From an uncultured virus (IMG/VR IMGVR_UViG_3300030376_004332) (lineage: Duplodnaviria; Heunggongvirae; Uroviricota; Caudoviricetes), in IMG/VR virus record IMGVR_UViG_3300030376_004332: a stretch of 64,000 nt of DNA; one strand, given 5' to 3'. Numbering within the stretch: position 1 is the stretch's first letter; each line of letters begins with the position of its first letter. A program made the position numbers and the translations under genes. This document shows positions 1 to 64,000 of this stretch, one piece after another. The notes beneath the pieces are model-generated. The model had not been told where the DNA came from and searched no databases. It saw only the letters and a list, made by a program, of their open reading frames with translations.

Positions 1-77
1 CCGTTAAAAGAGTTACCTATCTTTCTACGGATAACTAAAGAAGCAGTAAAGCCAGAAGTAAAATCTTTAGAGGTTTG
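1..77. repeat. Exact 77-bp direct repeat of 63738..63814 (circular/assembly overlap)
   Basis: Base-for-base identity up to position 77; first mismatch at 78 (t) vs 63815 (a). Confidence 0.9.
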
Positions 78-164
78 TGTGCCACTGTTTACTGCTGGCA
101 TATACGTCAACAGAAACGTAGTCGCCCTCCCTCGTTTTATTTCTATAGGTACTGGATCAGCCAT
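1..164 (-). CDS. Partial (5' part) virion/tail-associated protein; allele of 63506..63901
   Basis: Translates MADPVPIEIKRGRATTFLLTYMPAVNSGTQTSKDFTSGF..., nearly identical to the N-terminus of the 131-aa ORF at 63506..63901; runs off the window edge. Confidence 0.85.
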   Translation of the reverse strand, partial: MADPVPIEIKRGRATTFLLTYMPAVNSGTQTSKDFTSGFTASLVIRRKIGNSFN

Positions 165-166
165 GA

Positions 167-454
167 TTACTTAGCAGCTTTATAAGCTAACACTTTACCA
201 CTATCTAAACGTACACCTGAGAACTGACCATAAATAGAAGTGCCAGCAGGTACTGTAAATGTGTTAGTGTTTCCAAAAAGTTGAGGGTCTGAATCATCGG
301 TAAACTCAGGCCAATAACTAGCCATGTCTGCGTGAAATACAGTGTTTGCTAAAGTATCAATCCTGCAAAAATCTCCTGCCACAGCAGCAGTGTCGCTTAT
401 GAAGACCGCACCTGCTTCTCCGTATATTCCTTTTAATGTTCTATTTTCAGCCAT
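167..454 (-). CDS. Small beta-rich hypothetical virion-associated protein (absent from the right-end allele)
   Basis: 95-aa ORF in the tail operon, stop 2 nt before the next ATG. Confidence 0.75.
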   Translation of the reverse strand: MAENRTLKGIYGEAGAVFISDTAAVAGDFCRIDTLANTVFHADMASYWPEFTDDSDPQLFGNTNTFTVPAGTSIYGQFSGVRLDSGKVLAYKAAK

Positions 455-478
455 AATATAATTTTGTTTGTTAAATTG

Positions 479-1438
479 TTAATACATTCCTGACATACCT
501 GCCCCCACACCATCAGGAGCAATACGCAAAGTTGGTTTAGCAGCACCTCTGTACGAGTCAGTGTCTGCTTCTAAAAGTTGAGCTACTGTTGCCCAATGAT
601 ACTGGGCTCTTTGTAAATCTGCATTGTCTTCTCCAAACTTACCCAATAAGGCATGTTTCAATATAGAGTTAGAGGGTAAAATCACTAAGTCAGAACCACT
701 ATCCACATCCACCCACTTCCTCTTTAAAAGCATATGGGCAGACGAAGAGTTGTTAGTGTTACCTATTCTATACCTCCTATAGCGTACAGTCCCAGATCCA
801 CTAGGTAAGTCAGCTAAAGTAACGGCATCAAAACTATCATCAAAAGGATCTGCTATAACCCTTATAGTATACCCATCAGGGATATTACTATAAATTATTT
901 GTTCTATACTAGATATATTAACTCCAGATCCTGTATCTGCTGTGTTTGTTTGATCCAAACGATAGTCCATAAAACCATCTCCAGTAGCAGAACCCTTGTA
1001 TAAAACGTCCACAGTAAAGGGATCAGTAGGTAAACTATCATTATAGTTCCTTACGGCTTGGAGCTCAAGCTGATACGCATAAGCAGTCTCTATATCTCTG
1101 TACGTAGAAGAATACCCATCATCAATAAAAGCACTTAACACAGTTTCATCCTGTGTATTAGTACCAAAACTCTTGTAATCATGCCATAAAGAACGTGTTG
1201 GGAGTGGGTTATTATCTAATACTCCATGTAATATAGAGTCAGTGTCTTGAGGTAGTGAAACATAACCTTTAGAAGCATCTTGTGTATGCTCGGTTAACAT
1301 ATCCCTCCAATACCCCATCTTATAGATACGAGGCATCACTTCATTCAAAGCATTGCGGAAATCTTCCTGATGTGCAAATTCAACGTCTAAATATTGGGAA
1401 TGGGTAGCAAATAGTTGTTCTGTAGTTTTAGCTGGCAC
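479..1438 (-). CDS. Putative tail adaptor/tubular protein
   Basis: Long ORF in the structural block; GTG start at 1438 chosen because TTGAAT-16-TATATT lies just upstream; function inferred from position only. Confidence 0.55.
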   Translation of the reverse strand: MPAKTTEQLFATHSQYLDVEFAHQEDFRNALNEVMPRIYKMGYWRDMLTEHTQDASKGYVSLPQDTDSILHGVLDNNPLPTRSLWHDYKSFGTNTQDETVLSAFIDDGYSSTYRDIETAYAYQLELQAVRNYNDSLPTDPFTVDVLYKGSATGDGFMDYRLDQTNTADTGSGVNISSIEQIIYSNIPDGYTIRVIADPFDDSFDAVTLADLPSGSGTVRYRRYRIGNTNNSSSAHMLLKRKWVDVDSGSDLVILPSNSILKHALLGKFGEDNADLQRAQYHWATVAQLLEADTDSYRGAAKPTLRIAPDGVGAGMSGMY

Positions 1439-1485
1439 GATCCCTAAATATAAGGCGTTTACAACGCAATTCAACCTATGAACTA

Positions 1486-4400
1486 CTAAGGAGCTTTCAA
1501 TACTTTCTCAGACCCAGAAACCGTCTGAAATGTTGAAGGTGTGGTATTTACAGCAGTAATTAGCGTTTGGCTAGTTGTATTTGCTGCTGTAAACACATTA
1601 ATACCACCAGTTCCGCTTTTCGTAAGTACATTGATAGAAGATCCTGTACTAGTTATGAAAGTTCTTTGGTTATCCGCAGTAGAAATATATACATGTCTAG
1701 CTTCAGTATCAGTGGTTTTTACAAATTTAGCAGTGTCAGCAGTATCTGTGGAATACAGACGGATACCACTTGCAGCCGAAAGCCCTGTAATTCCAGTATA
1801 AGATCCGAGTGTATGTTTAAAAGTCTTGGCTGAATCTATGCCATCTACGTTAGCGCCTGTTGTTTTTACGAATTTAGCACTAGAACCATCACTTAAACTA
1901 GAAGCTGTTAAAACATTCACAGCACTACCCACACTAGTTATGAAAGTTCTTTGAGTATCAGCACTTGAAACATACACATGACTAGCTCCCGTATCTGTAG
2001 TCTTTACAAACTTTGCGTTATCAGCCGTTGCTGTAGAATATAGATGTATATTTGATCCTGAAAGACCTGTAACACCAGTGTAAGATCCGAGTGTATGTTT
2101 AAAAGTCTTGGCTGAATCAATACCAGTGCCAGTTGTCTTTACAAATTTTGTGCTTCCTAGACTACTTCCAGATTTTACAACATGGATGGGGCTACCTGAG
2201 CTTGTTATAAATGATTTAGTGGTACTTGCATCAGAAAAATAAACATGATGTGTTCCCGTAGCGGTTGATGGTTGTAAGAAGTTATGATTAGTAGCGCTAC
2301 CTGCTTCATATAATTTTGCTCCAGATGTAATTCCCGTTACAGCGTTAAATACAGACATTCCAGATTTTAAAATTTTATCCCCTGATACACTCTGTGCTAC
2401 TTTTAAAAACTTTGTAGTACTATCAGCAGTACCTGTAGAATATAAATGGAGTGATGTATCAGTTCCTGAAGGACTTAAAAATCGAGTGCTAGTTGTTGAG
2501 GTGTCTGTAGAATAAACACGATGACTACTCCCTTCGTTTTCTGTTGTCTCTAAAAATTTGTTTGTGGTCGTAGATGGTACTTCGTATACAGAAACATTTT
2601 CATCATCATTAGAAGAAAGCCCTGTGTAGTTTTGGAATGTGTGTTTAAATTGTTTAGCTGATGCTAATGAACTGTCATTAGATTTTACATAATTAACTGC
2701 TGATACTCCTGATACAGTATCAGATGTTAAAATACCTATGTTGCTCCCTAAACTAGTTAAGAATGTCATATCATCAGTGGCATCTGAAACATACACATTA
2801 TGTGTTGAATCGGTATCACCTGTCTTTAAAAATTTAGTCTCTCCACTAGTAGGTGCTTTATATAGGTTAGAACCAGCTGCAATACCTGAAACTGCGTCGA
2901 AGGCAGTCATACCAGATCTTAAAGTTTCTGATGAATTAGACGAAGTAGTCTTTAAATATTTTGATTGTGTAGGCGCATCAGAAAAATATAAATTAAGTGA
3001 AGCACTTGACAATCCTGTAGTTAAAAATCTAGTGTCAGTAGCTGCTGACGTAGTAGCATAAATATGATAATCAGTATCGCCTGACTCTTCAGTATCTAAA
3101 AATGTGTGGGAAGCATCAGTATTTTCTTTATAAACTTTAACCGTGTTGGCCGAAAGTCCTGTGACACCGTCATGCGTGTCGATTGTGTGCATGAACTCTT
3201 TTTCACCCGACCAATTATCATTTGTTTTTACATAATTGGTGGTAGAGAAATCATTGACTGATGTTACTACTTTTATAGGCGACCCAGAACTAGTTATGAA
3301 GGTTCGGGGGTCAGTAGCATCTGAAAAATAAATATGTCTCTCTTGGCCGCTCGCTTCAGTAGTTTCTAAAAATTTGTGTGACGAACCATCAGCTTTATAA
3401 AAAGCAGCAGAAGATCCTGAAAGTCCTGTAATACCATCATGCGGAACAGCACCAACTCTTAGTGTTTTTGTTCCTGACTCGCTCGCACCTACTTTTAAAA
3501 ATTTAGTAGTACTATCTGGAGTAGCAGACGAATATAAATGAAGAGAAGTTGCTGAAGTTCCAGAACTTAAAAGCTTTCTTGTTGTGGACTCAGTTGATGA
3601 ATATACATAATTTATAGTACCATCTGACTCTGTAGTCTCTAAGAAAGTGTCTGATGAACTTTCTGATGGTGCAGGAGCTTCATATAATGAAACACCAGAA
3701 GATATTCCTGTAACTCCAGTATACGTTCCTATACCCGTCCTCAAAGTTTCGGCTGAATTAACCGATACTGTCTTTAAGTATTTTGATTGAGTAGCTGTAT
3801 CAGAGGTGTATACGTCGTATGCTGTTTTACTAGTATTAGTAGTGTTACTTAAAAAGTTTCTACTTACATTGCTGTCAGTATAATATACCTTAGTTGTATC
3901 ATTGTTATCGTCATCCGTATCAGCCTCTAAAAATCGTTTTCCTGTACTTGCAGCAGTATAAAATAGTATCCCAGAACCACTAGATATGCCTGTAATTCCA
4001 TTATACGTAGTAGCTCCATTTCTGAAAACTACAGAAGTCTCAGTAGTGCTATCTGTAGTTAGTACTTTAGAAGCTGAGACTGCGCCCGTAGAAAAATATA
4101 AATGATAAGGAGTAGTAGTCTCATCAGAAGGTGGGCTTAGATATGACCTAGTATCTGAAGACCCTGTTGTACTATATAAATAAACAGATGGGGCAGAAAG
4201 ATTTTTAACTCCTGTGTATGTAGACATCCCAACCTGAGCAGTTAACGTAGCTCCAGTATTAGAAGGAACAGTTTTTGGTGCAATTACCCAAATCATTGTA
4301 CTACCAGTCGTAGAATCAGGTACTTGCCTAAATACTAACTCTATTGGAGAGCCTCCGTGTAAAGCACCCGTTTGTTGTTGTAAATTTTCTTCTAAGTCTT

Positions 4401-6741
4401 CTGTAACACGACTAAACGATTTAGTCGTCATATCTGTAGGACTACAAGTAAAATTAGTACCTCCTGTTAAAGCGCCCGATTGTTTTGATAAAGAAATTGT
4501 ACCTAACTCAGTAGTAGTAAAAGTTTTGACGGGCAGCGTGGGGGCAGAAATCTCCTCTGTGTTTAATGGTGTTGGGTTACATGTAAAATCAGCGCCCCCT
4601 TGTAAAGCATTCGACTGAGGGGCTAAACTTGTTTTATCTAATTCTCTAGCTTTATAAGTTTTAAGTGGGGCAGATAGTACTGGAGCTTCTGTTGAATGTA
4701 ACTCAGTAGTGTCAGTATCTAAATCAACACCACCTTTTAAGGCAGTAGCTTCTTTAGTTAACGTCTCGTTCCCTAATGCTCTAGAAGTGTATGTCTTAGT
4801 GCCTAAAGTTATGCCCGTGTCACTTGGTGGAGTTATTGAAGTAGTGCTTAAAGGCACTGTCTCTAAAGAAACTTCTGCCGTAGATCCTGATTTAGATAAA
4901 GTATTAGGTTTCTTTTCTAGTTCTTCTCGCTCTAACGTCCTAGAAGTATATTTTTTAGTATCAAATTCTAATACAGGCGATGGTGTTGTATCTAACTCTG
5001 TAGGAGTTGTAACTAAATTATTACCTCCTGTGAAAGATGAAGTTACACTTGTTGTCTCAGTCGCAACTGTTGTAGGAGTATATTCCTTTCTAGTTAAAGT
5101 TATCCCAGAGTTGCTCGGAACTTTTATTGTAGTTGGTGTTAAAGGGACTGACTGTAAATTAACATCTGTTCCTGATGCTAACCCTGTCGTAGCAGTTAGC
5201 GTATGTGGAGTTAATTCTCTAGAAGTATATGACTTAGTCCCCGTAGCTTGAACAGGCACACTTGTTGAACTTAAAGGGGTAGCCGTTGTTGTTAAATTAT
5301 CACCCCCATGTAGCGCAGTAGCGTCTATACTTACTGTTTCAGTTGATAATTCTACAGAAGCATACTGTTTAGTTTGTAAATCTAAGCTCGTACCATCTGG
5401 GGGTGTTATCTGTTGGGTATCTAAAGATACAGCCTGAAAGGAAATATCAGTACCCCCAGAAACAGAATTAGTTGCTTGTGAAAGCGATTCAGTACTTACT
5501 GGTGTAGGAGTGTATTCCTTAGTATCTAAAGCTAACCCTGAACCAGTTGGAGGAGTTATTGATGAAGAAGTTACTGAGACAGATTGAAGGTCAATGCCCG
5601 TACCCCCAGAAACACTACCAGACACTTGTGATAAAGCTTCAGTGCTTACTGCTGTAGGAGTATATTCGTAAGTATCTAAAGCTAAACCAGAACCAGATGG
5701 AGGAGTTATTGAAGATACTGATAAGGCTTCAGGTGTACTTGTTATGCTAGGGCTTGAAGTAACAGTATTAACTGTAGTTCCCGAACCTGTTGCTTTAGCA
5801 ACTTGTACAACTTCTAAATTACTTGGGGTTCCAGTCAATAACCCATCTGCAAACGTAGCTAATGTTTTTTCATTTGCGGTTGTCCCCGATGCAGGAGGGT
5901 TGTTATAAGTTACCTGAGAAGCAGCTATAGCTTTCCAAGTTTTATCATTACTGTTCCCTCGGATGTTTATCTGGTCGCCAGCAGTCTCTATATGGATTTG
6001 ACCTTGTTTCTTCAGAGTCCTTAAATTTTTCTTATCATCACTCTTAGTATAATCTCTATATATTAGCCCCTCACCTACCCCTAAATTATTTAAAGTATTA
6101 TATCCGCAAGACCATATGAGAGGCCCCCTATGACCCTCTATACCACCATGATCCCTTACAGATCTTGGATCATCTTTGTCAGAATCATAATTATTTCTTA
6201 AAATAACCCCATCTGCAAATTTAAATAAAAGAACATTATATATACCGTACTTCTCAGTATCTTCAGTCCCATCACCATCCAACAACTCAAATGGTGTTGA
6301 TTCAGGAGGATCGTCTTCTTCTGTCTTTAAGAGAATATAATCATCTAAAAGCTTCCCCTGTTGATTCGTCATAAATTGTGAGTACACACAACCTTTCTTC
6401 GTATCTAACTTTATCTTTAAAGGACTTAGTTCATGCTTTTTAATTAATTCTGTAGTAAGTGGATGGATTTCATATAAGTAAGCTTTTGTTATATAAACAA
6501 ACTGATCCCCATCAGGCTGGTAGTTATAAGGTTCATGCTCCTGACGATAACGAATTTCATCTTGAGGAGTTGCCCCAACCATACCCGAAGGATGATTGCT
6601 ACTATAAGCCCCACTGTCGGCAGCCCCTTGTTGACCTACAGCGGAAAGATTACTTAATGAAGCATCTGTTACATCCCTGTCAGCAGGAGATATTGGGTTC
6701 CCAAAAGCTCCAATATTACCATCTTTAAATTGTTCAGACAT
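1486..6741 (-). CDS. 1751-aa Ser/Thr-rich tail fibre-like protein with mirrored repeat arrays
   Basis: Non-repetitive N-terminal domain, then ten ~35-50-aa repeats, a short turn, and ten ~65-95-aa repeats; located in the tail block. Confidence 0.7.
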   Translation of the reverse strand: MSEQFKDGNIGAFGNPISPADRDVTDASLSNLSAVGQQGAADSGAYSSNHPSGMVGATPQDEIRYRQEHEPYNYQPDGDQFVYITKAYLYEIHPLTTELIKKHELSPLKIKLDTKKGCVYSQFMTNQQGKLLDDYILLKTEEDDPPESTPFELLDGDGTEDTEKYGIYNVLLFKFADGVILRNNYDSDKDDPRSVRDHGGIEGHRGPLIWSCGYNTLNNLGVGEGLIYRDYTKSDDKKNLRTLKKQGQIHIETAGDQINIRGNSNDKTWKAIAASQVTYNNPPASGTTANEKTLATFADGLLTGTPSNLEVVQVAKATGSGTTVNTVTSSPSITSTPEALSVSSITPPSGSGLALDTYEYTPTAVSTEALSQVSGSVSGGTGIDLQSVSVTSSSITPPTGSGLALDTKEYTPTPVSTESLSQATNSVSGGTDISFQAVSLDTQQITPPDGTSLDLQTKQYASVELSTETVSIDATALHGGDNLTTTATPLSSTSVPVQATGTKSYTSRELTPHTLTATTGLASGTDVNLQSVPLTPTTIKVPSNSGITLTRKEYTPTTVATETTSVTSSFTGGNNLVTTPTELDTTPSPVLEFDTKKYTSRTLEREELEKKPNTLSKSGSTAEVSLETVPLSTTSITPPSDTGITLGTKTYTSRALGNETLTKEATALKGGVDLDTDTTELHSTEAPVLSAPLKTYKARELDKTSLAPQSNALQGGADFTCNPTPLNTEEISAPTLPVKTFTTTELGTISLSKQSGALTGGTNFTCSPTDMTTKSFSRVTEDLEENLQQQTGALHGGSPIELVFRQVPDSTTGSTMIWVIAPKTVPSNTGATLTAQVGMSTYTGVKNLSAPSVYLYSTTGSSDTRSYLSPPSDETTTPYHLYFSTGAVSASKVLTTDSTTETSVVFRNGATTYNGITGISSGSGILFYTAASTGKRFLEADTDDDNNDTTKVYYTDSNVSRNFLSNTTNTSKTAYDVYTSDTATQSKYLKTVSVNSAETLRTGIGTYTGVTGISSGVSLYEAPAPSESSSDTFLETTESDGTINYVYSSTESTTRKLLSSGTSATSLHLYSSATPDSTTKFLKVGASESGTKTLRVGAVPHDGITGLSGSSAAFYKADGSSHKFLETTEASGQERHIYFSDATDPRTFITSSGSPIKVVTSVNDFSTTNYVKTNDNWSGEKEFMHTIDTHDGVTGLSANTVKVYKENTDASHTFLDTEESGDTDYHIYATTSAATDTRFLTTGLSSASLNLYFSDAPTQSKYLKTTSSNSSETLRSGMTAFDAVSGIAAGSNLYKAPTSGETKFLKTGDTDSTHNVYVSDATDDMTFLTSLGSNIGILTSDTVSGVSAVNYVKSNDSSLASAKQFKHTFQNYTGLSSNDDENVSVYEVPSTTTNKFLETTENEGSSHRVYSTDTSTTSTRFLSPSGTDTSLHLYSTGTADSTTKFLKVAQSVSGDKILKSGMSVFNAVTGITSGAKLYEAGSATNHNFLQPSTATGTHHVYFSDASTTKSFITSSGSPIHVVKSGSSLGSTKFVKTTGTGIDSAKTFKHTLGSYTGVTGLSGSNIHLYSTATADNAKFVKTTDTGASHVYVSSADTQRTFITSVGSAVNVLTASSLSDGSSAKFVKTTGANVDGIDSAKTFKHTLGSYTGITGLSAASGIRLYSTDTADTAKFVKTTDTEARHVYISTADNQRTFITSTGSSINVLTKSGTGGINVFTAANTTSQTLITAVNTTPSTFQTVSGSEKVLKAP

Positions 6742-8045
6742 TAATTAAAAGAGGGTGGGAATACAGTAGTAGTTTCTTTTATATAGCCTCCCCTAGCTTT
6801 TTGTTGCGTTACCCTAGCTTCAAGACCATCGACAGCTAACTGAAGAAGATTGGGTGGGTCTGTGACAGGTAAGTCTTTAACATAAGCTGTATATTTATAA
6901 ACAGGGTCAGTAGTTCCTGTAGTAAACCCAACTGAACCTCCATTCATTAAACAAGCTGGTATTCTTAAATTTATATAAGGAGTAGAAAATGCAAAAGATT
7001 GAGGCTGCATAGCTTTAGCTGAAGGAGCAACACCAGCTCCTTCAAACTCTATAACTTTATATTCTTTTTTAACTACCGCTTTACAAGGCCCACTATATCC
7101 TTCTGGATTCATATGGTACTCTGGATTATGCTGAACTTGACCATCATGTTTTTCCCAAGCCACAGAAGAAATACTCTCTAATACAGGTGGGAATGTAAAA
7201 TTGATAGAAGTGTCTAGTTCTTCAATAAGTAAAGTGGTATTTGAGTTTATTGTTCCGTCAGGAGTTGTCCCTGCAATCGTTTCTGTTTTTACAACTTCAA
7301 ACCAATCTAAAGATACCTGCCTCCCTTCTTTATAAAAAGCGACTGCTTTCTTAGGAGTACTTCCACTATCTCTATATTCTATGGCCGTGCCCCAATAAGA
7401 ATTATCAGCGTCAGAAATTAAAGTCTGTATATTTGAAGAAGCTCCAGTAGGAGTCTCTCCCAACGCAAAATAACTAACTGTTGCTTTTAAATTAGAACTA
7501 GACATCTCATCCCACCTTAGCGTTTCAATATCTTCTCTAACAAAAAACACTCGCTGCTCAACAATAAAGTAGCCGTCTAATTCTGGGTCACTTAACCGTT
7601 TTTGTTGGCGTGACATTAAGATGTAACCTTTTCCAGTAAAGTTAGCTGAAGAAGGTTCAGTAGGCATAGCATCACCAGCCTCTAAAGAAGCATCATCTTC
7701 TTTAAAATCTGATCTAGGTGTAACATAAGTCCTAACAACAGTATTAAACTTAGACTGACCTAAACTAGCTTGTGAGTATTCAAAGTTGTACTCATCTTGA
7801 CTAGCCCTAGAAGCAGCATAGTAGTACTGATATAATTGCCCCTCAGCATCAAACTGTTTTACAAAGACTAGTTTGTGGTTAGGGAACTTAGAAGTATTTG
7901 GGTGAGCTGATCCATAAACAGGGGGTGTTTTACCAACACGTTGTTTATCTACAGTCTCATAAAATAATAGATCTTGAACATTTGGAGATACAAATGTTAA
8001 TACTGACTGCCTTTGGGGGCTTGGTTGATTTCTATTTACAGGCAC
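6741..8045 (-). CDS. Putative tail/structural protein
   Basis: 434-aa ORF, GTG start, TAATG-coupled to the fibre gene. Confidence 0.6.
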   Translation of the reverse strand: MPVNRNQPSPQRQSVLTFVSPNVQDLLFYETVDKQRVGKTPPVYGSAHPNTSKFPNHKLVFVKQFDAEGQLYQYYYAASRASQDEYNFEYSQASLGQSKFNTVVRTYVTPRSDFKEDDASLEAGDAMPTEPSSANFTGKGYILMSRQQKRLSDPELDGYFIVEQRVFFVREDIETLRWDEMSSSNLKATVSYFALGETPTGASSNIQTLISDADNSYWGTAIEYRDSGSTPKKAVAFYKEGRQVSLDWFEVVKTETIAGTTPDGTINSNTTLLIEELDTSINFTFPPVLESISSVAWEKHDGQVQHNPEYHMNPEGYSGPCKAVVKKEYKVIEFEGAGVAPSAKAMQPQSFAFSTPYINLRIPACLMNGGSVGFTTGTTDPVYKYTAYVKDLPVTDPPNLLQLAVDGLEARVTQQKARGGYIKETTTVFPPSFN

Positions 8046-8053
8046 TTGTCTTA

Positions 8054-8674
8054 TTACGCTTCAGTTAGTGTATAACGATACCCAGTAAAATATACTAAGT
8101 TAACTGTGGACGAAGCTCCATAATCACTTGTTAAGTTCTTTTTAGTGACCCCATCTAGTTCATACACCGTTCCAGTTCCCTGTGTAGAAATCTGAACTAA
8201 GTAATCATTAGTGTTACTATTTACATTAGACACACCAGTCATTATAGCAGTTCCAACTGCACCAGAACTTCCATCAAAAGTAATAACTCCTGCACTAGTT
8301 ACACTAGTAACTCCTGCTCCACTTTCAGTAGCCGTCGGGCATTTAACATGGACTGGATGATCAGGACCAACAGAGATTAAATTCACTAAACCTGCTGGTA
8401 TACTGATATCATAAGCAGTCCCCCCATCAACACTAACTGAAAGGCTACCAACAGCATTAGTGTTTTTTATAATTAATAACCCTTCATGTTGAGTTGAAAG
8501 ATCAAGGGTTCCTACATCTATAGCACTACCAGCAACTAAAGCTCTCGCTCCTCCTGCTGAATACTCATTAAATTCATTTGCATTACTATATGGAGATGCT
8601 GTTGTGCTATATGTCTCACTATGTACATGATTACCATATACCAGCCTAACATTTCCTGAAATTGAAGTTGGCAT
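8054..8674 (-). CDS. Putative structural protein (Gly/Ser/Thr-rich, beta-rich)
   Basis: 206-aa ORF heading the tail operon. Confidence 0.6.
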   Translation of the reverse strand: MPTSISGNVRLVYGNHVHSETYSTTASPYSNANEFNEYSAGGARALVAGSAIDVGTLDLSTQHEGLLIIKNTNAVGSLSVSVDGGTAYDISIPAGLVNLISVGPDHPVHVKCPTATESGAGVTSVTSAGVITFDGSSGAVGTAIMTGVSNVNSNTNDYLVQISTQGTGTVYELDGVTKKNLTSDYGASSTVNLVYFTGYRYTLTEA

Positions 8675-8679
8675 CCTTA

Positions 8680-8708
8680 ATTATAGGGCTAAAGCAAGTA
8701 AATAGCAA
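8680..8708 (-). promoter_or_regulatory. Sigma70-like promoter giving a near-leaderless transcript
   Basis: TTGCTA-17nt-TATAAT, then 5 nt, then the ATG at 8674. Confidence 0.7.
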
Positions 8709-8773
8709 GCCTACTCACTTTAAGAAACAGTGAAAATTAATTGACTTCTTTTTATCTAGAGCGAATATCAGGC

Positions 8774-9481
8774 ATGGAAAAAATATTTATTGCTACCCCA
8801 ACATACGGATACCAAGCCTTTATAGATTATATGCATGGTTTGGTTAACTTTGTAGCAAGCGATTCTCCAGAAGATTTAAAATACGAGACATCTTTACACT
8901 TACATTCAGGATCTTCACTAGTTACTCACGCTAGAAATAATTGTGTGCTCCAGTTTTTAAAAACAGACTGCACAAAGCTACTGTTTATAGACGCTGATAT
9001 TGGATTTGAGCCTGAAAACATTTGGAGGTTACTAAGGAAAGATGAAGATGTTGTACTAGCCCCCTACGTAGTTAAGACTTATTCAGGGAAAGAACAGGAT
9101 AACTTTGTTGTACATTACAAAGACCCAAGCAATATAGCTGTAGATGACCAAGGTTTTATTGAGATAGAAGCAGGACCAGCAGGTTTTATGATGATAGATA
9201 GAAAAGTTTTTGAAAAACTACACGAAGCTTATCCTGAGAAAAAAGTATTTATACGCCACCTTATTGAAGGTGTAGTAACAGAAGAACCAAACTACTACAC
9301 ATACTTTGATTGTAGTACTTCAGAAAATGGACACTCAGGAGTAGGTGAAGACTTAGCTTTCTGTAAACTGTGGACTAAAATAGGTGGTAAAATATTCTGC
9401 GATGCACACGCAAAACTTACACACTGTGGCACACGTCAGTTTAGTGGTGCTTTAATAGAATCGTTAGTAGGGAAAGAGTAA
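8774..9481 (+). CDS. GT-A fold (GT2-like) glycosyltransferase
   Basis: IFIATPTYG N-terminus, ARN, FIDADIGF (DxD), GFMMI and GEDLAFC motifs; ATG at 8774 preferred; TTGACT upstream at 8741. Confidence 0.8.
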   Translation: MEKIFIATPTYGYQAFIDYMHGLVNFVASDSPEDLKYETSLHLHSGSSLVTHARNNCVLQFLKTDCTKLLFIDADIGFEPENIWRLLRKDEDVVLAPYVVKTYSGKEQDNFVVHYKDPSNIAVDDQGFIEIEAGPAGFMMIDRKVFEKLHEAYPEKKVFIRHLIEGVVTEEPNYYTYFDCSTSENGHSGVGEDLAFCKLWTKIGGKIFCDAHAKLTHCGTRQFSGALIESLVGKE

Positions 9482-9484
9482 CTA

Positions 9485-9850
9485 TTAAGATACTTCAGAG
9501 GCTTCTCTAAATATCATCAAAGCAGCTTCCGTTGGCCCTATCTCTCCAGAAGCTAACGCAGCAGCTAACTCAGGCATCGCCATCACTAACTCTTGTATAT
9601 CCTGCATTTGCTCTTGAGCTTCTTCGGACTCATCTAGAGGTTCTCCATAGATAGTCTCATATAAACCAACTAATGCTTCTTCACTGGGAACGGCAACTTC
9701 TTGCGGTTCCTCTTCAGCCTCAGCCTCAGCCATGTCTTCTACAGAAAGATCATCTCCTTCTTCTGGTAGTACACTTACAAGCTCATCAAGCATAGCATCT
9801 GCGCTAGGTTGTTCAGCTCCTTCCATCGGTTGTTCTGCTACTTCTGCCAT
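9485..9850 (-). CDS. Acidic hypothetical protein downstream of the capsid gene
   Basis: Glu-rich ORF starting MAEVAEQP; the longer track start lies inside the terminator hairpin. Confidence 0.7.
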   Translation of the reverse strand: MAEVAEQPMEGAEQPSADAMLDELVSVLPEEGDDLSVEDMAEAEAEEEPQEVAVPSEEALVGLYETIYGEPLDESEEAQEQMQDIQELVMAMPELAAALASGEIGPTEAALMIFREASEVS

Positions 9851-9860
9851 AATATTTATA

Positions 9861-9906
9861 AAAAATAACCCCGATCCCCATTTTTGCAAGGGGATCAGGG
9901 TTATTG
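9861..9906 (-). terminator. Intrinsic terminator after the capsid gene
   Basis: Minus strand AATAACCCTGATCCCC...GGGGATCGGGGTTATT followed by a T tract. Confidence 0.75.
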
Positions 9907-9949
9907 TGAAGTATTTATGTAAGGTTCCTTTTAAGAACCCCGCATTAAA

Positions 9950-11323
9950 TTAAACAGCAGCAGCTGTAGCTGTATCTCTCTTGAAGAGAATCACGTAACC
10001 GAAGTCTGTCTTAATCGGCTTTGATGCAGCAGCCATGATACCTCTGAAGAAACCAATGTTTCCATCTGGGTTACGTACAACATCAGGAATGTTAGTCCAC
10101 TTGAAGTCACCTTTATAGCTGACTGGATCAAATGAGAGCCCATTCACATTGCCAATAGGTGAAGGAATCAAGGACTCCATCACATCTTGGTGTAAGATGT
10201 ACGCCACTTCAATAGCAGCACTGTCATAAGCTGAGTTCATCACAACTTTCTTGTTTGAGTGATCCACGTCATAGACAGGGACTTCAACAAGGTTGTCATT
10301 AGCACCACTCAAGGCAGCGTTGAATCGTGGAAGCATATCGTCAATCAAGTGATAGAAACCTCTGAAGGATTTCTCAACACCTAAAGGAGCAATCAGATCA
10401 CTCACTCTAGAGTTGTTGTAACGAACGTCATCACGGAATCCAGACTCAGTCATCAACTGATATGAAGCTTCTGATGAGCAAACCAATGTAAATACTGGTC
10501 TACCGTTCTCAACTCCATGAGCATTACTTCCAGCACCTTTACGCACTAATTGGAAATAAATCTTATCCAAAAGAGCGTTAGAGATGTTTCCAGTTACGTC
10601 AGCGACGTTATCTGAAGTTCCACCATCTCCACCAGCAGTAGCAGCAGCATCCACATCTAAGAGCTCAGTTGAGTCAGTAGAGTGTGTTGCTTTACCTTCA
10701 GCACCAGTAGCGAATATAGAAGAAGCAGACTTAGCGTATACAACATTGTTACACTGCTTGTCATACTGTTGACGGTAACGGTTCTCCCATGAAGAGCGAG
10801 TAGACTCTTTAAGGATATCCATAATAGCACGAAGTTGCTCTGTACGATGGGCAGCATAACGTAGTTCTTCAACATTGATACGTGGCGACTCAATTACAGC
10901 CCTACTAAGGCTATAACTTTTAATGATCTTTGAGAAGTCAATGTGGTTAACATTGTCTCCGCCAGTAGGAGCCCCTGTTGTAGACTCAGTTGAATTAGCT
11001 ACAAAACCAGCAGTAGCTGATCCTTGTGTAGTTCCCAACGCACTCCAGTTAGTACCGACTAGAGCAGCAGACTCATCAAGGTCTGCGTCGAGTGGTGACA
11101 CTGGAAGAGCACGATCATAAATCAACGTGCTTAGTGTGTATCCCATTCCTTCTGGGAATGTAGATTGTTTAATAAGATCAATCCAAGGACTAGTGTGAAG
11201 AGTTGATTTATGAATATCATTACCAATTCTTCCCGCTTCTTGGGTCAATATTGTGTTAATAGTTTGATCCGCAGCCGATCCCGATGCGGGGGCTGACAGA
11301 GTATTTGGAGGTCCAAATGCCAT
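9950..11323 (-). CDS. Major capsid protein
   Basis: 457 aa, downstream of portal and scaffold, long own leader, followed by a terminator, biased codon use. Confidence 0.8.
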   Translation of the reverse strand: MAFGPPNTLSAPASGSAADQTINTILTQEAGRIGNDIHKSTLHTSPWIDLIKQSTFPEGMGYTLSTLIYDRALPVSPLDADLDESAALVGTNWSALGTTQGSATAGFVANSTESTTGAPTGGDNVNHIDFSKIIKSYSLSRAVIESPRINVEELRYAAHRTEQLRAIMDILKESTRSSWENRYRQQYDKQCNNVVYAKSASSIFATGAEGKATHSTDSTELLDVDAAATAGGDGGTSDNVADVTGNISNALLDKIYFQLVRKGAGSNAHGVENGRPVFTLVCSSEASYQLMTESGFRDDVRYNNSRVSDLIAPLGVEKSFRGFYHLIDDMLPRFNAALSGANDNLVEVPVYDVDHSNKKVVMNSAYDSAAIEVAYILHQDVMESLIPSPIGNVNGLSFDPVSYKGDFKWTNIPDVVRNPDGNIGFFRGIMAAASKPIKTDFGYVILFKRDTATAAAV

Positions 11324-11417
11324 TGTATTTAGTTTCTAATTGTTAAGTTATAGTAAGACAGACCTCTCCTGTTTCGTACTGGAGACGATCTAATTAAATA
11401 TTTATGTAATCTACTGA

Positions 11418-11519
11418 ACTAGAACTATTTATGGCTAGAGCAACCAAGCAGATTGATTATGGAACGGAACACAGCCCATTGATAACTTCCCACTAGAACT
11501 ATTTATGGCTAGAGCAACC
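11418..11519 (-). repeat. Two copies of a ~28-nt motif in the capsid leader
   Basis: GGTTGCTCTAGCCATAAA(A)TAGTTCTAGT at 11492-11519 and 11418-11446. Confidence 0.85.
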
Positions 11520-11533
11520 GTATGAGTTGTTAA

Positions 11534-11568
11534 CATATATAAAATAATCTTATTTTTTATATATGCAA
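11534..11568 (-). promoter_or_regulatory. Putative capsid promoter overlapped by an inverted repeat
   Basis: TTGCAT-16-TATTTT on the minus strand; CATATATAAAA...TTTTATATATG inverted repeat at 11534-11565. Confidence 0.45.
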
Positions 11569-11608
11569 CAGGGTATTTTATAGTACTACCCTAGTACTGA
11601 AATTAAGA

Positions 11609-11788
11609 TCAGCCTTGATAAGAACCTGAACCAGCTTCAGGGGTTTTATAACCCTGTATTGCTTTTTTAGCTTTTCTAGCTTTCTTTTTAGGAAGTGTGG
11701 TACTCCCACCCATACCTTTTCCTTTGTAAGACTGTAACATCTGTTTCTTAGTCTTTTTTCCGTCTGACTTATCCATGTAATTAGGCAT
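11609..11788 (-). CDS. 59-aa Lys-rich protein (not in the ORF track)
   Basis: MPNYMDKSDGKKTKKQMLQSYKGKGMGG...YQG*; TATATT 5 nt before the ATG. Confidence 0.7.
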   Translation of the reverse strand: MPNYMDKSDGKKTKKQMLQSYKGKGMGGSTTLPKKKARKAKKAIQGYKTPEAGSGSYQG

Positions 11789-11856
11789 TCTTTAATATAT
11801 AACTATTTATTAATATTTACAGTGGAAATTTCTAGGCTCCATGTTTAGATTAAAAT

Positions 11857-12045
11857 ATGAAGAAAATAATTGTATTACTGGGGTTGGCTATCATAGCGCT
11901 TGCAAACGTATCATGTAACTCCACCGACGCTACCGTAGGACTACCTATACCATTTACAAACCCAGCAGTAAGGGTAAACCTTGAAACTCACATTACACCA
12001 CTACCACCAAAGATTTGTGTAGGTCTTGATGTAGTGGAGGATTAA
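11857..12045 (+). CDS. Small lipoprotein
   Basis: MKK, hydrophobic stretch, then NVSC lipobox-like Cys; own promoter-like TGGAAA-17-TAGATT 5 nt before the ATG. Confidence 0.7.
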   Translation: MKKIIVLLGLAIIALANVSCNSTDATVGLPIPFTNPAVRVNLETHITPLPPKICVGLDVVED

Positions 12046-12221
12046 TGCCTAGATAAACGTATAGCAGCCCAAAAAGAGGCTACTATATGAAATAGTCCTG
12101 TGATCATTACCAATGGCCCTGACGCTATTGATAGATCGCCAGTCAAACCCGCATAAAACCCTATTAACAAAGGGCTTAATGTGGCGAAGAAAAGAAAAAA
12201 TCCTAGTGCTTTATTGCTCAT
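12042..12221 (-). CDS. 59-aa two-TM membrane protein (not in the ORF track)
   Basis: MSNKALGFFLFFATLSPLLIGFYAG...IVASFWAAIRLSRH*; stop overlaps the convergent lipoprotein stop. Confidence 0.6.
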   Translation of the reverse strand: MSNKALGFFLFFATLSPLLIGFYAGLTGDLSIASGPLVMITGLFHIVASFWAAIRLSRH

Positions 12222-12257
12222 ATAAACACACTAACGTGCGTTTAAACGAGTAATCAA

Positions 12258-12515
12258 CTACTTTTCTTTCTTCAACCCATCTTCAACTGCGTCCATAAAT
12301 GATATCATCACAGCAGTTCCTTTTTTTTCTTTTGGATTTTCTTTTTTAGATTTGGAAGCTTTTTCTTTAGCTTCGTCACTTAAATCATCAAAATGAAAAA
12401 GTTTTTTGCTATCTTTGTTATGGCTTTTACCTGTATGGACTTCTCCATTAGGCATTTTATGAGATCCCCCTTCATAAAGAGTCCCGTCTTCTAAGAAATG
12501 TGGTACACCTTTCAT
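12258..12515 (-). CDS. Small basic hypothetical phage protein
   Basis: HF.DG..Y.G..HKMPNG..HTG..H pattern; tightly coupled to the upstream gene. Confidence 0.7.
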   Translation of the reverse strand: MKGVPHFLEDGTLYEGGSHKMPNGEVHTGKSHNKDSKKLFHFDDLSDEAKEKASKSKKENPKEKKGTAVMISFMDAVEDGLKKEK

Positions 12516-12517
12516 TT

Positions 12518-12793
12518 TTATTTTTTCTTTTTCTTTTTTGTTTTATATGTTTTACCAGTAGCCCTGATAAATGCTTTACGCTCTGCTTCAGTGTATTTAG
12601 CGTTTTGTTTTCCTTGAGCAGTAGCTTTCCGTTTTCTACGGGTCCCTGCTGCATACTTAGCAGAAGATAACATCTTAATAGCCCTCTCAGGTAAGTAACG
12701 CTCCCCTGTTTCAGAAGACTTCTTACCAGACTTAGTACGCCACTTTTGTTTAGTCCAATCTTTTAAAGACTGTTGTGATTTTTTAACAGCCAT
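12518..12793 (-). CDS. Lys/Arg-rich protein, DUF5872-like
   Basis: SQQSLKDWTKQKWRTKSGK...GERYLP motif. Confidence 0.7.
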   Translation of the reverse strand: MAVKKSQQSLKDWTKQKWRTKSGKKSSETGERYLPERAIKMLSSAKYAAGTRRKRKATAQGKQNAKYTEAERKAFIRATGKTYKTKKKKKK

Positions 12794-12972
12794 TACTTGT
12801 ACCCACCACCTTTTTTCTTATACATCATAGCAAGTAATTGAGCTTTACGTGCTGACCACTGACCTGCCCTACCTCCTTTTGTACCCGCCATAATCTGACG
12901 AAACAATCGCTTACGCATTGTAGGTTTTGTGTAATTACCAGCTTTGTTGACTGTAGATTTTTTCTTAGCCAT
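12793..12972 (-). CDS. Lys-rich protein, DUF5872-like N-terminal part
   Basis: NYTKPTMRKRLF...GQWSARKAQLLA..YKKKGGGY; TAATG coupling at both ends. Confidence 0.7.
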   Translation of the reverse strand: MAKKKSTVNKAGNYTKPTMRKRLFRQIMAGTKGGRAGQWSARKAQLLAMMYKKKGGGYK

Positions 12973-13265
12973 TACCAAAGTTTTCTACATGCCCAGTAAC
13001 GAGCGGTTGTTTTGTCTTTTGCCGTCTGACAATTATGCCTAGCCCTAAAGTTTTTACGCCTTTTAGGGTCTTTATGTTGCCTGAAATCTTGATAATCCCT
13101 ATGACCAAACCCTACTTTCTTAATTTTGTCCCCTTGTTTACCAAGAACTACAAACTTCTTTTTACTCCCAGCAGGAGCTTTCTTTGGTTTGTTGAATCCA
13201 GCGTACTTCTCCCCTCTCCATAGGATCTTACCTGATGGTAATCTTTTGAATTTTGCACTAGCCAT
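12972..13265 (-). CDS. Lys/Arg-rich protein, DUF5754-like
   Basis: FG...Y.DF..HKDPKRRKNFRARH...YW...LW motif. Confidence 0.65.
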   Translation of the reverse strand: MASAKFKRLPSGKILWRGEKYAGFNKPKKAPAGSKKKFVVLGKQGDKIKKVGFGHRDYQDFRQHKDPKRRKNFRARHNCQTAKDKTTARYWACRKLW

Positions 13266-13301
13266 ACCTTAATATAGCCTAAAAATTAAATAAATAAATA
13301 C

Positions 13302-13724
13302 TTAGGTGTTTTCTAAATAGGATATCGTTTTTTTAAGTAAACTAATATCGTCTTTAAAACACCCAATAGCACGATTACATGGATGACAAAGCCAACCTCT
13401 TGCTTTATGGGTTGTGTGGCAGTGATCTAATACCCACGGCCCTAATTTTAAACCCCCTTTTCCAGCAACCTCTTCAGCACGTCCACCACAAATAGGACAA
13501 CAATGATTTAATGACGGGGGAGTAGTTGTTTGTTTTAAACAATCACGAACTTTTTTTAGTTCATTATTACAATTTCTGCATTCTGGCCTATAATAATTGG
13601 CTCCTCCATGTAAAGAAAAACTACTAATAGGTAATATTTTAAAGCATTTATTACACTTGCGGGTATCTACCCCTTTAGGTATAGAATAAAATTCTTTAAA
13701 TAGCTCTGTTTGTTTATAAAACAT
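13302..13724 (-). CDS. Endonuclease VII-like (His-Me finger) nuclease
   Basis: CxxC pairs; CPIC...LDHCH...RGWLCHPCNRAIG. Confidence 0.85.
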   Translation of the reverse strand: MFYKQTELFKEFYSIPKGVDTRKCNKCFKILPISSFSLHGGANYYRPECRNCNNELKKVRDCLKQTTTPPSLNHCCPICGGRAEEVAGKGGLKLGPWVLDHCHTTHKARGWLCHPCNRAIGCFKDDISLLKKTISYLENT

Positions 13725-14923
13725 TATGTGCCTGATAAGGCTGCGCTAATAGCATCCTCAAAAGACATATCAGAAGGTCTAGCAGAAGCTGAATCAGAAG
13801 TAGGTGATCCAGACATTGTAGGCTCTGCCCCTTCGTACTCAGCTAACTTACTCATAAGTACTTCTGCTTCAGCACGAGAAGAAAGATACTCACGAACAAT
13901 AGTAGGTAAAATTTGTGATGCCACAGAGTTATAGGCAAAGTCTACAGGATGCACAACAGAGGGATCTAAGTCAGCAGCTTTAGCCTCTATAGAAGACATG
14001 TCTAAACCTTCAACACCGTTTAAGAATGGTAACTTTTCACCAACTCTTTGTACCACATTCCTAGTAATAGTCTTTCTTATCTCAGCTCTCTCAGCAACCT
14101 CGGCCTGTTGTTTCTGCTCGTCAATATATCGAGCTTCTTTTAAAGCAGCATCAGCGTTTTCATATAAAGCATTTCTCCTATCCATGATAGGGTCAATGTC
14201 TTCTATTATTCTATATATAGCAGACTTATCTCTGTCCGTAGCGTCTGGTAGTAATTCAGCTAATTTTTGATCTTGGGACTCAGTGTCATCTAAAGCAATA
14301 GCATCTACAAGAGAATCATAATCTACATCGTATTTATCAGCAATAACTGATGCCTTGTCCATTAAACGATTCAAAGGTGTGGTTACTGCCTCTTGGTATT
14401 GAGTGGTGTTTTCTAAATCACTAAAAGATTTTTCAACTTCATACTGCTGCAAAGTTTCTTGTAGGGACTCTACATCTTTATTGTCTGCAATAGCGGATAG
14501 CTCTTGCATTTTAGACTGTTGTTCTTTAACAGTCTGCCTAAGTGTATCTAACTCTGATCTATTAGTTTTTAACTCGTCTTTAAGTTGTTTGAACCTATTA
14601 GCTGCTTTAGGTGTCCATTCATCACCAACATCTTCTGATAAATCTTCTATAGGATCATCCGCATTTACTTTTTCTTTAGTCTCTTCTGTAGACTTGTCAG
14701 CTAAGGGAGGCTCCTCTGTAGTTTCAGGTTCTGATTTAGTTTCTTCTTTAACTTCTTCCGCAGGAACTTCAACATTATCTAACGGGGACTCCGTTATGTT
14801 TGATAGAGCAGAATCCAAGGCATCAAGAAAACTATCTTGGGTAGACTCTTGGGGTAAATTTTCAACAGCAGGTGCTTCGGCTGCTGGTGCTTCTAAGGTT
14901 GCGGTGTCTGTATGTGCGTCCAT
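13724..14923 (-). CDS. Putative capsid scaffolding protein
   Basis: Acidic disordered N-terminus plus coiled coil; between portal and capsid. Confidence 0.65.
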   Translation of the reverse strand: MDAHTDTATLEAPAAEAPAVENLPQESTQDSFLDALDSALSNITESPLDNVEVPAEEVKEETKSEPETTEEPPLADKSTEETKEKVNADDPIEDLSEDVGDEWTPKAANRFKQLKDELKTNRSELDTLRQTVKEQQSKMQELSAIADNKDVESLQETLQQYEVEKSFSDLENTTQYQEAVTTPLNRLMDKASVIADKYDVDYDSLVDAIALDDTESQDQKLAELLPDATDRDKSAIYRIIEDIDPIMDRRNALYENADAALKEARYIDEQKQQAEVAERAEIRKTITRNVVQRVGEKLPFLNGVEGLDMSSIEAKAADLDPSVVHPVDFAYNSVASQILPTIVREYLSSRAEAEVLMSKLAEYEGAEPTMSGSPTSDSASARPSDMSFEDAISAALSGT

Positions 14924-15198
14924 TCTTGTGGTGTTATGTCGGGTTTATCTCCCTGAACTTTTGTTAGTTTATGTAAATCACTGAAAGCATCACGATATCC
15001 TGCGTACCATGCGTGACGGTTGCTGTTAACTTTCTCGTCTCCGACAACTGATCCGAAAGTTGGTCCTGCTGTGTCTTTGAGAATTGCGACTGCCGTTTGG
15101 AAAGCCTCAGAATCCAAGACCGCTCGTAATTCTTCAATTCGTTTAACATCTTTAAACCACCGATCCACAGGAATCGGAAGGGCAACTTTTTTTGGCAT
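14893..15198 (-). CDS. Small protein following the portal (Bbp19-like position)
   Basis: 101-aa ORF overlapping the scaffold start. Confidence 0.6.
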   Translation of the reverse strand: MPKKVALPIPVDRWFKDVKRIEELRAVLDSEAFQTAVAILKDTAGPTFGSVVGDEKVNSNRHAWYAGYRDAFSDLHKLTKVQGDKPDITPQEWTHIQTPQP

Positions 15199-15204
15199 TC
15201 TAAA

Positions 15205-17421
15205 TTATTGTTTCTGCAAGTCCATTGCGGTCTTTGCGTCACGCAATGCTTGCTCTTGCTCAAACTTGGCTTGCTTTAACTGCATGTCAAGTTCTGCTTT
15301 CTGTTGGGACATCTGCATTTTCATCTGATGTTCCTGCATTTTAGCTTCCATCACAGGATCAGGACCACCTTCAGGAGCTCCCTCAGCTTCCGCAGCCTCA
15401 CGCTGCATCTTCTGAACCTGCTTTGAAGTGTTATTTATCATCTCTTCTGCAAATTGTAAAGCTTGTTTTGCTTGTCCAACTAAACCTTGTTGCAATGGAT
15501 CACCCGCAAGTTGCTCTGCGGTCATCGCTATATGCTCATAAAATGCCTGTAATGCAGGTAACACAGCCACAGGGTCTGCTTGACCCGTATTCAACTGCTC
15601 AATTAAACCCGTCAAAGATGGAATATGCTCCGCTAAATGAGCTGCATGTAATTCAGAAGAAACCACAGGAACAGAATTGCCCCCCATCAACTGTTGGTTC
15701 TCAAGGAACGCTATCTTACTATCAATAGTGGGACGACCACTCTCCGCCACAGGAGCATACCTGTCTGCTAAATCATGCCCAACACGAGTAGAAACTATAT
15801 CACGAGTCAGATTCTTTCGCCCAACTTCATCAAACGAACCTGATATAGCTTGTAACTCACGAAGGGCAACCAACCTATTAGCATATGAGCCATTACCAAT
15901 AGATCGGACGGCTTTTGTTCTAGCCAAATCCAAAGTCTTAATAAATGATTCCTGTACCCCTCGGTCTGCACACCTACGATAAAATTCGTTAAGTGATTTA
16001 TCTTTCTTACCTGTAACTATTCTCCTAACTATTTCTTTAAGAAGCCTGTTCCATGATGCATAGAACAGGTTTAAGGATGCACCCGATAATCGAGTACTAA
16101 CATCCATGTCAGCAACAACCTGCATCTGATTCTTGTACGGTGAACTCTGATTTGGTCCATATGTACTAACAGTATCAGTATTCAAAGCTAACTGGTTTGA
16201 AATATCTGTTAGCGCTGGTTGCACTCCAGTACTCAAGTTAGGTGCTGCTTTTGCTATTATATTTACGTTGGGGGATAGGACCGCATACGCTCCGTAATAC
16301 GTGAACCCTAATTCATCTAGCGCCCTCTGGTTCTCAGGTTGGATCATAACTGCCGATCCTAACATTGCACCATCAATCATCTGACAACGTAATCGATTAC
16401 TCGTCTGTATATGATTAAAGATACGATGCCCCAACCCCCGTATAGAATGGTATGTGCCATTCGAGCCAACGCCATAATTGAACATTACATATGCATGTTC
16501 TGGTTTGTCGTAACGGGAAACCTTCTCATATAAAAATTCTTTGCAATCACCCTCTGTAGATATGTAATGAGAAATAGTACTATCTAACTCACGTACCCAA
16601 AAATGTAATACAGATACTGTCGGGTTCTGGTAACCCTCATGTATATCATTGTTTTTTAACTCCGCCTGTAACGTCTCCCAATCATCATAAATGTTCTTGT
16701 TACTCCTACGACCCCTCGTAGTTACATTCTTCAATAACACTCGCTTCACCTCATCAACATTCCAACCCACCTTAGCAGCAGCTTCAGGGTTTTTGATGAA
16801 ATTAAATAACTCATGCATGTGATACTGCCTACGCCCAATAGCTACATCAATCGCTGACTCAGATGCTGGCGTTTGCCTCGGTATCAAAATATCCGCAAAA
16901 CTACCCACCCTAAACTTCCAATCATCAGGCGTATCAAAGTAAGTGATCCCTGTACCATGTTTAATGAACGTCGTACATAGGCGCAAATAGTGGGAATGGA
17001 AATCAGGCCAACTGCGTAACAAATGAGTTATCTCCTCAGATACAATATCTTCCTGCTGGGTAATCTCGCTAGGTTCTCCCTGCGTACCCTTTACCTCCAC
17101 TAGTTTTTCCAGTGAAGAGTAAAGGTCTACGTAGGCAGATAGCGAAATATCCAGCAGCCGTTGAGCTTCACCGAAATTCAAATTAGTTTTAAGACCCTGA
17201 CCGCTCGCATTTAATTGCCCCTGATTGTATGGGTTAGCCCCATCAAACATCGCATCAACCCGCGCCCTGTTTACAGAAGACTGCTCATCAGCTTTGCGAA
17301 GACCTTGAAATATTTTTAAAGCACTTTTTACGTCTTTAATACGACTCTTTGTAGGCTTGCCATCTTTATCATAAGCTGACAAACCATCTAGCTCTTGGAG
17401 GCCCTGTGGATCATTATACAT
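15205..17421 (-). CDS. Portal protein
   Basis: 738 aa with a Gln/Glu-rich C-terminal coiled coil (barrel-like), heading the portal-scaffold-capsid order. Confidence 0.75.
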   Translation of the reverse strand: MYNDPQGLQELDGLSAYDKDGKPTKSRIKDVKSALKIFQGLRKADEQSSVNRARVDAMFDGANPYNQGQLNASGQGLKTNLNFGEAQRLLDISLSAYVDLYSSLEKLVEVKGTQGEPSEITQQEDIVSEEITHLLRSWPDFHSHYLRLCTTFIKHGTGITYFDTPDDWKFRVGSFADILIPRQTPASESAIDVAIGRRQYHMHELFNFIKNPEAAAKVGWNVDEVKRVLLKNVTTRGRRSNKNIYDDWETLQAELKNNDIHEGYQNPTVSVLHFWVRELDSTISHYISTEGDCKEFLYEKVSRYDKPEHAYVMFNYGVGSNGTYHSIRGLGHRIFNHIQTSNRLRCQMIDGAMLGSAVMIQPENQRALDELGFTYYGAYAVLSPNVNIIAKAAPNLSTGVQPALTDISNQLALNTDTVSTYGPNQSSPYKNQMQVVADMDVSTRLSGASLNLFYASWNRLLKEIVRRIVTGKKDKSLNEFYRRCADRGVQESFIKTLDLARTKAVRSIGNGSYANRLVALRELQAISGSFDEVGRKNLTRDIVSTRVGHDLADRYAPVAESGRPTIDSKIAFLENQQLMGGNSVPVVSSELHAAHLAEHIPSLTGLIEQLNTGQADPVAVLPALQAFYEHIAMTAEQLAGDPLQQGLVGQAKQALQFAEEMINNTSKQVQKMQREAAEAEGAPEGGPDPVMEAKMQEHQMKMQMSQQKAELDMQLKQAKFEQEQALRDAKTAMDLQKQ

Positions 17422-17486
17422 TAGTTACTAAATTTAAGGCTTTTTCACTCTTCATCAAGAGGGAATCTAGGTTCAGGAATCAGGGT

Positions 17487-17948
17487 TCACCATACACAGT
17501 CCACAATCTCTTGTACTTGCCTACAACGACGGCATCCCTCGTAGTCGTACAGGGTTACGTATTGTCTGCCGTGATTAGTTCTTTCTGACACAAGGTACAT
17601 CTTTCCTGCGTTTGGTCCCCGTCTTGGGGGCTCCATACAGTAAATAGCCCCGTACTCGGTCACAGAGTAGCGAGGATACTCTGGAACCTGCCTAGCTTTA
17701 ATTTGGCCCTCAATCATGGCTCTCGTTAATTCTGGGGGGTTCTCATCGCTAAAAATGAGCTCGGCTAGTCTTTGGGAGTCTACAGACACACGCCTCCCTG
17801 AGTTTTTGTATATGTTGCAATACCACCGCCCACTTTTGAACTGGGATTTCAAACGACGGCCTTTGTTGTAAATAAAACCGTGTTGGTCTATCTCGTACTT
17901 TGTTTTGGGGATGGGGCGACGTTCGGTGTTTTCTAGTAGGTTTTCCAT
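17487..17948 (-). CDS. Protein with tandem NUMOD4-like motifs
   Basis: IP..KYEID.HG.I and VP.YPRYSVT.YG.I repeats; no HNH catalytic motif visible. Confidence 0.55.
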   Translation of the reverse strand: MENLLENTERRPIPKTKYEIDQHGFIYNKGRRLKSQFKSGRWYCNIYKNSGRRVSVDSQRLAELIFSDENPPELTRAMIEGQIKARQVPEYPRYSVTEYGAIYCMEPPRRGPNAGKMYLVSERTNHGRQYVTLYDYEGCRRCRQVQEIVDCVW

Positions 17949-18010
17949 AATATGTATGTAACACAGAAAAGAAATTGAATCAAATCCATTTTAAACAATA
18001 CTTAAAACCT

Positions 18011-18044
18011 CTTATACAATTTATACTAGTATAAACTGTATAAG
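18011..18044. repeat. 34-bp near-perfect palindrome
   Basis: CTTATACA-A-TTTATACTAGTATAAA-C-TGTATAAG. Confidence 0.85.
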
Positions 18045-18149
18045 TAAAATTCATTATAGTTTAGAAAAGTTTTTGGGAATTTATAAGCCACTCAAATCTT
18101 ATATGGTCAATTCTTTACCCCCGCTTATTTGGTTAAAAGGCGCTTACAA

Positions 18150-18392
18150 TTACGAGCGGTTTATTTCTTGCCCCTTTTTCTCTTTCCTCTTCTCCATAAT
18201 ACGCTCTTTGTTCCTGATGTAGTAAGCCCGATTATACACTCGCTGCTTCTCTTGCCATTCAGGATCTTCGGCTCTCTCACGCTCCCGTTTTTTAGCTATC
18301 TCTTCTTTCTTAGAATTATAGTATTTACGCTGGTATTCTAGCCTTTTCTTCTTGTTGTTCCTGTAATATTCTTGCTTCTTTTTGTTCGCCAT
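18150..18392 (-). CDS. Basic helical protein with YY..NK repeats
   Basis: MANKKKQEYYRNNKKKRLEYQRKYY; ATG at 18392 with TTGACT upstream. Confidence 0.65.
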   Translation of the reverse strand: MANKKKQEYYRNNKKKRLEYQRKYYNSKKEEIAKKRERERAEDPEWQEKQRVYNRAYYIRNKERIMEKRKEKKGQEINRS

Positions 18393-18469
18393 ATCTACTA
18401 ATATGGGCGGGTAAAAATAAGTCAAATTTTTTCTCAAAGCCCCCATATATAAAGATCCAATACGTAAGA

Positions 18470-19640
18470 AAAAGCCACACCCCACGGGTGGCGTACCCAA
18501 CACACAGTAACTACACAGCTCCCAGAACTTACCCAGTAAGCGTCTCGTAATAAGCGGTTACGGAATCCTGATTCATGGTTAATGGTTCATGTTGCAAGCG
18601 TTGACCTCAGAACCCTGATCCCTGTAGCCTGAATCATAACTAATGAATCAGGAATCCTTAGAGCTAAGTAACAGGAAGAGCTACACCGTTGTCCATCCCC
18701 ATTTTTGCTATGGAATAGAACAAAAATATGGGGATGGCCCATTAAGCAATAATACGAAATAATTTACTGAGGTCTCAGTAAATTATTCCATTATTGCATA
18801 CTGGCACTACGCTACGCCTTTTAATTGGCTTTTCTTTTTCCCGATAGTTAGTTGTTTGTTTTATGCATTATGTTAGACCGCCCCTCCCTACCCCCTACCA
18901 CCCTACCGCCCTGACTACCTACCAGCCTCCCCCCACCACGAGGCTTTAAAAGCTCATTAATCATTCGCTTCTAAAGCCTCTACTCCTCTTCACCAGTGAA
19001 GAGGTGTCTAACATAATCAAAAACAAACAATTTATATTGGAGTGAGTGGCTTAAACCACTCACCTGTCGGAAGGACACGTTCGTCACCAAGGCGTGGATT
19101 CGTCGTACTTCGAGCATTAATGATAGCTATGAGTTGCTTGGTGCGCCAACGAATCCACGCCTTGTACCTGCTCAAAACTAGGTGCTCCGCTGTTCTGTTA
19201 GAATTTGGCATAAAATTCGCAGATTTAATGCTAGTATGCCCTCCCATTCTAGGCTTTTTAATTGTGTTATCAGCAAGTTCAAAAGGACTGCCGTCATATG
19301 TTTTTCAAACTTGCTGCTAACACAACCGTAATTGGTTCGCAAAGCTGGTGAGCATTCTTATACAACCTGAACCAATTACTTTAAAAAGCATTGACGACAA
19401 TGTATCCAAACAGGTGTCCTCACTTTCCCATCGACACCTGTTTGGATACCTTGTCTTTAGAGGGAACACCCGATTAATGAAGATTTATACAAAATTCTAA
19501 CAGAACATCAAAGCCAATTTATATGGAAGTGGATTCTCTATCGTTCATCCACCAAGTAAGATCTTGTCAAGGCACTCAGCCCCCGCCTTACCCCCTTCGG
19601 CCTTGACAAGATCAGTTCGCAGGTGACTCGATTTATAATC
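18470..19640. other. Non-coding strand-switch region with at least 9 inverted repeats and a C-rich tract (candidate origin, genome end or ncRNA)
   Basis: Inverted repeats at about 18693-18737, 18746-18797, 18940-18980, 18986-19003, 19089-19163, 19264-19323, 19328-19379, 19396-19455 and 19560-19611. Confidence 0.7.
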
Positions 19641-19701
19641 AAAGATTGAGAAATCGATGAGAAAAATAAAATTAAACTTAACTAAATATAAAATAACTAA
19701 T

Positions 19702-20085
19702 ATGGCAACTACAAGACCAACATTCGACACTGACAATGAGAACTTCAACTACAGCTCAAACCAAGGGTACATTGAAGTAGATATAACTAAATATCCGATA
19801 GATAAGTTATCATATGAGACTTATACGGACCAAGACGGTAATGAACAAACAGCAGTAAAACTCAAGTTAATCTACTTCCCTTGCGACAACCAGCAGGTCA
19901 GAAGATCTGCAACACACAGCTTACTTCCAAACTTAACTAAAGAGGAGAATGCTGAAAGGAAAAAGAACAATGACCTGCCTAAGTTCTGCGGAACCAAATC
20001 AGAATTAAAACTAAGAAGTAACAAGACCAGTCAGGGACTCCCTGAAGGTAAAGCACTTACGGACTTCATAGGTAAAAACGCATAA
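19702..20085 (+). CDS. First early gene, hypothetical (possibly OB-fold/ssDNA-binding-like)
   Basis: ATG after an A-rich leader (ATAACTAATATG); function is a guess. Confidence 0.6.
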   Translation: MATTRPTFDTDNENFNYSSNQGYIEVDITKYPIDKLSYETYTDQDGNEQTAVKLKLIYFPCDNQQVRRSATHSLLPNLTKEENAERKKNNDLPKFCGTKSELKLRSNKTSQGLPEGKALTDFIGKNA

Positions 20086-20143
20086 CATAACTAAAGGGGC
20101 TCACTGGTAACTCAGTGAGTCCCTAACTTCAAAACTAAATACT

Positions 20144-20335
20144 ATGTACATAGAACAAAATACACTCTTACTACTCGCAATCATCATAACAATACTAAGT
20201 GGAGTATCCATATCATCCGCAATCACCAAAGGAATAAAACTCAAGTGGGAACAACAAAAGTATCTGAGACTTAAACGACATTATTCATCTCTATACAACA
20301 AACACTACAAAGCTACAAAAAAACAATCAAAATAA
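20144..20335 (+). CDS. Small single-TM early protein
   Basis: Hydrophobic N-terminus, basic tail; ACTATG start context. Confidence 0.7.
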   Translation: MYIEQNTLLLLAIIITILSGVSISSAITKGIKLKWEQQKYLRLKRHYSSLYNKHYKATKKQSK

Positions 20336-20337
20336 CT

Positions 20338-20634
20338 ATGAAAGACGAACCAATACTACCAACAATCCATCTAAATGGAACATCTAAAACTACATTGCTA
20401 CATGACTACTATCAAATAGCAATATCAATAGAAAAGCTAACTGAAAAAATATCAGCATCTACATTTCATGGTCGAGACTACTACCCACAAGATGAAGACC
20501 CCATCAAAGATGCTCTAATGGATACCAATGCATTCGCAATGGCACACAATCAAAGAAATTTACACCTTCAAAACATACATGACTTCGGAGTGTACATCGC
20601 TAACCACATCAACCACATCTTAGAACAAGAATAA
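20338..20634 (+). CDS. Hypothetical early protein
   Basis: PTIHLNGTS...HGRDYYPQ motif; ACTATG start. Confidence 0.75.
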   Translation: MKDEPILPTIHLNGTSKTTLLHDYYQIAISIEKLTEKISASTFHGRDYYPQDEDPIKDALMDTNAFAMAHNQRNLHLQNIHDFGVYIANHINHILEQE

Positions 20635-20636
20635 CT

Positions 20637-20957
20637 ATGAAAACATACTGGACAACAAAACATTACCCACATGCAGTAGCCATTGACTTCTACGAACTTA
20701 TAAAAGCAATGGCATACCAATCAAACTTACATCTCAAACCAGAAAGGAGGTTAACAGAAGATGCTATTAACAAGTATCTAAAACACTATACACAATTCGG
20801 TAGGGATGTAGATGCTTACAGATTCTATAACCCATCATTCGAACACACCATTGACGTAGGTATACGCTTCAGCAACGAAGGTTCACATTACTTTAGTCCA
20901 CTACTCAAAAAAGAAGTAGCTAAAAAATTCAAACTAGATCCACTTAACCAAGATTAA
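20637..20957 (+). CDS. Hypothetical early protein
   Basis: Tightly packed ORF, ACTATG start. Confidence 0.7.
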   Translation: MKTYWTTKHYPHAVAIDFYELIKAMAYQSNLHLKPERRLTEDAINKYLKHYTQFGRDVDAYRFYNPSFEHTIDVGIRFSNEGSHYFSPLLKKEVAKKFKLDPLNQD

Positions 20958-20962
20958 TAACT

Positions 20963-21490
20963 ATGAAAAATAAACTACTAGCTCCATTCAGAGCAATCAA
21001 AAACAAGTTACTCGATGCAATCATCGAGCGAGCCAACATCACTGCAAATAAAGTTGCATTAGAAATAGCAGAAGAAAAAGACTTCTGCGAAACCACAGTA
21101 CAAATAGTCGGAGACAATCTGCTAGATAACAGTTCAACACTTGAGATCATTGCCGACGGTATGAACTATGGATCACTCGCATATGAAGTTGATCTTAGAC
21201 AACTAGCTGAATACATAGACCTTAATGATCTATCATATCAAGTAGCTGATCAATTCTCACCAACCGAAATTGCAGAACAATTTGATCCCTCTGATATCGC
21301 TGAACTAATACATGATCGTATGGAAGACATGGCTCCAGAATCAATACAAGAAGAACTAGAAAAACTTGATTCAAACATAAACGAATTGAAAGATCTCATG
21401 TATGAAGAAGTAAAACTCTCAACTGAGAAACTAAAGAAAACATCAAGCAGAGTAGCTGATCTACTACAAGAACTTGGAAGAGAATACTAA
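20963..21490 (+). CDS. Acidic early protein with short ~9-aa internal repeats
   Basis: D/SxxxLA/IAE repeats plus a coiled-coil tail. Confidence 0.7.
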   Translation: MKNKLLAPFRAIKNKLLDAIIERANITANKVALEIAEEKDFCETTVQIVGDNLLDNSSTLEIIADGMNYGSLAYEVDLRQLAEYIDLNDLSYQVADQFSPTEIAEQFDPSDIAELIHDRMEDMAPESIQEELEKLDSNINELKDLMYEEVKLSTEKLKKTSSRVADLLQELGREY

Positions 21491-21491
21491 C

Positions 21492-21683
21492 ATGGATAAC
21501 AAAAGAATATATCAAGTACATATGATCCATGCAAATGGTGATGAAAAAATACATGCATGGTTCACATACAAAGATGCATTAAAACATATAGAAGAAGAAA
21601 AGATAACAGCAAGAAAAAAACATAATAAAATAAGCTGTTATGAAATCATAGAAGATATACCAACCCCAGTAGAATACACTTAA
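21492..21683 (+). CDS. Hypothetical early protein
   Basis: ATG 1 nt after the previous stop. Confidence 0.65.
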   Translation: MDNKRIYQVHMIHANGDEKIHAWFTYKDALKHIEEEKITARKKHNKISCYEIIEDIPTPVEYT

Positions 21684-21753
21684 TAACAATTTTATGATGA
21701 TACAACTTCATCATAATCAACAACAAATAAATAAATACAAAATAATAAATACT

Positions 21754-22920
21754 ATGTCACATCAAATCGAACATACCGATACAGTCATGTCCACCAAAAA
21801 AGAATGGCACGGACGTGAAATAATAAAAGAAATACTATCAAAAGAAATCATTGATAGTGATCACCGCAATGTATATCACGATATACATGAAGGAACTGCA
21901 TATGCAGATGTAAACCCAGAGCTAAGACAAGAAATCTTAGACATCTCAGCAAAACAAGGTGGACTTCCACATTCCTCCATCATGGAGCTTATCAATACAT
22001 GGTCAGAGTGTCCTGAAAACAAGATACTCACCAGAGAATTTGAAGGCATCAGATACGGACTTGGAGTACCATCAACAAGATACAAATCAATACCTAACCA
22101 AAAACTAGTGCAAGCAGTATGCAATTCACTAGATGATGAAGGTATCGATTACAGTATACAAACATTAGGAACACTGAAGAACGCTAAGTTATTCTTCTCA
22201 TCAATAGAAATTGCAGACGATGCAGAACGATTGATCAACGGAGATAACTTCCAGTTCTACTTAAACCTACTACAATCACATGATGGTTCATATGCAATGA
22301 CAATGTTTGATTCAAACACAAGAGTTGTATGTGCAAACACGTTTAAATATGCATTGTCAGATCAAGGTGACTTATCAATCAAGATAAAGAAAACATCTAA
22401 TGCAGATCTTAGACTTGATGAAGCAGGACGTACCATTGCTAATATCTACAAAGGCAGAGATCAATTCGTCCATATGATGAATAAGTTCGCTGAAGTAGCA
22501 TGTGATAACAAAAAAGCTGAGGCACTAATATCTGCATACAAAGGCATCAAAGTAGATCCTAACACAATCATGTCTACTAGAGCCTTCAATCAAATTGTAG
22601 ATGTAGCATACCTACACGAAAATGGTATAGGTAACAAAGGTCAAACACTATATGATCTCTTCAATGCAGTTACTCAATACTACACAAGTGGAGAAGGTAC
22701 AGGACATGATGATGGTACAGAATCTAGATCATGGAAAAAGTACACATCAAGTGAGTTCGGAGCTGGTGCAGATGCAAAAGCAGGATTCGCAAAGTGGCTA
22801 TCACAAGTAGTTGATGACAGAGAACTAGACTATCATGCACAGATAGGACACAACCTATTATCAACTAAGCAAGAAACACTTCCTGCAACATACTTCAACC
22901 CAAAGATGATCAAAGCATAA
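21754..22920 (+). CDS. DUF932 family protein
   Basis: WHG, RY..IPN, SHDGS, RVVCANT and LYDLFNAVT.Y motifs. Confidence 0.85.
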   Translation: MSHQIEHTDTVMSTKKEWHGREIIKEILSKEIIDSDHRNVYHDIHEGTAYADVNPELRQEILDISAKQGGLPHSSIMELINTWSECPENKILTREFEGIRYGLGVPSTRYKSIPNQKLVQAVCNSLDDEGIDYSIQTLGTLKNAKLFFSSIEIADDAERLINGDNFQFYLNLLQSHDGSYAMTMFDSNTRVVCANTFKYALSDQGDLSIKIKKTSNADLRLDEAGRTIANIYKGRDQFVHMMNKFAEVACDNKKAEALISAYKGIKVDPNTIMSTRAFNQIVDVAYLHENGIGNKGQTLYDLFNAVTQYYTSGEGTGHDDGTESRSWKKYTSSEFGAGADAKAGFAKWLSQVVDDRELDYHAQIGHNLLSTKQETLPATYFNPKMIKA

Positions 22921-22997
22921 TGGGAGCAGTCATAATATGGTCACTCATGTGGCTAATAATAGTATGTATTGCATTCATCGTAGTTGAATCAAAATAA
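22920..22997 (+). CDS. 25-aa transmembrane peptide (not in the ORF track)
   Basis: MGAVIIWSLMWLIIVCIAFIVVESK*; TAATG-coupled to the DUF932 gene. Confidence 0.55.
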   Translation: MGAVIIWSLMWLIIVCIAFIVVESK

Positions 22998-23044
22998 AAA
23001 CCAAGGGGGGAGGCAACTCCCCCCGCATTCTAAATATAAAAACT

Positions 23045-23359
23045 ATGTTAACTAACATATCACCAAAAGACGCATACAAAATAGTAAAAGAATGGCACAT
23101 AGCCAATGGTTGGAAAGAACATGCGCTAATATATCTATTCCAAGCAGAATGGGAAAGACATGAAGGAAGACCTGTAGATCTACATGACAGTATAGTCTAC
23201 TGGTCACACTATGAGTCACTCAAAGAAGTAATGCGAGACTACCCAGAAGATTGGGAAGCCTTCATAAGCGATGGCTACTCATTCAAAGTACTAGCCGAAA
23301 TCGGAGACGAAGAAGCAGATGCTAACGGGCAAAAACTAGAATACCTAATACAAGACTAA
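23045..23359 (+). CDS. Acidic hypothetical early protein
   Basis: ACTATG start after a GCAA-loop hairpin. Confidence 0.7.
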   Translation: MLTNISPKDAYKIVKEWHIANGWKEHALIYLFQAEWERHEGRPVDLHDSIVYWSHYESLKEVMRDYPEDWEAFISDGYSFKVLAEIGDEEADANGQKLEYLIQD

Positions 23360-23391
23360 TACTTAGGGGGTGAAAGTCCCCCACTTTCAAA

Positions 23392-24087
23392 ATGAGATTA
23401 CTTACAATAGACAATCACAAAATAAACAAAAGCAAAGAGTATGGCTGGATGACATTCGGACTACACCTAGCTCCACATACACAATCAGGATACAACGTAT
23501 GCCCACACGCAAGTAAAGGATGTGCAGAAGCATGTCTTAACACAGCAGGTAGAGGACGTATGAACATGGTACAAGATGCTAGAATACGTAAAACAAAAAT
23601 GTTCAAAGAAGGTAAAGCAAACTTCCTACACTTCTTACAAAAAGATATTGATATGGCTAAAAGAAAAGCCAACAAAGAAAATCTAAAGCCTTGCTTCAGA
23701 CTCAATCTAACAAGCGACATATCATGGGAAAGATACAAAGTAATAGAAAATAACCCAGACGTACAATTCTACGACTACACTAAAAACCATGTAAGAGCAC
23801 TAAAGTTTGCTAACAAAGAACTACCTAACAACTACCACTTAACATTCTCAAGATCAGAAAAACACAAGGTAGAGTTCATACAAAGCATGGTAAACTTCGG
23901 TGTAAACGTAGCTGTTGTATTCAACAAAAACCTACAACAAAACGGAGAAGATGGATGGCAAGACATGATAACTCTCAACGGAGATAAACATGACCTACGC
24001 TTCCTAGATAAACCAAACAGAATAGTAGCACTAAAAGCAAAAGGAAATGCTATCAAAGATACATCAGGATTCACAATCAACATATAA
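23392..24087 (+). CDS. GP88 (gene 88) family Cys-cluster protein
   Basis: CPHASKGCAEACL, RLNLTSD, QFYDYTK, NYHLTFSRSE, GDKHDLRFLD motifs. Confidence 0.85.
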   Translation: MRLLTIDNHKINKSKEYGWMTFGLHLAPHTQSGYNVCPHASKGCAEACLNTAGRGRMNMVQDARIRKTKMFKEGKANFLHFLQKDIDMAKRKANKENLKPCFRLNLTSDISWERYKVIENNPDVQFYDYTKNHVRALKFANKELPNNYHLTFSRSEKHKVEFIQSMVNFGVNVAVVFNKNLQQNGEDGWQDMITLNGDKHDLRFLDKPNRIVALKAKGNAIKDTSGFTINI

Positions 24088-24103
24088 CCAATACAATATT
24101 ACA

Positions 24104-24138
24104 GAACCTACTAAGATTAATTTCTTAGTAGGTTTTTT
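24104..24138 (+). terminator. Intrinsic terminator ending the early operon
   Basis: AACCTACTAAGA-loop-TCTTAGTAGGTT followed by a T tract. Confidence 0.85.
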
Positions 24139-24421
24139 TATAATCAATACATATTTTCTACGCTCGCTATCGCTCGCATTGGTTTTGAGCGGGGCATTAG
24201 GCATCTGAGATTTAATTTTAAAATACATACAGTTTATTCACCCCCTATGTTTACGGGGCAAGTAGGCATCTGAGACTTGAGCCCTGTACCATGAGTCATA
24301 AAGGGGGGTAGGGTTTGAGAGTTTCATCACCCCCCTTTATAGGAATAGGCAGATAGTTTTTAGTGTGCATACGTCCCGAAAAAAAGGTGTGCACTAATTG
24401 AAAATAATTGAAGAAAAAGTC

Positions 24422-24450
24422 TTGACTCATTATTCATCATGGAGTAAGAT
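24422..24450 (+). promoter_or_regulatory. Strong sigma70-like promoter
   Basis: TTGACT-17nt-TAAGAT with an A-rich upstream element; 15-bp hairpin at 24479-24521 in the leader. Confidence 0.75.
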
Positions 24451-24543
24451 GGGGTTCCGTTATCAAACAGGAAACACAGCTCCTCTTAGGTAGTTCTTAT
24501 ACGGCTCTATCTAAGAGGGGCATTAATTCAAAACAAAATAACT

Positions 24544-24927
24544 ATGAAAAAAGAAACTAAATATGAATCGGTCGTATGGGATTTGTCCTATGCGTTAGCA
24601 GATGAGAATGGAGATTATAAGCATGACGCTTATGGTAGGGTTATGGTATACGATTATCCAGAAGATGATTGTTCTATCATTGAGCTACCTGAACCAGACA
24701 AGTTAGCATGGAGAGATGATCATTATGATTATTCTTTTGCACCTCATAGCGAGATAGGAATTGTTTTATCTAAAGGAGATGTAGATCCAGACAATGAGTT
24801 AACAGAGATTCAATGGCGTGAGTGTGTCGGTCGATTCAACAGGGGCAAGGTTGATATAGGATCTATCGTAGAAGAAATACAAGATGCCTGTGAAGTAATC
24901 GTAAAGGAGATGGAGGTATCGAAATGA
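24544..24927 (+). CDS. Acidic hypothetical protein
   Basis: 127-aa ORF ending EVSK. Confidence 0.7.
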   Translation: MKKETKYESVVWDLSYALADENGDYKHDAYGRVMVYDYPEDDCSIIELPEPDKLAWRDDHYDYSFAPHSEIGIVLSKGDVDPDNELTEIQWRECVGRFNRGKVDIGSIVEEIQDACEVIVKEMEVSK

Positions 24928-25079
24928 ATAGCGAGAAGATCTTTTCTGTAGATATCAAACATACTGAGACTGGTATACACTTTAAGTGTAAGGAAGAAGA
25001 CTTAGAAGATTGTGTGCAGGAGTACATAAGAAATAATACTAATGATCTAGACTGGACTTATGAGGAGGTATCGAAATGA
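24924..25079 (+). CDS. 51-aa hypothetical protein (not in the ORF track)
   Basis: GGAGG SD plus ATGA overlap at both ends; MNSEKIFSVDIK...YEEVSK*. Confidence 0.75.
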   Translation: MNSEKIFSVDIKHTETGIHFKCKEEDLEDCVQEYIRNNTNDLDWTYEEVSK

Positions 25080-25309
25080 AAACAAGGGTGCATATAAACC
25101 AACACAAGATCCGTAGCAATGCGAAGACAGGAGACAGAGAGCCTGTCATTACAGTCAAGACATACAAGGACAATACCTATTGTCATTCAGTAGATATAAC
25201 TGAGCCCTGTACTATTATCTATTCACCAGACAAACCGTTATCGTGTGGTGCTAAAGTGTGGATCGAGACAGAGGGACAAGTAATCTGTAACGAAGGGGCA
25301 ACGGTATGA
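25076..25309 (+). CDS. Conserved phage hypothetical protein
   Basis: HINQHKIRSN...PVITVK...KPLSCGAKVWIET motif; GGAGG SD. Confidence 0.8.
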   Translation: MKTRVHINQHKIRSNAKTGDREPVITVKTYKDNTYCHSVDITEPCTIIYSPDKPLSCGAKVWIETEGQVICNEGATV

Positions 25310-25539
25310 ATAACCCACTGGTAGTAGAAGTAGAAACTAAAGATGGTTCTGTTAGGAACGTGATCCTGACTCAAGGTTCAGACATCAAGAACTTCTTTAG
25401 GATAGACGATAACATCTCTTACTTCTTTGATAGAGATGAAGCCACCGAACCAAACGACCTATTAGGTCAGGCGGTTTTTGGAATGATGGAACACGAAGGA
25501 GATATCATAACTAAAATAATAGATTACGCAGAAGTATAA
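25306..25539 (+). CDS. Hypothetical protein
   Basis: ATGA overlap with the previous gene. Confidence 0.7.
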   Translation: MNNPLVVEVETKDGSVRNVILTQGSDIKNFFRIDDNISYFFDRDEATEPNDLLGQAVFGMMEHEGDIITKIIDYAEV

Positions 25540-25541
25540 AT

Positions 25542-25751
25542 ATGCAAATTCAAATGGGGAGAGTATCCCAAACAGATAGATATTGTAGTAGTCCTAGTCA
25601 GGATCATAAATGGGAAACCATTGCTAGTGGAAATAAGTCAGAGGCTATTGAACAGTTCCTTGATTTTCTAAACGATAGGAGTTCTGATGATGACTTCAGT
25701 ATAGACAACTGGTGGTTCAGAACTAAAGCAGATAAGGAGGTATCAAAATAA
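25542..25751 (+). CDS. Hypothetical protein
   Basis: 69-aa ORF ending EVSK, coupled to the next gene. Confidence 0.65.
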   Translation: MQIQMGRVSQTDRYCSSPSQDHKWETIASGNKSEAIEQFLDFLNDRSSDDDFSIDNWWFRTKADKEVSK

Positions 25752-26140
25752 TGGCTACAGATTTAAACAAAGCAATACACAGAGCTGTCGAGATAGATGG
25801 CGAATCATATGTTGTTTCATTAGAACCTAACCCACCGAGGGTTACGCTCAGAAAGAAACGCCATAAGAACTTAGCTAGTGAAACCCCCCTATCAGAATTA
25901 CTAGAGGAGGATGAAAGGGAAACTCATATGACTGAGAGGGATTGGGAATCGTTAGGTAAATATAAACCATCTGATATAGATTACATTCATCCGAGTGACC
26001 TAAAGATGTGGGCGAAGTACAGCTATCCAAAGTTTAATGACGCATGGCTCAAGTACCAGTCAGTAGTAAAGAAGAAACAACTAGCCGATATCCTGTGGCA
26101 TACAGACGGCTCAATAGAAATATCAGTTAGACCAGAGTAG
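25751..26140 (+). CDS. Hypothetical protein
   Basis: AAGGAGG SD, TAATG coupling. Confidence 0.7.
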   Translation: MATDLNKAIHRAVEIDGESYVVSLEPNPPRVTLRKKRHKNLASETPLSELLEEDERETHMTERDWESLGKYKPSDIDYIHPSDLKMWAKYSYPKFNDAWLKYQSVVKKKQLADILWHTDGSIEISVRPE

Positions 26141-26141
26141 T

Positions 26142-26372
26142 ATGAATAAATCACAAAGGAATGCGAAAGCAAAAGCAAAAGGTTTACGTAATGCGAGACG
26201 TAAAAATAAAGTAAATAAAATTAAAAATACGGAAAAGAAAACTCCTACTTATAGCACTGAGGAAGCATCCATAGCAGATTGTCGTGGTCTGAATATCTCG
26301 ACTGGCACTAAATATATGCTCAATCCATTCCTTAAATTTAGTCGCTTTGCAACTGTTAAAAAAAGAAGATGA
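26142..26372 (+). CDS. Basic hypothetical protein
   Basis: Tightly packed ORF. Confidence 0.55.
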   Translation: MNKSQRNAKAKAKGLRNARRKNKVNKIKNTEKKTPTYSTEEASIADCRGLNISTGTKYMLNPFLKFSRFATVKKRR

Positions 26373-26566
26373 TATACCCGATACTAATAATAGGTGTTTA
26401 CCTATCTGTAATAATAATTTGTTTCCGTCTTTTACAGAAGATGAAGGAACAAGAACAGGAGCTACGCAAACACTATGAGCGTACGCTAGAATATAAACGG
26501 AGACTGAATAACTTATCAGAAAGAATGGAGGAACTAAACGATGCCGAGCAATCACATATCAAATGA
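26369..26566 (+). CDS. Single-TM plus coiled-coil protein
   Basis: Hydrophobic N-terminus; ATGA overlap. Confidence 0.65.
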   Translation: MIYPILIIGVYLSVIIICFRLLQKMKEQEQELRKHYERTLEYKRRLNNLSERMEELNDAEQSHIK

Positions 26567-26783
26567 ACCATACCATGAGTGGCTACGAGATGTAGTCGCA
26601 AGCAAACCTAAATTATTCACGCATGATTTCAGCGTCATGTTTTCAGTAGACTCCCTGCACCTTGATCCTTGGCTCATTGACGATGAAGTATTGGTAGCGT
26701 ACCTGTACAAGAGGATCAAGGAAGCTAGAGAGAGTGGGGCTTTCAAGGATATATTAGAACACGAACAAACAATAGAGGAATAA
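26541..26783 (+). CDS. Hypothetical protein
   Basis: GGAGG upstream of the ATG. Confidence 0.7.
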   Translation: MPSNHISNEPYHEWLRDVVASKPKLFTHDFSVMFSVDSLHLDPWLIDDEVLVAYLYKRIKEARESGAFKDILEHEQTIEE

Positions 26784-26784
26784 G

Positions 26785-27015
26785 ATGACAATAGTATTTG
26801 GAGTATTAGTTTGGCTATTATTAATAGCCTTTGTATTAAAGTTCTTTGCAGTTACCTCTGAGATAAAAAGAACTTACCGTGACTACGAAGGAAGGATGTA
26901 TGAAATGATGTGTCCTTGTGGTAACACGATTGAAGTAGCTCATTTAAAATGGGAAGCTATCAAGTGTCCTGAGTGTGGTGCGTGTTATAATAAAAAAGAA
27001 TTTAGAATTAAATAG
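26785..27015 (+). CDS. TM-anchored zinc-ribbon protein
   Basis: N-terminal TM segment; CPCG and CPECG motifs. Confidence 0.7.
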   Translation: MTIVFGVLVWLLLIAFVLKFFAVTSEIKRTYRDYEGRMYEMMCPCGNTIEVAHLKWEAIKCPECGACYNKKEFRIK

Positions 27016-27042
27016 TTTATCCACTGCACCCTGTATCCCGAA

Positions 27043-27154
27043 CCCTGACCCCTTTACTCTGAGCTAGGACTAAAGCTAGAAGAGAACTCTAGATGAGGTG
27101 TTTTTCATAGTAACATCTTTGATGAACACCTAGTTCAGAGTAAAGGGGTCAGGG
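27043..27154 (+). ncRNA. Candidate structured RNA / long hairpin
   Basis: 26-bp stem (27043-27068 with 27129-27154, one G.U on the plus strand) enclosing a 60-nt interior. Confidence 0.4.
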
Positions 27155-27202
27155 AATTTTCGCTATTGCAATTAGATAGTTTTTCAAATATTGTTAAAGA
27201 CC

Positions 27203-27409
27203 ATGAATGTTTTGAGAATATACTTTGAAGAGTATCAACTCTTAATGTCCATGCAAACTAAACAAAGAAAAGTAATGCCAGAGACATTCAGAGTTTATCC
27301 TATCTTTAGAGATGAACATGGTGAAGACCCCAGAGTGGGGGAGGCAATCGATATGTCTCTGCAAGAAGCTAAGGTAATTCTACCGAAGCAGTACTTCCAT
27401 GAAACTTAA
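27203..27409 (+). CDS. Hypothetical protein
   Basis: TTGCAA-17-TATTGT ends 8 nt before the ATG. Confidence 0.6.
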   Translation: MNVLRIYFEEYQLLMSMQTKQRKVMPETFRVYPIFRDEHGEDPRVGEAIDMSLQEAKVILPKQYFHET

Positions 27410-27626
27410 AAACTATATTAAGACTGATAATGATAGTGAATACGAATGGATCGCAATGCTTAACAAAGACAACTCATATGAGATCGTTGGCAGTATTGAG
27501 GGATCTAGAGTATTACTATATCGTGGCGAAGGTAAACAAACTAGCTTGAGTTACTTCAAGCATCTAGCCCACAAGCACGGATCTCTTTCCGCAACAATAC
27601 CTTTCAGCAGTTTAGCGATAGCTTAA
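27399..27626 (+). CDS. Hypothetical protein
   Basis: Overlaps the previous ORF; stop overlaps the convergent giant ORF. Confidence 0.6.
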   Translation: MKLKNYIKTDNDSEYEWIAMLNKDNSYEIVGSIEGSRVLLYRGEGKQTSLSYFKHLAHKHGSLSATIPFSSLAIA

Positions 27627-30600
27627 TCTTGATCGTGTCTGTAGAATCGGGGTAAGTTTTTGAAGTAAGCACTTAGCAGTCGCTCTCTTCTTAGGAAGGT
27701 TGCGTCTCCTGTCAGCTTGTACTTATCCCTCAGTTTCTTTTTCAATCCTTTGTGGGTTTCTCTTGGTGTCTCTGTTACACCCTTTAGCAAGAACCCATAT
27801 CTTCGTTTACCGAACTGAGAACCAAACACGATCTTCCTAACTTCCTCATCTGATAACCCACCGAGAGACGCTAGATTTTTTAACGTGTGTGCTACTTCTT
27901 TATCTAGCCTTATTCTATGATCTATTTCATCTAGTACTAGTCCTTTGATTTCATTATCTGATAAAGGATTATCACTAAGAACTATATTCTTTCTAAGAGA
28001 AATATTCTGCGTCTCCCTTCTTACATCAAACAAGTATCTCCTCATGTTGTTTGAGATATCTATTGTGTAAGGCTTGGCAGGATAAAACTCTTTACCTATC
28101 CGATCAAAGATATCCTCGACAGGGCTAGTACCAATCATCTTCTTTACCTCACGACCTGCTTTAATTGTTCTCGGTTCTATTGCTTCTTTTAGTAGAAATC
28201 CTGCCCCCTTTATAAATACATCTTCAGCCGTATCTCTTTCTTCCCATATCTTTTTATTTGTTTGAGGATCTCTGTTTGATTTAAGTGCCATAAAAGCACC
28301 TGCAAAAATTTGATCATCTAAGTATTCATTCAAGATCAACCCTTCTATAAAGCTCATGCCCATAGAAGCAGGGCTTTCCCCTCTGAATCCTTTTTCAACT
28401 GAACGTAGAACAGGGTCTGCTAATAATGCATATGGGTTTAGATAAGTGAAGTCTAAAGTTTTCAAATCGTTACCCTCTCTGTAGATGAAAAAGGTGTGCC
28501 CTCTTAGATATTCTACAAGCGTTCTTCTGAGTGCTGCATCTTCTTCATCATCAACATCATTTAGTAAACGCATTGCCAATGGAGCTGCTGCTGATAAGCC
28601 GACTGTTGTCCCAAGGAATCCTGTTAGTCTTCTTAATCCTCGAAGTTTTATAACAGTACTCGGATCTTTTATTTCTTGGACAGCTAGTCGTATTGTATTT
28701 ACAGATATCCTAACGATCTCTCCTTTGAATCGAATGAATGGTGCAAACATAACTCCGACAGAGGAGTTCGTCCATCCCCTTACTAATGGAGAAGCTCTAC
28801 TATAAGATTGAGCTGTACTTAAAACTTTATCTGCGGCTTCTCTTTTGATTTCATAATCTGTCATGTTAGCGTATTTGCCCTGCCCTTTCTTTTTAGCTTT
28901 CTGCAATACTGCTAACTCATGTTCGTAGTAAGAGATCTTATAGAAAGTATCTACTACAGCCGATAGATCTTTAAGTTTACTATATAGTTTGTTTATGGGA
29001 GTACCTAATTTCTTTAGGTCACTTTCTTTAGTACTATCATCAGTTAATTCATCTAGCTGTTTAGTTGTAGCATAGACTTCATTCATCAAATCATTTGGAG
29101 TTGTCTCTCCCTTAAAGATTTCATCAAGCATCTTAGGTCTAATCTCATCCCCGATAATATCGAGAGCATCTAGTTCAGAGTAATACTCATCTAGTTTAAC
29201 CTGACTAAAGCGGTCGCCTGTATATAGATTACGATGACGCACTAATTCTTTAAGACCATTTTTTGTATACCTTATGGGAGCAATCATCCCTTGAGATAAA
29301 CCGAAGTATACTACGTTACCTATTATGTTTCTAAAATAGAATCCAATAGATCCTAATGTTTTAGATGCCATAGATAATCCTGTTAGGTTATGTGCCATCC
29401 TATTTAATTCATTGGCTACAACTTCTGATTCATTTAAAGATTGTGTAGACATATCTCCTAATGACTTCAAAGCTGTGAGCATATCATTAGGGACATAATA
29501 TTTTTTACCTTGGGATACATTGACCCAAGGATCATAACGATAATCCCCATCTCCTACTACCCTTGACCAATTCTTTTGGTCATCACCTAAAGCTTTCCAT
29601 TCAGTTTCTTCAATGATCCACCCGTTCTTTTCTTTCATACCGAAGTCCAAAACATTTTTTAAGTATGCTTGGTGTGAAGCCATAATACCTACGTGCATAT
29701 ATGTACGCATGACCGCATCATAACCAGTAGCGTCTCCTTCTTCTCCCATTAAAGCCCTCAACTGAGCTGGAACATCTTTCCTTTCTTTTAGTCTTTCTTT
29801 AAGTATGTGCGTGAATCCCATACGTTTAGCAGCATCGTCTCCTTCCACTAGCTTTACACCTGTATCAGATGTAAATAGATTATCTTTATTTGAAAAAGAA
29901 TTTAAGAAAGAAACCATCATATTATGTATGAGTGGTGGTTGATCAGAAGGAGACTTAGTTGGGTCTGCCCTTAGTTCTTTGTCAGCTATTTCTTTAGCGT
30001 GTTCTAAGTTTGTAATTACATTGCCCGATGAGTCTTTTTCTTTTTTAAGTATTATCTCTAAACCCCTATAGTTTCTGTATTCTTCAGAAAAGAAATCCGC
30101 AGCTTCTGAACGAACAAGATCATACTTTGAATCATACATTACTGAATCCGTAAAACCTGCTTCTGAAAATAATTTATATTGTCTTGTGAGGTATACTTCT
30201 AGATTAGCATCAATCGTAGAGTTTATTGTTTTCTTAATATCTGGATCATTAGGAAATAGTTCTCCAATCTTTTTAGAGAACTCATCTGTCTTTCCTCTAA
30301 GTGCTAACAAGTGTCTTACTATTTCTGATTTAGGATCTCCGTTATCATCATAACCACCTAACTGTTCTATGGCATACTCTCTCCGTTGTTCAAGTACAGC
30401 TCTTCTATTTTGATAAGCCCTCTCATAGACTAATGTTTTTTCATCATCTATTGCTTTAAGTTCTGAAGTAACCCGTTTAATATTAATCTGTACCTCTTTA
30501 TTATTAGGTGCGTTTTCTAATTGTTCATTCAACTCAGCTAATACTTGAGTTAGCCTTTTTAATTTTGTATCAAAAGTCTTACGAATAAGTGCAGTAGTAT

Positions 30601-33600
30601 CATCATCTACTTTTAAAACTTCAGCATCACCTGTTATGCTACGGAACAAATCCACAGGTGCGCCATCTGGAAACTCTTTTGCTACTAGTACATCTAGTCT
30701 ATCCTTATATCTTTGTATCTCATTGAATATAGCATTACGTAAAGCAGTACCTTGTTGATGTAATCTTTGTAGTCGGGGGTCAGCCTTACCTACTAGCTTA
30801 TTCATCCAACTCATTAGCCCTTTATACTCACCACGATATTTCCCTGTCTTCATCAAAGGAAGCGTTAACATACCCGTTAGGTTTCCGTATTTAAATACTT
30901 CGTTCCTTGTAGTCTCTGTTGTGGTATTACCATCCACTTGAGATTGGGTCATCTCAATAACAGTACCTGTTTCTGGTTGGATATCCATATCCTCTTCCGA
31001 AGTTTCCGTCTGTATTTTTAAAGCACTAACTACTTTCAAAGGATTATCAGGGTCAAAGGAAGGGGGTTGTCCTATTTGATATCCAGCCTTCATGTCATTG
31101 TATGCTTGAACAACTCTGTTAACAGACATAGACATATAAGGATTACTTGAATCGCTTTTTAAAGCAGTAGTTATTCTATTAATAAAACCTTTTAAGTATC
31201 TCAACAGAACAGAAATTATATTTGGGTTATCCATATAGAATGCTTTGTCCTCTTCTGTAGTGAATCCTTTCACTGCCCTTTGTACGTGCATACGCAAAGC
31301 TTCTTTAGCTAATGTCCGTTGTTCTTTTAAAGATACTTCCGAATCTTCGTTATATAGCCTAGCTCTAGCTGCTTGCCTATCCTCTTCTGTTTGATAATAA
31401 GTATCTATTGTTTTATTAATTTCAGATGTGGGTAACTGATTATAGAAATCCGAAATTTCTTCTGAGGTAAGATCAGCGAAAGTAGCTGCGTGAATTATTT
31501 CCTCTGTAACTATAGATGATGTTAATGCTTTAGCATTTATATCAGATAGTCCTTTTATTAAACCTACTAACCCATTAGGTTCAATTTGAATATATGATTC
31601 ACCATCGTCTGTTACAACATAACTAAAAGGTTTAATAGGTTTCCCCGCATCTTCGGCTGCTTGTCTTTGTTCTTCGGGCACTACCTTAACTTGAACCCCA
31701 AACATTTGGGAGAGTAAAGTCAAGTCAGCCATAAGACCTTGTACCTTCAGTAAGTGCTCTTGTTGGTTTCCTTCAAGTGAATCAAATTCATCTTGTGGTG
31801 AAAGGTTTCTAATCTGTGACTCAGTAGTCTCATCATTGATGGTGTTAAGTTTTTCTTCTAAATCGAATTTATTTTTAGCTGCACTAACCGCACGTATCTG
31901 TTCTCTTAAAGCATCACGGACTCCCTCATTGTCTGGTAATTCTAATTTTGTAACGAACTCAACTTTGTCATCAAGCTCTTGAAGTAAATTATTGATGTCG
32001 TTGTACTTAACTGTTCTTGTTATAGGTATTCCATTTGACCAATTAGGTGTAAAAGAATATTTAACTTCCGTGTCTTTCTCTTTACTTCCTTCAGGAATCC
32101 ACTCGCCTGTACCCTTTACCCTACTGTATCCATTGTTATTTAAATATATGGCAAGTGGGATTTCACCTGTACTAAGATAGTTCCTCCTACCTTTTTGTTT
32201 TGTTTCTGATAATCCTTCACCTGTTAAATGCTCATTAGTATCCATTACAATGGTAGCACCTTTTTCCATTGCTTTATCAATGAGTTTATATTCTCCTAAT
32301 AACTCACCATCTCTTATAGGTAGTATAGAATTTTTTCGTTTACCATTAGAGGCTACAAAAATAACATCCGAAGACTTATAATTTCCTGTGTTTGCTCTAC
32401 CCCTTTTATTATATAAATCGTAGTACCTATCTGTTGAAGAGCCTTTTGCACCTTGACCAATAAACTGCGTAGCTTTTCTTGTCTTGACTTGTTCTTTCCC
32501 TAAGTAACCTGCTTTTTTAGCCCCATCACTTATAACGGTTTCTATCTCTTTTGTTGTAGCCCGTTGCAGTATTTTGTTTTCGTATATTTCTACTATAGGT
32601 CTTAGTGCATCGCTTTCTTTTATATAAAGATTAAGTACTGCTTCTTCAGAACCCGTATAATTTGGGATGGGTATACCAAGCTCATTAAGAAGAGTAGTAT
32701 TACCCTGTTCTTCTAAAAATAATATCTCTGCATCTAATTGTAAAAGACGAGCTTTAGCTTCAGACAGTTTAATCTTTTTAGTAGTCTTCCTACCTGTGTC
32801 AAGTGGGTTAGGTAGAACGTCTATAGAATCATACGAGTAACTTATTTCTTGATCTATCTCTGGGGTATATAAAGCTCGATCATTCTCGTTGGTTACTTCA
32901 GCTAATACTTTTCTTAAAGCTTCAATATGTTCTTTAACATCTTCTACAGAAGCCTTAGATATTTCGTTTATATCATACGCATACTCGTACTGGGTGAGTT
33001 TCGCTTCAAGCTCCTTCAGTTTTTTAGGGGCATCATTTAACTTAACAGTATCTGTACTTTCTGTAGTGTTAGTCTCTGGATCGTTTTCCCCCCAAGTATA
33101 TCTTATATTAATATTTATAGGTTTAGAAGCTTCAGTTGTTTCTTGCTCTAAAGAAAAATCTGAACCCCTTCCCCTTACTTCAGCGACTGCTTTTTCTAAA
33201 GAAGCAATACGTGCTTTAGAATCTTCTAAGTAATTTCTATCTATAGAACGATCAGTACCAAAGTCAGAACCTGATTCATAAGCTTCTGTATCTGATGCAA
33301 GTTTTTCTTTTAACTCTTTAATTTTTGCATCAGCATCATTTAATTTAACAGAATCTGTACTTTCTGTAGTGTTAGTCTCTGGATCGTTTTCTCCCCAAGT
33401 ATATCTTATATTAATATTTATAGGTTTAGAGGGAGCGGTTGTTTCCTGCTCTAAAGAAAATGACGTTGGTTCCTTAGTTGTTTGTGGAGTAAAAACAGCT
33501 ACGTACTGTAGGGTGGATGAGTCACGTAGTTCTTTAGCTACTAAGATCTCATGTATAGCTCTTGCTTGTGACGTAACCTTACTTCCAAATTTATTTTTAG

Positions 33601-36600
33601 GTGTTGGGTCTGCTGCGAACTGGTCTGTAAGTATTTTACCAGAACTAGCTTTACCAATTTCTTCTAACTGCGTTGGGTTCTTCTCGAAGTATATTTTCCA
33701 CAACCCTTTATATACCATATAGGAAGGGAAATTAGTGTTGGTTGGTGCTAGTCCTTTCCCTGTTCCTTTAGCAGCTTGGTAAAGCTCTTCTATAGATACC
33801 TTACCATTCTCATCTGGTTTAATATTTTTGAACTTTGTCTCAACGGGTATGAAGTTATCCTTTAAAAATTCATTAGCCTCACTCCATTTTATTTTTGCAT
33901 TAAGTGGAGAGAACTTTTGACCTACAGTATTACCTGCTGTAGATACCTCAAAAGACTCTACCCCCTCGCCAACGGATTTAGCATACCCTTCTTGTTTTCT
34001 TTTTTCTTTAGGTTTAAGAAAAGCATTCTCTAAATAACCATCTAAACTAGACCGTATTGATGCGATCTGATTTCTCAAGTCATCTACAGTGTCATCCCTT
34101 TCAATGGATTTGAAATTCTTTATGTCTTCTTGTAATTCTTTTATTCGGGCATCTGCTTGGTCTAACCTAACAGTACGAGAAACTGAAGAACCATTACTAT
34201 CTAAATAGCTGTAATCTAAAAATACTATATCTGCTGGTATGTTTGGTTTAGACTCACTCTCTCTTGCTTTGTCTATTGCCCATGCTTGTTCAAAATCTGC
34301 AAATTTTTGTCTTAATCTAGCATTATATCCAAGCCCATTATTTTCTCTTTGTAGTCTTATTTCGTTATGAGCTTCTAGAACAGCCTTGTGTATTACAGAT
34401 CTAGCAGCGTTTTGAGGAACATCTTCAATATTTTTGAGGAACTCATTATACATTAATGCTAATTCCTCATCCGTAAGATCCATAGCCCTTTGGTTCTCAA
34501 CGAATACACCATCTACAGTTATTTTAAATTGTTGTATTTCAACCCACTCAGCTGCTGTTATATTACTACCTTTGAGATATTCATTGCCTAGCTCCTCTTC
34601 TTCAGCTATTCTCTGCGCCTCCTCTAAAGTCTCTCCTTGTTCTTGTAATTCTTTTATTCTCCTAGCTGTAATCTTTGCCTGTGAAGTCCTATCGCTATAT
34701 TCCTCCGCAGTCATCATCGAGATTTCGTCATCCTCTCCAATCGTCAAGATTTCGGCATCCTCTCCAATCATTTGTTGCAATTGGATTTCATCGTCTTTAC
34801 GCTTAGGTGTTCTCCAGTCTAAGCTTTCCTCGTATTCTTCCTCATCAGTTACTGGTAAACCTTCTTCAATTTTTGCTACCGCAGAATCTATGCCCTTCCT
34901 TTTCTCCTCAGAAGGAGACTCAAGATCTAGCGGAGGTATCCCCATATGATACTCGATTGTGTCTCTCAATTCTTCTTCTTGCATAGGCATAAGCCTATTA
35001 AGCTCGCCTCTTATATCCCCTATAGAATCATTAAGCTCTTCTGCTGCTTTCTTTAAAGAAGGACTATTCTGATAATTATTCACATCCTCAAAAGCAACTC
35101 CTTTGTAAAACCATCCTTTAGCTTTGCCTATACCAAAAATAGGATACCAAGAACCAAATTTCTTTTTACCTCTACTGCCTGACTTCCCTGATGAGAGATA
35201 AAAAGTAACTACGACCCCATTTACTTTTTTGAAAATTATAGCTCGGCCAGCATATTTAAACAATGCTGACTGGTCACTATTTGCCCACCTAAACATAAAG
35301 GGCATTTCTTCATCTAAACCGTAGTTTTCAATGACTTCATCGTACCCCTCTTCATCTCTAACCTCTGCGAGTACTTCCTCAAATTCTTCTGCTCTTATAT
35401 TCTCTTCTTCTATAGGGTTTCCGTCAACATCATATTTCTGATTTACAGGTGTTAAGTCTAAAGGATCATCATCTGCTTTTTGTTGTTGCTCGTCTTCAAT
35501 AATTACTTTGAAATTAGCCTCAATATCTTCTTTAGATAAGTTATCTATACCTTCAAATAGCTTTTGATTTTCTTCTTCTATCTCAGCTTTAGATTTTTCA
35601 GGGGCTGTGTCTACAGTACCTTCACGTTTTTTAAGTGAGTTCCAGTCTATTTCTAAAACTCTAGCAGCCTCTTCGTTAGCCTCCCTTTCATACTTAATAG
35701 CTTCGGGGTCTAATAAATCTTTTGGGTAAACTTTATTGTGTCCTAAATTGATATGGGCTTTCTCATGCTCTTCAATAAAACGTGCGTACCCCTCAACATC
35801 TTTAAACGCAGCTTTAAGTTTAACTAAATCGATGTCTTTAAATACTTCTTTCTTTTGTTCTGAAGTTGGACTATCTACCTGCCCAGATAAATAGGGCAAT
35901 GTTTCTTCTGAATTAAAGTCATTTGCTATATTGTTAATATATAAAGTAACCTCTGCTGAAGCCACTTCTGTCTCTTCCCCATCAATAGGTTGGGTGACTT
36001 TAGTTTCTACTCTTGGCGTACTACCTAATTTGCCTGATGTATCTGTTGTATCTCTAGTTACATTTATATTAGCATTCGCTGCTGCCTGACGCTCCTTCTC
36101 TAATTGTTGAGTTATTCTTATAGCAGATCCGATTGCACTTTCGTAGTTTTCGTCAGTTGCTTGAGAAGCTGGGGTACGTAACTGCTGTTGTGTAATTCTC
36201 CGCATTTGCCCAGCCGTTAGTGGGGAGTTATTGTCTTCTAAAAAAGAAATAAGTTTCTGCTCTTCAGAAAGTCTTAGGTTTTCAATCTCTCCCCTAGCGA
36301 AAGCACCGTGTTTATCTGCAATAGACCTAACTCCAGCAGCACCTTGTCCAATAATACCTCCAACCAGTCCTGCGTACATAGCACCAGTTACTCTGTCTAT
36401 CATAGGGGTGTCCTCATTTAAAGCAGCGTCTACAATAAATGAATTAACAAACTCATCTATACCTTCCTCAAAAAATTCTTCAGTACCGCTTTTAAGATAA
36501 CTTCTATACAAGCCTCCAAAAACTTGTGGTGTAACGTCTTTGATTCGCTTTCTTAAATACTTTGTCATTAGCTCCCCATACTTAGACTTAGCAATTTTAG

Positions 36601-38617
36601 TTCTAAGCATTCTCTCTAAAAGAGATCTATGTTGTTTAGCTGTTATGCCTTTCAGGAAAGCATCTTCAAAACCACCAGCACCCACGCTACTAAACCCTGC
36701 TGTTATAAGACCCGTAGCCATACCTGCTGTAAGCGCAGCTCCTAAAGCAGCGTCATGTTTTTCTGCGTGTGTACCTTCTAAGTTGCTATACACAGTTGCA
36801 TAGGTAGCTCCCGAAGATCTATTAGCTGCTGTTAAAAATAATGCAGACGTTTGTACACCACTAACTAATCTAGACCTCACTTGTTTTTCTACAGCATCAC
36901 TGCCTTTCCCCTTAGATACACTTCTAGTTAGTAAGCTGTTAAACGAGTTAATAGTTTCCCCTACTTTTTCTTGCGCCCCCTCTTTAAAAGAAATAAGCCT
37001 CTTTGTTTTAAGGCGCAATGCTGCCTCTGCTCCCGTCTCACCAAACTCTTTTTTAAGTACACTGCCTGTTAAACTTTTAATAGCACCTTTTGCTGTTAAT
37101 CTAGCTCCTTGTTTTGCTGAAAGATACAAAGCACCCCCAGTTCCAAAAGTACCTGAACTTAATAAAGCAGTAGCCGTAACATCCACAACCATAGGTGCAA
37201 TCGCTGTTGATACATCTACACCTAAACCGAACTTGTCCCCGAAGACTTGAGCTATTGCACGTCTGTTTTGTCTGTCCTCCTCTTGCTCAACTAAAAAATC
37301 AATAGCTCCTTCGTTTTCAAATAAAGCAGGAATTACAACAGCTAAACCAGTAAATGAATCTACGATAGAATCACCTAACGCACCCATCCTGTTTTTAACA
37401 CCACTGTAGTTCTTAGGGTCGGCTATAAACTTTTCTAAAATATCTCCGTTAGATAAACCTTTTTGTTTACCTTCTATCTTAGCTTCCCCCCATTTAGTCT
37501 CTACTGTAGAGTCTTTAAATATTTCATCATACTGAGGAAATTGACGTGTGAAGAAATCTTTCCTGTAGTTCCTCAATGAAGTTTTTTGAGTAGCACTTAA
37601 ATCGTTACGTAACTCTATTGCAGAATCAAACTTACCCCTATCTAAAAGTAAATCTATGTGTGGTATAACAGCACCATTCTTCGTTGTTTTTATGTTATCA
37701 CCTAACTTATTAGGGTCGCTTACAAAATCAACTTCACCACCTTGATAAGCTTGAAAAGCAGATACCTGCTCCAAAGCATCCATGATATCTGAATCCTGAA
37801 ACCTGTCCCTTGAAACATTTTCTGGGATATCTTTATTACTAGAGTATCCTCTAGCTAACAGGGTTCTTGCTTTAGTAATCAGGGTAGAGGGATCACTTTC
37901 TTCATCGTTTGTAACGAAATGGTTTTTAGCATCCTGTAAAATTTCATTATAAAGTTCTTTATCGTCAGCTTGAGAAGCAGCAGATAACTCTGCCCTGACT
38001 TGGTTATCTCTTATGGCTTTGAAAGCATTGACTCCTGTACCAACATCTTTCATCCCTTTAGCTACTTGCCACAGATCGTTATGTCTTATAGCTCCTCTAG
38101 TTAAAGATTCAGCTACTGCTTTATTCTTATCTAGAATATTAGAGTCCCCTATTAACTCATAACTAATCGTACCGTCACGATCTTGTGTCCTCAATGAAGC
38201 AAGACTTAACTTACCATGTTCAACTAAATGTTGTTTTGCTTCGTTAACTTCTGCTGAGAAGTCATCTCTAAAACCCCCATTATTTAAAGAATCAAGATAG
38301 TTCTCTCTTGCTTGTTGTCCAAAAGCTTCCCCAATTAGGTTAGCATCTGTATCTATAGATCCTGCATCTAATGGGAATTTATACTCTGGATCTATTTGAG
38401 CTATTTTTGAACTAATAACATTACCAATACCTATTTCAGTTTCCCTAGTTAAAGAACCTTTTTCAAAATTAAACTCTCTAAGATAATTACCATACCCAAT
38501 AAGTTTATCTTTATCATCGGTTATAGCAGATCCTATTGAAGATCCCCATTGAGAGAATCCTAAAGGATTAGTATATGCGTTATCTTCTGACGAATCAGTT
38601 ATAAGTTCTCCTGTCAC
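27623..38617 (-). CDS. 3664-aa large polyvalent / ejected internal virion protein
   Basis: Gly/Ala-rich hydrophobic helical region with EFFEEGIDE, HEKAH and EEIIH zincin-like motifs, inserted globular domains, helical C-terminus; last of three large genes after the terminase. Confidence 0.75.
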   Translation of the reverse strand: MTGELITDSSEDNAYTNPLGFSQWGSSIGSAITDDKDKLIGYGNYLREFNFEKGSLTRETEIGIGNVISSKIAQIDPEYKFPLDAGSIDTDANLIGEAFGQQARENYLDSLNNGGFRDDFSAEVNEAKQHLVEHGKLSLASLRTQDRDGTISYELIGDSNILDKNKAVAESLTRGAIRHNDLWQVAKGMKDVGTGVNAFKAIRDNQVRAELSAASQADDKELYNEILQDAKNHFVTNDEESDPSTLITKARTLLARGYSSNKDIPENVSRDRFQDSDIMDALEQVSAFQAYQGGEVDFVSDPNKLGDNIKTTKNGAVIPHIDLLLDRGKFDSAIELRNDLSATQKTSLRNYRKDFFTRQFPQYDEIFKDSTVETKWGEAKIEGKQKGLSNGDILEKFIADPKNYSGVKNRMGALGDSIVDSFTGLAVVIPALFENEGAIDFLVEQEEDRQNRRAIAQVFGDKFGLGVDVSTAIAPMVVDVTATALLSSGTFGTGGALYLSAKQGARLTAKGAIKSLTGSVLKKEFGETGAEAALRLKTKRLISFKEGAQEKVGETINSFNSLLTRSVSKGKGSDAVEKQVRSRLVSGVQTSALFLTAANRSSGATYATVYSNLEGTHAEKHDAALGAALTAGMATGLITAGFSSVGAGGFEDAFLKGITAKQHRSLLERMLRTKIAKSKYGELMTKYLRKRIKDVTPQVFGGLYRSYLKSGTEEFFEEGIDEFVNSFIVDAALNEDTPMIDRVTGAMYAGLVGGIIGQGAAGVRSIADKHGAFARGEIENLRLSEEQKLISFLEDNNSPLTAGQMRRITQQQLRTPASQATDENYESAIGSAIRITQQLEKERQAAANANINVTRDTTDTSGKLGSTPRVETKVTQPIDGEETEVASAEVTLYINNIANDFNSEETLPYLSGQVDSPTSEQKKEVFKDIDLVKLKAAFKDVEGYARFIEEHEKAHINLGHNKVYPKDLLDPEAIKYEREANEEAARVLEIDWNSLKKREGTVDTAPEKSKAEIEEENQKLFEGIDNLSKEDIEANFKVIIEDEQQQKADDDPLDLTPVNQKYDVDGNPIEEENIRAEEFEEVLAEVRDEEGYDEVIENYGLDEEMPFMFRWANSDQSALFKYAGRAIIFKKVNGVVVTFYLSSGKSGSRGKKKFGSWYPIFGIGKAKGWFYKGVAFEDVNNYQNSPSLKKAAEELNDSIGDIRGELNRLMPMQEEELRDTIEYHMGIPPLDLESPSEEKRKGIDSAVAKIEEGLPVTDEEEYEESLDWRTPKRKDDEIQLQQMIGEDAEILTIGEDDEISMMTAEEYSDRTSQAKITARRIKELQEQGETLEEAQRIAEEEELGNEYLKGSNITAAEWVEIQQFKITVDGVFVENQRAMDLTDEELALMYNEFLKNIEDVPQNAARSVIHKAVLEAHNEIRLQRENNGLGYNARLRQKFADFEQAWAIDKARESESKPNIPADIVFLDYSYLDSNGSSVSRTVRLDQADARIKELQEDIKNFKSIERDDTVDDLRNQIASIRSSLDGYLENAFLKPKEKRKQEGYAKSVGEGVESFEVSTAGNTVGQKFSPLNAKIKWSEANEFLKDNFIPVETKFKNIKPDENGKVSIEELYQAAKGTGKGLAPTNTNFPSYMVYKGLWKIYFEKNPTQLEEIGKASSGKILTDQFAADPTPKNKFGSKVTSQARAIHEILVAKELRDSSTLQYVAVFTPQTTKEPTSFSLEQETTAPSKPININIRYTWGENDPETNTTESTDSVKLNDADAKIKELKEKLASDTEAYESGSDFGTDRSIDRNYLEDSKARIASLEKAVAEVRGRGSDFSLEQETTEASKPININIRYTWGENDPETNTTESTDTVKLNDAPKKLKELEAKLTQYEYAYDINEISKASVEDVKEHIEALRKVLAEVTNENDRALYTPEIDQEISYSYDSIDVLPNPLDTGRKTTKKIKLSEAKARLLQLDAEILFLEEQGNTTLLNELGIPIPNYTGSEEAVLNLYIKESDALRPIVEIYENKILQRATTKEIETVISDGAKKAGYLGKEQVKTRKATQFIGQGAKGSSTDRYYDLYNKRGRANTGNYKSSDVIFVASNGKRKNSILPIRDGELLGEYKLIDKAMEKGATIVMDTNEHLTGEGLSETKQKGRRNYLSTGEIPLAIYLNNNGYSRVKGTGEWIPEGSKEKDTEVKYSFTPNWSNGIPITRTVKYNDINNLLQELDDKVEFVTKLELPDNEGVRDALREQIRAVSAAKNKFDLEEKLNTINDETTESQIRNLSPQDEFDSLEGNQQEHLLKVQGLMADLTLLSQMFGVQVKVVPEEQRQAAEDAGKPIKPFSYVVTDDGESYIQIEPNGLVGLIKGLSDINAKALTSSIVTEEIIHAATFADLTSEEISDFYNQLPTSEINKTIDTYYQTEEDRQAARARLYNEDSEVSLKEQRTLAKEALRMHVQRAVKGFTTEEDKAFYMDNPNIISVLLRYLKGFINRITTALKSDSSNPYMSMSVNRVVQAYNDMKAGYQIGQPPSFDPDNPLKVVSALKIQTETSEEDMDIQPETGTVIEMTQSQVDGNTTTETTRNEVFKYGNLTGMLTLPLMKTGKYRGEYKGLMSWMNKLVGKADPRLQRLHQQGTALRNAIFNEIQRYKDRLDVLVAKEFPDGAPVDLFRSITGDAEVLKVDDDTTALIRKTFDTKLKRLTQVLAELNEQLENAPNNKEVQINIKRVTSELKAIDDEKTLVYERAYQNRRAVLEQRREYAIEQLGGYDDNGDPKSEIVRHLLALRGKTDEFSKKIGELFPNDPDIKKTINSTIDANLEVYLTRQYKLFSEAGFTDSVMYDSKYDLVRSEAADFFSEEYRNYRGLEIILKKEKDSSGNVITNLEHAKEIADKELRADPTKSPSDQPPLIHNMMVSFLNSFSNKDNLFTSDTGVKLVEGDDAAKRMGFTHILKERLKERKDVPAQLRALMGEEGDATGYDAVMRTYMHVGIMASHQAYLKNVLDFGMKEKNGWIIEETEWKALGDDQKNWSRVVGDGDYRYDPWVNVSQGKKYYVPNDMLTALKSLGDMSTQSLNESEVVANELNRMAHNLTGLSMASKTLGSIGFYFRNIIGNVVYFGLSQGMIAPIRYTKNGLKELVRHRNLYTGDRFSQVKLDEYYSELDALDIIGDEIRPKMLDEIFKGETTPNDLMNEVYATTKQLDELTDDSTKESDLKKLGTPINKLYSKLKDLSAVVDTFYKISYYEHELAVLQKAKKKGQGKYANMTDYEIKREAADKVLSTAQSYSRASPLVRGWTNSSVGVMFAPFIRFKGEIVRISVNTIRLAVQEIKDPSTVIKLRGLRRLTGFLGTTVGLSAAAPLAMRLLNDVDDEEDAALRRTLVEYLRGHTFFIYREGNDLKTLDFTYLNPYALLADPVLRSVEKGFRGESPASMGMSFIEGLILNEYLDDQIFAGAFMALKSNRDPQTNKKIWEERDTAEDVFIKGAGFLLKEAIEPRTIKAGREVKKMIGTSPVEDIFDRIGKEFYPAKPYTIDISNNMRRYLFDVRRETQNISLRKNIVLSDNPLSDNEIKGLVLDEIDHRIRLDKEVAHTLKNLASLGGLSDEEVRKIVFGSQFGKRRYGFLLKGVTETPRETHKGLKKKLRDKYKLTGDATFLRRERLLSAYFKNLPRFYRHDQD
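33030..33460. repeat. Intragenic direct repeat, 303-bp period
   Basis: 33051-33127 and 33354-33430 differ at one base; both encode SKPININIRYTWGENDPETNTTESTD. Confidence 0.9.
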
Positions 38618-38647
38618 AGCAGTTCGGGTTATGTATTATTATTATTA

Positions 38648-39916
38648 TTATCTATTGAAATCAGCTTCTGCATCGGCTTCTGCTTGCATTACTGCATTAG
38701 GAGCACTTCCTTTCATAGCTAGTATGTTTGAAGCAGACTCTAGCAATACTATTAAATCTGTATAATTAGATACATCTTTTAGTTTCTTAGCATCCTCACC
38801 TAAAAGACTAGTTAGAGCTTCGTCATTAATACCAGCTCTTACTATTAGCTTAATCAAATCACGAACCCCCTCAGTATCTGCTTCAAAATCATCTTCAGCG
38901 GAAAGAAGGAACTTTGCTGTTTTGACGAAATTAGCTAACGCTTCTGTTTCCTTATCTACAGCAATCCCCTGTTGTTTTTTAAGTAGGATGTTTTTATACG
39001 CATCAAACTCTATTCCTTGCAGCTTAGTAGGGGGAGGCATTTTCCCTATTGCTGTAAGGCTATTTAGATCTTCCTTTGCAGCGGTTAATGCGCTATCATA
39101 TTGTTTAACATAAGCCGTCTTTTCCTTAGCCTGTTTATTAGCTTCAGCTAATGTAATTGCTGTATTAAATTTCTTTGAAGACCCCTTACCTTTATTTGAT
39201 TTCAGATAATTAATAAATTCTGTATTCCCAGAAGCAGCAGCTTGCGACATCATATTATATTCTTGTGCATCACGTACATTTTTCTTCTTAGTCTTTGCAT
39301 CAATCTTCTCCCCAACATTTTTAAATGCTGTTTGATATAAAGTAGCAACTAAAGGATTGCCAAGAGCTTCTGGATTTTCAAAAAGAGTTTGTTGTAAACT
39401 TTCAAATTTGTTTTTATCTTTTACACCAGAAGACATTATCTCCTCTATTCTTCTAGACACTGGAATTTGCAGGGCATCAGCAGCTTGCGTGAATCTAGCT
39501 TTACGTTGAGCTTCTCTTAATTCAAGATAACTTTTTTGTTCTGCTTGGTTCAACATCCGCTGTTGCCTCATATTATCTGAGTACTTATCAAGAATGGCTT
39601 CTTGTTGGAACTGAGGCATACCGCCCATACTATTGAAAAACTCTTGCCTTAATGGGGATACAATATCATTAGGATTAAAATCTCCTTGGATAGACATCTT
39701 CTGCCCTGCCATTATAGCACGTTTAGCAGCCGATTCGGATTCTCTTGTAAGATTATTAGGAGTCCCTCTTTTTACTTCAAACAACCCTTCTTCGGCAGCT
39801 TTTAACTGTAAAGCTTCCTTTGCTTTTCCATCATAGTTTTCAGACTCTCGAAGTATTCTACTAGATAAAGGAGTAATCTGACGTACCCCTTGCATTGATC
39901 GTGTAACGTATGCCAT
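38648..39916 (-). CDS. Putative internal virion (ejection) protein
   Basis: Helical Ala/Gln/Lys-rich protein upstream of the giant protein. Confidence 0.55.
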   Translation of the reverse strand: MAYVTRSMQGVRQITPLSSRILRESENYDGKAKEALQLKAAEEGLFEVKRGTPNNLTRESESAAKRAIMAGQKMSIQGDFNPNDIVSPLRQEFFNSMGGMPQFQQEAILDKYSDNMRQQRMLNQAEQKSYLELREAQRKARFTQAADALQIPVSRRIEEIMSSGVKDKNKFESLQQTLFENPEALGNPLVATLYQTAFKNVGEKIDAKTKKKNVRDAQEYNMMSQAAASGNTEFINYLKSNKGKGSSKKFNTAITLAEANKQAKEKTAYVKQYDSALTAAKEDLNSLTAIGKMPPPTKLQGIEFDAYKNILLKKQQGIAVDKETEALANFVKTAKFLLSAEDDFEADTEGVRDLIKLIVRAGINDEALTSLLGEDAKKLKDVSNYTDLIVLLESASNILAMKGSAPNAVMQAEADAEADFNR

Positions 39917-39917
39917 A

Positions 39918-41906
39918 CTACTGGTTAGCTTTTAATTTTTTTAGTTTCTTTTTAAGCTCTTGTGCTGTCGCATTAGGTAATTTAGAATCAACTGGTTCTT
40001 GTCTTACAGGCGCACTACTATCTTGATAAGTAGCACCAACAGAATCTCTCAATCTAGCAGCATCAATAGCTTGTTGTTTTTTCACCTCTCGTTGCTCCAA
40101 AAAATTATCAGCTCGCTGTCCTTGGTCAACTGATTGGGCCAACTTTTGTTGGAACGTAGTAGCAGTTTCTTGCATAGTAGTATCTGGGTCTTTACGACCA
40201 GCAACATTCTGCTGACTTATTTGTGCATTTGTTTGCGCTGAACCTAGTGGTGGTTCTGTGTTTTTAAAATTACTACCAGCCGAGAATGTACCTTCTGCTA
40301 CTCCCGTATTAGTAGGTATTGGATTTAATGAGCCTTCACTTAAATTTTTTGTAGGTATATTGGGTTTAGCTATTTCGTTTTGTATTTGCTTTAGGCTGGA
40401 TGCTTTACCAGTAAAGTTTATGGGGATATCAGCAGCATCAGCATCAGGATTTACTGCCAATCCTGTATCAAAAGGTCGTACCTGTTTTTCTTGAGCTTCA
40501 GTTGGGCCCGTACTCATCAAGTCCATAACTTGTTGTTGCCTACTTGCCATACGTCCTTTTACAGCATCTCTCGCATCTAACTCAGCAAAGGAATCTGCTG
40601 GTTTACTAAAATCAAAAGTACCTGTAGCTCCTTTATAACCACTACCTAACGCTCTCCTACCTGCTTTAGTTGTTGATGTGCCAACTACCTTACCTGATTT
40701 ATCCCTTATAACCCTCCCTAAAAGATCTCCTGAACCTGATTTGATTTCATTCGCTTGTCTTTTTTCTTCAGCTATCCTAGCTCTTTCAGCTTGTTGAGCT
40801 AGTATTTCAGGTTTACGCATAGCAAACCTTTGCTCTCCTATTTTCCTACGTTCTAAAGCTTCCTTACCCATAGCTGCTTTAGTTGAAGTGTCTCTTGCCA
40901 TCATGTCCTCTCTTGAACGTAGATAGCCTAAACCTGCTTTATCAGAACCTGAACCACCAGAAGATCCACCTCCGCTTGGTGTAGCAGTTGGGGTTTCTTT
41001 AGTCCCTCTAGTTCGTGGTAGCTTTAATTGAGATCTTACCCTGTTGGGAATAGCTGATGACATTTCTTTAGCCTTTTCATCATCTGCTGCAATCTGATTT
41101 TCCCTGTCTTTTTTGGATTGTTTTCTAAAAGCTCTACTCCCCCTTTGAGGTGTTTTACCTTCCATTGTTTCCAAAGGAACTTCGATTGGTCCTGACGTTT
41201 TCCCATCTGGCCCTACCGCTCCTTGTGAGGTAGGCACTATAGGATCTCCTTGTGCATCTACCCCCATTGGAGCCTCTCTCGGATCAACATCCATAAATCC
41301 TTTAGGAGCTGGTGCGCTTTCAGGAGCTGGTGCTCTTTCAGGAGCTGGTGTGCTTTCAGGTTGTTTTTTACTTTCAACTGTGTCCTTTATAAACTTTTTT
41401 ATTGGGGTAGGTGTACCTGAACCTAGATTAACTGATTCGTCTAAATAAGGTACTTTTGTATCTTTTCCTATGAGATCGAAATGAGATCTTTGGATGTCTC
41501 TGTCTTCTGACCTCAAAAGAGCTTTATCTTCATTTGTCCTAAACTTATCACCTCCTAGTTTATCATCAGCATACCCGATAGCATTAAGCATTTCTGTCTC
41601 TTTCCCCCCTGAAAATTCATTTATTATGGCTTGTCTTAAATTAAGGCGATAAGGTTTATAAGCAGCACCCCCAAATATACGACGGGTTTTACTCGTATGT
41701 TTAGTACCATGCTCATTATAAAAAGAATTACTTACTTCATCAACAAGAGCGGAAGATCCTATTTGCCTTAGTTGTTTAACGAGTTGGGCAGCCAGAGTTT
41801 CTTTTGTGCCTTCCCCTTCAAAAGCTTCATTAAATTTGTCTGAAAATTCTTTAGCAAGTTTAGCTTTATCTTTAGTGGAAAGCTTATCGTAGTCTACAGT
41901 AGCCAT
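39918..41906 (-). CDS. Putative internal virion (ejection) protein, low complexity
   Basis: 662 aa, largely disordered composition. Confidence 0.55.
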   Translation of the reverse strand: MATVDYDKLSTKDKAKLAKEFSDKFNEAFEGEGTKETLAAQLVKQLRQIGSSALVDEVSNSFYNEHGTKHTSKTRRIFGGAAYKPYRLNLRQAIINEFSGGKETEMLNAIGYADDKLGGDKFRTNEDKALLRSEDRDIQRSHFDLIGKDTKVPYLDESVNLGSGTPTPIKKFIKDTVESKKQPESTPAPERAPAPESAPAPKGFMDVDPREAPMGVDAQGDPIVPTSQGAVGPDGKTSGPIEVPLETMEGKTPQRGSRAFRKQSKKDRENQIAADDEKAKEMSSAIPNRVRSQLKLPRTRGTKETPTATPSGGGSSGGSGSDKAGLGYLRSREDMMARDTSTKAAMGKEALERRKIGEQRFAMRKPEILAQQAERARIAEEKRQANEIKSGSGDLLGRVIRDKSGKVVGTSTTKAGRRALGSGYKGATGTFDFSKPADSFAELDARDAVKGRMASRQQQVMDLMSTGPTEAQEKQVRPFDTGLAVNPDADAADIPINFTGKASSLKQIQNEIAKPNIPTKNLSEGSLNPIPTNTGVAEGTFSAGSNFKNTEPPLGSAQTNAQISQQNVAGRKDPDTTMQETATTFQQKLAQSVDQGQRADNFLEQREVKKQQAIDAARLRDSVGATYQDSSAPVRQEPVDSKLPNATAQELKKKLKKLKANQ
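41305..41360. repeat. 18-bp tandem repeat x3 encoding PE(S/R)(T/A)PA
   Basis: GGAGCTGGTGnnCTTTCA repeated three times. Confidence 0.9.
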
Positions 41907-41952
41907 ATACTATAAATTTACAGCTATTTCAGTCAAAGGCAACCGCTCAAAT

Positions 41953-43722
41953 CTAACCCAAAGGTTGGTTTGCTAGTACTCCTGTAAGGCTTTTCATAGA
42001 CCTCCTGCGCCTTGATCCCTGATTCTTGTCTCCTAAATCAAGAGGCTCTACAGCTACAAGACCATGACGTTGCCTTGCAACATCAATACAGATAAAGGCA
42101 GCATCAGCTAAGTCAGGAGATTTTCCTAAACGATTCTTGTAATCTGGTTTGGATTCAAGCTTCATTCTAAGGGTAGAACCTTTGACCATATCATACTTAC
42201 GCCCTACAACTTCTTGTGCTAGATCATTATTGATACCATATAGCTGCTTAGTTCTACAAAACTCCTTACCCACAAACCAAAGTTCAGTGACCCTGTTGAC
42301 ATATAGTTCATGTCCGACAAGTTTACTATTAGTACTAACCCTCTTTTCAGAAGCTTTACCACCGAATGAAACACGAAGAATATCATCACCAAACTCAGCA
42401 GCAAGAATATCAGCCAAAGGGCTACCCGCACCTGTGGAGTCGATTCCTAAATTGGACGGGAGTATCTTCCTTTTATTGCACTCGTCCTTTATCTGCTGAA
42501 CAATCTGATAAGATCGGGGGATCGCTTTGTTGGTGGCATCGTCAGTAAGGGATATAGCCTCATCTAGTTGGCACACGAATTGTCCAGATTTATCATAACC
42601 AACATGCCCAGTATAAAGAATAGTTCTATCCCCACCATTTGTAAAAGCGGGGTCACAACCAGCAATAGGTGTTGGTTTATCTTGCCACTCTATAGTACCC
42701 ATAGCTCCTGACTTAACTAACTCCGAGTCTGTATATACACCATCAGCCTCGTCAGAATCAAAGAACACAGCTCGTACCATTCGGTAGTACCCCCTACTTT
42801 CTTGTCCTAGCAGTTCCTTATCCTCTTCAATCTTCTCTTCTGTAGGTAGCCAAGGGTAAATTGTTTTCCCTGCTAGTATGTTAGGTGAGCGTTCCCCATC
42901 ATACCTTTTATAAAGCCCACCCCACTTTGTCTTCCAACTATCTTCGGTATTTGGATCTATAGAATCCCAGCCCTGTGCTGGTTCACTCCACTCACCGAAA
43001 GCGTCCCAACGAGAAGCAGGGTTTGATAAACCAACTAAACTAAATGATGGGTTCTTTGATAGGTTAGATAGACCAGCCTGTAGGATAGCAGTAGATAATT
43101 CCGAAAGCTCGTCTGCAATGAGTATGACATTCTTTTGTTTAATACCAATGAACTTACCGACAGCTTCTCTAGTCTTACTTCGTTCTGCTGCGATCAAACT
43201 CAACCCAGCTTTTTCAATCAAGGTGTCATTCTCATTTATGTAAGCGACGTTACCAATAGAATCTCTTATCTTAAACGGGGCTCCGTCTAACACTGTTAGT
43301 AAACTAATAACAGAACCCCATATTCTTTTACGTGCCTCACGTAATGTAGTTGATGTTAGCAGCACTAGTGTGTCTCTAGGTGCAGCTAACCAGTTCAGGA
43401 TTCCCCAAGCAGCCATAGTATGTGACTTACCAGAAGAAGCAGCTCCACCAATAGATACATATTTATTTTTGATAACTGCTTTTATCATACTCTCTGCCCA
43501 AGGATGTTTAACCATCAGAGGTTCAGGGAGTTCGTCATTATTCCATAGCTCATCGCATAACCTCCAGAAGTAATACTCTCTTGCTTTGTCGCTTTTATGA
43601 TTAGCGAACCCATAGAGCAGGGCAGTTATATTATTAGTAGCTCCAATAGTTAAACCACCCACATCCATCTTGGATGTTTTTTTATCTATGCGAGGTTCAT
43701 ATATACGTAAGGTTTGTGTCAT
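41953..43722 (-). CDS. terL: Terminase large subunit
   Basis: Walker A GAASSGKS, Walker B LIADE, GLSNP, nuclease CDPA..GGD and SPDLADA motifs. Confidence 0.9.
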   Translation of the reverse strand: MTQTLRIYEPRIDKKTSKMDVGGLTIGATNNITALLYGFANHKSDKAREYYFWRLCDELWNNDELPEPLMVKHPWAESMIKAVIKNKYVSIGGAASSGKSHTMAAWGILNWLAAPRDTLVLLTSTTLREARKRIWGSVISLLTVLDGAPFKIRDSIGNVAYINENDTLIEKAGLSLIAAERSKTREAVGKFIGIKQKNVILIADELSELSTAILQAGLSNLSKNPSFSLVGLSNPASRWDAFGEWSEPAQGWDSIDPNTEDSWKTKWGGLYKRYDGERSPNILAGKTIYPWLPTEEKIEEDKELLGQESRGYYRMVRAVFFDSDEADGVYTDSELVKSGAMGTIEWQDKPTPIAGCDPAFTNGGDRTILYTGHVGYDKSGQFVCQLDEAISLTDDATNKAIPRSYQIVQQIKDECNKRKILPSNLGIDSTGAGSPLADILAAEFGDDILRVSFGGKASEKRVSTNSKLVGHELYVNRVTELWFVGKEFCRTKQLYGINNDLAQEVVGRKYDMVKGSTLRMKLESKPDYKNRLGKSPDLADAAFICIDVARQRHGLVAVEPLDLGDKNQGSRRRRSMKSLTGVLANQPLG

Positions 43723-43765
43723 TTAATTTGAAAGATGTGTAGATATATAGTATATATTAATTAGC

Positions 43766-44389
43766 TTGGCTTATAAATCTAAAAAATCTAAACTGCTTAA
43801 ACATGCTTTGGAAATGTATGAGCAGCAATATAAACTTGTTACTATTGCGAAGGAGTTAGGTATCAATACGTCTACGCTCCGTAGATGGCTTAGAGATGCA
43901 GGAGCTAAACCTAAAAAAGATCCACATGCTATCAACCCTCCTTTGAAAGAAGAAGAGGAAGAGAAAGAAAAGAAAGATCCTTTGCAGGAAACTTTAGATG
44001 ATAATTTAGAAGGCAAGACAGACGAAGCTATAAAGGTAGCTAAGATGGAGGCTCGCATAGAGGAAGACAAAAACCTTATGGAAATAGCGGAATCGCAGTC
44101 ATCTCCCGCAGAAAAGTATCAATCTTATATGGCAGCTTCTGCTATAAAACTACTGCGGGATAGTATTAAAAATCTAAGAGGGCCAAGAACAGTTAAAGAA
44201 TTATCCGAGCTCGACCAACTCATCAGACGTAACTTAGGTTTAAACGCAAAGACATCAGGTGGTTCAGGTAAGTTACAAATAGATATAAGTATTTTAAATA
44301 ACGCTAAAGCAGACCGAGGTAAAGGTGCTGTTAAAGTTAAAGAGAATAAAATAATAGACGTTGACCCAGAAAAAGATGGAGGATCTTAA
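43766..44389 (+). CDS. HTH DNA-binding protein (possible small terminase or regulator)
   Basis: IAKELGINTSTLRRWL helix-turn-helix; divergent from terL. Confidence 0.65.
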   Translation: MAYKSKKSKLLKHALEMYEQQYKLVTIAKELGINTSTLRRWLRDAGAKPKKDPHAINPPLKEEEEEKEKKDPLQETLDDNLEGKTDEAIKVAKMEARIEEDKNLMEIAESQSSPAEKYQSYMAASAIKLLRDSIKNLRGPRTVKELSELDQLIRRNLGLNAKTSGGSGKLQIDISILNNAKADRGKGAVKVKENKIIDVDPEKDGGS

Positions 44390-44636
44390 AACAAAAGAAG
44401 ACATTGAAAAACCTATCTTGCTTTTTGCAGGGTTAGAAGACGCTTATATAGGTACAGTGGAACAATACGGAAGACCTCCTGTAGCTTGTTACTCAAAGCA
44501 AGCAACTATTGATACAATACAAAAGAATTACAACCTAACCAAACAACAAGCTTACGAAAGATATGAATATGAATATCTACAAACTAACTTTGAGGAGGGT
44601 ACACCATGTTTCTTAGACGATCTCCTAACGGAGTAA
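44376..44636 (+). CDS. Conserved phage hypothetical; paralog of 52776..53042
   Basis: GLEDAYIG...ACYS...TPCF motif. Confidence 0.75.
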   Translation: MEDLKTKEDIEKPILLFAGLEDAYIGTVEQYGRPPVACYSKQATIDTIQKNYNLTKQQAYERYEYEYLQTNFEEGTPCFLDDLLTE

Positions 44637-44881
44637 TGTTCCCTGATAGGGAGGTTGAAGATAACCCTCGTGTAATGATAAGGGTTCAAGAGTCTAAACA
44701 CGACTTTACTTTTCTAGTCGAAAACCGTGTAGGTAAGTTCTACAGAGTTATTCCTAACTCAGCCAGAGAGGTTTACTACATACAAATGCTATTAAAAAAT
44801 ATAGATGTGTTAGTACCCGAAGAAGGTGATGGGTTAATTATCTCAGCTAAAGCTATTGAACATTGTGATTATAGGAGTTGA
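44636..44881 (+). CDS. Hypothetical protein
   Basis: TAATG-coupled ATG. Confidence 0.65.
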   Translation: MFPDREVEDNPRVMIRVQESKHDFTFLVENRVGKFYRVIPNSAREVYYIQMLLKNIDVLVPEEGDGLIISAKAIEHCDYRS

Positions 44882-45371
44882 TAACGGACTTAACGGTGGG
44901 TTAGTCGCCATATCAAAACAAACAGGAGCTGTCATTGATAAGACAGTTATGCCTACACTCCAAAGAAGTAAGAAGCGAGAAACAGATGCCCGTAAAGTTT
45001 ATGAGTGGGTGATGGCACTTGAATCAGATTTTATATTCGCTGTTGAAGAACCTTTACACCATGCACGAAGCTCGCAAGCAGTTAGGTCAATGGCTTTATC
45101 ATTTGGTAAATTGTTAGGACTAGCTGAAAGTAGGGAATGGGATGTTAGGTGTGTCAAAGTACATAACTGGCAGAAGTCTATGTTAGGTCACCTAGCTCCT
45201 CCATATGATACCAAGAAAGCTGCGTTACATGTAGCGAACGGACTAGCTCCTGAAGAGTGCTGGCTCAAAAGCAAAAGATGTTCTAAAGCACATGACGGAA
45301 TGGTTGACGCTTTCCTTATAGCTAGATACATACGAAAAGGATATGCTATTTTAGGTTATGACAAGTTGTAG
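44856..45371 (+). CDS. RuvC-like Holliday junction resolvase
   Basis: IIGVDNGLNGG, VEE, W.K.M and DGMVDA RNase H-fold motifs. Confidence 0.8.
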   Translation: MNIVIIGVDNGLNGGLVAISKQTGAVIDKTVMPTLQRSKKRETDARKVYEWVMALESDFIFAVEEPLHHARSSQAVRSMALSFGKLLGLAESREWDVRCVKVHNWQKSMLGHLAPPYDTKKAALHVANGLAPEECWLKSKRCSKAHDGMVDAFLIARYIRKGYAILGYDKL

Positions 45372-45381
45372 TAAATTTTTC

Positions 45382-45409
45382 TTGATAGTAATTCAAGTTC
45401 TTTTATGCT
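45382..45409 (+). promoter_or_regulatory. Sigma70-like promoter for the helicase operon, near-leaderless
   Basis: TTGATA-16-TATGCT, then 7 nt, then the ATG at 45417. Confidence 0.55.
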
Positions 45410-45416
45410 GTGTTAA

Positions 45417-46712
45417 ATGAAAGAACTATTCCCCGCCCAATCTAAAGTAGCAGATTTTTTTGAAGAGAAGCTTAGAGATAATAAAAACACGCTAGATTCT
45501 AGCTCTGTAGGTACAGGTAAAACTGTAGTAGCAGCGCACTTAGCTTTACGATTAGACCGTCCTGTAGCGGTGATGTGTCCTAAAGCAGTTATTCCTTCAT
45601 GGGAAAGAGAGCTAAAGGAAGTAGGTATTGATCCTATATTTGTACTAAACTTCGAGAAAGTACGTACTGGTAACACGCCACATATGTCTAAGAGAGGAAA
45701 GAAAATTATGAACTGGAAGGTTCCTAAGAATACTTTGTTCCTTGTAGACGAGATACATAAATGCAAAGGGCCATATACTCAGAACGCTCAACTTGTAATA
45801 AGCCTTATTAAACAAGGGTTTTTAGTTCATGGTATGTCAGCAACAGCGTGTGAAGATCCTACCGAAATGAGGGCTATCGGATATATGTTAAACCTGCATA
45901 GCCTAGCTAAATCAGAGAATGGTTTATATAATTGGTTTGGTTGGATGAAGGCTAATGGTTGCTACCAAGATGAGTGGAACGGTTGGCACTTAGGGGCAAA
46001 GAAAAATTTACAACGTATACACGATAAAATTTATGGTGTCATGGCTGCTAAACTCACAGTGGCTGACTTCCCTGATTCATTCAGAAACAACAGGGTTTTT
46101 ATAGAACCTATGCAGTTTTCTGACTCTAAGAAAATTATAAAGACCTACGAAAAGTTAGGGTTAACACCGCAGATAATAACTGATTTGATAGAGAACGGAA
46201 AGGTAGATGATAGCGATCATGTTATCGTAAATATACTACGTGCGAGGCAACTGACTGAAGCCATGAAAGTCCCCGACTTAGTCGCATACACTCAAGATCT
46301 AGAGGAGCAGGGTAACTCTGTAGTTCTATTTGTTAACTTTAGAGATACTGTAAAAGCCCTTTGTGATCAGCTTAAATGCAAGTCAATAGAGGGGGGTCAG
46401 ACAGTGGAAGAACGTCAAGCTGTAGTAGATGATTTCCAAAATGATGAGACAAGCATAGTCGTTGCTAACATTGCAGCAGGGGGTACTGGACTATCATTAC
46501 ACGATTGTAATGGGAATAGACCAAGAGTTAGTTTGATCTGCCCTTCTTTCAATGCTAAAGACTACCTCCAAACTTTAGGTCGTATCCACCGTAATGGTGC
46601 AAAGTCTGACGCTATACAAAAAGTTTTAGTTACATCAGGGTCTATAGAAGAAAACGTCATAGACTCAATAGAAAGAAAAATACAAAACCTAACAGAACTA
46701 CATGGAGTCTAA
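45417..46712 (+). CDS. Superfamily 2 (SNF2-like) helicase
   Basis: GTGKT, DEIH, SAT, GGTGLSL and QTLGRIHR motifs. Confidence 0.9.
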   Translation: MKELFPAQSKVADFFEEKLRDNKNTLDSSSVGTGKTVVAAHLALRLDRPVAVMCPKAVIPSWERELKEVGIDPIFVLNFEKVRTGNTPHMSKRGKKIMNWKVPKNTLFLVDEIHKCKGPYTQNAQLVISLIKQGFLVHGMSATACEDPTEMRAIGYMLNLHSLAKSENGLYNWFGWMKANGCYQDEWNGWHLGAKKNLQRIHDKIYGVMAAKLTVADFPDSFRNNRVFIEPMQFSDSKKIIKTYEKLGLTPQIITDLIENGKVDDSDHVIVNILRARQLTEAMKVPDLVAYTQDLEEQGNSVVLFVNFRDTVKALCDQLKCKSIEGGQTVEERQAVVDDFQNDETSIVVANIAAGGTGLSLHDCNGNRPRVSLICPSFNAKDYLQTLGRIHRNGAKSDAIQKVLVTSGSIEENVIDSIERKIQNLTELHGV

Positions 46713-47823
46713 TACACCTGATCATAGTAGCAGAGGACACGCTCCTTTCTCACCATCAAGTCTCAAATACGTAGCAGGTTGTTCTGGTTACGAAGGTCGA
46801 TCAGGTACAAACGCTGCTGCCGAGAAAGGGACTCGTATACACGAAGCCTTAGAAGTTCGTGATCCCTCTGCCCTGCACGATGAAGACGAAGTCCTGATTT
46901 ATGAAGCAATAGTTGAGCAAGAGGAAGCATATATCACTAAGTTTGCTCAGGGTTTAGAGTACAAGGAAGAGAATGAGATAGTGTTGGATGTTGATCTTGA
47001 TTCTACTAAAACATGGGGAACCTGTGATAGACTAATTACATTTGATAATAAAGCTATACTGGCAGATTACAAAACAGGTGTCAGTGAGATAGACCCTCCT
47101 AGAAAGAATTGGCAAGCAAGGGCTTACACTGTGGGAGCTTTCCAAAGATACCCAGAGTTAGAAGAAATAACTTTTGTATTTTATATACCTGTTCGTAATG
47201 AAGTTTTAGAGGGTAAGTTTACAAGAGAAGAGTTACCTATTTTGGTGAAGCAAGTAGCTGACGTAATACGAAATGGCGAGAAAGTGCGTCCTCAATGGGA
47301 TGGTGGCTACCCTGAAGCGGATGCACTTTCTCCTTCAGTTAACTGTAGATTCTGTAAGCATGAAGATTACTGCCCATCTTTAGGTGGTTTAGCCGTTGAG
47401 ATAGTACAAAGAATATCAGGAGAGTCTTTACCTAAAGAAGATATTCAAGACCCAACCGATCCTAGTACAGTAGAGCATCTTTATACGGTAGCTAAAGTAG
47501 TAGAAAATTGGGCTAAACGTATAAAGGAACGAGCGGTTACTTTAGCAAAAGAAGGTATGGAGTTTGAAAACTTAAAACTTAGGTCTATGGGAGCTACACG
47601 TAAGTGTACAGATAATATAAAGTTAATAGACATAGCTAAAGAACACGATTTAGAACAAGAAGATTTACTCAATTTGATTAATATTCCCCTTAAAAAAGTA
47701 GCTAATGCTGTAGGGGATGCTGCTCCTAAAGGAGAAAAAGGAGAAAAATCAAGATCTTTTCTTGACGCTGTTGAAAACAATGGCATCATAGAGACATCGG
47801 AAGAAAGGTTTACCCTTTCTTAA
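46702..47823 (+). CDS. Cas4-like PD-(D/E)xK nuclease (DUF2800-like)
   Basis: SPSS..C, GTRIH, GTCD, DYKTG, Q...Y and CRFC.....C motifs. Confidence 0.85.
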   Translation: MESNTPDHSSRGHAPFSPSSLKYVAGCSGYEGRSGTNAAAEKGTRIHEALEVRDPSALHDEDEVLIYEAIVEQEEAYITKFAQGLEYKEENEIVLDVDLDSTKTWGTCDRLITFDNKAILADYKTGVSEIDPPRKNWQARAYTVGAFQRYPELEEITFVFYIPVRNEVLEGKFTREELPILVKQVADVIRNGEKVRPQWDGGYPEADALSPSVNCRFCKHEDYCPSLGGLAVEIVQRISGESLPKEDIQDPTDPSTVEHLYTVAKVVENWAKRIKERAVTLAKEGMEFENLKLRSMGATRKCTDNIKLIDIAKEHDLEQEDLLNLINIPLKKVANAVGDAAPKGEKGEKSRSFLDAVENNGIIETSEERFTLS

Positions 47824-47863
47824 AACAAAAATAAGACTAAGACCAAGACCAAAAATAAGACAT

Positions 47864-48520
47864 ATGGCAAATACAAAAGTAGTAGCAACTAAAAAAGAAG
47901 AACTAGCAGCACCAGTAGCTGCTCCAAGGCTTGCGATATCAGCAGAAGATATCGAAATCCCAAGACTCAATGTTATACAAGGGTCATCGGAAATTGATGG
48001 TGACGAGGGAGCCCTCGTTATTAATCGTACCCACACAATCATGCCCACAGCAGGAACACTTTCAGTGATCCCTATTACGGCAATGAAAGGGTGGGCAGAA
48101 AATGTGCCTTTTGGTTCAAATGATATAGCAAGGATTGCTTACAGCCTTGAAGAAAAAACAGCAATAGATTCTGACTCTGAGTTTGGTACTATTGAGTTTG
48201 CTGATATCACGCTGTTGATTCCAGAACCAAAAGATATTGGTGAAGACGCAGCAGATGCGTTCCCATTCCCAATCGGTGAAACGTCTTACGCAATGGGTAA
48301 AATCCATGTTCGTAAGGCAGCTTACAGAAACACATATAAAAGACTTGGTTTGTTCCAAGCAATGAACCCAGAGTCTCCTTTGTGTGCTAAACACTGGAAA
48401 TTCCAAGCGGATCAAGCGACAGCTAATAGGGTCAGTTGGTACATACCACAAATGACCGTAACTAAAGAAGATACTGATGAACAAGTAGTTGAGTTCGTAT
48501 CAAGAATTATACCTGCATAA
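47864..48520 (+). CDS. Putative ssDNA-binding/annealing protein
   Basis: DIEIPRLNVIQ motif; position between nuclease and polymerase. Confidence 0.55.
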   Translation: MANTKVVATKKEELAAPVAAPRLAISAEDIEIPRLNVIQGSSEIDGDEGALVINRTHTIMPTAGTLSVIPITAMKGWAENVPFGSNDIARIAYSLEEKTAIDSDSEFGTIEFADITLLIPEPKDIGEDAADAFPFPIGETSYAMGKIHVRKAAYRNTYKRLGLFQAMNPESPLCAKHWKFQADQATANRVSWYIPQMTVTKEDTDEQVVEFVSRIIPA

Positions 48521-48522
48521 TT

Positions 48523-48723
48523 ATGAGTATTGAAGAATTAGATAATAAGATATCTATTATCCAAAATGAATTGGAACAAGTAGAAGAAATTACAAAAGAC
48601 ATAGTCTCTAAAGCAAGGGAGTTAGCACTCTCAGAGGTTAAGATGGGAACTTTAATAGAAGCGTTTGAAGCGCAACTGAAAGTTCTACAGGAGCAAAAGG
48701 AGTCTCAGCCTGAGCTAATATAA
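48523..48723 (+). CDS. Small coiled-coil protein
   Basis: Heptad pattern. Confidence 0.65.
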   Translation: MSIEELDNKISIIQNELEQVEEITKDIVSKARELALSEVKMGTLIEAFEAQLKVLQEQKESQPELI

Positions 48724-48830
48724 ATCTTACCCCTTGCGGATTTACATGGAGTTTCCCGCAAGGAGTAGAAATGAGGGGAGCCTACCTGTGCGTCTTAGGT
48801 TTACGTGCAGGTAGGCAACTCATCTAGACT

Positions 48831-50594
48831 ATGGATACAATAGCAATAGACTTTGAAAGTTATTACGATAAGGAATGCTCTGTACGCATCCTTGGATTAT
48901 TAGGATACTTTAGCCACCCCGAATTTGATGCATATAGAGTTAGTGCTGTTGGGGATGATGGTACGAATTTTGTAGGGTGTCCTAAAGAAGATTTTGATTG
49001 GAGTATTATAGAAGGTAATCTCATACTCTCACACAACGCACAATTTGATGAAACGCTTTACTTGTATGGAGTTGATCAAGGGTGGTGGAAAAAGTTTGAT
49101 TACGCTGACTGGGTGTGTACAGCAGACCTAGCAGCATACTGTGGATTGCCGAGATCACTGAAAGGAGCTACAACCACTCTTTATAATTTAGAAGTAGATA
49201 AGTCTACTAGAGACAACATGTCAGGTAAACGATGGGAGGACATGACAAAAGAGTTTCAAGATGAAGTAGATGAGTACGCATTAAAGGACTCTGAGCTTTG
49301 TTTAAAACTATGGCAAGACTTAGAGGGTGATTGGCCTCAGCAAGAGCGGGATATCAGCCTAGCCAATAGGAGATGTGTACAAAGGGGAATACCTATCGAT
49401 ACGGAATTATTAAAACAATCCCTAATAACTATTAACGAGAAGTTATTTAAAGCAGAAAATTCTATACCTTGGATTGATGATAAACCCATTCTATCTAGAA
49501 AAGCTTTTAACGAAGAGTGTAAGAAAGAAGGGCTCGTACCTCCTGCTAGTCTAGCACTTACAGATGAGGACGCTAATAAGTGGATAAAAGAGCATGAGGG
49601 TAAGTATGAGTGGATCTCTGCTGTGCGTAACTACAGAAGGATAAACTCACTTAAAAGAAAGTTAGAGTCTTTTGAGTACGCTACTATGGGGGATCAAAGA
49701 TACTACGGAGGTATACTGTATCACGGAGCCCATACAGGTAGATTTAGTGGGAGTGGTGGTAACCTAAACTTACAGAACCTACCTAGAGGTGAAATGTTTG
49801 GAGTTAATTTACGGAGTTTAATATCGCCAAAGAAGGGTAAGAAGTTAGTTGTTGTTGACCTATCTCAAATTGAAGTCAGGACACTTTGTTGGTTAGCGGA
49901 AGACCAAGTATCCCTCGAAGAAATTAAACAGAGTGATGACATATACGAAGCGTTTGCAATCCGTTTTGATAAATGGGACAAATCAAAAGGGGTGCTAAAA
50001 GATGAAGATCCATCACTAAGACATTTAGTTAAGACTATGGTTCTCGGATGTGGTTATTCTGTATCAGCAAAGAAATTTGCTTTGATATCTAACATGGATG
50101 AAGAAGAAGCTGTCAAGGCTGTACATTTATATAGGACAAAAATGAAACGTGTTGTGTCCCTTTGGAACAAACTTCAACGCCAGTTGCACGTAGCCTATTC
50201 ATTAGGAACTGATTTTGTTGTGGACTTACCGTCAGGGCGTTCGTTGAACTACGGAGTGATACAAACTCAGCTTCAATTTGGCAGGAGGAACTACATGGCT
50301 ATGATTGCTAAAGGAATTAAGAAAATACCTGTAAAGTTATATGGAGGACTTTTAACAGAAAACGCATCACAAGCACTTGCAAGAGACATATTTTCAGATA
50401 TAATCATCCGCCTCGAAAAACGGGGTATGGGAATTATTTTTCACGTCCACGACGAAGTAGTTGTCGAGGTGGACGAAAATGAAGCAGAAGGAACGCTTGA
50501 ATTGATTATTCAAGAAATGAGAACACCTCCAGAATGGATACCTGATATTCCCCTAGATGCAGAAGGTAAAATTTTGGATAAATATGAAAAGTAA
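48831..50594 (+). CDS. polA: Family A DNA polymerase with 3'-5' exonuclease
   Basis: IDFES and HNAQFD exonuclease motifs, TGRFS, NLQNLP, DLSQIEVR (A), K...LGCGY (B), HVHDE (C). Confidence 0.92.
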   Translation: MDTIAIDFESYYDKECSVRILGLLGYFSHPEFDAYRVSAVGDDGTNFVGCPKEDFDWSIIEGNLILSHNAQFDETLYLYGVDQGWWKKFDYADWVCTADLAAYCGLPRSLKGATTTLYNLEVDKSTRDNMSGKRWEDMTKEFQDEVDEYALKDSELCLKLWQDLEGDWPQQERDISLANRRCVQRGIPIDTELLKQSLITINEKLFKAENSIPWIDDKPILSRKAFNEECKKEGLVPPASLALTDEDANKWIKEHEGKYEWISAVRNYRRINSLKRKLESFEYATMGDQRYYGGILYHGAHTGRFSGSGGNLNLQNLPRGEMFGVNLRSLISPKKGKKLVVVDLSQIEVRTLCWLAEDQVSLEEIKQSDDIYEAFAIRFDKWDKSKGVLKDEDPSLRHLVKTMVLGCGYSVSAKKFALISNMDEEEAVKAVHLYRTKMKRVVSLWNKLQRQLHVAYSLGTDFVVDLPSGRSLNYGVIQTQLQFGRRNYMAMIAKGIKKIPVKLYGGLLTENASQALARDIFSDIIIRLEKRGMGIIFHVHDEVVVEVDENEAEGTLELIIQEMRTPPEWIPDIPLDAEGKILDKYEK

Positions 50595-50596
50595 AA

Positions 50597-52783
50597 ATGC
50601 ATTACAAATACCTAAAAAACCTATCCGAACATAAAATATATACAGTTAAATCCCTCACAGAAATTACAACAACTCCAAAAAAGTTTACAGACAAAATACA
50701 AAGGAGAACGTGGTCTAATCACCCAGACACAGATTACGCTTTCTATTCATTGTTCGAGGGGAACGTAGGGTCTACACGCATATCAAAAAGGGGGGAGAAT
50801 AAAGTGTGTGCTATGTGGGGCTTCGTTGTCGAATACGACAACATAACTCCTGATTGGGACACGTTAGTAGATGAACTATTAACCAAGTGTGGTCCGTACC
50901 CACCCACAGTGATAACAAGAACACCGTCAGGAGGAGTCCGTTTAATATGGGAGTTTGAAGATAAGCTGCTCATAGATGACAGGATGTTTAAGAACTTTAT
51001 TAATCGGTTAGCTGATAGACTTAAAGTAAGGAGGTTGTTTGCAGGGTTTGATGAGTCTTGCCTATTACCCCACCAATATTTTTACTTAGGTGAAATAATT
51101 CACACTACAAATAAAAGAATACCTGAAGAACTCTACGTTAAATTATTAATTAAAACAGGTATTGAAAACCCTCCACAAGCTCCTTCATCATTAAGTATTC
51201 CATTAGACGCTGTTGAAACGGAAGTACGTGAAAATACTAAGTACAATAGTAGGTGGCCTTACCCATTTGAAGTAGGTGTAAGAGGGCCTTTATTTTGGAT
51301 CGATGATGGTATTGAAAGAGAAGGGTGTCAGATAACACAAGACGGCATGATCTGCTACTCAGATAGAGCAGGTAAAGGTTTCTTAACGTGGAAGGAAATA
51401 TTCGGAGAAAAGTTTGTCGAAGATTATGAGAATAAAAAATTAGACTATCTAATAGAGCGATACTGGTTTACGGGAAAAACTTTTTATACAAAGATAAACA
51501 ATCGTGTTTGTATGATAGACAAAGACCAACTCAAATTAGAACTAAGGCAAGCTGGTTTTAACAAAAGAGCAAGTGCAGGAAAGCCGTTAAGTGAGCTAGA
51601 GAACGCTGTATTAATAATACAACGTGATAGTCGAATTGACGAAGTAGCTCCTATTGTATTTGATGAAGATACCGTAGTTCAGTCAGGGCCAAATAAAATT
51701 TTAAATACCAGTACCTTAAAAGCAATACAACCTGCGGGAGATAGTGATAAGAAAAAATGGCCTTTTATTGATAAATGGTTAAAGCAGTTTTTTAAAGATG
51801 AAAAGTCTTTAAACTATTTCTATGCTTGGTTACAAAGAATATACTCGGCTGTTCTGTATAAAGAATCAAAACAAGGACACGCTTTATTATTAGTAGGGCC
51901 AACAAACAAAGGAAAATCTTTGTTATCTAATAAGCTTATAGGTGGTTTGCTTGGAGGATTTGCAGACGCATCTGATTATTTAAGTGGTGACAGTAAGTTC
52001 AATAAAGAATTAGGTCAGGTAGCTGCTTGGGTTATCGATGATACAACCTCTGCTGCTTCTTTTGCAGAACAAAGAAGGGCTACTGAACTCATTAAAAAAG
52101 CGACAGCTAACCCAAGAATAGAGTACCAAGCTAAATTTGAAAACTCTATAACAATCAGTTGGGCAGGAAGAGTTATCATGTCTTTAAATATGGACGCAAC
52201 AAGCTTATCAGTTATACCTGCATTAGACTCAAGTAACAGAGATAAGATAATTGCTCTGCGTATATCAGATGATGCTACTAGCAATTTTTCTAAACTACTC
52301 AATGTAGTAGAAGCTAGTAATACAGTTATAGAAAGCACAATGGAAGAAGAATTACCACACTTTGCACAGTGGCTACTCGAATATGAAATACCGAAAGATA
52401 TAAAAGGAGACTCAAGGTTCGGTATTAAGTCACACATAGACCCTGAAATAGATGCTGCTGCGTTCGCTAACTCAAATAGATCTGTGTTAATAGAGGCTAT
52501 AGAATTTTTTGCCGAAACATTAAAAGAGTATGGGTATAATAAGCCTGTATGGAGGGGTACTGTAGTAAAATTAATGGCTAAAATACAAGACCTAAACGGA
52601 AATAAGCCTTTGAATAACCTGACTAGTAATATGGGTTGGATGATTCGTGGTATGCAATCATTGGAAGAAGCTAGTAAAGCTGATAAAGATGTACGTCCTA
52701 TAACTTCTGTTTATAAAAACAACCTTAGAATTTACTCTATTGATTTAGATTCAAAGTGGGATATAAGTACTTCTGATGACTAG
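50597..52783 (+). CDS. Primase-helicase-like protein with an SF3/D5-type ATPase
   Basis: GPTNKGKS Walker A, VIDD Walker B, S.N sensor; the N-terminal primase call is weaker. Confidence 0.75.
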   Translation: MHYKYLKNLSEHKIYTVKSLTEITTTPKKFTDKIQRRTWSNHPDTDYAFYSLFEGNVGSTRISKRGENKVCAMWGFVVEYDNITPDWDTLVDELLTKCGPYPPTVITRTPSGGVRLIWEFEDKLLIDDRMFKNFINRLADRLKVRRLFAGFDESCLLPHQYFYLGEIIHTTNKRIPEELYVKLLIKTGIENPPQAPSSLSIPLDAVETEVRENTKYNSRWPYPFEVGVRGPLFWIDDGIEREGCQITQDGMICYSDRAGKGFLTWKEIFGEKFVEDYENKKLDYLIERYWFTGKTFYTKINNRVCMIDKDQLKLELRQAGFNKRASAGKPLSELENAVLIIQRDSRIDEVAPIVFDEDTVVQSGPNKILNTSTLKAIQPAGDSDKKKWPFIDKWLKQFFKDEKSLNYFYAWLQRIYSAVLYKESKQGHALLLVGPTNKGKSLLSNKLIGGLLGGFADASDYLSGDSKFNKELGQVAAWVIDDTTSAASFAEQRRATELIKKATANPRIEYQAKFENSITISWAGRVIMSLNMDATSLSVIPALDSSNRDKIIALRISDDATSNFSKLLNVVEASNTVIESTMEEELPHFAQWLLEYEIPKDIKGDSRFGIKSHIDPEIDAAAFANSNRSVLIEAIEFFAETLKEYGYNKPVWRGTVVKLMAKIQDLNGNKPLNNLTSNMGWMIRGMQSLEEASKADKDVRPITSVYKNNLRIYSIDLDSKWDISTSDD

Positions 52784-53042
52784 AGAAGAAATTAATGAGT
52801 TCTGTGAGGTTAACGCACCTGACGAAGACATAATAGTCCCTGATGATTTCGATGACGCTTTCATTGGGTTGGCTTTAGAAGAAGACCCTACAAGGGCTGT
52901 GTACTCAATAGAAAGGTGTATTAATATATTAGCTAAAGAAATGAAACCAGATGAAGCGGAAGAATACTTTTGGTTTAATGTAGCAGGGTCGATAGGAAAA
53001 GGTTACCCAATATTTATTTCTACACCCGAAGAAACTTATTGA
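52776..53042 (+). CDS. Conserved phage hypothetical; paralog of 44376..44636
   Basis: DFDDAFIG...AVYS...AEEYF.FN...PIF motif. Confidence 0.75.
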   Translation: MTREEINEFCEVNAPDEDIIVPDDFDDAFIGLALEEDPTRAVYSIERCINILAKEMKPDEAEEYFWFNVAGSIGKGYPIFISTPEETY

Positions 53043-53566
53043 AATAAAGTAGCAGATTGTAAATCCTCTATATCAATATGCAATCCTGATGTTTTATACA
53101 CAAACCCATCAGTATCTGTCTCACCTCTATTTTTGTATGTAGCCTTCTTTAGAAGCTTTGTTGTGGGTAACCAACCGACAATCCAAACAATCATAAAGTC
53201 TTTACGCACTCGTGTAAAAAAGTAAGCGTCGTTGTCGGGCATAAATTGTTTCTTACAATTAACTGAAGCGGAGTAATGGGGCTTTGGGGGCGTAGCACAA
53301 GATTTAGATTTAACTTCTATCTTACGTTTCTTATACTCTAAGTCGTGAGTGAACACTGAGTCACCAACATACTTACTCCTCTTTAAATATTTATGTACAG
53401 CTATCTCACCTAAGTATCCTGCCATTCGCCCTACACCCTGAGTAAATGAATTAGGAAGCACTCCCAGTTGGCATGACCTCTTATGTGCAACAACTAGATC
53501 ATCGCTGGTAGGGGTATACACAACGAAGTTATCTTTAACTTCAAACCCTTTTCTTTTCCTAGCCAA
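53036..53566 (-). CDS. PD-(D/E)xK-like nuclease-fold protein
   Basis: GYLGE...D...IEVKSK; TTG start just after the upstream stop. Confidence 0.6.
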   Translation of the reverse strand: MARKRKGFEVKDNFVVYTPTSDDLVVAHKRSCQLGVLPNSFTQGVGRMAGYLGEIAVHKYLKRSKYVGDSVFTHDLEYKKRKIEVKSKSCATPPKPHYSASVNCKKQFMPDNDAYFFTRVRKDFMIVWIVGWLPTTKLLKKATYKNRGETDTDGFVYKTSGLHIDIEDLQSATLFQ

Positions 53567-53568
53567 AA

Positions 53569-53865
53569 TTAATTTACTTTTTTGAGGAAATTGTTCCATG
53601 CGGGAAAGAATATTTCTTCCATGCATCGCACAACTGCTTCTTGTTCATATGACTCAAGCCAACCAACACCACTTAGTAATAAGCTGGCTTCCATCATTTC
53701 ATGTCTTATGGTTTCTAGTAAGACCTTACCTTTGATCTTTTTATTAATTTGAATTAGTTTTTTATCGTGGAAGTATAAACCATAGGGAGGCTCATCATCG
53801 CCAAAAGGAACCACCTCTACTTCTATTCGGTGACCCGCAATAGATATTGATTTTGGAAGTTCCAC
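53569..53865 (-). CDS. Small zincin-like protein with a degenerate HExxH (HEMME)
   Basis: P.SI.I.G....V, YG.Y.....I.I and TIRHEMMEA; GTG start. Confidence 0.6.
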   Translation of the reverse strand: MELPKSISIAGHRIEVEVVPFGDDEPPYGLYFHDKKLIQINKKIKGKVLLETIRHEMMEASLLLSGVGWLESYEQEAVVRCMEEIFFPAWNNFLKKVN

Positions 53866-53866
53866 A

Positions 53867-54421
53867 TTACCACCTTTCTGAAAGTTCCGTATACAATGAA
53901 ATACCCCCAGCAATAGCAGAGGCCATACCTTTTTTATTCTTAGTAGCTAGTTCCCAATCTTCTTTATTTGTACCGAAAAACGGTTCCGCAATGCAAGCTG
54001 GCATTGAGGTGGCTCGTAAAAAGTAAGCCCCTCTACTACCTTTCTTACGTCCTTTAATACCTCTACTAGTAAACTGAGGGAAAGAGTCCTCAAATGAGTC
54101 CCTTAAAGTACGTGCAAGCAATCGTCCTTTCTCAGAAGTATGCCAATAGAGCCATTCATGCCCTGTTGCTTTTGGAGTAGCAGCATTAAAGTGCAGTTCA
54201 ACGGCAGTACTTACACGATCTTCATCTAACTTCCTAGATAACCACCGCATGGCTGTAACATAGCTACCCCCATGATAAGAAGAATAAATCTTATATGGTT
54301 GTTGTAGCTCCTTGCCAATCATCTCAGCAAGTTCGGAATTATAATCCCATTCAGTTATGCCCGAAACAGAGGCTGCACCTGAATCATTTGGTCGAGAGTG
54401 TCCTACGCAGATTGCTATCAT
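53867..54421 (-). CDS. Endolysin, N-acetylmuramoyl-L-alanine amidase (Amidase_3)
   Basis: VGH, E..YN, ELHFNA and IAEPFF zinc-amidase motifs. Confidence 0.9.
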   Translation of the reverse strand: MIAICVGHSRPNDSGAASVSGITEWDYNSELAEMIGKELQQPYKIYSSYHGGSYVTAMRWLSRKLDEDRVSTAVELHFNAATPKATGHEWLYWHTSEKGRLLARTLRDSFEDSFPQFTSRGIKGRKKGSRGAYFLRATSMPACIAEPFFGTNKEDWELATKNKKGMASAIAGGISLYTELSERW

Positions 54422-54641
54422 CTCCTATTATTATAGCACGTCTGTAGGAATAATCACTATGGAACTTCTGCCCACGCCCCATGAGATTGCCTTCTTTAAA
54501 GGGGTAATCGTACCCTTGAATTAGGGTAACTGTAGGAGGATCATATATTGCGCTTTCGTTCAATGCTGAGTCGCCCACTAAGTCTTTCAAGGCGCAGCTT
54601 GGCAGCAGGGCTACCGTCAGCAGCAAGGCGATCAATCTCAT
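54384..54641 (-). CDS. Putative o-spanin-like lipoprotein
   Basis: MRLIALLLTVALLPSC lipobox; starts inside the upstream ORF in another frame. Confidence 0.6.
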   Translation of the reverse strand: MRLIALLLTVALLPSCALKDLVGDSALNESAIYDPPTVTLIQGYDYPFKEGNLMGRGQKFHSDYSYRRAIIIGDDSNLRRTLSTK

Positions 54642-54735
54642 CTTCAAGGGCATATACGTATTTCCGTTGTTTAGACCTAGTGTAATTCACATAAGCCTCT
54701 AACGCTAATACTATTATCCTCAAGAAATGCCTCAC
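54541..54735 (-). CDS. Putative i-spanin-like protein
   Basis: Short hydrophobic N-terminus plus helical segment; overlaps the lipoprotein gene; GTGA coupling to the holin. Confidence 0.45.
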   Translation of the reverse strand: MRHFLRIIVLALEAYVNYTRSKQRKYVYALEDEIDRLAADGSPAAKLRLERLSGRLSIERKRNI

Positions 54736-54896
54736 TTCTTTTTAGACATTATAGACCAAATAACGCCTATAAGTGTGACAGCAGCCGATACTCCTGTAGT
54801 AACTTCGTCATTTGAAGCCATCCCATTCTGCGTCATAAAACCCCCACCAAACGTGAGGAAGTGCCTTACTATTCCTAATATAGATTCTTTATTCAT
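54732..54896 (-). CDS. Putative holin, 54 aa, two TM (not in the ORF track)
   Basis: MNKESILGIVRHFLTFGGG...TLIGVIWSIMSKKK*; coupled at both ends within the lysis cluster. Confidence 0.8.
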   Translation of the reverse strand: MNKESILGIVRHFLTFGGGFMTQNGMASNDEVTTGVSAAVTLIGVIWSIMSKKK

Positions 54897-55069
54897 TTCT
54901 TCTTCCTTTTTAACAGGTTATAGAGTGTGATAATAGCTACTGTAATACCCAACAGGCCACCAACTACTTGGATACTCCATTGAATTACTTCAGCGTACGG
55001 AATAGTGACAGCAATCAAAGATCCCGTTATACCCGTAGCTCCCTTTACAATTAGCTCTTCATTGCTCAT
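54893..55069 (-). CDS. Small membrane protein (holin/antiholin-like)
   Basis: Two hydrophobic segments and a basic tail; TGnTATATT 8 nt before the ATG. Confidence 0.6.
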   Translation of the reverse strand: MSNEELIVKGATGITGSLIAVTIPYAEVIQWSIQVVGGLLGITVAIITLYNLLKRKKK

Positions 55070-55089
55070 AAAAGGGCAATATAGCACAA

Positions 55090-55398
55090 TTACTCGTTAG
55101 TATCTACGTCTGATTCTTCGTCGCTAGTATCGTCTGTAACTAGCGTAAGATCATCGAGATCTGACGGAGTTGTGGTAAAAGAAGGGTCTTCAGAAGGGGC
55201 TTTTGTGTGACTGTCGTATATATCGCTTATACTTACCCAACCCTTGTCTCTAAGGATAGAATAGTCTTCAAACGAATTACACACACGTTTATCAGTGTGT
55301 TTAATCGTATGGCCGTTGCCATCTGTAGATTCTTGTTCCACTGGATTAAGCATCCAATGAGTCTTAAAATCCTCCTCAGATAAGTCGAGGTCAGGCAT
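55090..55398 (-). CDS. Acidic hypothetical protein
   Basis: TAATG-coupled ORF. Confidence 0.65.
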   Translation of the reverse strand: MPDLDLSEEDFKTHWMLNPVEQESTDGNGHTIKHTDKRVCNSFEDYSILRDKGWVSISDIYDSHTKAPSEDPSFTTTPSDLDDLTLVTDDTSDEESDVDTNE

Positions 55399-55586
55399 TA
55401 CTCTGAATCTTCTTTAACAACTTCAGGTGTTGGTGCTTCTTCTCCAGTTTGCTTAGAGATTTCTTTAGCCACAACAACCAAAGCTTCGGCACCATTTAAG
55501 CCGACTTGCTTAGTAGCAATATCGAGTGATTGTAAAATGATTTGAATGAATCCTTTGGGAATTTCTAATGTAACTTTTTCTTCCAT
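55398..55586 (-). CDS. Small protein downstream of the fibre (possible chaperone)
   Basis: LDIATKQVGL motif; TTGAAC-16-TATTCT upstream. Confidence 0.65.
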   Translation of the reverse strand: MEEKVTLEIPKGFIQIILQSLDIATKQVGLNGAEALVVVAKEISKQTGEEAPTPEVVKEDSE

Positions 55587-55646
55587 AATACGTTTAGAAT
55601 AGGCATATTTAAGGACTGTTCAAGTGTTTTATTTAAATAAAAATAT

Positions 55647-58600
55647 TTAAACAAATGCGACTTCGTGCTCCGTTCCAGCACCATCTTGGAAGTACAACTT
55701 GTTATCTGATTTGGTGTAGAGTTTGCCTACATCTGCCGTTGCAGTTGGTGTAGTAGTTTCAGTCATAGCCATCGCCCCAGTTACTTTAGTCCCGTCAGAT
55801 GTAGTAGTGAATTTAACTGCTTGGTTATAGGATAAGATAGAACCACCATCCTTGGTAAACTGCGCCATGGTATAGCCTTCCTCATCTTGGAAATATATAG
55901 CGGGGCCATTTGTTTGTAAGTGCAACCCACCTGTACCTAAGTCTCTTATGTAGCTAAGGCTTCCAGAGTGATAAATTGATAGATCGCTGCCAACTCCAAA
56001 CTTGAGTTTAACATTATCCATTAAGGCTATGTCTTTATCGAATTGAATTAGTCCTAATGAACCATCAAATGCCATGTATTGAGCAATGCCACCAGATCCA
56101 TCATCTAATTCAAATTTTATATCCCCATCATCAGTGTTATTTTTAATAATAAGGTTACCTGTGTTATTTGTAATAGCCCCATTAGATCCGTTATGAAATA
56201 CCTGAAAATCATTGTCAGAACCCATCTGAAGCTGAACGCCATCAAGCAATCTCAATTCTTTTCCAAAGAGGATGTTTCCTGCGCTTCCATCCAAGTAAAA
56301 GTACTCAGTTGTTCCACCTGAACCATCGTCACACTTAAAGATAATGTCTTTATCGTTGGCGTTTTGTTCGATAACAAGATTGCCAGTCTGATTACGAATC
56401 TTTGAATCCACACCATCGTGGTGCAGAGTCATGTCTGCGTCAGGGCCGAAGGCTAAATATGAATCATCTGGGAATACTGTAATAGGATCTCCTCCAGATA
56501 ATGATCCATCTAAAAAGAAATAGGTTTCTTCTGCACCCGAACCATTGTCGCATCGGAAGATAATGTCTTTGTCAGTAGCACTGTTTTGGATAGTTAAATC
56601 ACCAGTATCTTCGTTAGTTATTATGGAATTAGATCCATCGTGCAATATTCGTAAACCAGATGTACCATTAAAGTAAATACTCTTACCAGTAGAGACCATA
56701 ACATCTTTTCGGGCTTGTATATCCTCAGAAGTTCCATCAATTCTAAAATATTCGGTAATTCCTGTAGATCCATCGTCCGATTCAAAAATTATTTTTCCAC
56801 CATTACCTTTACTTCTAATATGTAAATTACGAGTATTTTCTTGTACGAAACTGTCAGCACCATCATTAAAGATTTGTAAGCCCTCACCTACACCACCAAA
56901 CTGAAGTGTTGAGTTGTCTGGGAATACTGTCCTTGGGTGTGGTGCGCCTGATCCGTCTAAACGGAAATACTCCGTCATTCCATTACTGCCATTATCACAG
57001 AAAAATCTTATATCAGCATCGTTGGCATCATTCTTAATATCTAAATGACCAGTATTGTTTTGAATTATAGAACTCGACCCGTCATGATAGATATTTAAAT
57101 CATTACCTGTACCCCACCTTGCAATAACATTATCACTATGCCTTGTGTTGTAAGAAAATATTGTTAAGGCTTCACTGCCATCTACACGGAAATATTCGGC
57201 AGTTCCCCCAGACCCATCATCACATTTAAATATAATATCACCATCATCAACAGTTTGTTGAATGTGTAAGTTACCAGTACCAGTTTGACTTATGAAACTG
57301 TTAGATCCGTCATGGTGAATATCTAAATCAAGATCACTTCCAAACCTAAGTCTTCGATTATCTGGAAATATTGTGTACGTGTTCGTACCATCAGCAAGAG
57401 AGCCGTCTAAATAAAAATAAGTCAATAATGCTCCAGAACCGTCGTCGGACTGGAAATATATGTCAGCATCATTTGCTTTATTGGTAATATATAAAGGGCC
57501 AGTTTCATTTTCAATTCTAGAAGAAACTCCAACACCATCATGGTAGATATTTAAATCTGCCCCTGTTCCGACTTTTAACCTAACGCCATCTAAAAGTTTA
57601 ACGGATCTAGTAAAGATGCTTTGTGCTTCACTGCCATCTAAACGGAAGTATTCTGTTACACCGCCCGAAGCATCATCAGATTGAAAAACAATATCTTTGT
57701 CATCGTTGTGTTGCTGGATATAAAGGTCACCTGTTCCAGTTTGTTCTATGTAACTATTACTGCCGTCATGAGTAAATCTTAAATCTAAATTAGTTCCAAA
57801 AGACAACCTTGCGTTATCTGGAAAAACAGTAAAAGGATTACCCCCATCAATAGATCCATCTAAGTAGAAATAGGTTTCTACGCCACCAGAACCGTCATCA
57901 GATTGAAAAATGATGTCTTTATTGTCTGTATAATTTATAATGTATAAATCGCCAGTATTGTTTTCAATTCTAGAATCTGTGGCATCGTGATAAATCCGAA
58001 GATCAAAATTACCTGAACNNNNNNNNNNTGTTTTTGGAGTCGAGTCAGTATTCAATGAACCATCTAAGAAGAAATAGGTTTCTGTTCCGCCACTGCCGTC
58101 GTCGCATTTGAAAGTAATGTCACCGTCATTTGCATCATTTATTATTTCTAAATTTCCAACAGTGTTGTAAATAAATGAATTTGCTGCATGATAAATTCTT
58201 AGGTCTTTAGAATCTCCGAAAGCTGCAACTGATTGATCGGGGAATACAGTCCATGTATACCCACTGGCACTATAGGAACCATCTAAAAAGAAATAAGTAC
58301 CGTTGCCGCCATTACCATCATCAGATTGGAAGATGACATCCTTGTCGTTATCTCTGTTTCGGATATAAAGATCGCCCGTAGCATTATTGATCCATGAGTC
58401 AGTACCATCATGGTATACAAGAAGATCAGCGCCCGTTCCGAGAGCTAAATAAGAATTGTCTGGAAATATTGTAAACGGATTTCCGTCAGTGTTATTTGAT
58501 CCATCTAAGTAGAAATAGGTTTCTTTGCCCCCGCTACCATCATCGCATTGGAAGATGATGTCGTTATCATCAGAGCCGTTAGTTATGTAAAAATTACCAG

Positions 58601-61600
58601 TTCCGTTAGCTAGATATGTATCCGTACCATTATGGTATATATACAGATCTGAACCATCACCCATTGAGATGAAATCATTATCACCCCATTTAGTGTATGT
58701 ATTACCACCTCCAGCAGAACTGCCATCTAAACGGAAGTATTCTGCTACTCCACCAGATCCGTCGTCACATCTAAATATAATATCTTTATCGTCAGCATTA
58801 TTTTGAATATATAAATCGTTAGTTGAATTAGCGATGTATGTATTAGTCGAATCATGGTAAATACTAAAATCATGGCTTGAACCAAAAGATAAAAAAGAAT
58901 TATCTGGGAAATTTGTAATAGGGTTACCAGAAGAAGCTGACCCATCTAAAAGGAAATAGGTTTCTACTCCACCACTACCATCATCAGATTGAAAAATAAT
59001 ATCACCATCATCTTGTTCATTTTTTATATATAAACTGCCTGTGTAATTTCTTATATAACTATCTCCACCACCATGATAAAGCTGGAAGTCATCTCCCGCC
59101 CCGAATATTAAATGCTTACCGTCAGGAAATGATGTGTGTTGCAGTAATTTATTTCTTGTAACAGAACCATCTAGCTGAATGTAAGTAGCATTCCCTCCAC
59201 TACCATCGTCACATATTAATAAAACATCTTTGTCATCCGCAGTATTATGGATACGAAGATCACCAGTGTTATTCTGAAAACGTGTGTCTGTCCCATCGTG
59301 ATATAAATAACAATCGTTATCCGTTCCCAATGTAATTAAACTATTATCAGGGAATCTAATAATTGGGTTGCCTGATGACGCTGAACCATCTAGTAAGAAA
59401 TAGGTTTCTACACCTCCACTTCCGTCATCACTGCGGAATATTATATCCCCATCATCGGTATAATTAGTGATAAACAGGTCACCTGTCTTATTACCTATTT
59501 CACTAAGTGAACCAGTATGGACAAATTCTAAATCGTTACCTGATCCTAATGTTATTTTTCCATTATCTGGAAAATTTAGTTTACCGTCAGTTGTAAATGT
59601 TGCCCTGACTGCGTTATTTAAATAAAAGAGAAAATTATCACTAGATGAAACAGCAACACCACCAAGGCTAGTTGGAATAATTGAGGCATCGTAACTATCG
59701 TTACCTATTTTTATTCCTTTGGCGTTTGCGCTTCCAACATCAATTTCAATACCTTGATTGAATGTCCAAGAATCTGTTGAATTAGTCCAAGCAATAGTAT
59801 AATCACTAGCACCTTTAAGAGTAAAACCACCACCATCAGCCGTTGTGTCAGATGGGCTGGATACATTTCCGATTATAATGTTCTTGTCTTCGACTGCTAG
59901 GTTAGCTGTATCGATGGTTGTTGTAGTTCCTTGAATAGTTAAATCGCCCTCAACCACTAATCCACCTGTAATTAAAGTGTCTCCATCCTTTTCAACTCTA
60001 AATCGATTTGTACCATTGTCTTGTACTCTAAAAAGTGTATCTGTATCACCGTCTAAACCAGTGACATTAATTCTTAATCCACTTGTGGCGTTTGAGCTGT
60101 TAACATAAAGAATAGGGGCAGTTCCTGTTAAGCTTAAATCTCCTGATACCGTAGCACCACTAGCAGTTGTCTCGAACTTTTTAGTTCCATTATGGAATAA
60201 CTCTACAGCACCACCATTAATGAATTGAGCCATATTGGTAGAGTCATCATTGTCTCTAATAACAACATCGTCTTCGGCTAAAATTTTAATGTCGTCTCCA
60301 CCGTTCTCTATAATTAAATCACCTGTATCATTTTCAATGCGAGTGTTTGTCCCATCGTGATAAATATCTAAATCGTTACTATCTCCTAACCTAACTCTAC
60401 CGCTATTGGCAAGCATGAGGTGATTGCCTCCCATAACAAGGTTACCACCCATAGTGGCTCCTGTTGAGCTTGTTTCGAACTTTTTGGAGTTGTTGTAATA
60501 TAACTCAACGGCTCCATCTTCAGTGGCTTCAAATAAAGTTTCAGACTGGTTTGCTGATAAAACTCTTAGGTTATTTGAAGCAATGACCAAAGCACCTGTG
60601 CCTTGATCTAGCATTGTTGTGTTGGTTCCTGTATGGAAAATTTGAAAATCACTGCCATCTCCGAAAATAGCTTTTGAGTTGTCAGATAATTTTATGTTTT
60701 TATATGCACGGATATCGTTGTTAGCCCCAGAGATTTTTAAATAGTCAGTTACTCCACCAGAACCGTCATCGCATTGGAAATGAATATCTTTGTCATCTGT
60801 ATAATTTATAACGTATAAATCGCCAGTATTGTTTTCAATTCTAGAATCTGTGGCATCGTGATAAATCCGAAGATCAAAATTACCTGAACCGAAAAGCAAC
60901 TTAGAGTGGTCAGGGAATACTGTTTTTGGAGTCGAGTCAGTATTCAATGAACCATCTAAGAAGAAATAGGTTTCTACTCCGCCTGAACCATCGTCGGACT
61001 GGAAGATAATGTCCTTATCGTTTGAATCATTACGAATGTATAAATCACCAGTTAGGTTTTTTAAATAAGTGTCAGTGGCATTATGTTTTATAGTAAAGTC
61101 AGAATTAGTTCCAAAAGATAAAATAGAATCATCTGGAAAAACTGTGTAAGGCTCACCAGCAGAAGCAGATCCATCTAAGAAGAAATAGGTTTCTACTCCG
61201 CCTGAACCATCGTCAGATTGGAAGATGATATCTTTATCATCCGCAGAATTTTTAATGATTAAATTTCCTGTGTAGTTGTTTATAGTCGAATCAGTCCCAT
61301 CATGTGAAATTCTTAAATCAAAATCACCTCCTATTTGTAATATTGAATTATCAGGAAACACTGTAATAGGATTACCAGAAGAAGCAGATCCATCTAAATA
61401 GAAATAAGTTTCATTTCCCCCTGACCCATCGTCACAAGAAAAAACTATATCTTTGTCATCCGCTCTATTTTGTATGTTTAAGTTTCCAGTGTGATTTTTT
61501 ATAAACGAATTAGTCCCGTCGTGTAAAATTCTGAGATCACCCGCACCTCCGCCTCCAAATTGCATAAACACATTATCAGGCACGTTGATTGAACTAGACG

Positions 61601-63506
61601 TTAAATCTAAAACAGAACTATTTGCAACTGTCATTGCTAAATGTGTATCACCATCATAGTAAGAACGCATTTTAGTTTGCTTTGGTGTAGGCCCATCAAA
61701 GATTATGTAGTTGCCATTAGTTAATTGGATGTTGCCGCTGTCGACATGAAGTTTTTCTGCTGGACTTGTTGTTCCAATACCTACGTTACCATTTGCGATG
61801 ACTCTTAACCTTTCGGTGCTGTTAGTCTCAATTTTGATATAATTATTACCCCCAGATCCCCATATTTTATTTGCTGTTCCGCCCCACTGAATAGCATAAG
61901 CTGAGTCTAACTCTATGTTTCCAGCAGATATGTCTAACTTTTGAGATGGAGCATCTGTTCCTATACCAACGTTGCCACTTCCGTCAACTATCAGAGCAGA
62001 ATTACTACCATCAAGAACTTGCAAAGCATCGCCAGAACCATCGTTTCTAATTCTTACAGTTGGTTGTGTAGATGATGTGTTTTCATCTGTAAAATAAACA
62101 AGTGCTTCAGTGTTTGCTTGGGCTTCATTCCTTATAACTTGTAAACCCCTTGTTGTCGCTGTTTGCTTTATTTCTAATTTTGCAGAAGGGTTTGTTAACC
62201 CTATTCCTACATTACCAGCAGAGTCAATGCGCATTCTTTCCGATGTACCTGTTACATCGATGACAAAATTGCCATCACCAAATGTAAGGTTATCAGAAGA
62301 GTTCATTGAGACAGCAGATATAACTCCACCACCTGCTGTTTCTGTTAAGAAGGATCTTGTGTTGTCTACACGAACATCTCCACCTTCAAGCTGAAGCATT
62401 GCTTGCCCTGCTGTTCCACCAATCGTTATGTTGCCACCGCCATGTATTCTTAATCTTTCGGTGTTAGATGTACCTAATATTAAACTACCGTTGTAATGAT
62501 TGATTATTGAAGCTGCATCAGTCGAAGAATTATTAAATAATTTTAGACCTTGAGAAGCTGTTGCGCTTGACGCAATGACAATACCCTCAGTAGTTGAGCC
62601 ATTAACTCTAACTGAACCCTTTGTCGTGGTCTTTAAATTTCCATCGAAGCGTATTACCTCACTACCTCCTGCCGTAATAGCTATATTATTAGCAGTGGGT
62701 CGGAATATTCCTGTGTCGCTATCTGCATTAAATCTAACGCTTGGAGATGAAGCAGTACCGTCACCATGATAAACAGTGTTAACTTTTAAATTACCTAACG
62801 TACCGCTAAAAACTTCTGCGCTGTTTGTAGCCGCAGTTAAAAATGTAAAAGCACTTTCAGAATCGTCGTAACCAAAGAAACCTTTCTTTGCTGAACCATC
62901 GTAGTAATGAAACTCTACGCCCCTATCTTTGTTGTCATCAGATGACGGTGCAGATACCCCACCTAGAGTAAACACTGGATCGGATACCGATACAGACGAA
63001 CTCGAAAAAGTTGTCGTTGTCCCACTAACATCTAGGTCACCATTAACGGTTAACTTTCCAGTTACTGTAGCCCCTAAATTTGTTGTTTCTACTTTCTTTG
63101 CGTTATTGTAATAAAGATCTACAGAACCGTCTGGCGTAAAAATCGCCATGTTTTCTGAAGTACCTTTTGTTAGCCTTATGCTATCTCCATCTGTTTCGAT
63201 TGTTAGCCTTCCTGTTCCTGTGTCAGATATTCTGCTCTGTGAACCATCGTGATAAAGCTGTAGGTCTCCATCTGCACCTAACTTTATTTTTGCGTTATCA
63301 CTAAGTTCAAGTGAGTCATCGCTAGAATCCCACAACATGTAGCGAGAAGCAGTATCCCCGAAAAACTTTACGTCATGTCCTGCGTCATCAACCCCTATGT
63401 TGAGTGGGCCTGTTACAGTACCTCCTCCAGCTAGAGAAGAACCCGCAATCGTGGTTATTGATAAAGTGTCTAAGGACTGTGTTACAGTAAGTGTAGCATC
63501 TGACAT
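55647..63506 (-). CDS. Long repetitive tail fibre (about 2600 aa; spans an N gap)
   Basis: GNVGIGT repeats and 20 DDGSGG-type units of about 60-65 aa. Confidence 0.85.
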   Translation of the reverse strand: MSDATLTVTQSLDTLSITTIAGSSLAGGGTVTGPLNIGVDDAGHDVKFFGDTASRYMLWDSSDDSLELSDNAKIKLGADGDLQLYHDGSQSRISDTGTGRLTIETDGDSIRLTKGTSENMAIFTPDGSVDLYYNNAKKVETTNLGATVTGKLTVNGDLDVSGTTTTFSSSSVSVSDPVFTLGGVSAPSSDDNKDRGVEFHYYDGSAKKGFFGYDDSESAFTFLTAATNSAEVFSGTLGNLKVNTVYHGDGTASSPSVRFNADSDTGIFRPTANNIAITAGGSEVIRFDGNLKTTTKGSVRVNGSTTEGIVIASSATASQGLKLFNNSSTDAASIINHYNGSLILGTSNTERLRIHGGGNITIGGTAGQAMLQLEGGDVRVDNTRSFLTETAGGGVISAVSMNSSDNLTFGDGNFVIDVTGTSERMRIDSAGNVGIGLTNPSAKLEIKQTATTRGLQVIRNEAQANTEALVYFTDENTSSTQPTVRIRNDGSGDALQVLDGSNSALIVDGSGNVGIGTDAPSQKLDISAGNIELDSAYAIQWGGTANKIWGSGGNNYIKIETNSTERLRVIANGNVGIGTTSPAEKLHVDSGNIQLTNGNYIIFDGPTPKQTKMRSYYDGDTHLAMTVANSSVLDLTSSSINVPDNVFMQFGGGGAGDLRILHDGTNSFIKNHTGNLNIQNRADDKDIVFSCDDGSGGNETYFYLDGSASSGNPITVFPDNSILQIGGDFDLRISHDGTDSTINNYTGNLIIKNSADDKDIIFQSDDGSGGVETYFFLDGSASAGEPYTVFPDDSILSFGTNSDFTIKHNATDTYLKNLTGDLYIRNDSNDKDIIFQSDDGSGGVETYFFLDGSLNTDSTPKTVFPDHSKLLFGSGNFDLRIYHDATDSRIENNTGDLYVINYTDDKDIHFQCDDGSGGVTDYLKISGANNDIRAYKNIKLSDNSKAIFGDGSDFQIFHTGTNTTMLDQGTGALVIASNNLRVLSANQSETLFEATEDGAVELYYNNSKKFETSSTGATMGGNLVMGGNHLMLANSGRVRLGDSNDLDIYHDGTNTRIENDTGDLIIENGGDDIKILAEDDVVIRDNDDSTNMAQFINGGAVELFHNGTKKFETTASGATVSGDLSLTGTAPILYVNSSNATSGLRINVTGLDGDTDTLFRVQDNGTNRFRVEKDGDTLITGGLVVEGDLTIQGTTTTIDTANLAVEDKNIIIGNVSSPSDTTADGGGFTLKGASDYTIAWTNSTDSWTFNQGIEIDVGSANAKGIKIGNDSYDASIIPTSLGGVAVSSSDNFLFYLNNAVRATFTTDGKLNFPDNGKITLGSGNDLEFVHTGSLSEIGNKTGDLFITNYTDDGDIIFRSDDGSGGVETYFLLDGSASSGNPIIRFPDNSLITLGTDNDCYLYHDGTDTRFQNNTGDLRIHNTADDKDVLLICDDGSGGNATYIQLDGSVTRNKLLQHTSFPDGKHLIFGAGDDFQLYHGGGDSYIRNYTGSLYIKNEQDDGDIIFQSDDGSGGVETYFLLDGSASSGNPITNFPDNSFLSFGSSHDFSIYHDSTNTYIANSTNDLYIQNNADDKDIIFRCDDGSGGVAEYFRLDGSSAGGGNTYTKWGDNDFISMGDGSDLYIYHNGTDTYLANGTGNFYITNGSDDNDIIFQCDDGSGGKETYFYLDGSNNTDGNPFTIFPDNSYLALGTGADLLVYHDGTDSWINNATGDLYIRNRDNDKDVIFQSDDGNGGNGTYFFLDGSYSASGYTWTVFPDQSVAAFGDSKDLRIYHAANSFIYNTVGNLEIINDANDGDITFKCDDGSGGTETYFFLDGSLNTDSTPKTXXXXSGNFDLRIYHDATDSRIENNTGDLYIINYTDNKDIIFQSDDGSGGVETYFYLDGSIDGGNPFTVFPDNARLSFGTNLDLRFTHDGSNSYIEQTGTGDLYIQQHNDDKDIVFQSDDASGGVTEYFRLDGSEAQSIFTRSVKLLDGVRLKVGTGADLNIYHDGVGVSSRIENETGPLYITNKANDADIYFQSDDGSGALLTYFYLDGSLADGTNTYTIFPDNRRLRFGSDLDLDIHHDGSNSFISQTGTGNLHIQQTVDDGDIIFKCDDGSGGTAEYFRVDGSEALTIFSYNTRHSDNVIARWGTGNDLNIYHDGSSSIIQNNTGHLDIKNDANDADIRFFCDNGSNGMTEYFRLDGSGAPHPRTVFPDNSTLQFGGVGEGLQIFNDGADSFVQENTRNLHIRSKGNGGKIIFESDDGSTGITEYFRIDGTSEDIQARKDVMVSTGKSIYFNGTSGLRILHDGSNSIITNEDTGDLTIQNSATDKDIIFRCDNGSGAEETYFFLDGSLSGGDPITVFPDDSYLAFGPDADMTLHHDGVDSKIRNQTGNLVIEQNANDKDIIFKCDDGSGGTTEYFYLDGSAGNILFGKELRLLDGVQLQMGSDNDFQVFHNGSNGAITNNTGNLIIKNNTDDGDIKFELDDGSGGIAQYMAFDGSLGLIQFDKDIALMDNVKLKFGVGSDLSIYHSGSLSYIRDLGTGGLHLQTNGPAIYFQDEEGYTMAQFTKDGGSILSYNQAVKFTTTSDGTKVTGAMAMTETTTPTATADVGKLYTKSDNKLYFQDGAGTEHEVAFV
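58019..58028. other. Scaffold gap (10 N) inside a near-identical intragenic repeat
   Basis: Flanks match the copy at about 60795-60975, where 31 nt fill the equivalent interval. Confidence 0.9.
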
Positions 63507-63901
63507 TATTTTATTTCAGGTATTATGTCTAAGGTTAGTCTAAAGGAATGTTCTACAGAGCCCCCCGTTGTGGATATCTTTAAATCTCCAAAAACTCTAT
63601 TAGCCTCATTAGGTAACAAAGCTGAATCAGCAGAAGACCAAATTAGTTTTATGTTAGGCCCTGTCTGAGCTCCATCGACAACAGGGTTAGGAAAAGTTAT
63701 CCTATTGTTAGCAGTAGTTAGTGTATCAACTTCAGGCCCGTTAAAAGAGTTACCTATCTTTCTACGGATAACTAAAGAAGCAGTAAAGCCAGAAGTAAAA
63801 TCTTTAGAGGTTTGAGTGCCACTGTTTACTGCTGGCATATACGTCAGCATAAACGTAGTTGCCCTACCTACTTTTAATTCTATGGGTACTGGTTCAGCCA
63901 T
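63506..63901 (-). CDS. Tail-associated protein upstream of the fibre
   Basis: 131-aa ORF, TAATG-coupled to the fibre gene. Confidence 0.7.
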   Translation of the reverse strand: MAEPVPIELKVGRATTFMLTYMPAVNSGTQTSKDFTSGFTASLVIRRKIGNSFNGPEVDTLTTANNRITFPNPVVDGAQTGPNIKLIWSSADSALLPNEANRVFGDLKISTTGGSVEHSFRLTLDIIPEIK

Positions 63902-63925
63902 AATATACTTTTGTTTGTTAAATTG

Positions 63926-64000
63926 TTAATACATTCCTGACATACCTCCACCAACACCGTCAGGAGCAATATGTAAAGTTGGTTTAGCGGCTCCTCTATA
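63926..64000 (-). CDS. 3' end of a second allele of the 479..1438 gene
   Basis: YRGAAKPTLHIAPDGVGGGMSGMY* vs YRGAAKPTLRIAPDGVGAGMSGMY*. Confidence 0.9.
   Translation of the reverse strand, partial: YRGAAKPTLHIAPDGVGGGMSGMY

Follow-up and report, generated by a model that had tools for sequence, protein, structure and literature searches.

A fibre gene of an uncultured marine tailed phage with two mirror-ordered repeat arrays that probably fold as an out-and-back hairpin

The stretch of DNA analysed here (the window; 64,000 nucleotides from an uncultured virus of the Caudoviricetes, IMG/VR record IMGVR_UViG_3300030376_004332) codes for a terminase, DNA polymerase, primase, helicase, and exonuclease, as well as a 2619-aa fibre-like open reading frame (ORF) similar to gp28 of cyanophage P-SCSP1u (8i4m). 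A 3664-aa ORF was considered as an N4-type virion RNA polymerase and rejected, having no PDB or Pfam match. The gene of interest (P0001) is a single ORF on the minus strand, from 1486 to 6741, and its product of 1751 aa has an N-terminal domain followed by an N arm of 10 units, a tip of 44 aa, and a C arm of 10 units. The same gene lies directly upstream at every locus examined (429-437 aa, 57-96% identical among six loci), and another lies directly downstream (318-361 aa across loci). At one locus (L038) the fibre relative adjoins a conventional tail-fibre gene and precedes an endolysin. P0001 is a structural/late gene of a tailed phage in a tail-fibre and lysis neighbourhood, and this neighbourhood, together with weak fold matches of the N-terminal domain, points to a fibre function. 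The downstream gene was also considered as a tip-specific adhesin or chaperone, and we rejected this because it is 90-93% identical among the window and loci L001 and L002, despite their three different tips, and two loci that share a tip have copies with just 63% identity. The features are as follows, with all repeat units delimited by unit alignment and HMM, and with levels numbered according to the pairing of N and C units proposed below.

1486..6741, minus strand: whole gene, 1751 aa (P0001), N-terminal domain, N arm, tip, and C arm
5749..6741, minus strand: N-terminal domain and linker, residues 1-331, conserved family-wide, core with a weak likeness (Z 4.1-5.4) to shoulder domains of phage receptor-binding proteins and TssK
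5602..5748, minus strand: N1, type A, residues 332-380, level 1 (outermost)
5452..5601, minus strand: N2, type A, residues 381-430, level 2
5302..5451, minus strand: N3, type A, residues 431-480, level 3
5170..5301, minus strand: N4, type B, residues 481-524, level 4
5023..5169, minus strand: N5, type A, residues 525-573, level 5
4879..5022, minus strand: N6, type B, residues 574-621, level 6
4729..4878, minus strand: N7, type A, residues 622-671, level 7
4594..4728, minus strand: N8, type B, residues 672-716, level 8
4459..4593, minus strand: N9, type B, residues 717-761, level 9
4351..4458, minus strand: N10, short type S, 36 aa, residues 762-797, level 10 (innermost)
4219..4350, minus strand: turn or tip, residues 798-841, proposed distal fibre end, from an alignment of 23 tips
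4006..4218, minus strand: C1, short type S', 71 aa, residues 842-912, level 10
3724..4005, minus strand: C2, type B', residues 913-1006, level 9
3442..3723, minus strand: C3, type B', residues 1007-1100, level 8
3175..3441, minus strand: C4, type A', residues 1101-1189, level 7
2902..3174, minus strand: C5, type B', residues 1190-1280, level 6
2629..2901, minus strand: C6, type A', residues 1281-1371, level 5
2350..2628, minus strand: C7, type B', residues 1372-1464, level 4
2083..2349, minus strand: C8, type A', residues 1465-1553, level 3
1801..2082, minus strand: C9, type A', residues 1554-1647, level 2
1489..1800, minus strand: C10, type A', residues 1648-1740, level 1, with the conserved C-terminal tail, residues 1741-1751
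6741..8045, minus strand: upstream gene, 434 aa, overlapping the fibre start by one base
479..1474, minus strand: downstream gene, 331 aa, directly downstream of the fibre gene at every locus examined

A self-dotplot of P0001 (BLOSUM62) shows two blocks that are each repetitive internally but dissimilar to one another (residues ~325-800 and ~825-1711), and segmentation by a MAFFT alignment of units and HMMs gives the 10 N and 10 C repeats of unrelated families that a preliminary description of this DNA had reported. The N array has units of 36-50 aa each (residues 332-797; 4351-5748), nearly all of which end with GG or SG, as had been noted for most of them, and the C array has units of 71-104 aa each (residues 842-1751; 1489-4218), with the 44-aa turn (residues 798-841; 4219-4350) lying between the two. 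Threonine and serine make up 33-34% of the arms, and the N arm has 4 histidines and the C arm 22.

The two arrays have the same subtype order in reverse. In the MAFFT unit alignments, type A is marked by a 5-residue insert (in N1, 2, 3, 5, and 7), and type B' by a 2-6-residue insert (in C2, 3, 5, and 7). The resulting order is an exact mirror, A A A B A B A B B S in the N array and S' B' B' A' B' A' B' A' A' A' in the C array, and the mirroring of subtypes and of the short unit that had been proposed earlier thus holds for subtypes defined by these indels. A Mantel comparison of the unit-similarity matrices gives r=0.77 for the mirrored mapping, a value reached in 14 of 200,000 random permutations, versus r=0.28 for the direct mapping; with the short units left out, the mirrored value is r=0.74, reached in 19 of 51,840 permutations. 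The outermost units had also been described as recent DNA duplicates, and N1/N2 and C9/C10 are indeed the most similar pair in each array. However, they are not recent, since whole-unit DNA identity is 72% for N1/N2 and 64% for C9/C10, and both pairs are already separate units in relatives with just 58-63% identity; the 91% DNA identity within C9/C10 is confined to 66 nt (1778-1843 versus 2060-2125).

The close family consists of 23 proteins from marine metagenomes. It had been asked whether homologs vary their N and C unit numbers independently; the two numbers are equal in 22 of the 23 by reading and in 20 by raw HMM counts, these being related sequences and so not independent events. The series includes proteins with 1/1 N/C units (L004, P0033-36, P0011, and P0037-39), 2/2 (P0010 and P0032), 10/10 (P0001, P0002, and P0006), 11/11 (P0003, P0005, P0008, and P0009), 13/13 (P0004 and L001), and 14/14 (P0007 and L002). 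The short types are likewise paired, S (36 aa) with S' (71 aa) and T (25 aa) with T' (~50 aa); S counts of 1, 0, 1, 3, and 4 match S' counts of 1, 0, 1, 3, and 4, protein by protein, and T is found exactly where T' is found. The N:C unit length ratio is ~1:2 for every type, and the C arm is 1.94-2.08 times the length of the N arm in 11 long proteins. P0007 and L002 share a paired deletion, with ~15 aa gone at the N9/S junction and ~21 aa at the S'/B' junction, two sites that the mirror scheme assigns to a single level. Forms with anything from 1 to 14 levels share a conserved C-terminal tail, and it is the mid-gene tip that varies.

The least probable explanation of these patterns, and a very improbable one, is that the N and C arrays form separate domains in series, folding independently of each other, and owe their equal numbers to ancestry, chance, or an outside length requirement. 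Many of the sequences are closely related, as this would have it, the proposed contact between the arms rests on sequence comparison and not on structure, and the coupling of the arms does not extend to single residues (the N arms of P0008 and P0003 are 496 and 494 residues long, and the P0008 C arm is 60 residues longer). However, the mirroring extends beyond equal number to subtype order, and both deletions and exchange breakpoints are paired at mirrored positions. A neighbouring gene was also considered as a ruler protein and rejected; the lengths of the upstream and downstream genes are constant whatever the level number, so no ruler encoded next door lies behind the coupling.

The breakpoints are evident in pairwise comparisons. 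N-arm identity between P0003 and P0008 is 0.39-0.66 over levels 1-8 and rises to 0.92-1.00 over levels 9-11, and the mirrored C arm has 0.49-0.67 and then 0.96-1.00; the per-level identities of the two arms are correlated at 0.88 when mirrored and at -0.42 when taken directly. In P0004 versus P0007, the switch is at level 9/10 in the N arm and the C arm alike. Because replacement of a contiguous central segment itself yields genes that are similar inside and divergent outside, the information lies solely in the agreement in level between the two breakpoints, with a chance of roughly 1 in 10 per event. P0003 and P0005 have a tip identity of 0.35 and identities of 0.68-0.94 at the levels flanking the tip. 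As the tip lies mid-gene, tip and inner levels may be exchangeable as one nested cassette.

Coupling recurs in distant subfamilies that use other repeats, unrelated in both sequence and length, which argues further against independent serial arrays. With unit boundaries set by eye, a subfamily with 40-aa N and 39-aa C units includes proteins with 0/0 (P0019 and P0021), 1/1 (P0026), and 2/2 units (P0025), P0041 has 12/12 nine-residue units, and P0043 and P0044 have 6.5/6.5 and 8.5/8.5 units, respectively. The P0018-like group, with repeats unrelated to those of the window, has 1/1 (L068) and 2/2 forms (L066 and L067), in which an independent paired duplication has affected the outermost unit of each arm, N and C. 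Across the subfamilies with unrelated repeats, N:C unit lengths are 9:9, 21:18, 40:39, 70:74, and 50:90 residues. N-arm and C-arm lengths are correlated at r=0.993 in 43 of 48 pooled proteins (five were left out that lack an N-domain or tip HMM match) and at r=0.90 for the 32 proteins shorter than 1000 aa, both uncorrected for phylogeny. A separate metagenome scan, partly overlapping in its sequences, gives r=0.986, likewise uncorrected, for 40 unique complete ORFs, leaving out 19 ORFs of which 15 are cut by contig ends and four are missed by the tip HMM. The family, with roughly 100 known members, is common in marine metagenomes, with 66 loci in one scan and near-identical DNA in 20 public runs from 13 studies.

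We note, however, that the coupling is strong and not absolute, since unbalanced forms exist. P0031 has three N and two C units, P0018 and L065 each have one outer N and two outer C units, and P0020 has ~7.5 N and ~9.5 C units by manual segmentation. Such forms are what independent serial domains would allow, but near-identical young copies are involved in every case; L065 and the balanced L066, for example, are 99.9% identical save for one 70-aa gap. Exactly one C unit of the window gene (1798 to 2081, 282 nt) is absent from a Logan contig of run X5, with the joint at a 38-nt exact repeat where a misjoin is possible, and the window sequence is matched piecewise by contigs of four runs; Logan contigs break at repeats and therefore cannot decide repeat-number variants. 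It is plausible that length changes by one change in each arm, made sequentially, and that unbalanced intermediates arise but do not persist.

The alignment of 23 tips shows two conserved strand-like stretches flanking a loop that varies in sequence and length, down to ~2 residues in P0034, and a short variable loop between two strand-like stretches fits a reversal of the chain. AlphaFold2 also predicts two strands at the tip, with low confidence (pLDDT 40-56). Mirror order, coupled counts, and level-matched breakpoints would suit pairing between chains as well as within one, and extended chains without any reversal could lie antiparallel, the N arm of one on the C arm of another. We regard this as improbable: the conserved pair of strand-like stretches at the centre, around a loop as short as ~2 residues, is what marks a hairpin turn, just ~45 residues separate the N and C units in one-level forms, and an antiparallel rod would have an attachment domain at each end. 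Known phage fibres are parallel trimers. Cysteines in the linker after the N-terminal domain also tend to accompany cysteines among the final 16 residues (both in 33, linker only in 4, tail only in 6, and neither in 18 of 61 distinct combinations), although this is weak as evidence because the pattern follows clades. We infer that the N and C units pack within one chain.

The N-terminal domain HMM matches 43 of the 48 pooled proteins, and this domain gives the only confidently modelled region, residues ~73-190 of a 529-aa one-level homolog (L004, 7125-8711; AlphaFold2, 21-row alignment). The arms of that model have pLDDT <50, apart from a slightly more confident strand in the last C-terminal block (pLDDT 57), and a monomer model of the P0001 central fragment 672-1100 (11-row alignment) has a mean pLDDT of 28 and a pTM of 0.17. 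A complex prediction with the one-level homolog cut after the tip (296-408 x3 plus 409-529 x3) is neutral, with ipSAE 0.00 in both runs, partner pLDDT <50, and no controls. Because both AlphaFold2 models are of low confidence in the arms, the hairpin is derived from comparison of sequences. Residues from ~64-69 to 214 of the one-level model align by VIA-align to shoulder domains with Z of 5.4-3.0 and rmsd of 3.9-4.4 A over 76-94 residues, values of Z that VIA-align itself calls common for unrelated folds. Ten of the top 11 VIA-align rows are phage fibre, receptor-binding (RBP), or baseplate proteins or TssK, all weak (Z 2.8-5.4), and Foldseek with the same model finds no PDB match at E<=0.001.

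Sequence searches place P0001 in no known family. There is no match in Pfam or PHROGs, and phmmer against all PDB chains gives no match at E<=1 for P0001 and only chance-level, non-fibre matches for the one-level homolog. Neither the whole protein nor its N-terminal domain has a tblastn match among 50,697 records of cultured phages, 12 kb of the window has no megablast match to the cultured-phage collection, and the ESM Atlas gives no usable match or model for the fibre protein. That no fibre family is matched by sequence would be in keeping with a different object, a monomeric or otherwise assembled out-and-back string of nested discontinuous domains, with one N unit and one C unit in each and an architecture of recursive domain insertion, perhaps a decoration or spacer and not a trimeric fibre, and such nested domains would explain all of the coupling evidence equally well. 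We consider this unlikely, although less so than the alternatives above. Autonomous globular strings often fold in prediction, whereas the AlphaFold2 monomers left the arms unfolded, albeit with shallow alignments (11 and 21 rows); the arms have a fibrous look, being one-third Thr plus Ser and, in distant relatives, having nine-residue strand-turn periods in both arms; and the neighbourhood and weak N-domain matches point to trimeric receptor-binding proteins of phages.

We therefore favour a reading in which the gene probably encodes a long fibre of an uncultured marine tailed phage that is built as a hairpin, and we assume that it is trimeric, by analogy with other fibres. The N-terminal domain (~320 residues) would anchor the fibre to the virion, and the chain would go outward through the N arm, reverse in the ~44-residue beta-hairpin-like tip encoded mid-gene, and come back through the C arm, which would bring the C-terminus next to the N-terminal domain. 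A stack of levels would make up the shaft, each made of one N unit and one C unit that are distant in sequence, with level i from the base formed by N unit i and C unit k+1-i (k=10 here). Fibre length would depend on how many levels there are, from 1 to 14 among relatives. The proposal that the chain runs out and folds back to pack unit n with unit 11-n was put forward in the preliminary description, and coupled counts, mirrored deletions and breakpoints, paired duplication in a distant group, and arm lengths all argue for it. Host contact is likely to be made by the distal tip, whose apical loop is variable, and we infer that this tip is the receptor-binding end.

Beyond this gene, the evidence leans, by a modest degree, towards an undescribed and widespread family of marine-phage fibres in which the whole shaft is a nested hairpin with a mid-gene host-contact tip, the levels are formed from segments possibly kilobases apart, and length (from 1 to at least 14 levels) changes through sequential duplication in the two arms and level-matched exchange of central cassettes. 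In the open-access full texts searched, no fibre is described in which paired repeat arrays stand in mirror order. Phage receptor-binding proteins are usually read with the N-terminus proximal and the C-terminus distal, and a chain that folds back over its full length would break this rule, with host-range determinants to be sought mid-gene, where automated annotation and engineering by C-terminus swaps would miss them. If correct, this architecture would also mean that two unrelated repeat arrays, distant from each other within a single gene, are under a strong and readable mutual constraint, and it would add a new rule to the modular evolution of fibrous proteins, with a length series for the co-evolution of in-register repeat arrays. 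The apparent intermediates kept in metagenomes would make paired-repeat expansion directly testable, and forms with 1, 2, 10, 11, 13, and 14 levels would be natural graded rods for relating fibre length to adsorption.

Several known systems share part of this design. The shoulder domains with weak likeness to the family N-terminal domain are those of receptor-binding and related proteins (the cyanophage A-1(L) tail fibre, 8kec; the lactococcal phage p2 baseplate, 2wzp; the phage 1358 RBP, 4l92; and TssK, 5y0e), and the same role would apply, with a conserved N-terminal part docking a variable distal part on the tail. These proteins have no sequence similarity to the P0001 family. We know of no return arm in any of them. 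Serial-repeat fibres, such as the 2619-aa ORF product of the window, resemble P0001 in being long, rich in Thr and Ser, built of repeats, encoded in the late region, and conserved at the N-terminus with a variable remainder, but their C-terminus is distal and their single array is free to change length alone. P0001 differs in its two unrelated and mirror-ordered arrays, their coupled numbers, and a most variable spot that lies mid-gene; a serial-repeat tail fibre was rejected as a description of P0001 given the equal N and C numbers in all but one of the close relatives, the conserved C-terminal tail, and the variable mid-gene tip.

The gp37 needle of T4 holds iron through histidines, at repeated His-x-His sites along its axis, and P0001 differs in having no HxH site anywhere. 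The needle tip is the closest known principle, and the out-and-back topology proposed for P0001 is the same. It follows from a passage in PMC9659904, which cites Bartual et al. 2010, that each gp37 chain runs out and back, with the distal receptor-binding part encoded between two needle strands. The needle is given as ~150 A long in a passage of PMC3004832, much shorter than the shaft proposed here. P0001 had been likened to a greatly extended gp37 needle, and the likeness stands in principle but not as a family relationship, with no detectable sequence similarity between the two and no phmmer or tblastn match. The gp37 needle is the end piece of an otherwise serially built fibre, whereas in P0001 the whole shaft (~1400 of 1751 residues, and from 1 to 14 levels among relatives) is proposed to run out and back, and would be built from two different repeat families expanding in step.

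P0001, the fibre-candidate protein of the window, carries two repeat arrays on either side of a turn (the tip), and a self-dotplot bears out the preliminary description in showing two blocks unrelated to each other. The repeats before the turn are N units (the N arm) and those after it C units (the C arm), laid out from alignment and HMM segmentation.

1486-6741, minus strand: fibre-candidate gene, one ORF, 1751 aa (P0001)
Residues 332-797: ten N units of 36-50 aa
Residues 798-841: turn of 44 aa
Residues 842-1751: ten C units of 71-104 aa

Subtypes were told apart by alignment indels and not by eye, with a five-residue insert in N1, 2, 3, 5, and 7 and a short insert in C2, 3, 5, and 7. The mirrored subtype order that had been proposed is exact, the N arm reading A A A B A B A B B S and the C arm S' B' B' A' B' A' B' A' A' A'. 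Comparing the unit-similarity matrices of both arrays by a Mantel-type test gives r=0.77 for the mirrored mapping versus 0.28 for the direct one, a value reached by 14 of 200,000 permutations of all ten units; with the short units left out, r=0.74 is reached by 19 of 51,840 permutations. The exact mirror and the permutation results together confirm that the mirror-ordered arrays are real and beyond chance. The outermost units, however, are not the recent DNA duplicates they were taken for; N1/N2 and C9/C10 have 72% and 64% DNA identity, and only one 66-nt stretch reaches 91%. The two outermost N units are about as alike within the protein as they are to their counterparts in a divergent relative (N1/N2 and C9/C10 of P0001 versus P0007), and they have lineage-specific residues in common, with hints of gene conversion or repeated turnover of the outermost units at the base of both arms.

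The relatives gathered comprise 8 close proteins, 4 viral loci, 22 representatives, 18 further proteins, and 66 metagenome loci, marine throughout where source labels are visible. Independent variation of N and C numbers among homologs would speak against a paired arrangement; on reading, the counts are equal in 22 of the 23 close relatives.

N/C unit numbers in the close relatives (P, proteins; L, loci or contigs)
1/1: L004, P0033-36, P0011, P0037-39
2/2: P0010, P0032
10/10: P0001, P0002, P0006
11/11: P0003, P0005, P0008, P0009
13/13: P0004, L001
14/14: P0007, L002
3/2: P0031

Raw HMM counts at set thresholds are equal in 20 of 23, and reading the sequences settles two of the three mismatches (the first C unit of L001 scores below the cut-off, and the ninth N unit of P0007 is two units fused), leaving P0031 as the only true exception. 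The additional units are special short subtypes paired between the arms: a 36-aa S unit always occurs with a 71-aa S' unit (0, 1, 3, or 4 copies each) and a 25-aa T unit always with a T' unit of ~50 aa, all of them adjoining the turn in mirror order. In length each N type is roughly half its C partner, and the C-arm/N-arm length ratio is 1.94-2.08 in 11 of 11 long proteins. P0007 and L002 lack ~15 residues at the junction of the last B and first S and ~21 residues at that of the last S' and first B', which are one and the same place in the mirror scheme. We note that a single conserved cysteine, set in a short conserved motif, is present in N9 and in all of the short inner N units, S and T (N9/N10 at window 4351-4593; S and T units from P0003-P0009, L001, and L002), with none in their S' and T' partners. 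The total in P0001 is four cysteines (118, 212, 721, and 766). The inner-N-unit cysteines may lie on the fibre axis.

The same coupling rule recurs in distant relatives, in which the N-terminal domain is 30-40% identical and the repeats of both arms are quite different. With a 40-aa N unit and a 39-aa C unit, the counts are 0/0 in P0019 and P0021, 1/1 in P0026, and 2/2 in P0025; P0041 has twelve 9-residue periods per arm, and the count is 6.5/6.5 in P0043 (N unit 21 aa, C unit 18 aa) and 8.5/8.5 in P0044. The P0018-like group includes L068 with 1/1 and both L066 and L067 with 2/2; duplication there affects the outermost N (~70 aa) and outermost C (74 aa) units, at mirrored positions. Arm lengths were also measured independently of units, using HMM anchors at the end of the N-terminal domain and at the tip. 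N-arm and C-arm lengths correlate, across related sequences and uncorrected for relatedness, with r=0.993 in 43 of 48 proteins (five had no anchor), r=0.90 in the 32 proteins below 1000 aa, and r=0.986 in 40 unique complete ORFs of a metagenome scan; the scan excluded 15 ORFs cut by contig ends and four missed by the tip HMM, which have a recognisable tip on reading. The coupling of both arrays across the family is almost certainly real.

Speaking against strict coupling are the unbalanced forms P0031 (3 N/2 C), P0018 and L065 (1 N/2 C), and P0020 (~7.5 N/9.5 C by manual segmentation). A Logan contig of public run X5, near-identical to the window, joins window 1798 to 2081, so that exactly one C unit (282 nt) is absent, and if real this would be a 10 N/9 C variant; the joint sits in a 38-nt exact repeat where the contigs from three further runs break off, which makes a misjoin possible alongside a real variant. 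The surplus unit is, in all unbalanced cases, nearly identical to the unit beside it, and L065 differs from the balanced L066 by one 70-aa gap, outside which the two are 99.9% identical. These forms are thus either very young variants or short-read assembly errors. No old, diverged lineage with unequal numbers was seen among the relatives examined, a pattern consistent with selection against imbalance and also with length changing in two steps, one arm at a time. The P0008 C arm is 60 residues longer than that of P0003 at equal N-arm length; the coupling is per unit and not per residue.

Exchange of central cassettes is evident when proteins of equal architecture are compared unit by unit. Numbering levels from the outermost pair of units (level 1) to the pair next to the tip, P0003 and P0008 are 0.39-0.66 identical in N-arm levels 1-8 and 1.00, 0.97, and 0.92 in levels 9-11, and 0.49-0.67 and 1.00, 1.00, and 0.96, respectively, in the mirrored C arm; between P0004 and P0007, identity switches at level 9|10 in both arms. 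Replacement of a contiguous centre alone necessarily yields similar inner and divergent outer parts, so the informative part of the mosaics is that both breakpoints coincide in level despite N units being half the length of C units, a match that is a ~1-in-10 coincidence per event. The tip can diverge sharply where its neighbours are alike, with an identity of 0.35 between flanking levels of 0.68-0.94 (P0003 versus P0005).

Judged by its genes the window is phage sequence, with PHROGs matches to large terminase, DNA polymerase, primase, helicase, and exonuclease and a Pfam match to an amidase. No cultured relative was found in the phage collection searched, in which the closest DNA polymerase match is 28% identical and 12 kb of window DNA has no match. 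Searches of Pfam, PHROGs, the phage collection, and solved-structure sequences found no match to P0001 itself. Other features of the window are as follows.

8741-9481, plus strand: phrog_1574 member, 246 aa, unknown function
13302-13724, minus strand: endonuclease VII gene (Pfam PF02945)
17487-17948, minus strand: HNH endonuclease gene (phrog_959)
27623-38617, minus strand: 3664-aa ORF, sole match small PHROG phrog_9995 (unknown function) at residues 1619-1692
55647-63506, minus strand: fibre-like 2619-aa ORF matching several PHROG tail-fibre families

Residues 936-1249 of the 2619-aa ORF match fibre gp28 of cyanophage P-SCSP1u (8i4m, E 9e-17), and the phage thus has a conventional serial fibre besides the hairpin candidate. 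The 3664-aa ORF, without sequence match in Pfam or PDB, is reminiscent in size of podovirus giant virion proteins; the searches made lend no support to an N4-type virion RNA polymerase. Both endonuclease genes lie within the minus-strand block containing the fibre gene. The phrog_1574 gene is on the strand opposite to the fibre cluster, and in the related locus L038 its counterpart (4675-5361) shares the strand of the fibre genes, a local inversion between relatives.

In L038 the relative is preceded by a conventional tail-fibre gene and followed by an endolysin. The family gene is always preceded by a gene of ~430 aa and followed by one of ~320-360 aa, both constant in length regardless of level number, and the downstream protein has no correspondence to tip type. 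AlphaFold2 on the one-level homolog (529 aa, from L004) is confident only for the N-domain core (residues ~73-190). Against ~48,000 representative solved chains this model gives weak matches (Z 5.4-2.8), 10 of the top 11 being TssK or phage proteins of the fibre, receptor-binding, or baseplate kind, with the alignment at the N-terminal shoulder region; Foldseek gave no significant match. Threonine and serine make up one-third of arm residues. Gene context, these weak matches, and arm composition lead us to regard the protein as an appendage of the tail, bearing a conserved domain for docking. Among near-identical relatives, the segment at window 5821-6014 (residues ~243-307) occurs in either of two versions; its sequence in P0002, P0006, and P0008 departs from that in P0001, and a contig of run X4 has 189 other nt in place of 192 nt. 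By sequence comparison, this segment is a small swappable cassette in an otherwise conserved docking domain.

AlphaFold2 gave no usable arm model, and we therefore infer the hairpin from comparative sequence evidence of a strong but indirect sort. Across 23 aligned tips, a loop of variable sequence, down to ~2 residues in P0034, lies between two conserved strand-like stretches, and two strands are predicted there in both AlphaFold2 runs at low confidence (pLDDT 40-56). This pattern has the appearance of a chain reversal and is the main argument for a hairpin within the chain over antiparallel association between chains. Cysteines found shortly past the N-terminal domain co-occur with cysteines among the last 16 residues (both in 33 of 61 combinations, one alone in 4 and 6, neither in 18), as expected if the C-terminus returns to the base; this argument is weaker, as the distribution tracks clades and a small number of events may account for it. 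A single chain packed out and back, in a fibre, is the reading we consider probable. Distant members (P0012-P0026 and P0040-P0045; L024-L072) have a conserved Cys-Pro-rich motif at the C-terminal end and one or two cysteines immediately following the N-terminal domain, both lost in the window's subfamily; these could be a disulfide or metal site closing the hairpin base.

In such a fibre, assumed by analogy to be trimeric, the chain would exit the docking domain with N units forming the outward half of each level, reverse at the tip, and return through C units to end beside its starting point. Fibre length would be fixed by level number, and host contact would most likely be through the apical loop of the tip. 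Distant members have simple strand-turn periods of 9 residues, as many in one arm as in the other, and in the window's lineage the returning arm has come to hold twice the residues per level, which suggests that an outer layer may have been elaborated.

Neither P0001 nor the one-level homolog has a sequence relationship to T4 gp37 among sequences of solved structures, and P0001 has no HxH site; histidines have a role in the gp37 needle. Membership of P0001 in the gp37 family is not supported on this comparison. We found no description of a fibre architecture with paired mirror arrays in the open-access full-text literature searched, and a survey of tail-fibre structural classes includes T4-like needle tips and, in the portion available, does not mention such arrays (PMC12143355). 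At the gp37 tip, three chains are described as forming a six-stranded antiparallel needle with a head domain at its end (PMC9659904), ~150 by 25 A in size (PMC3004832). That needle embodies, at small scale, the same out-and-back principle proposed for P0001.
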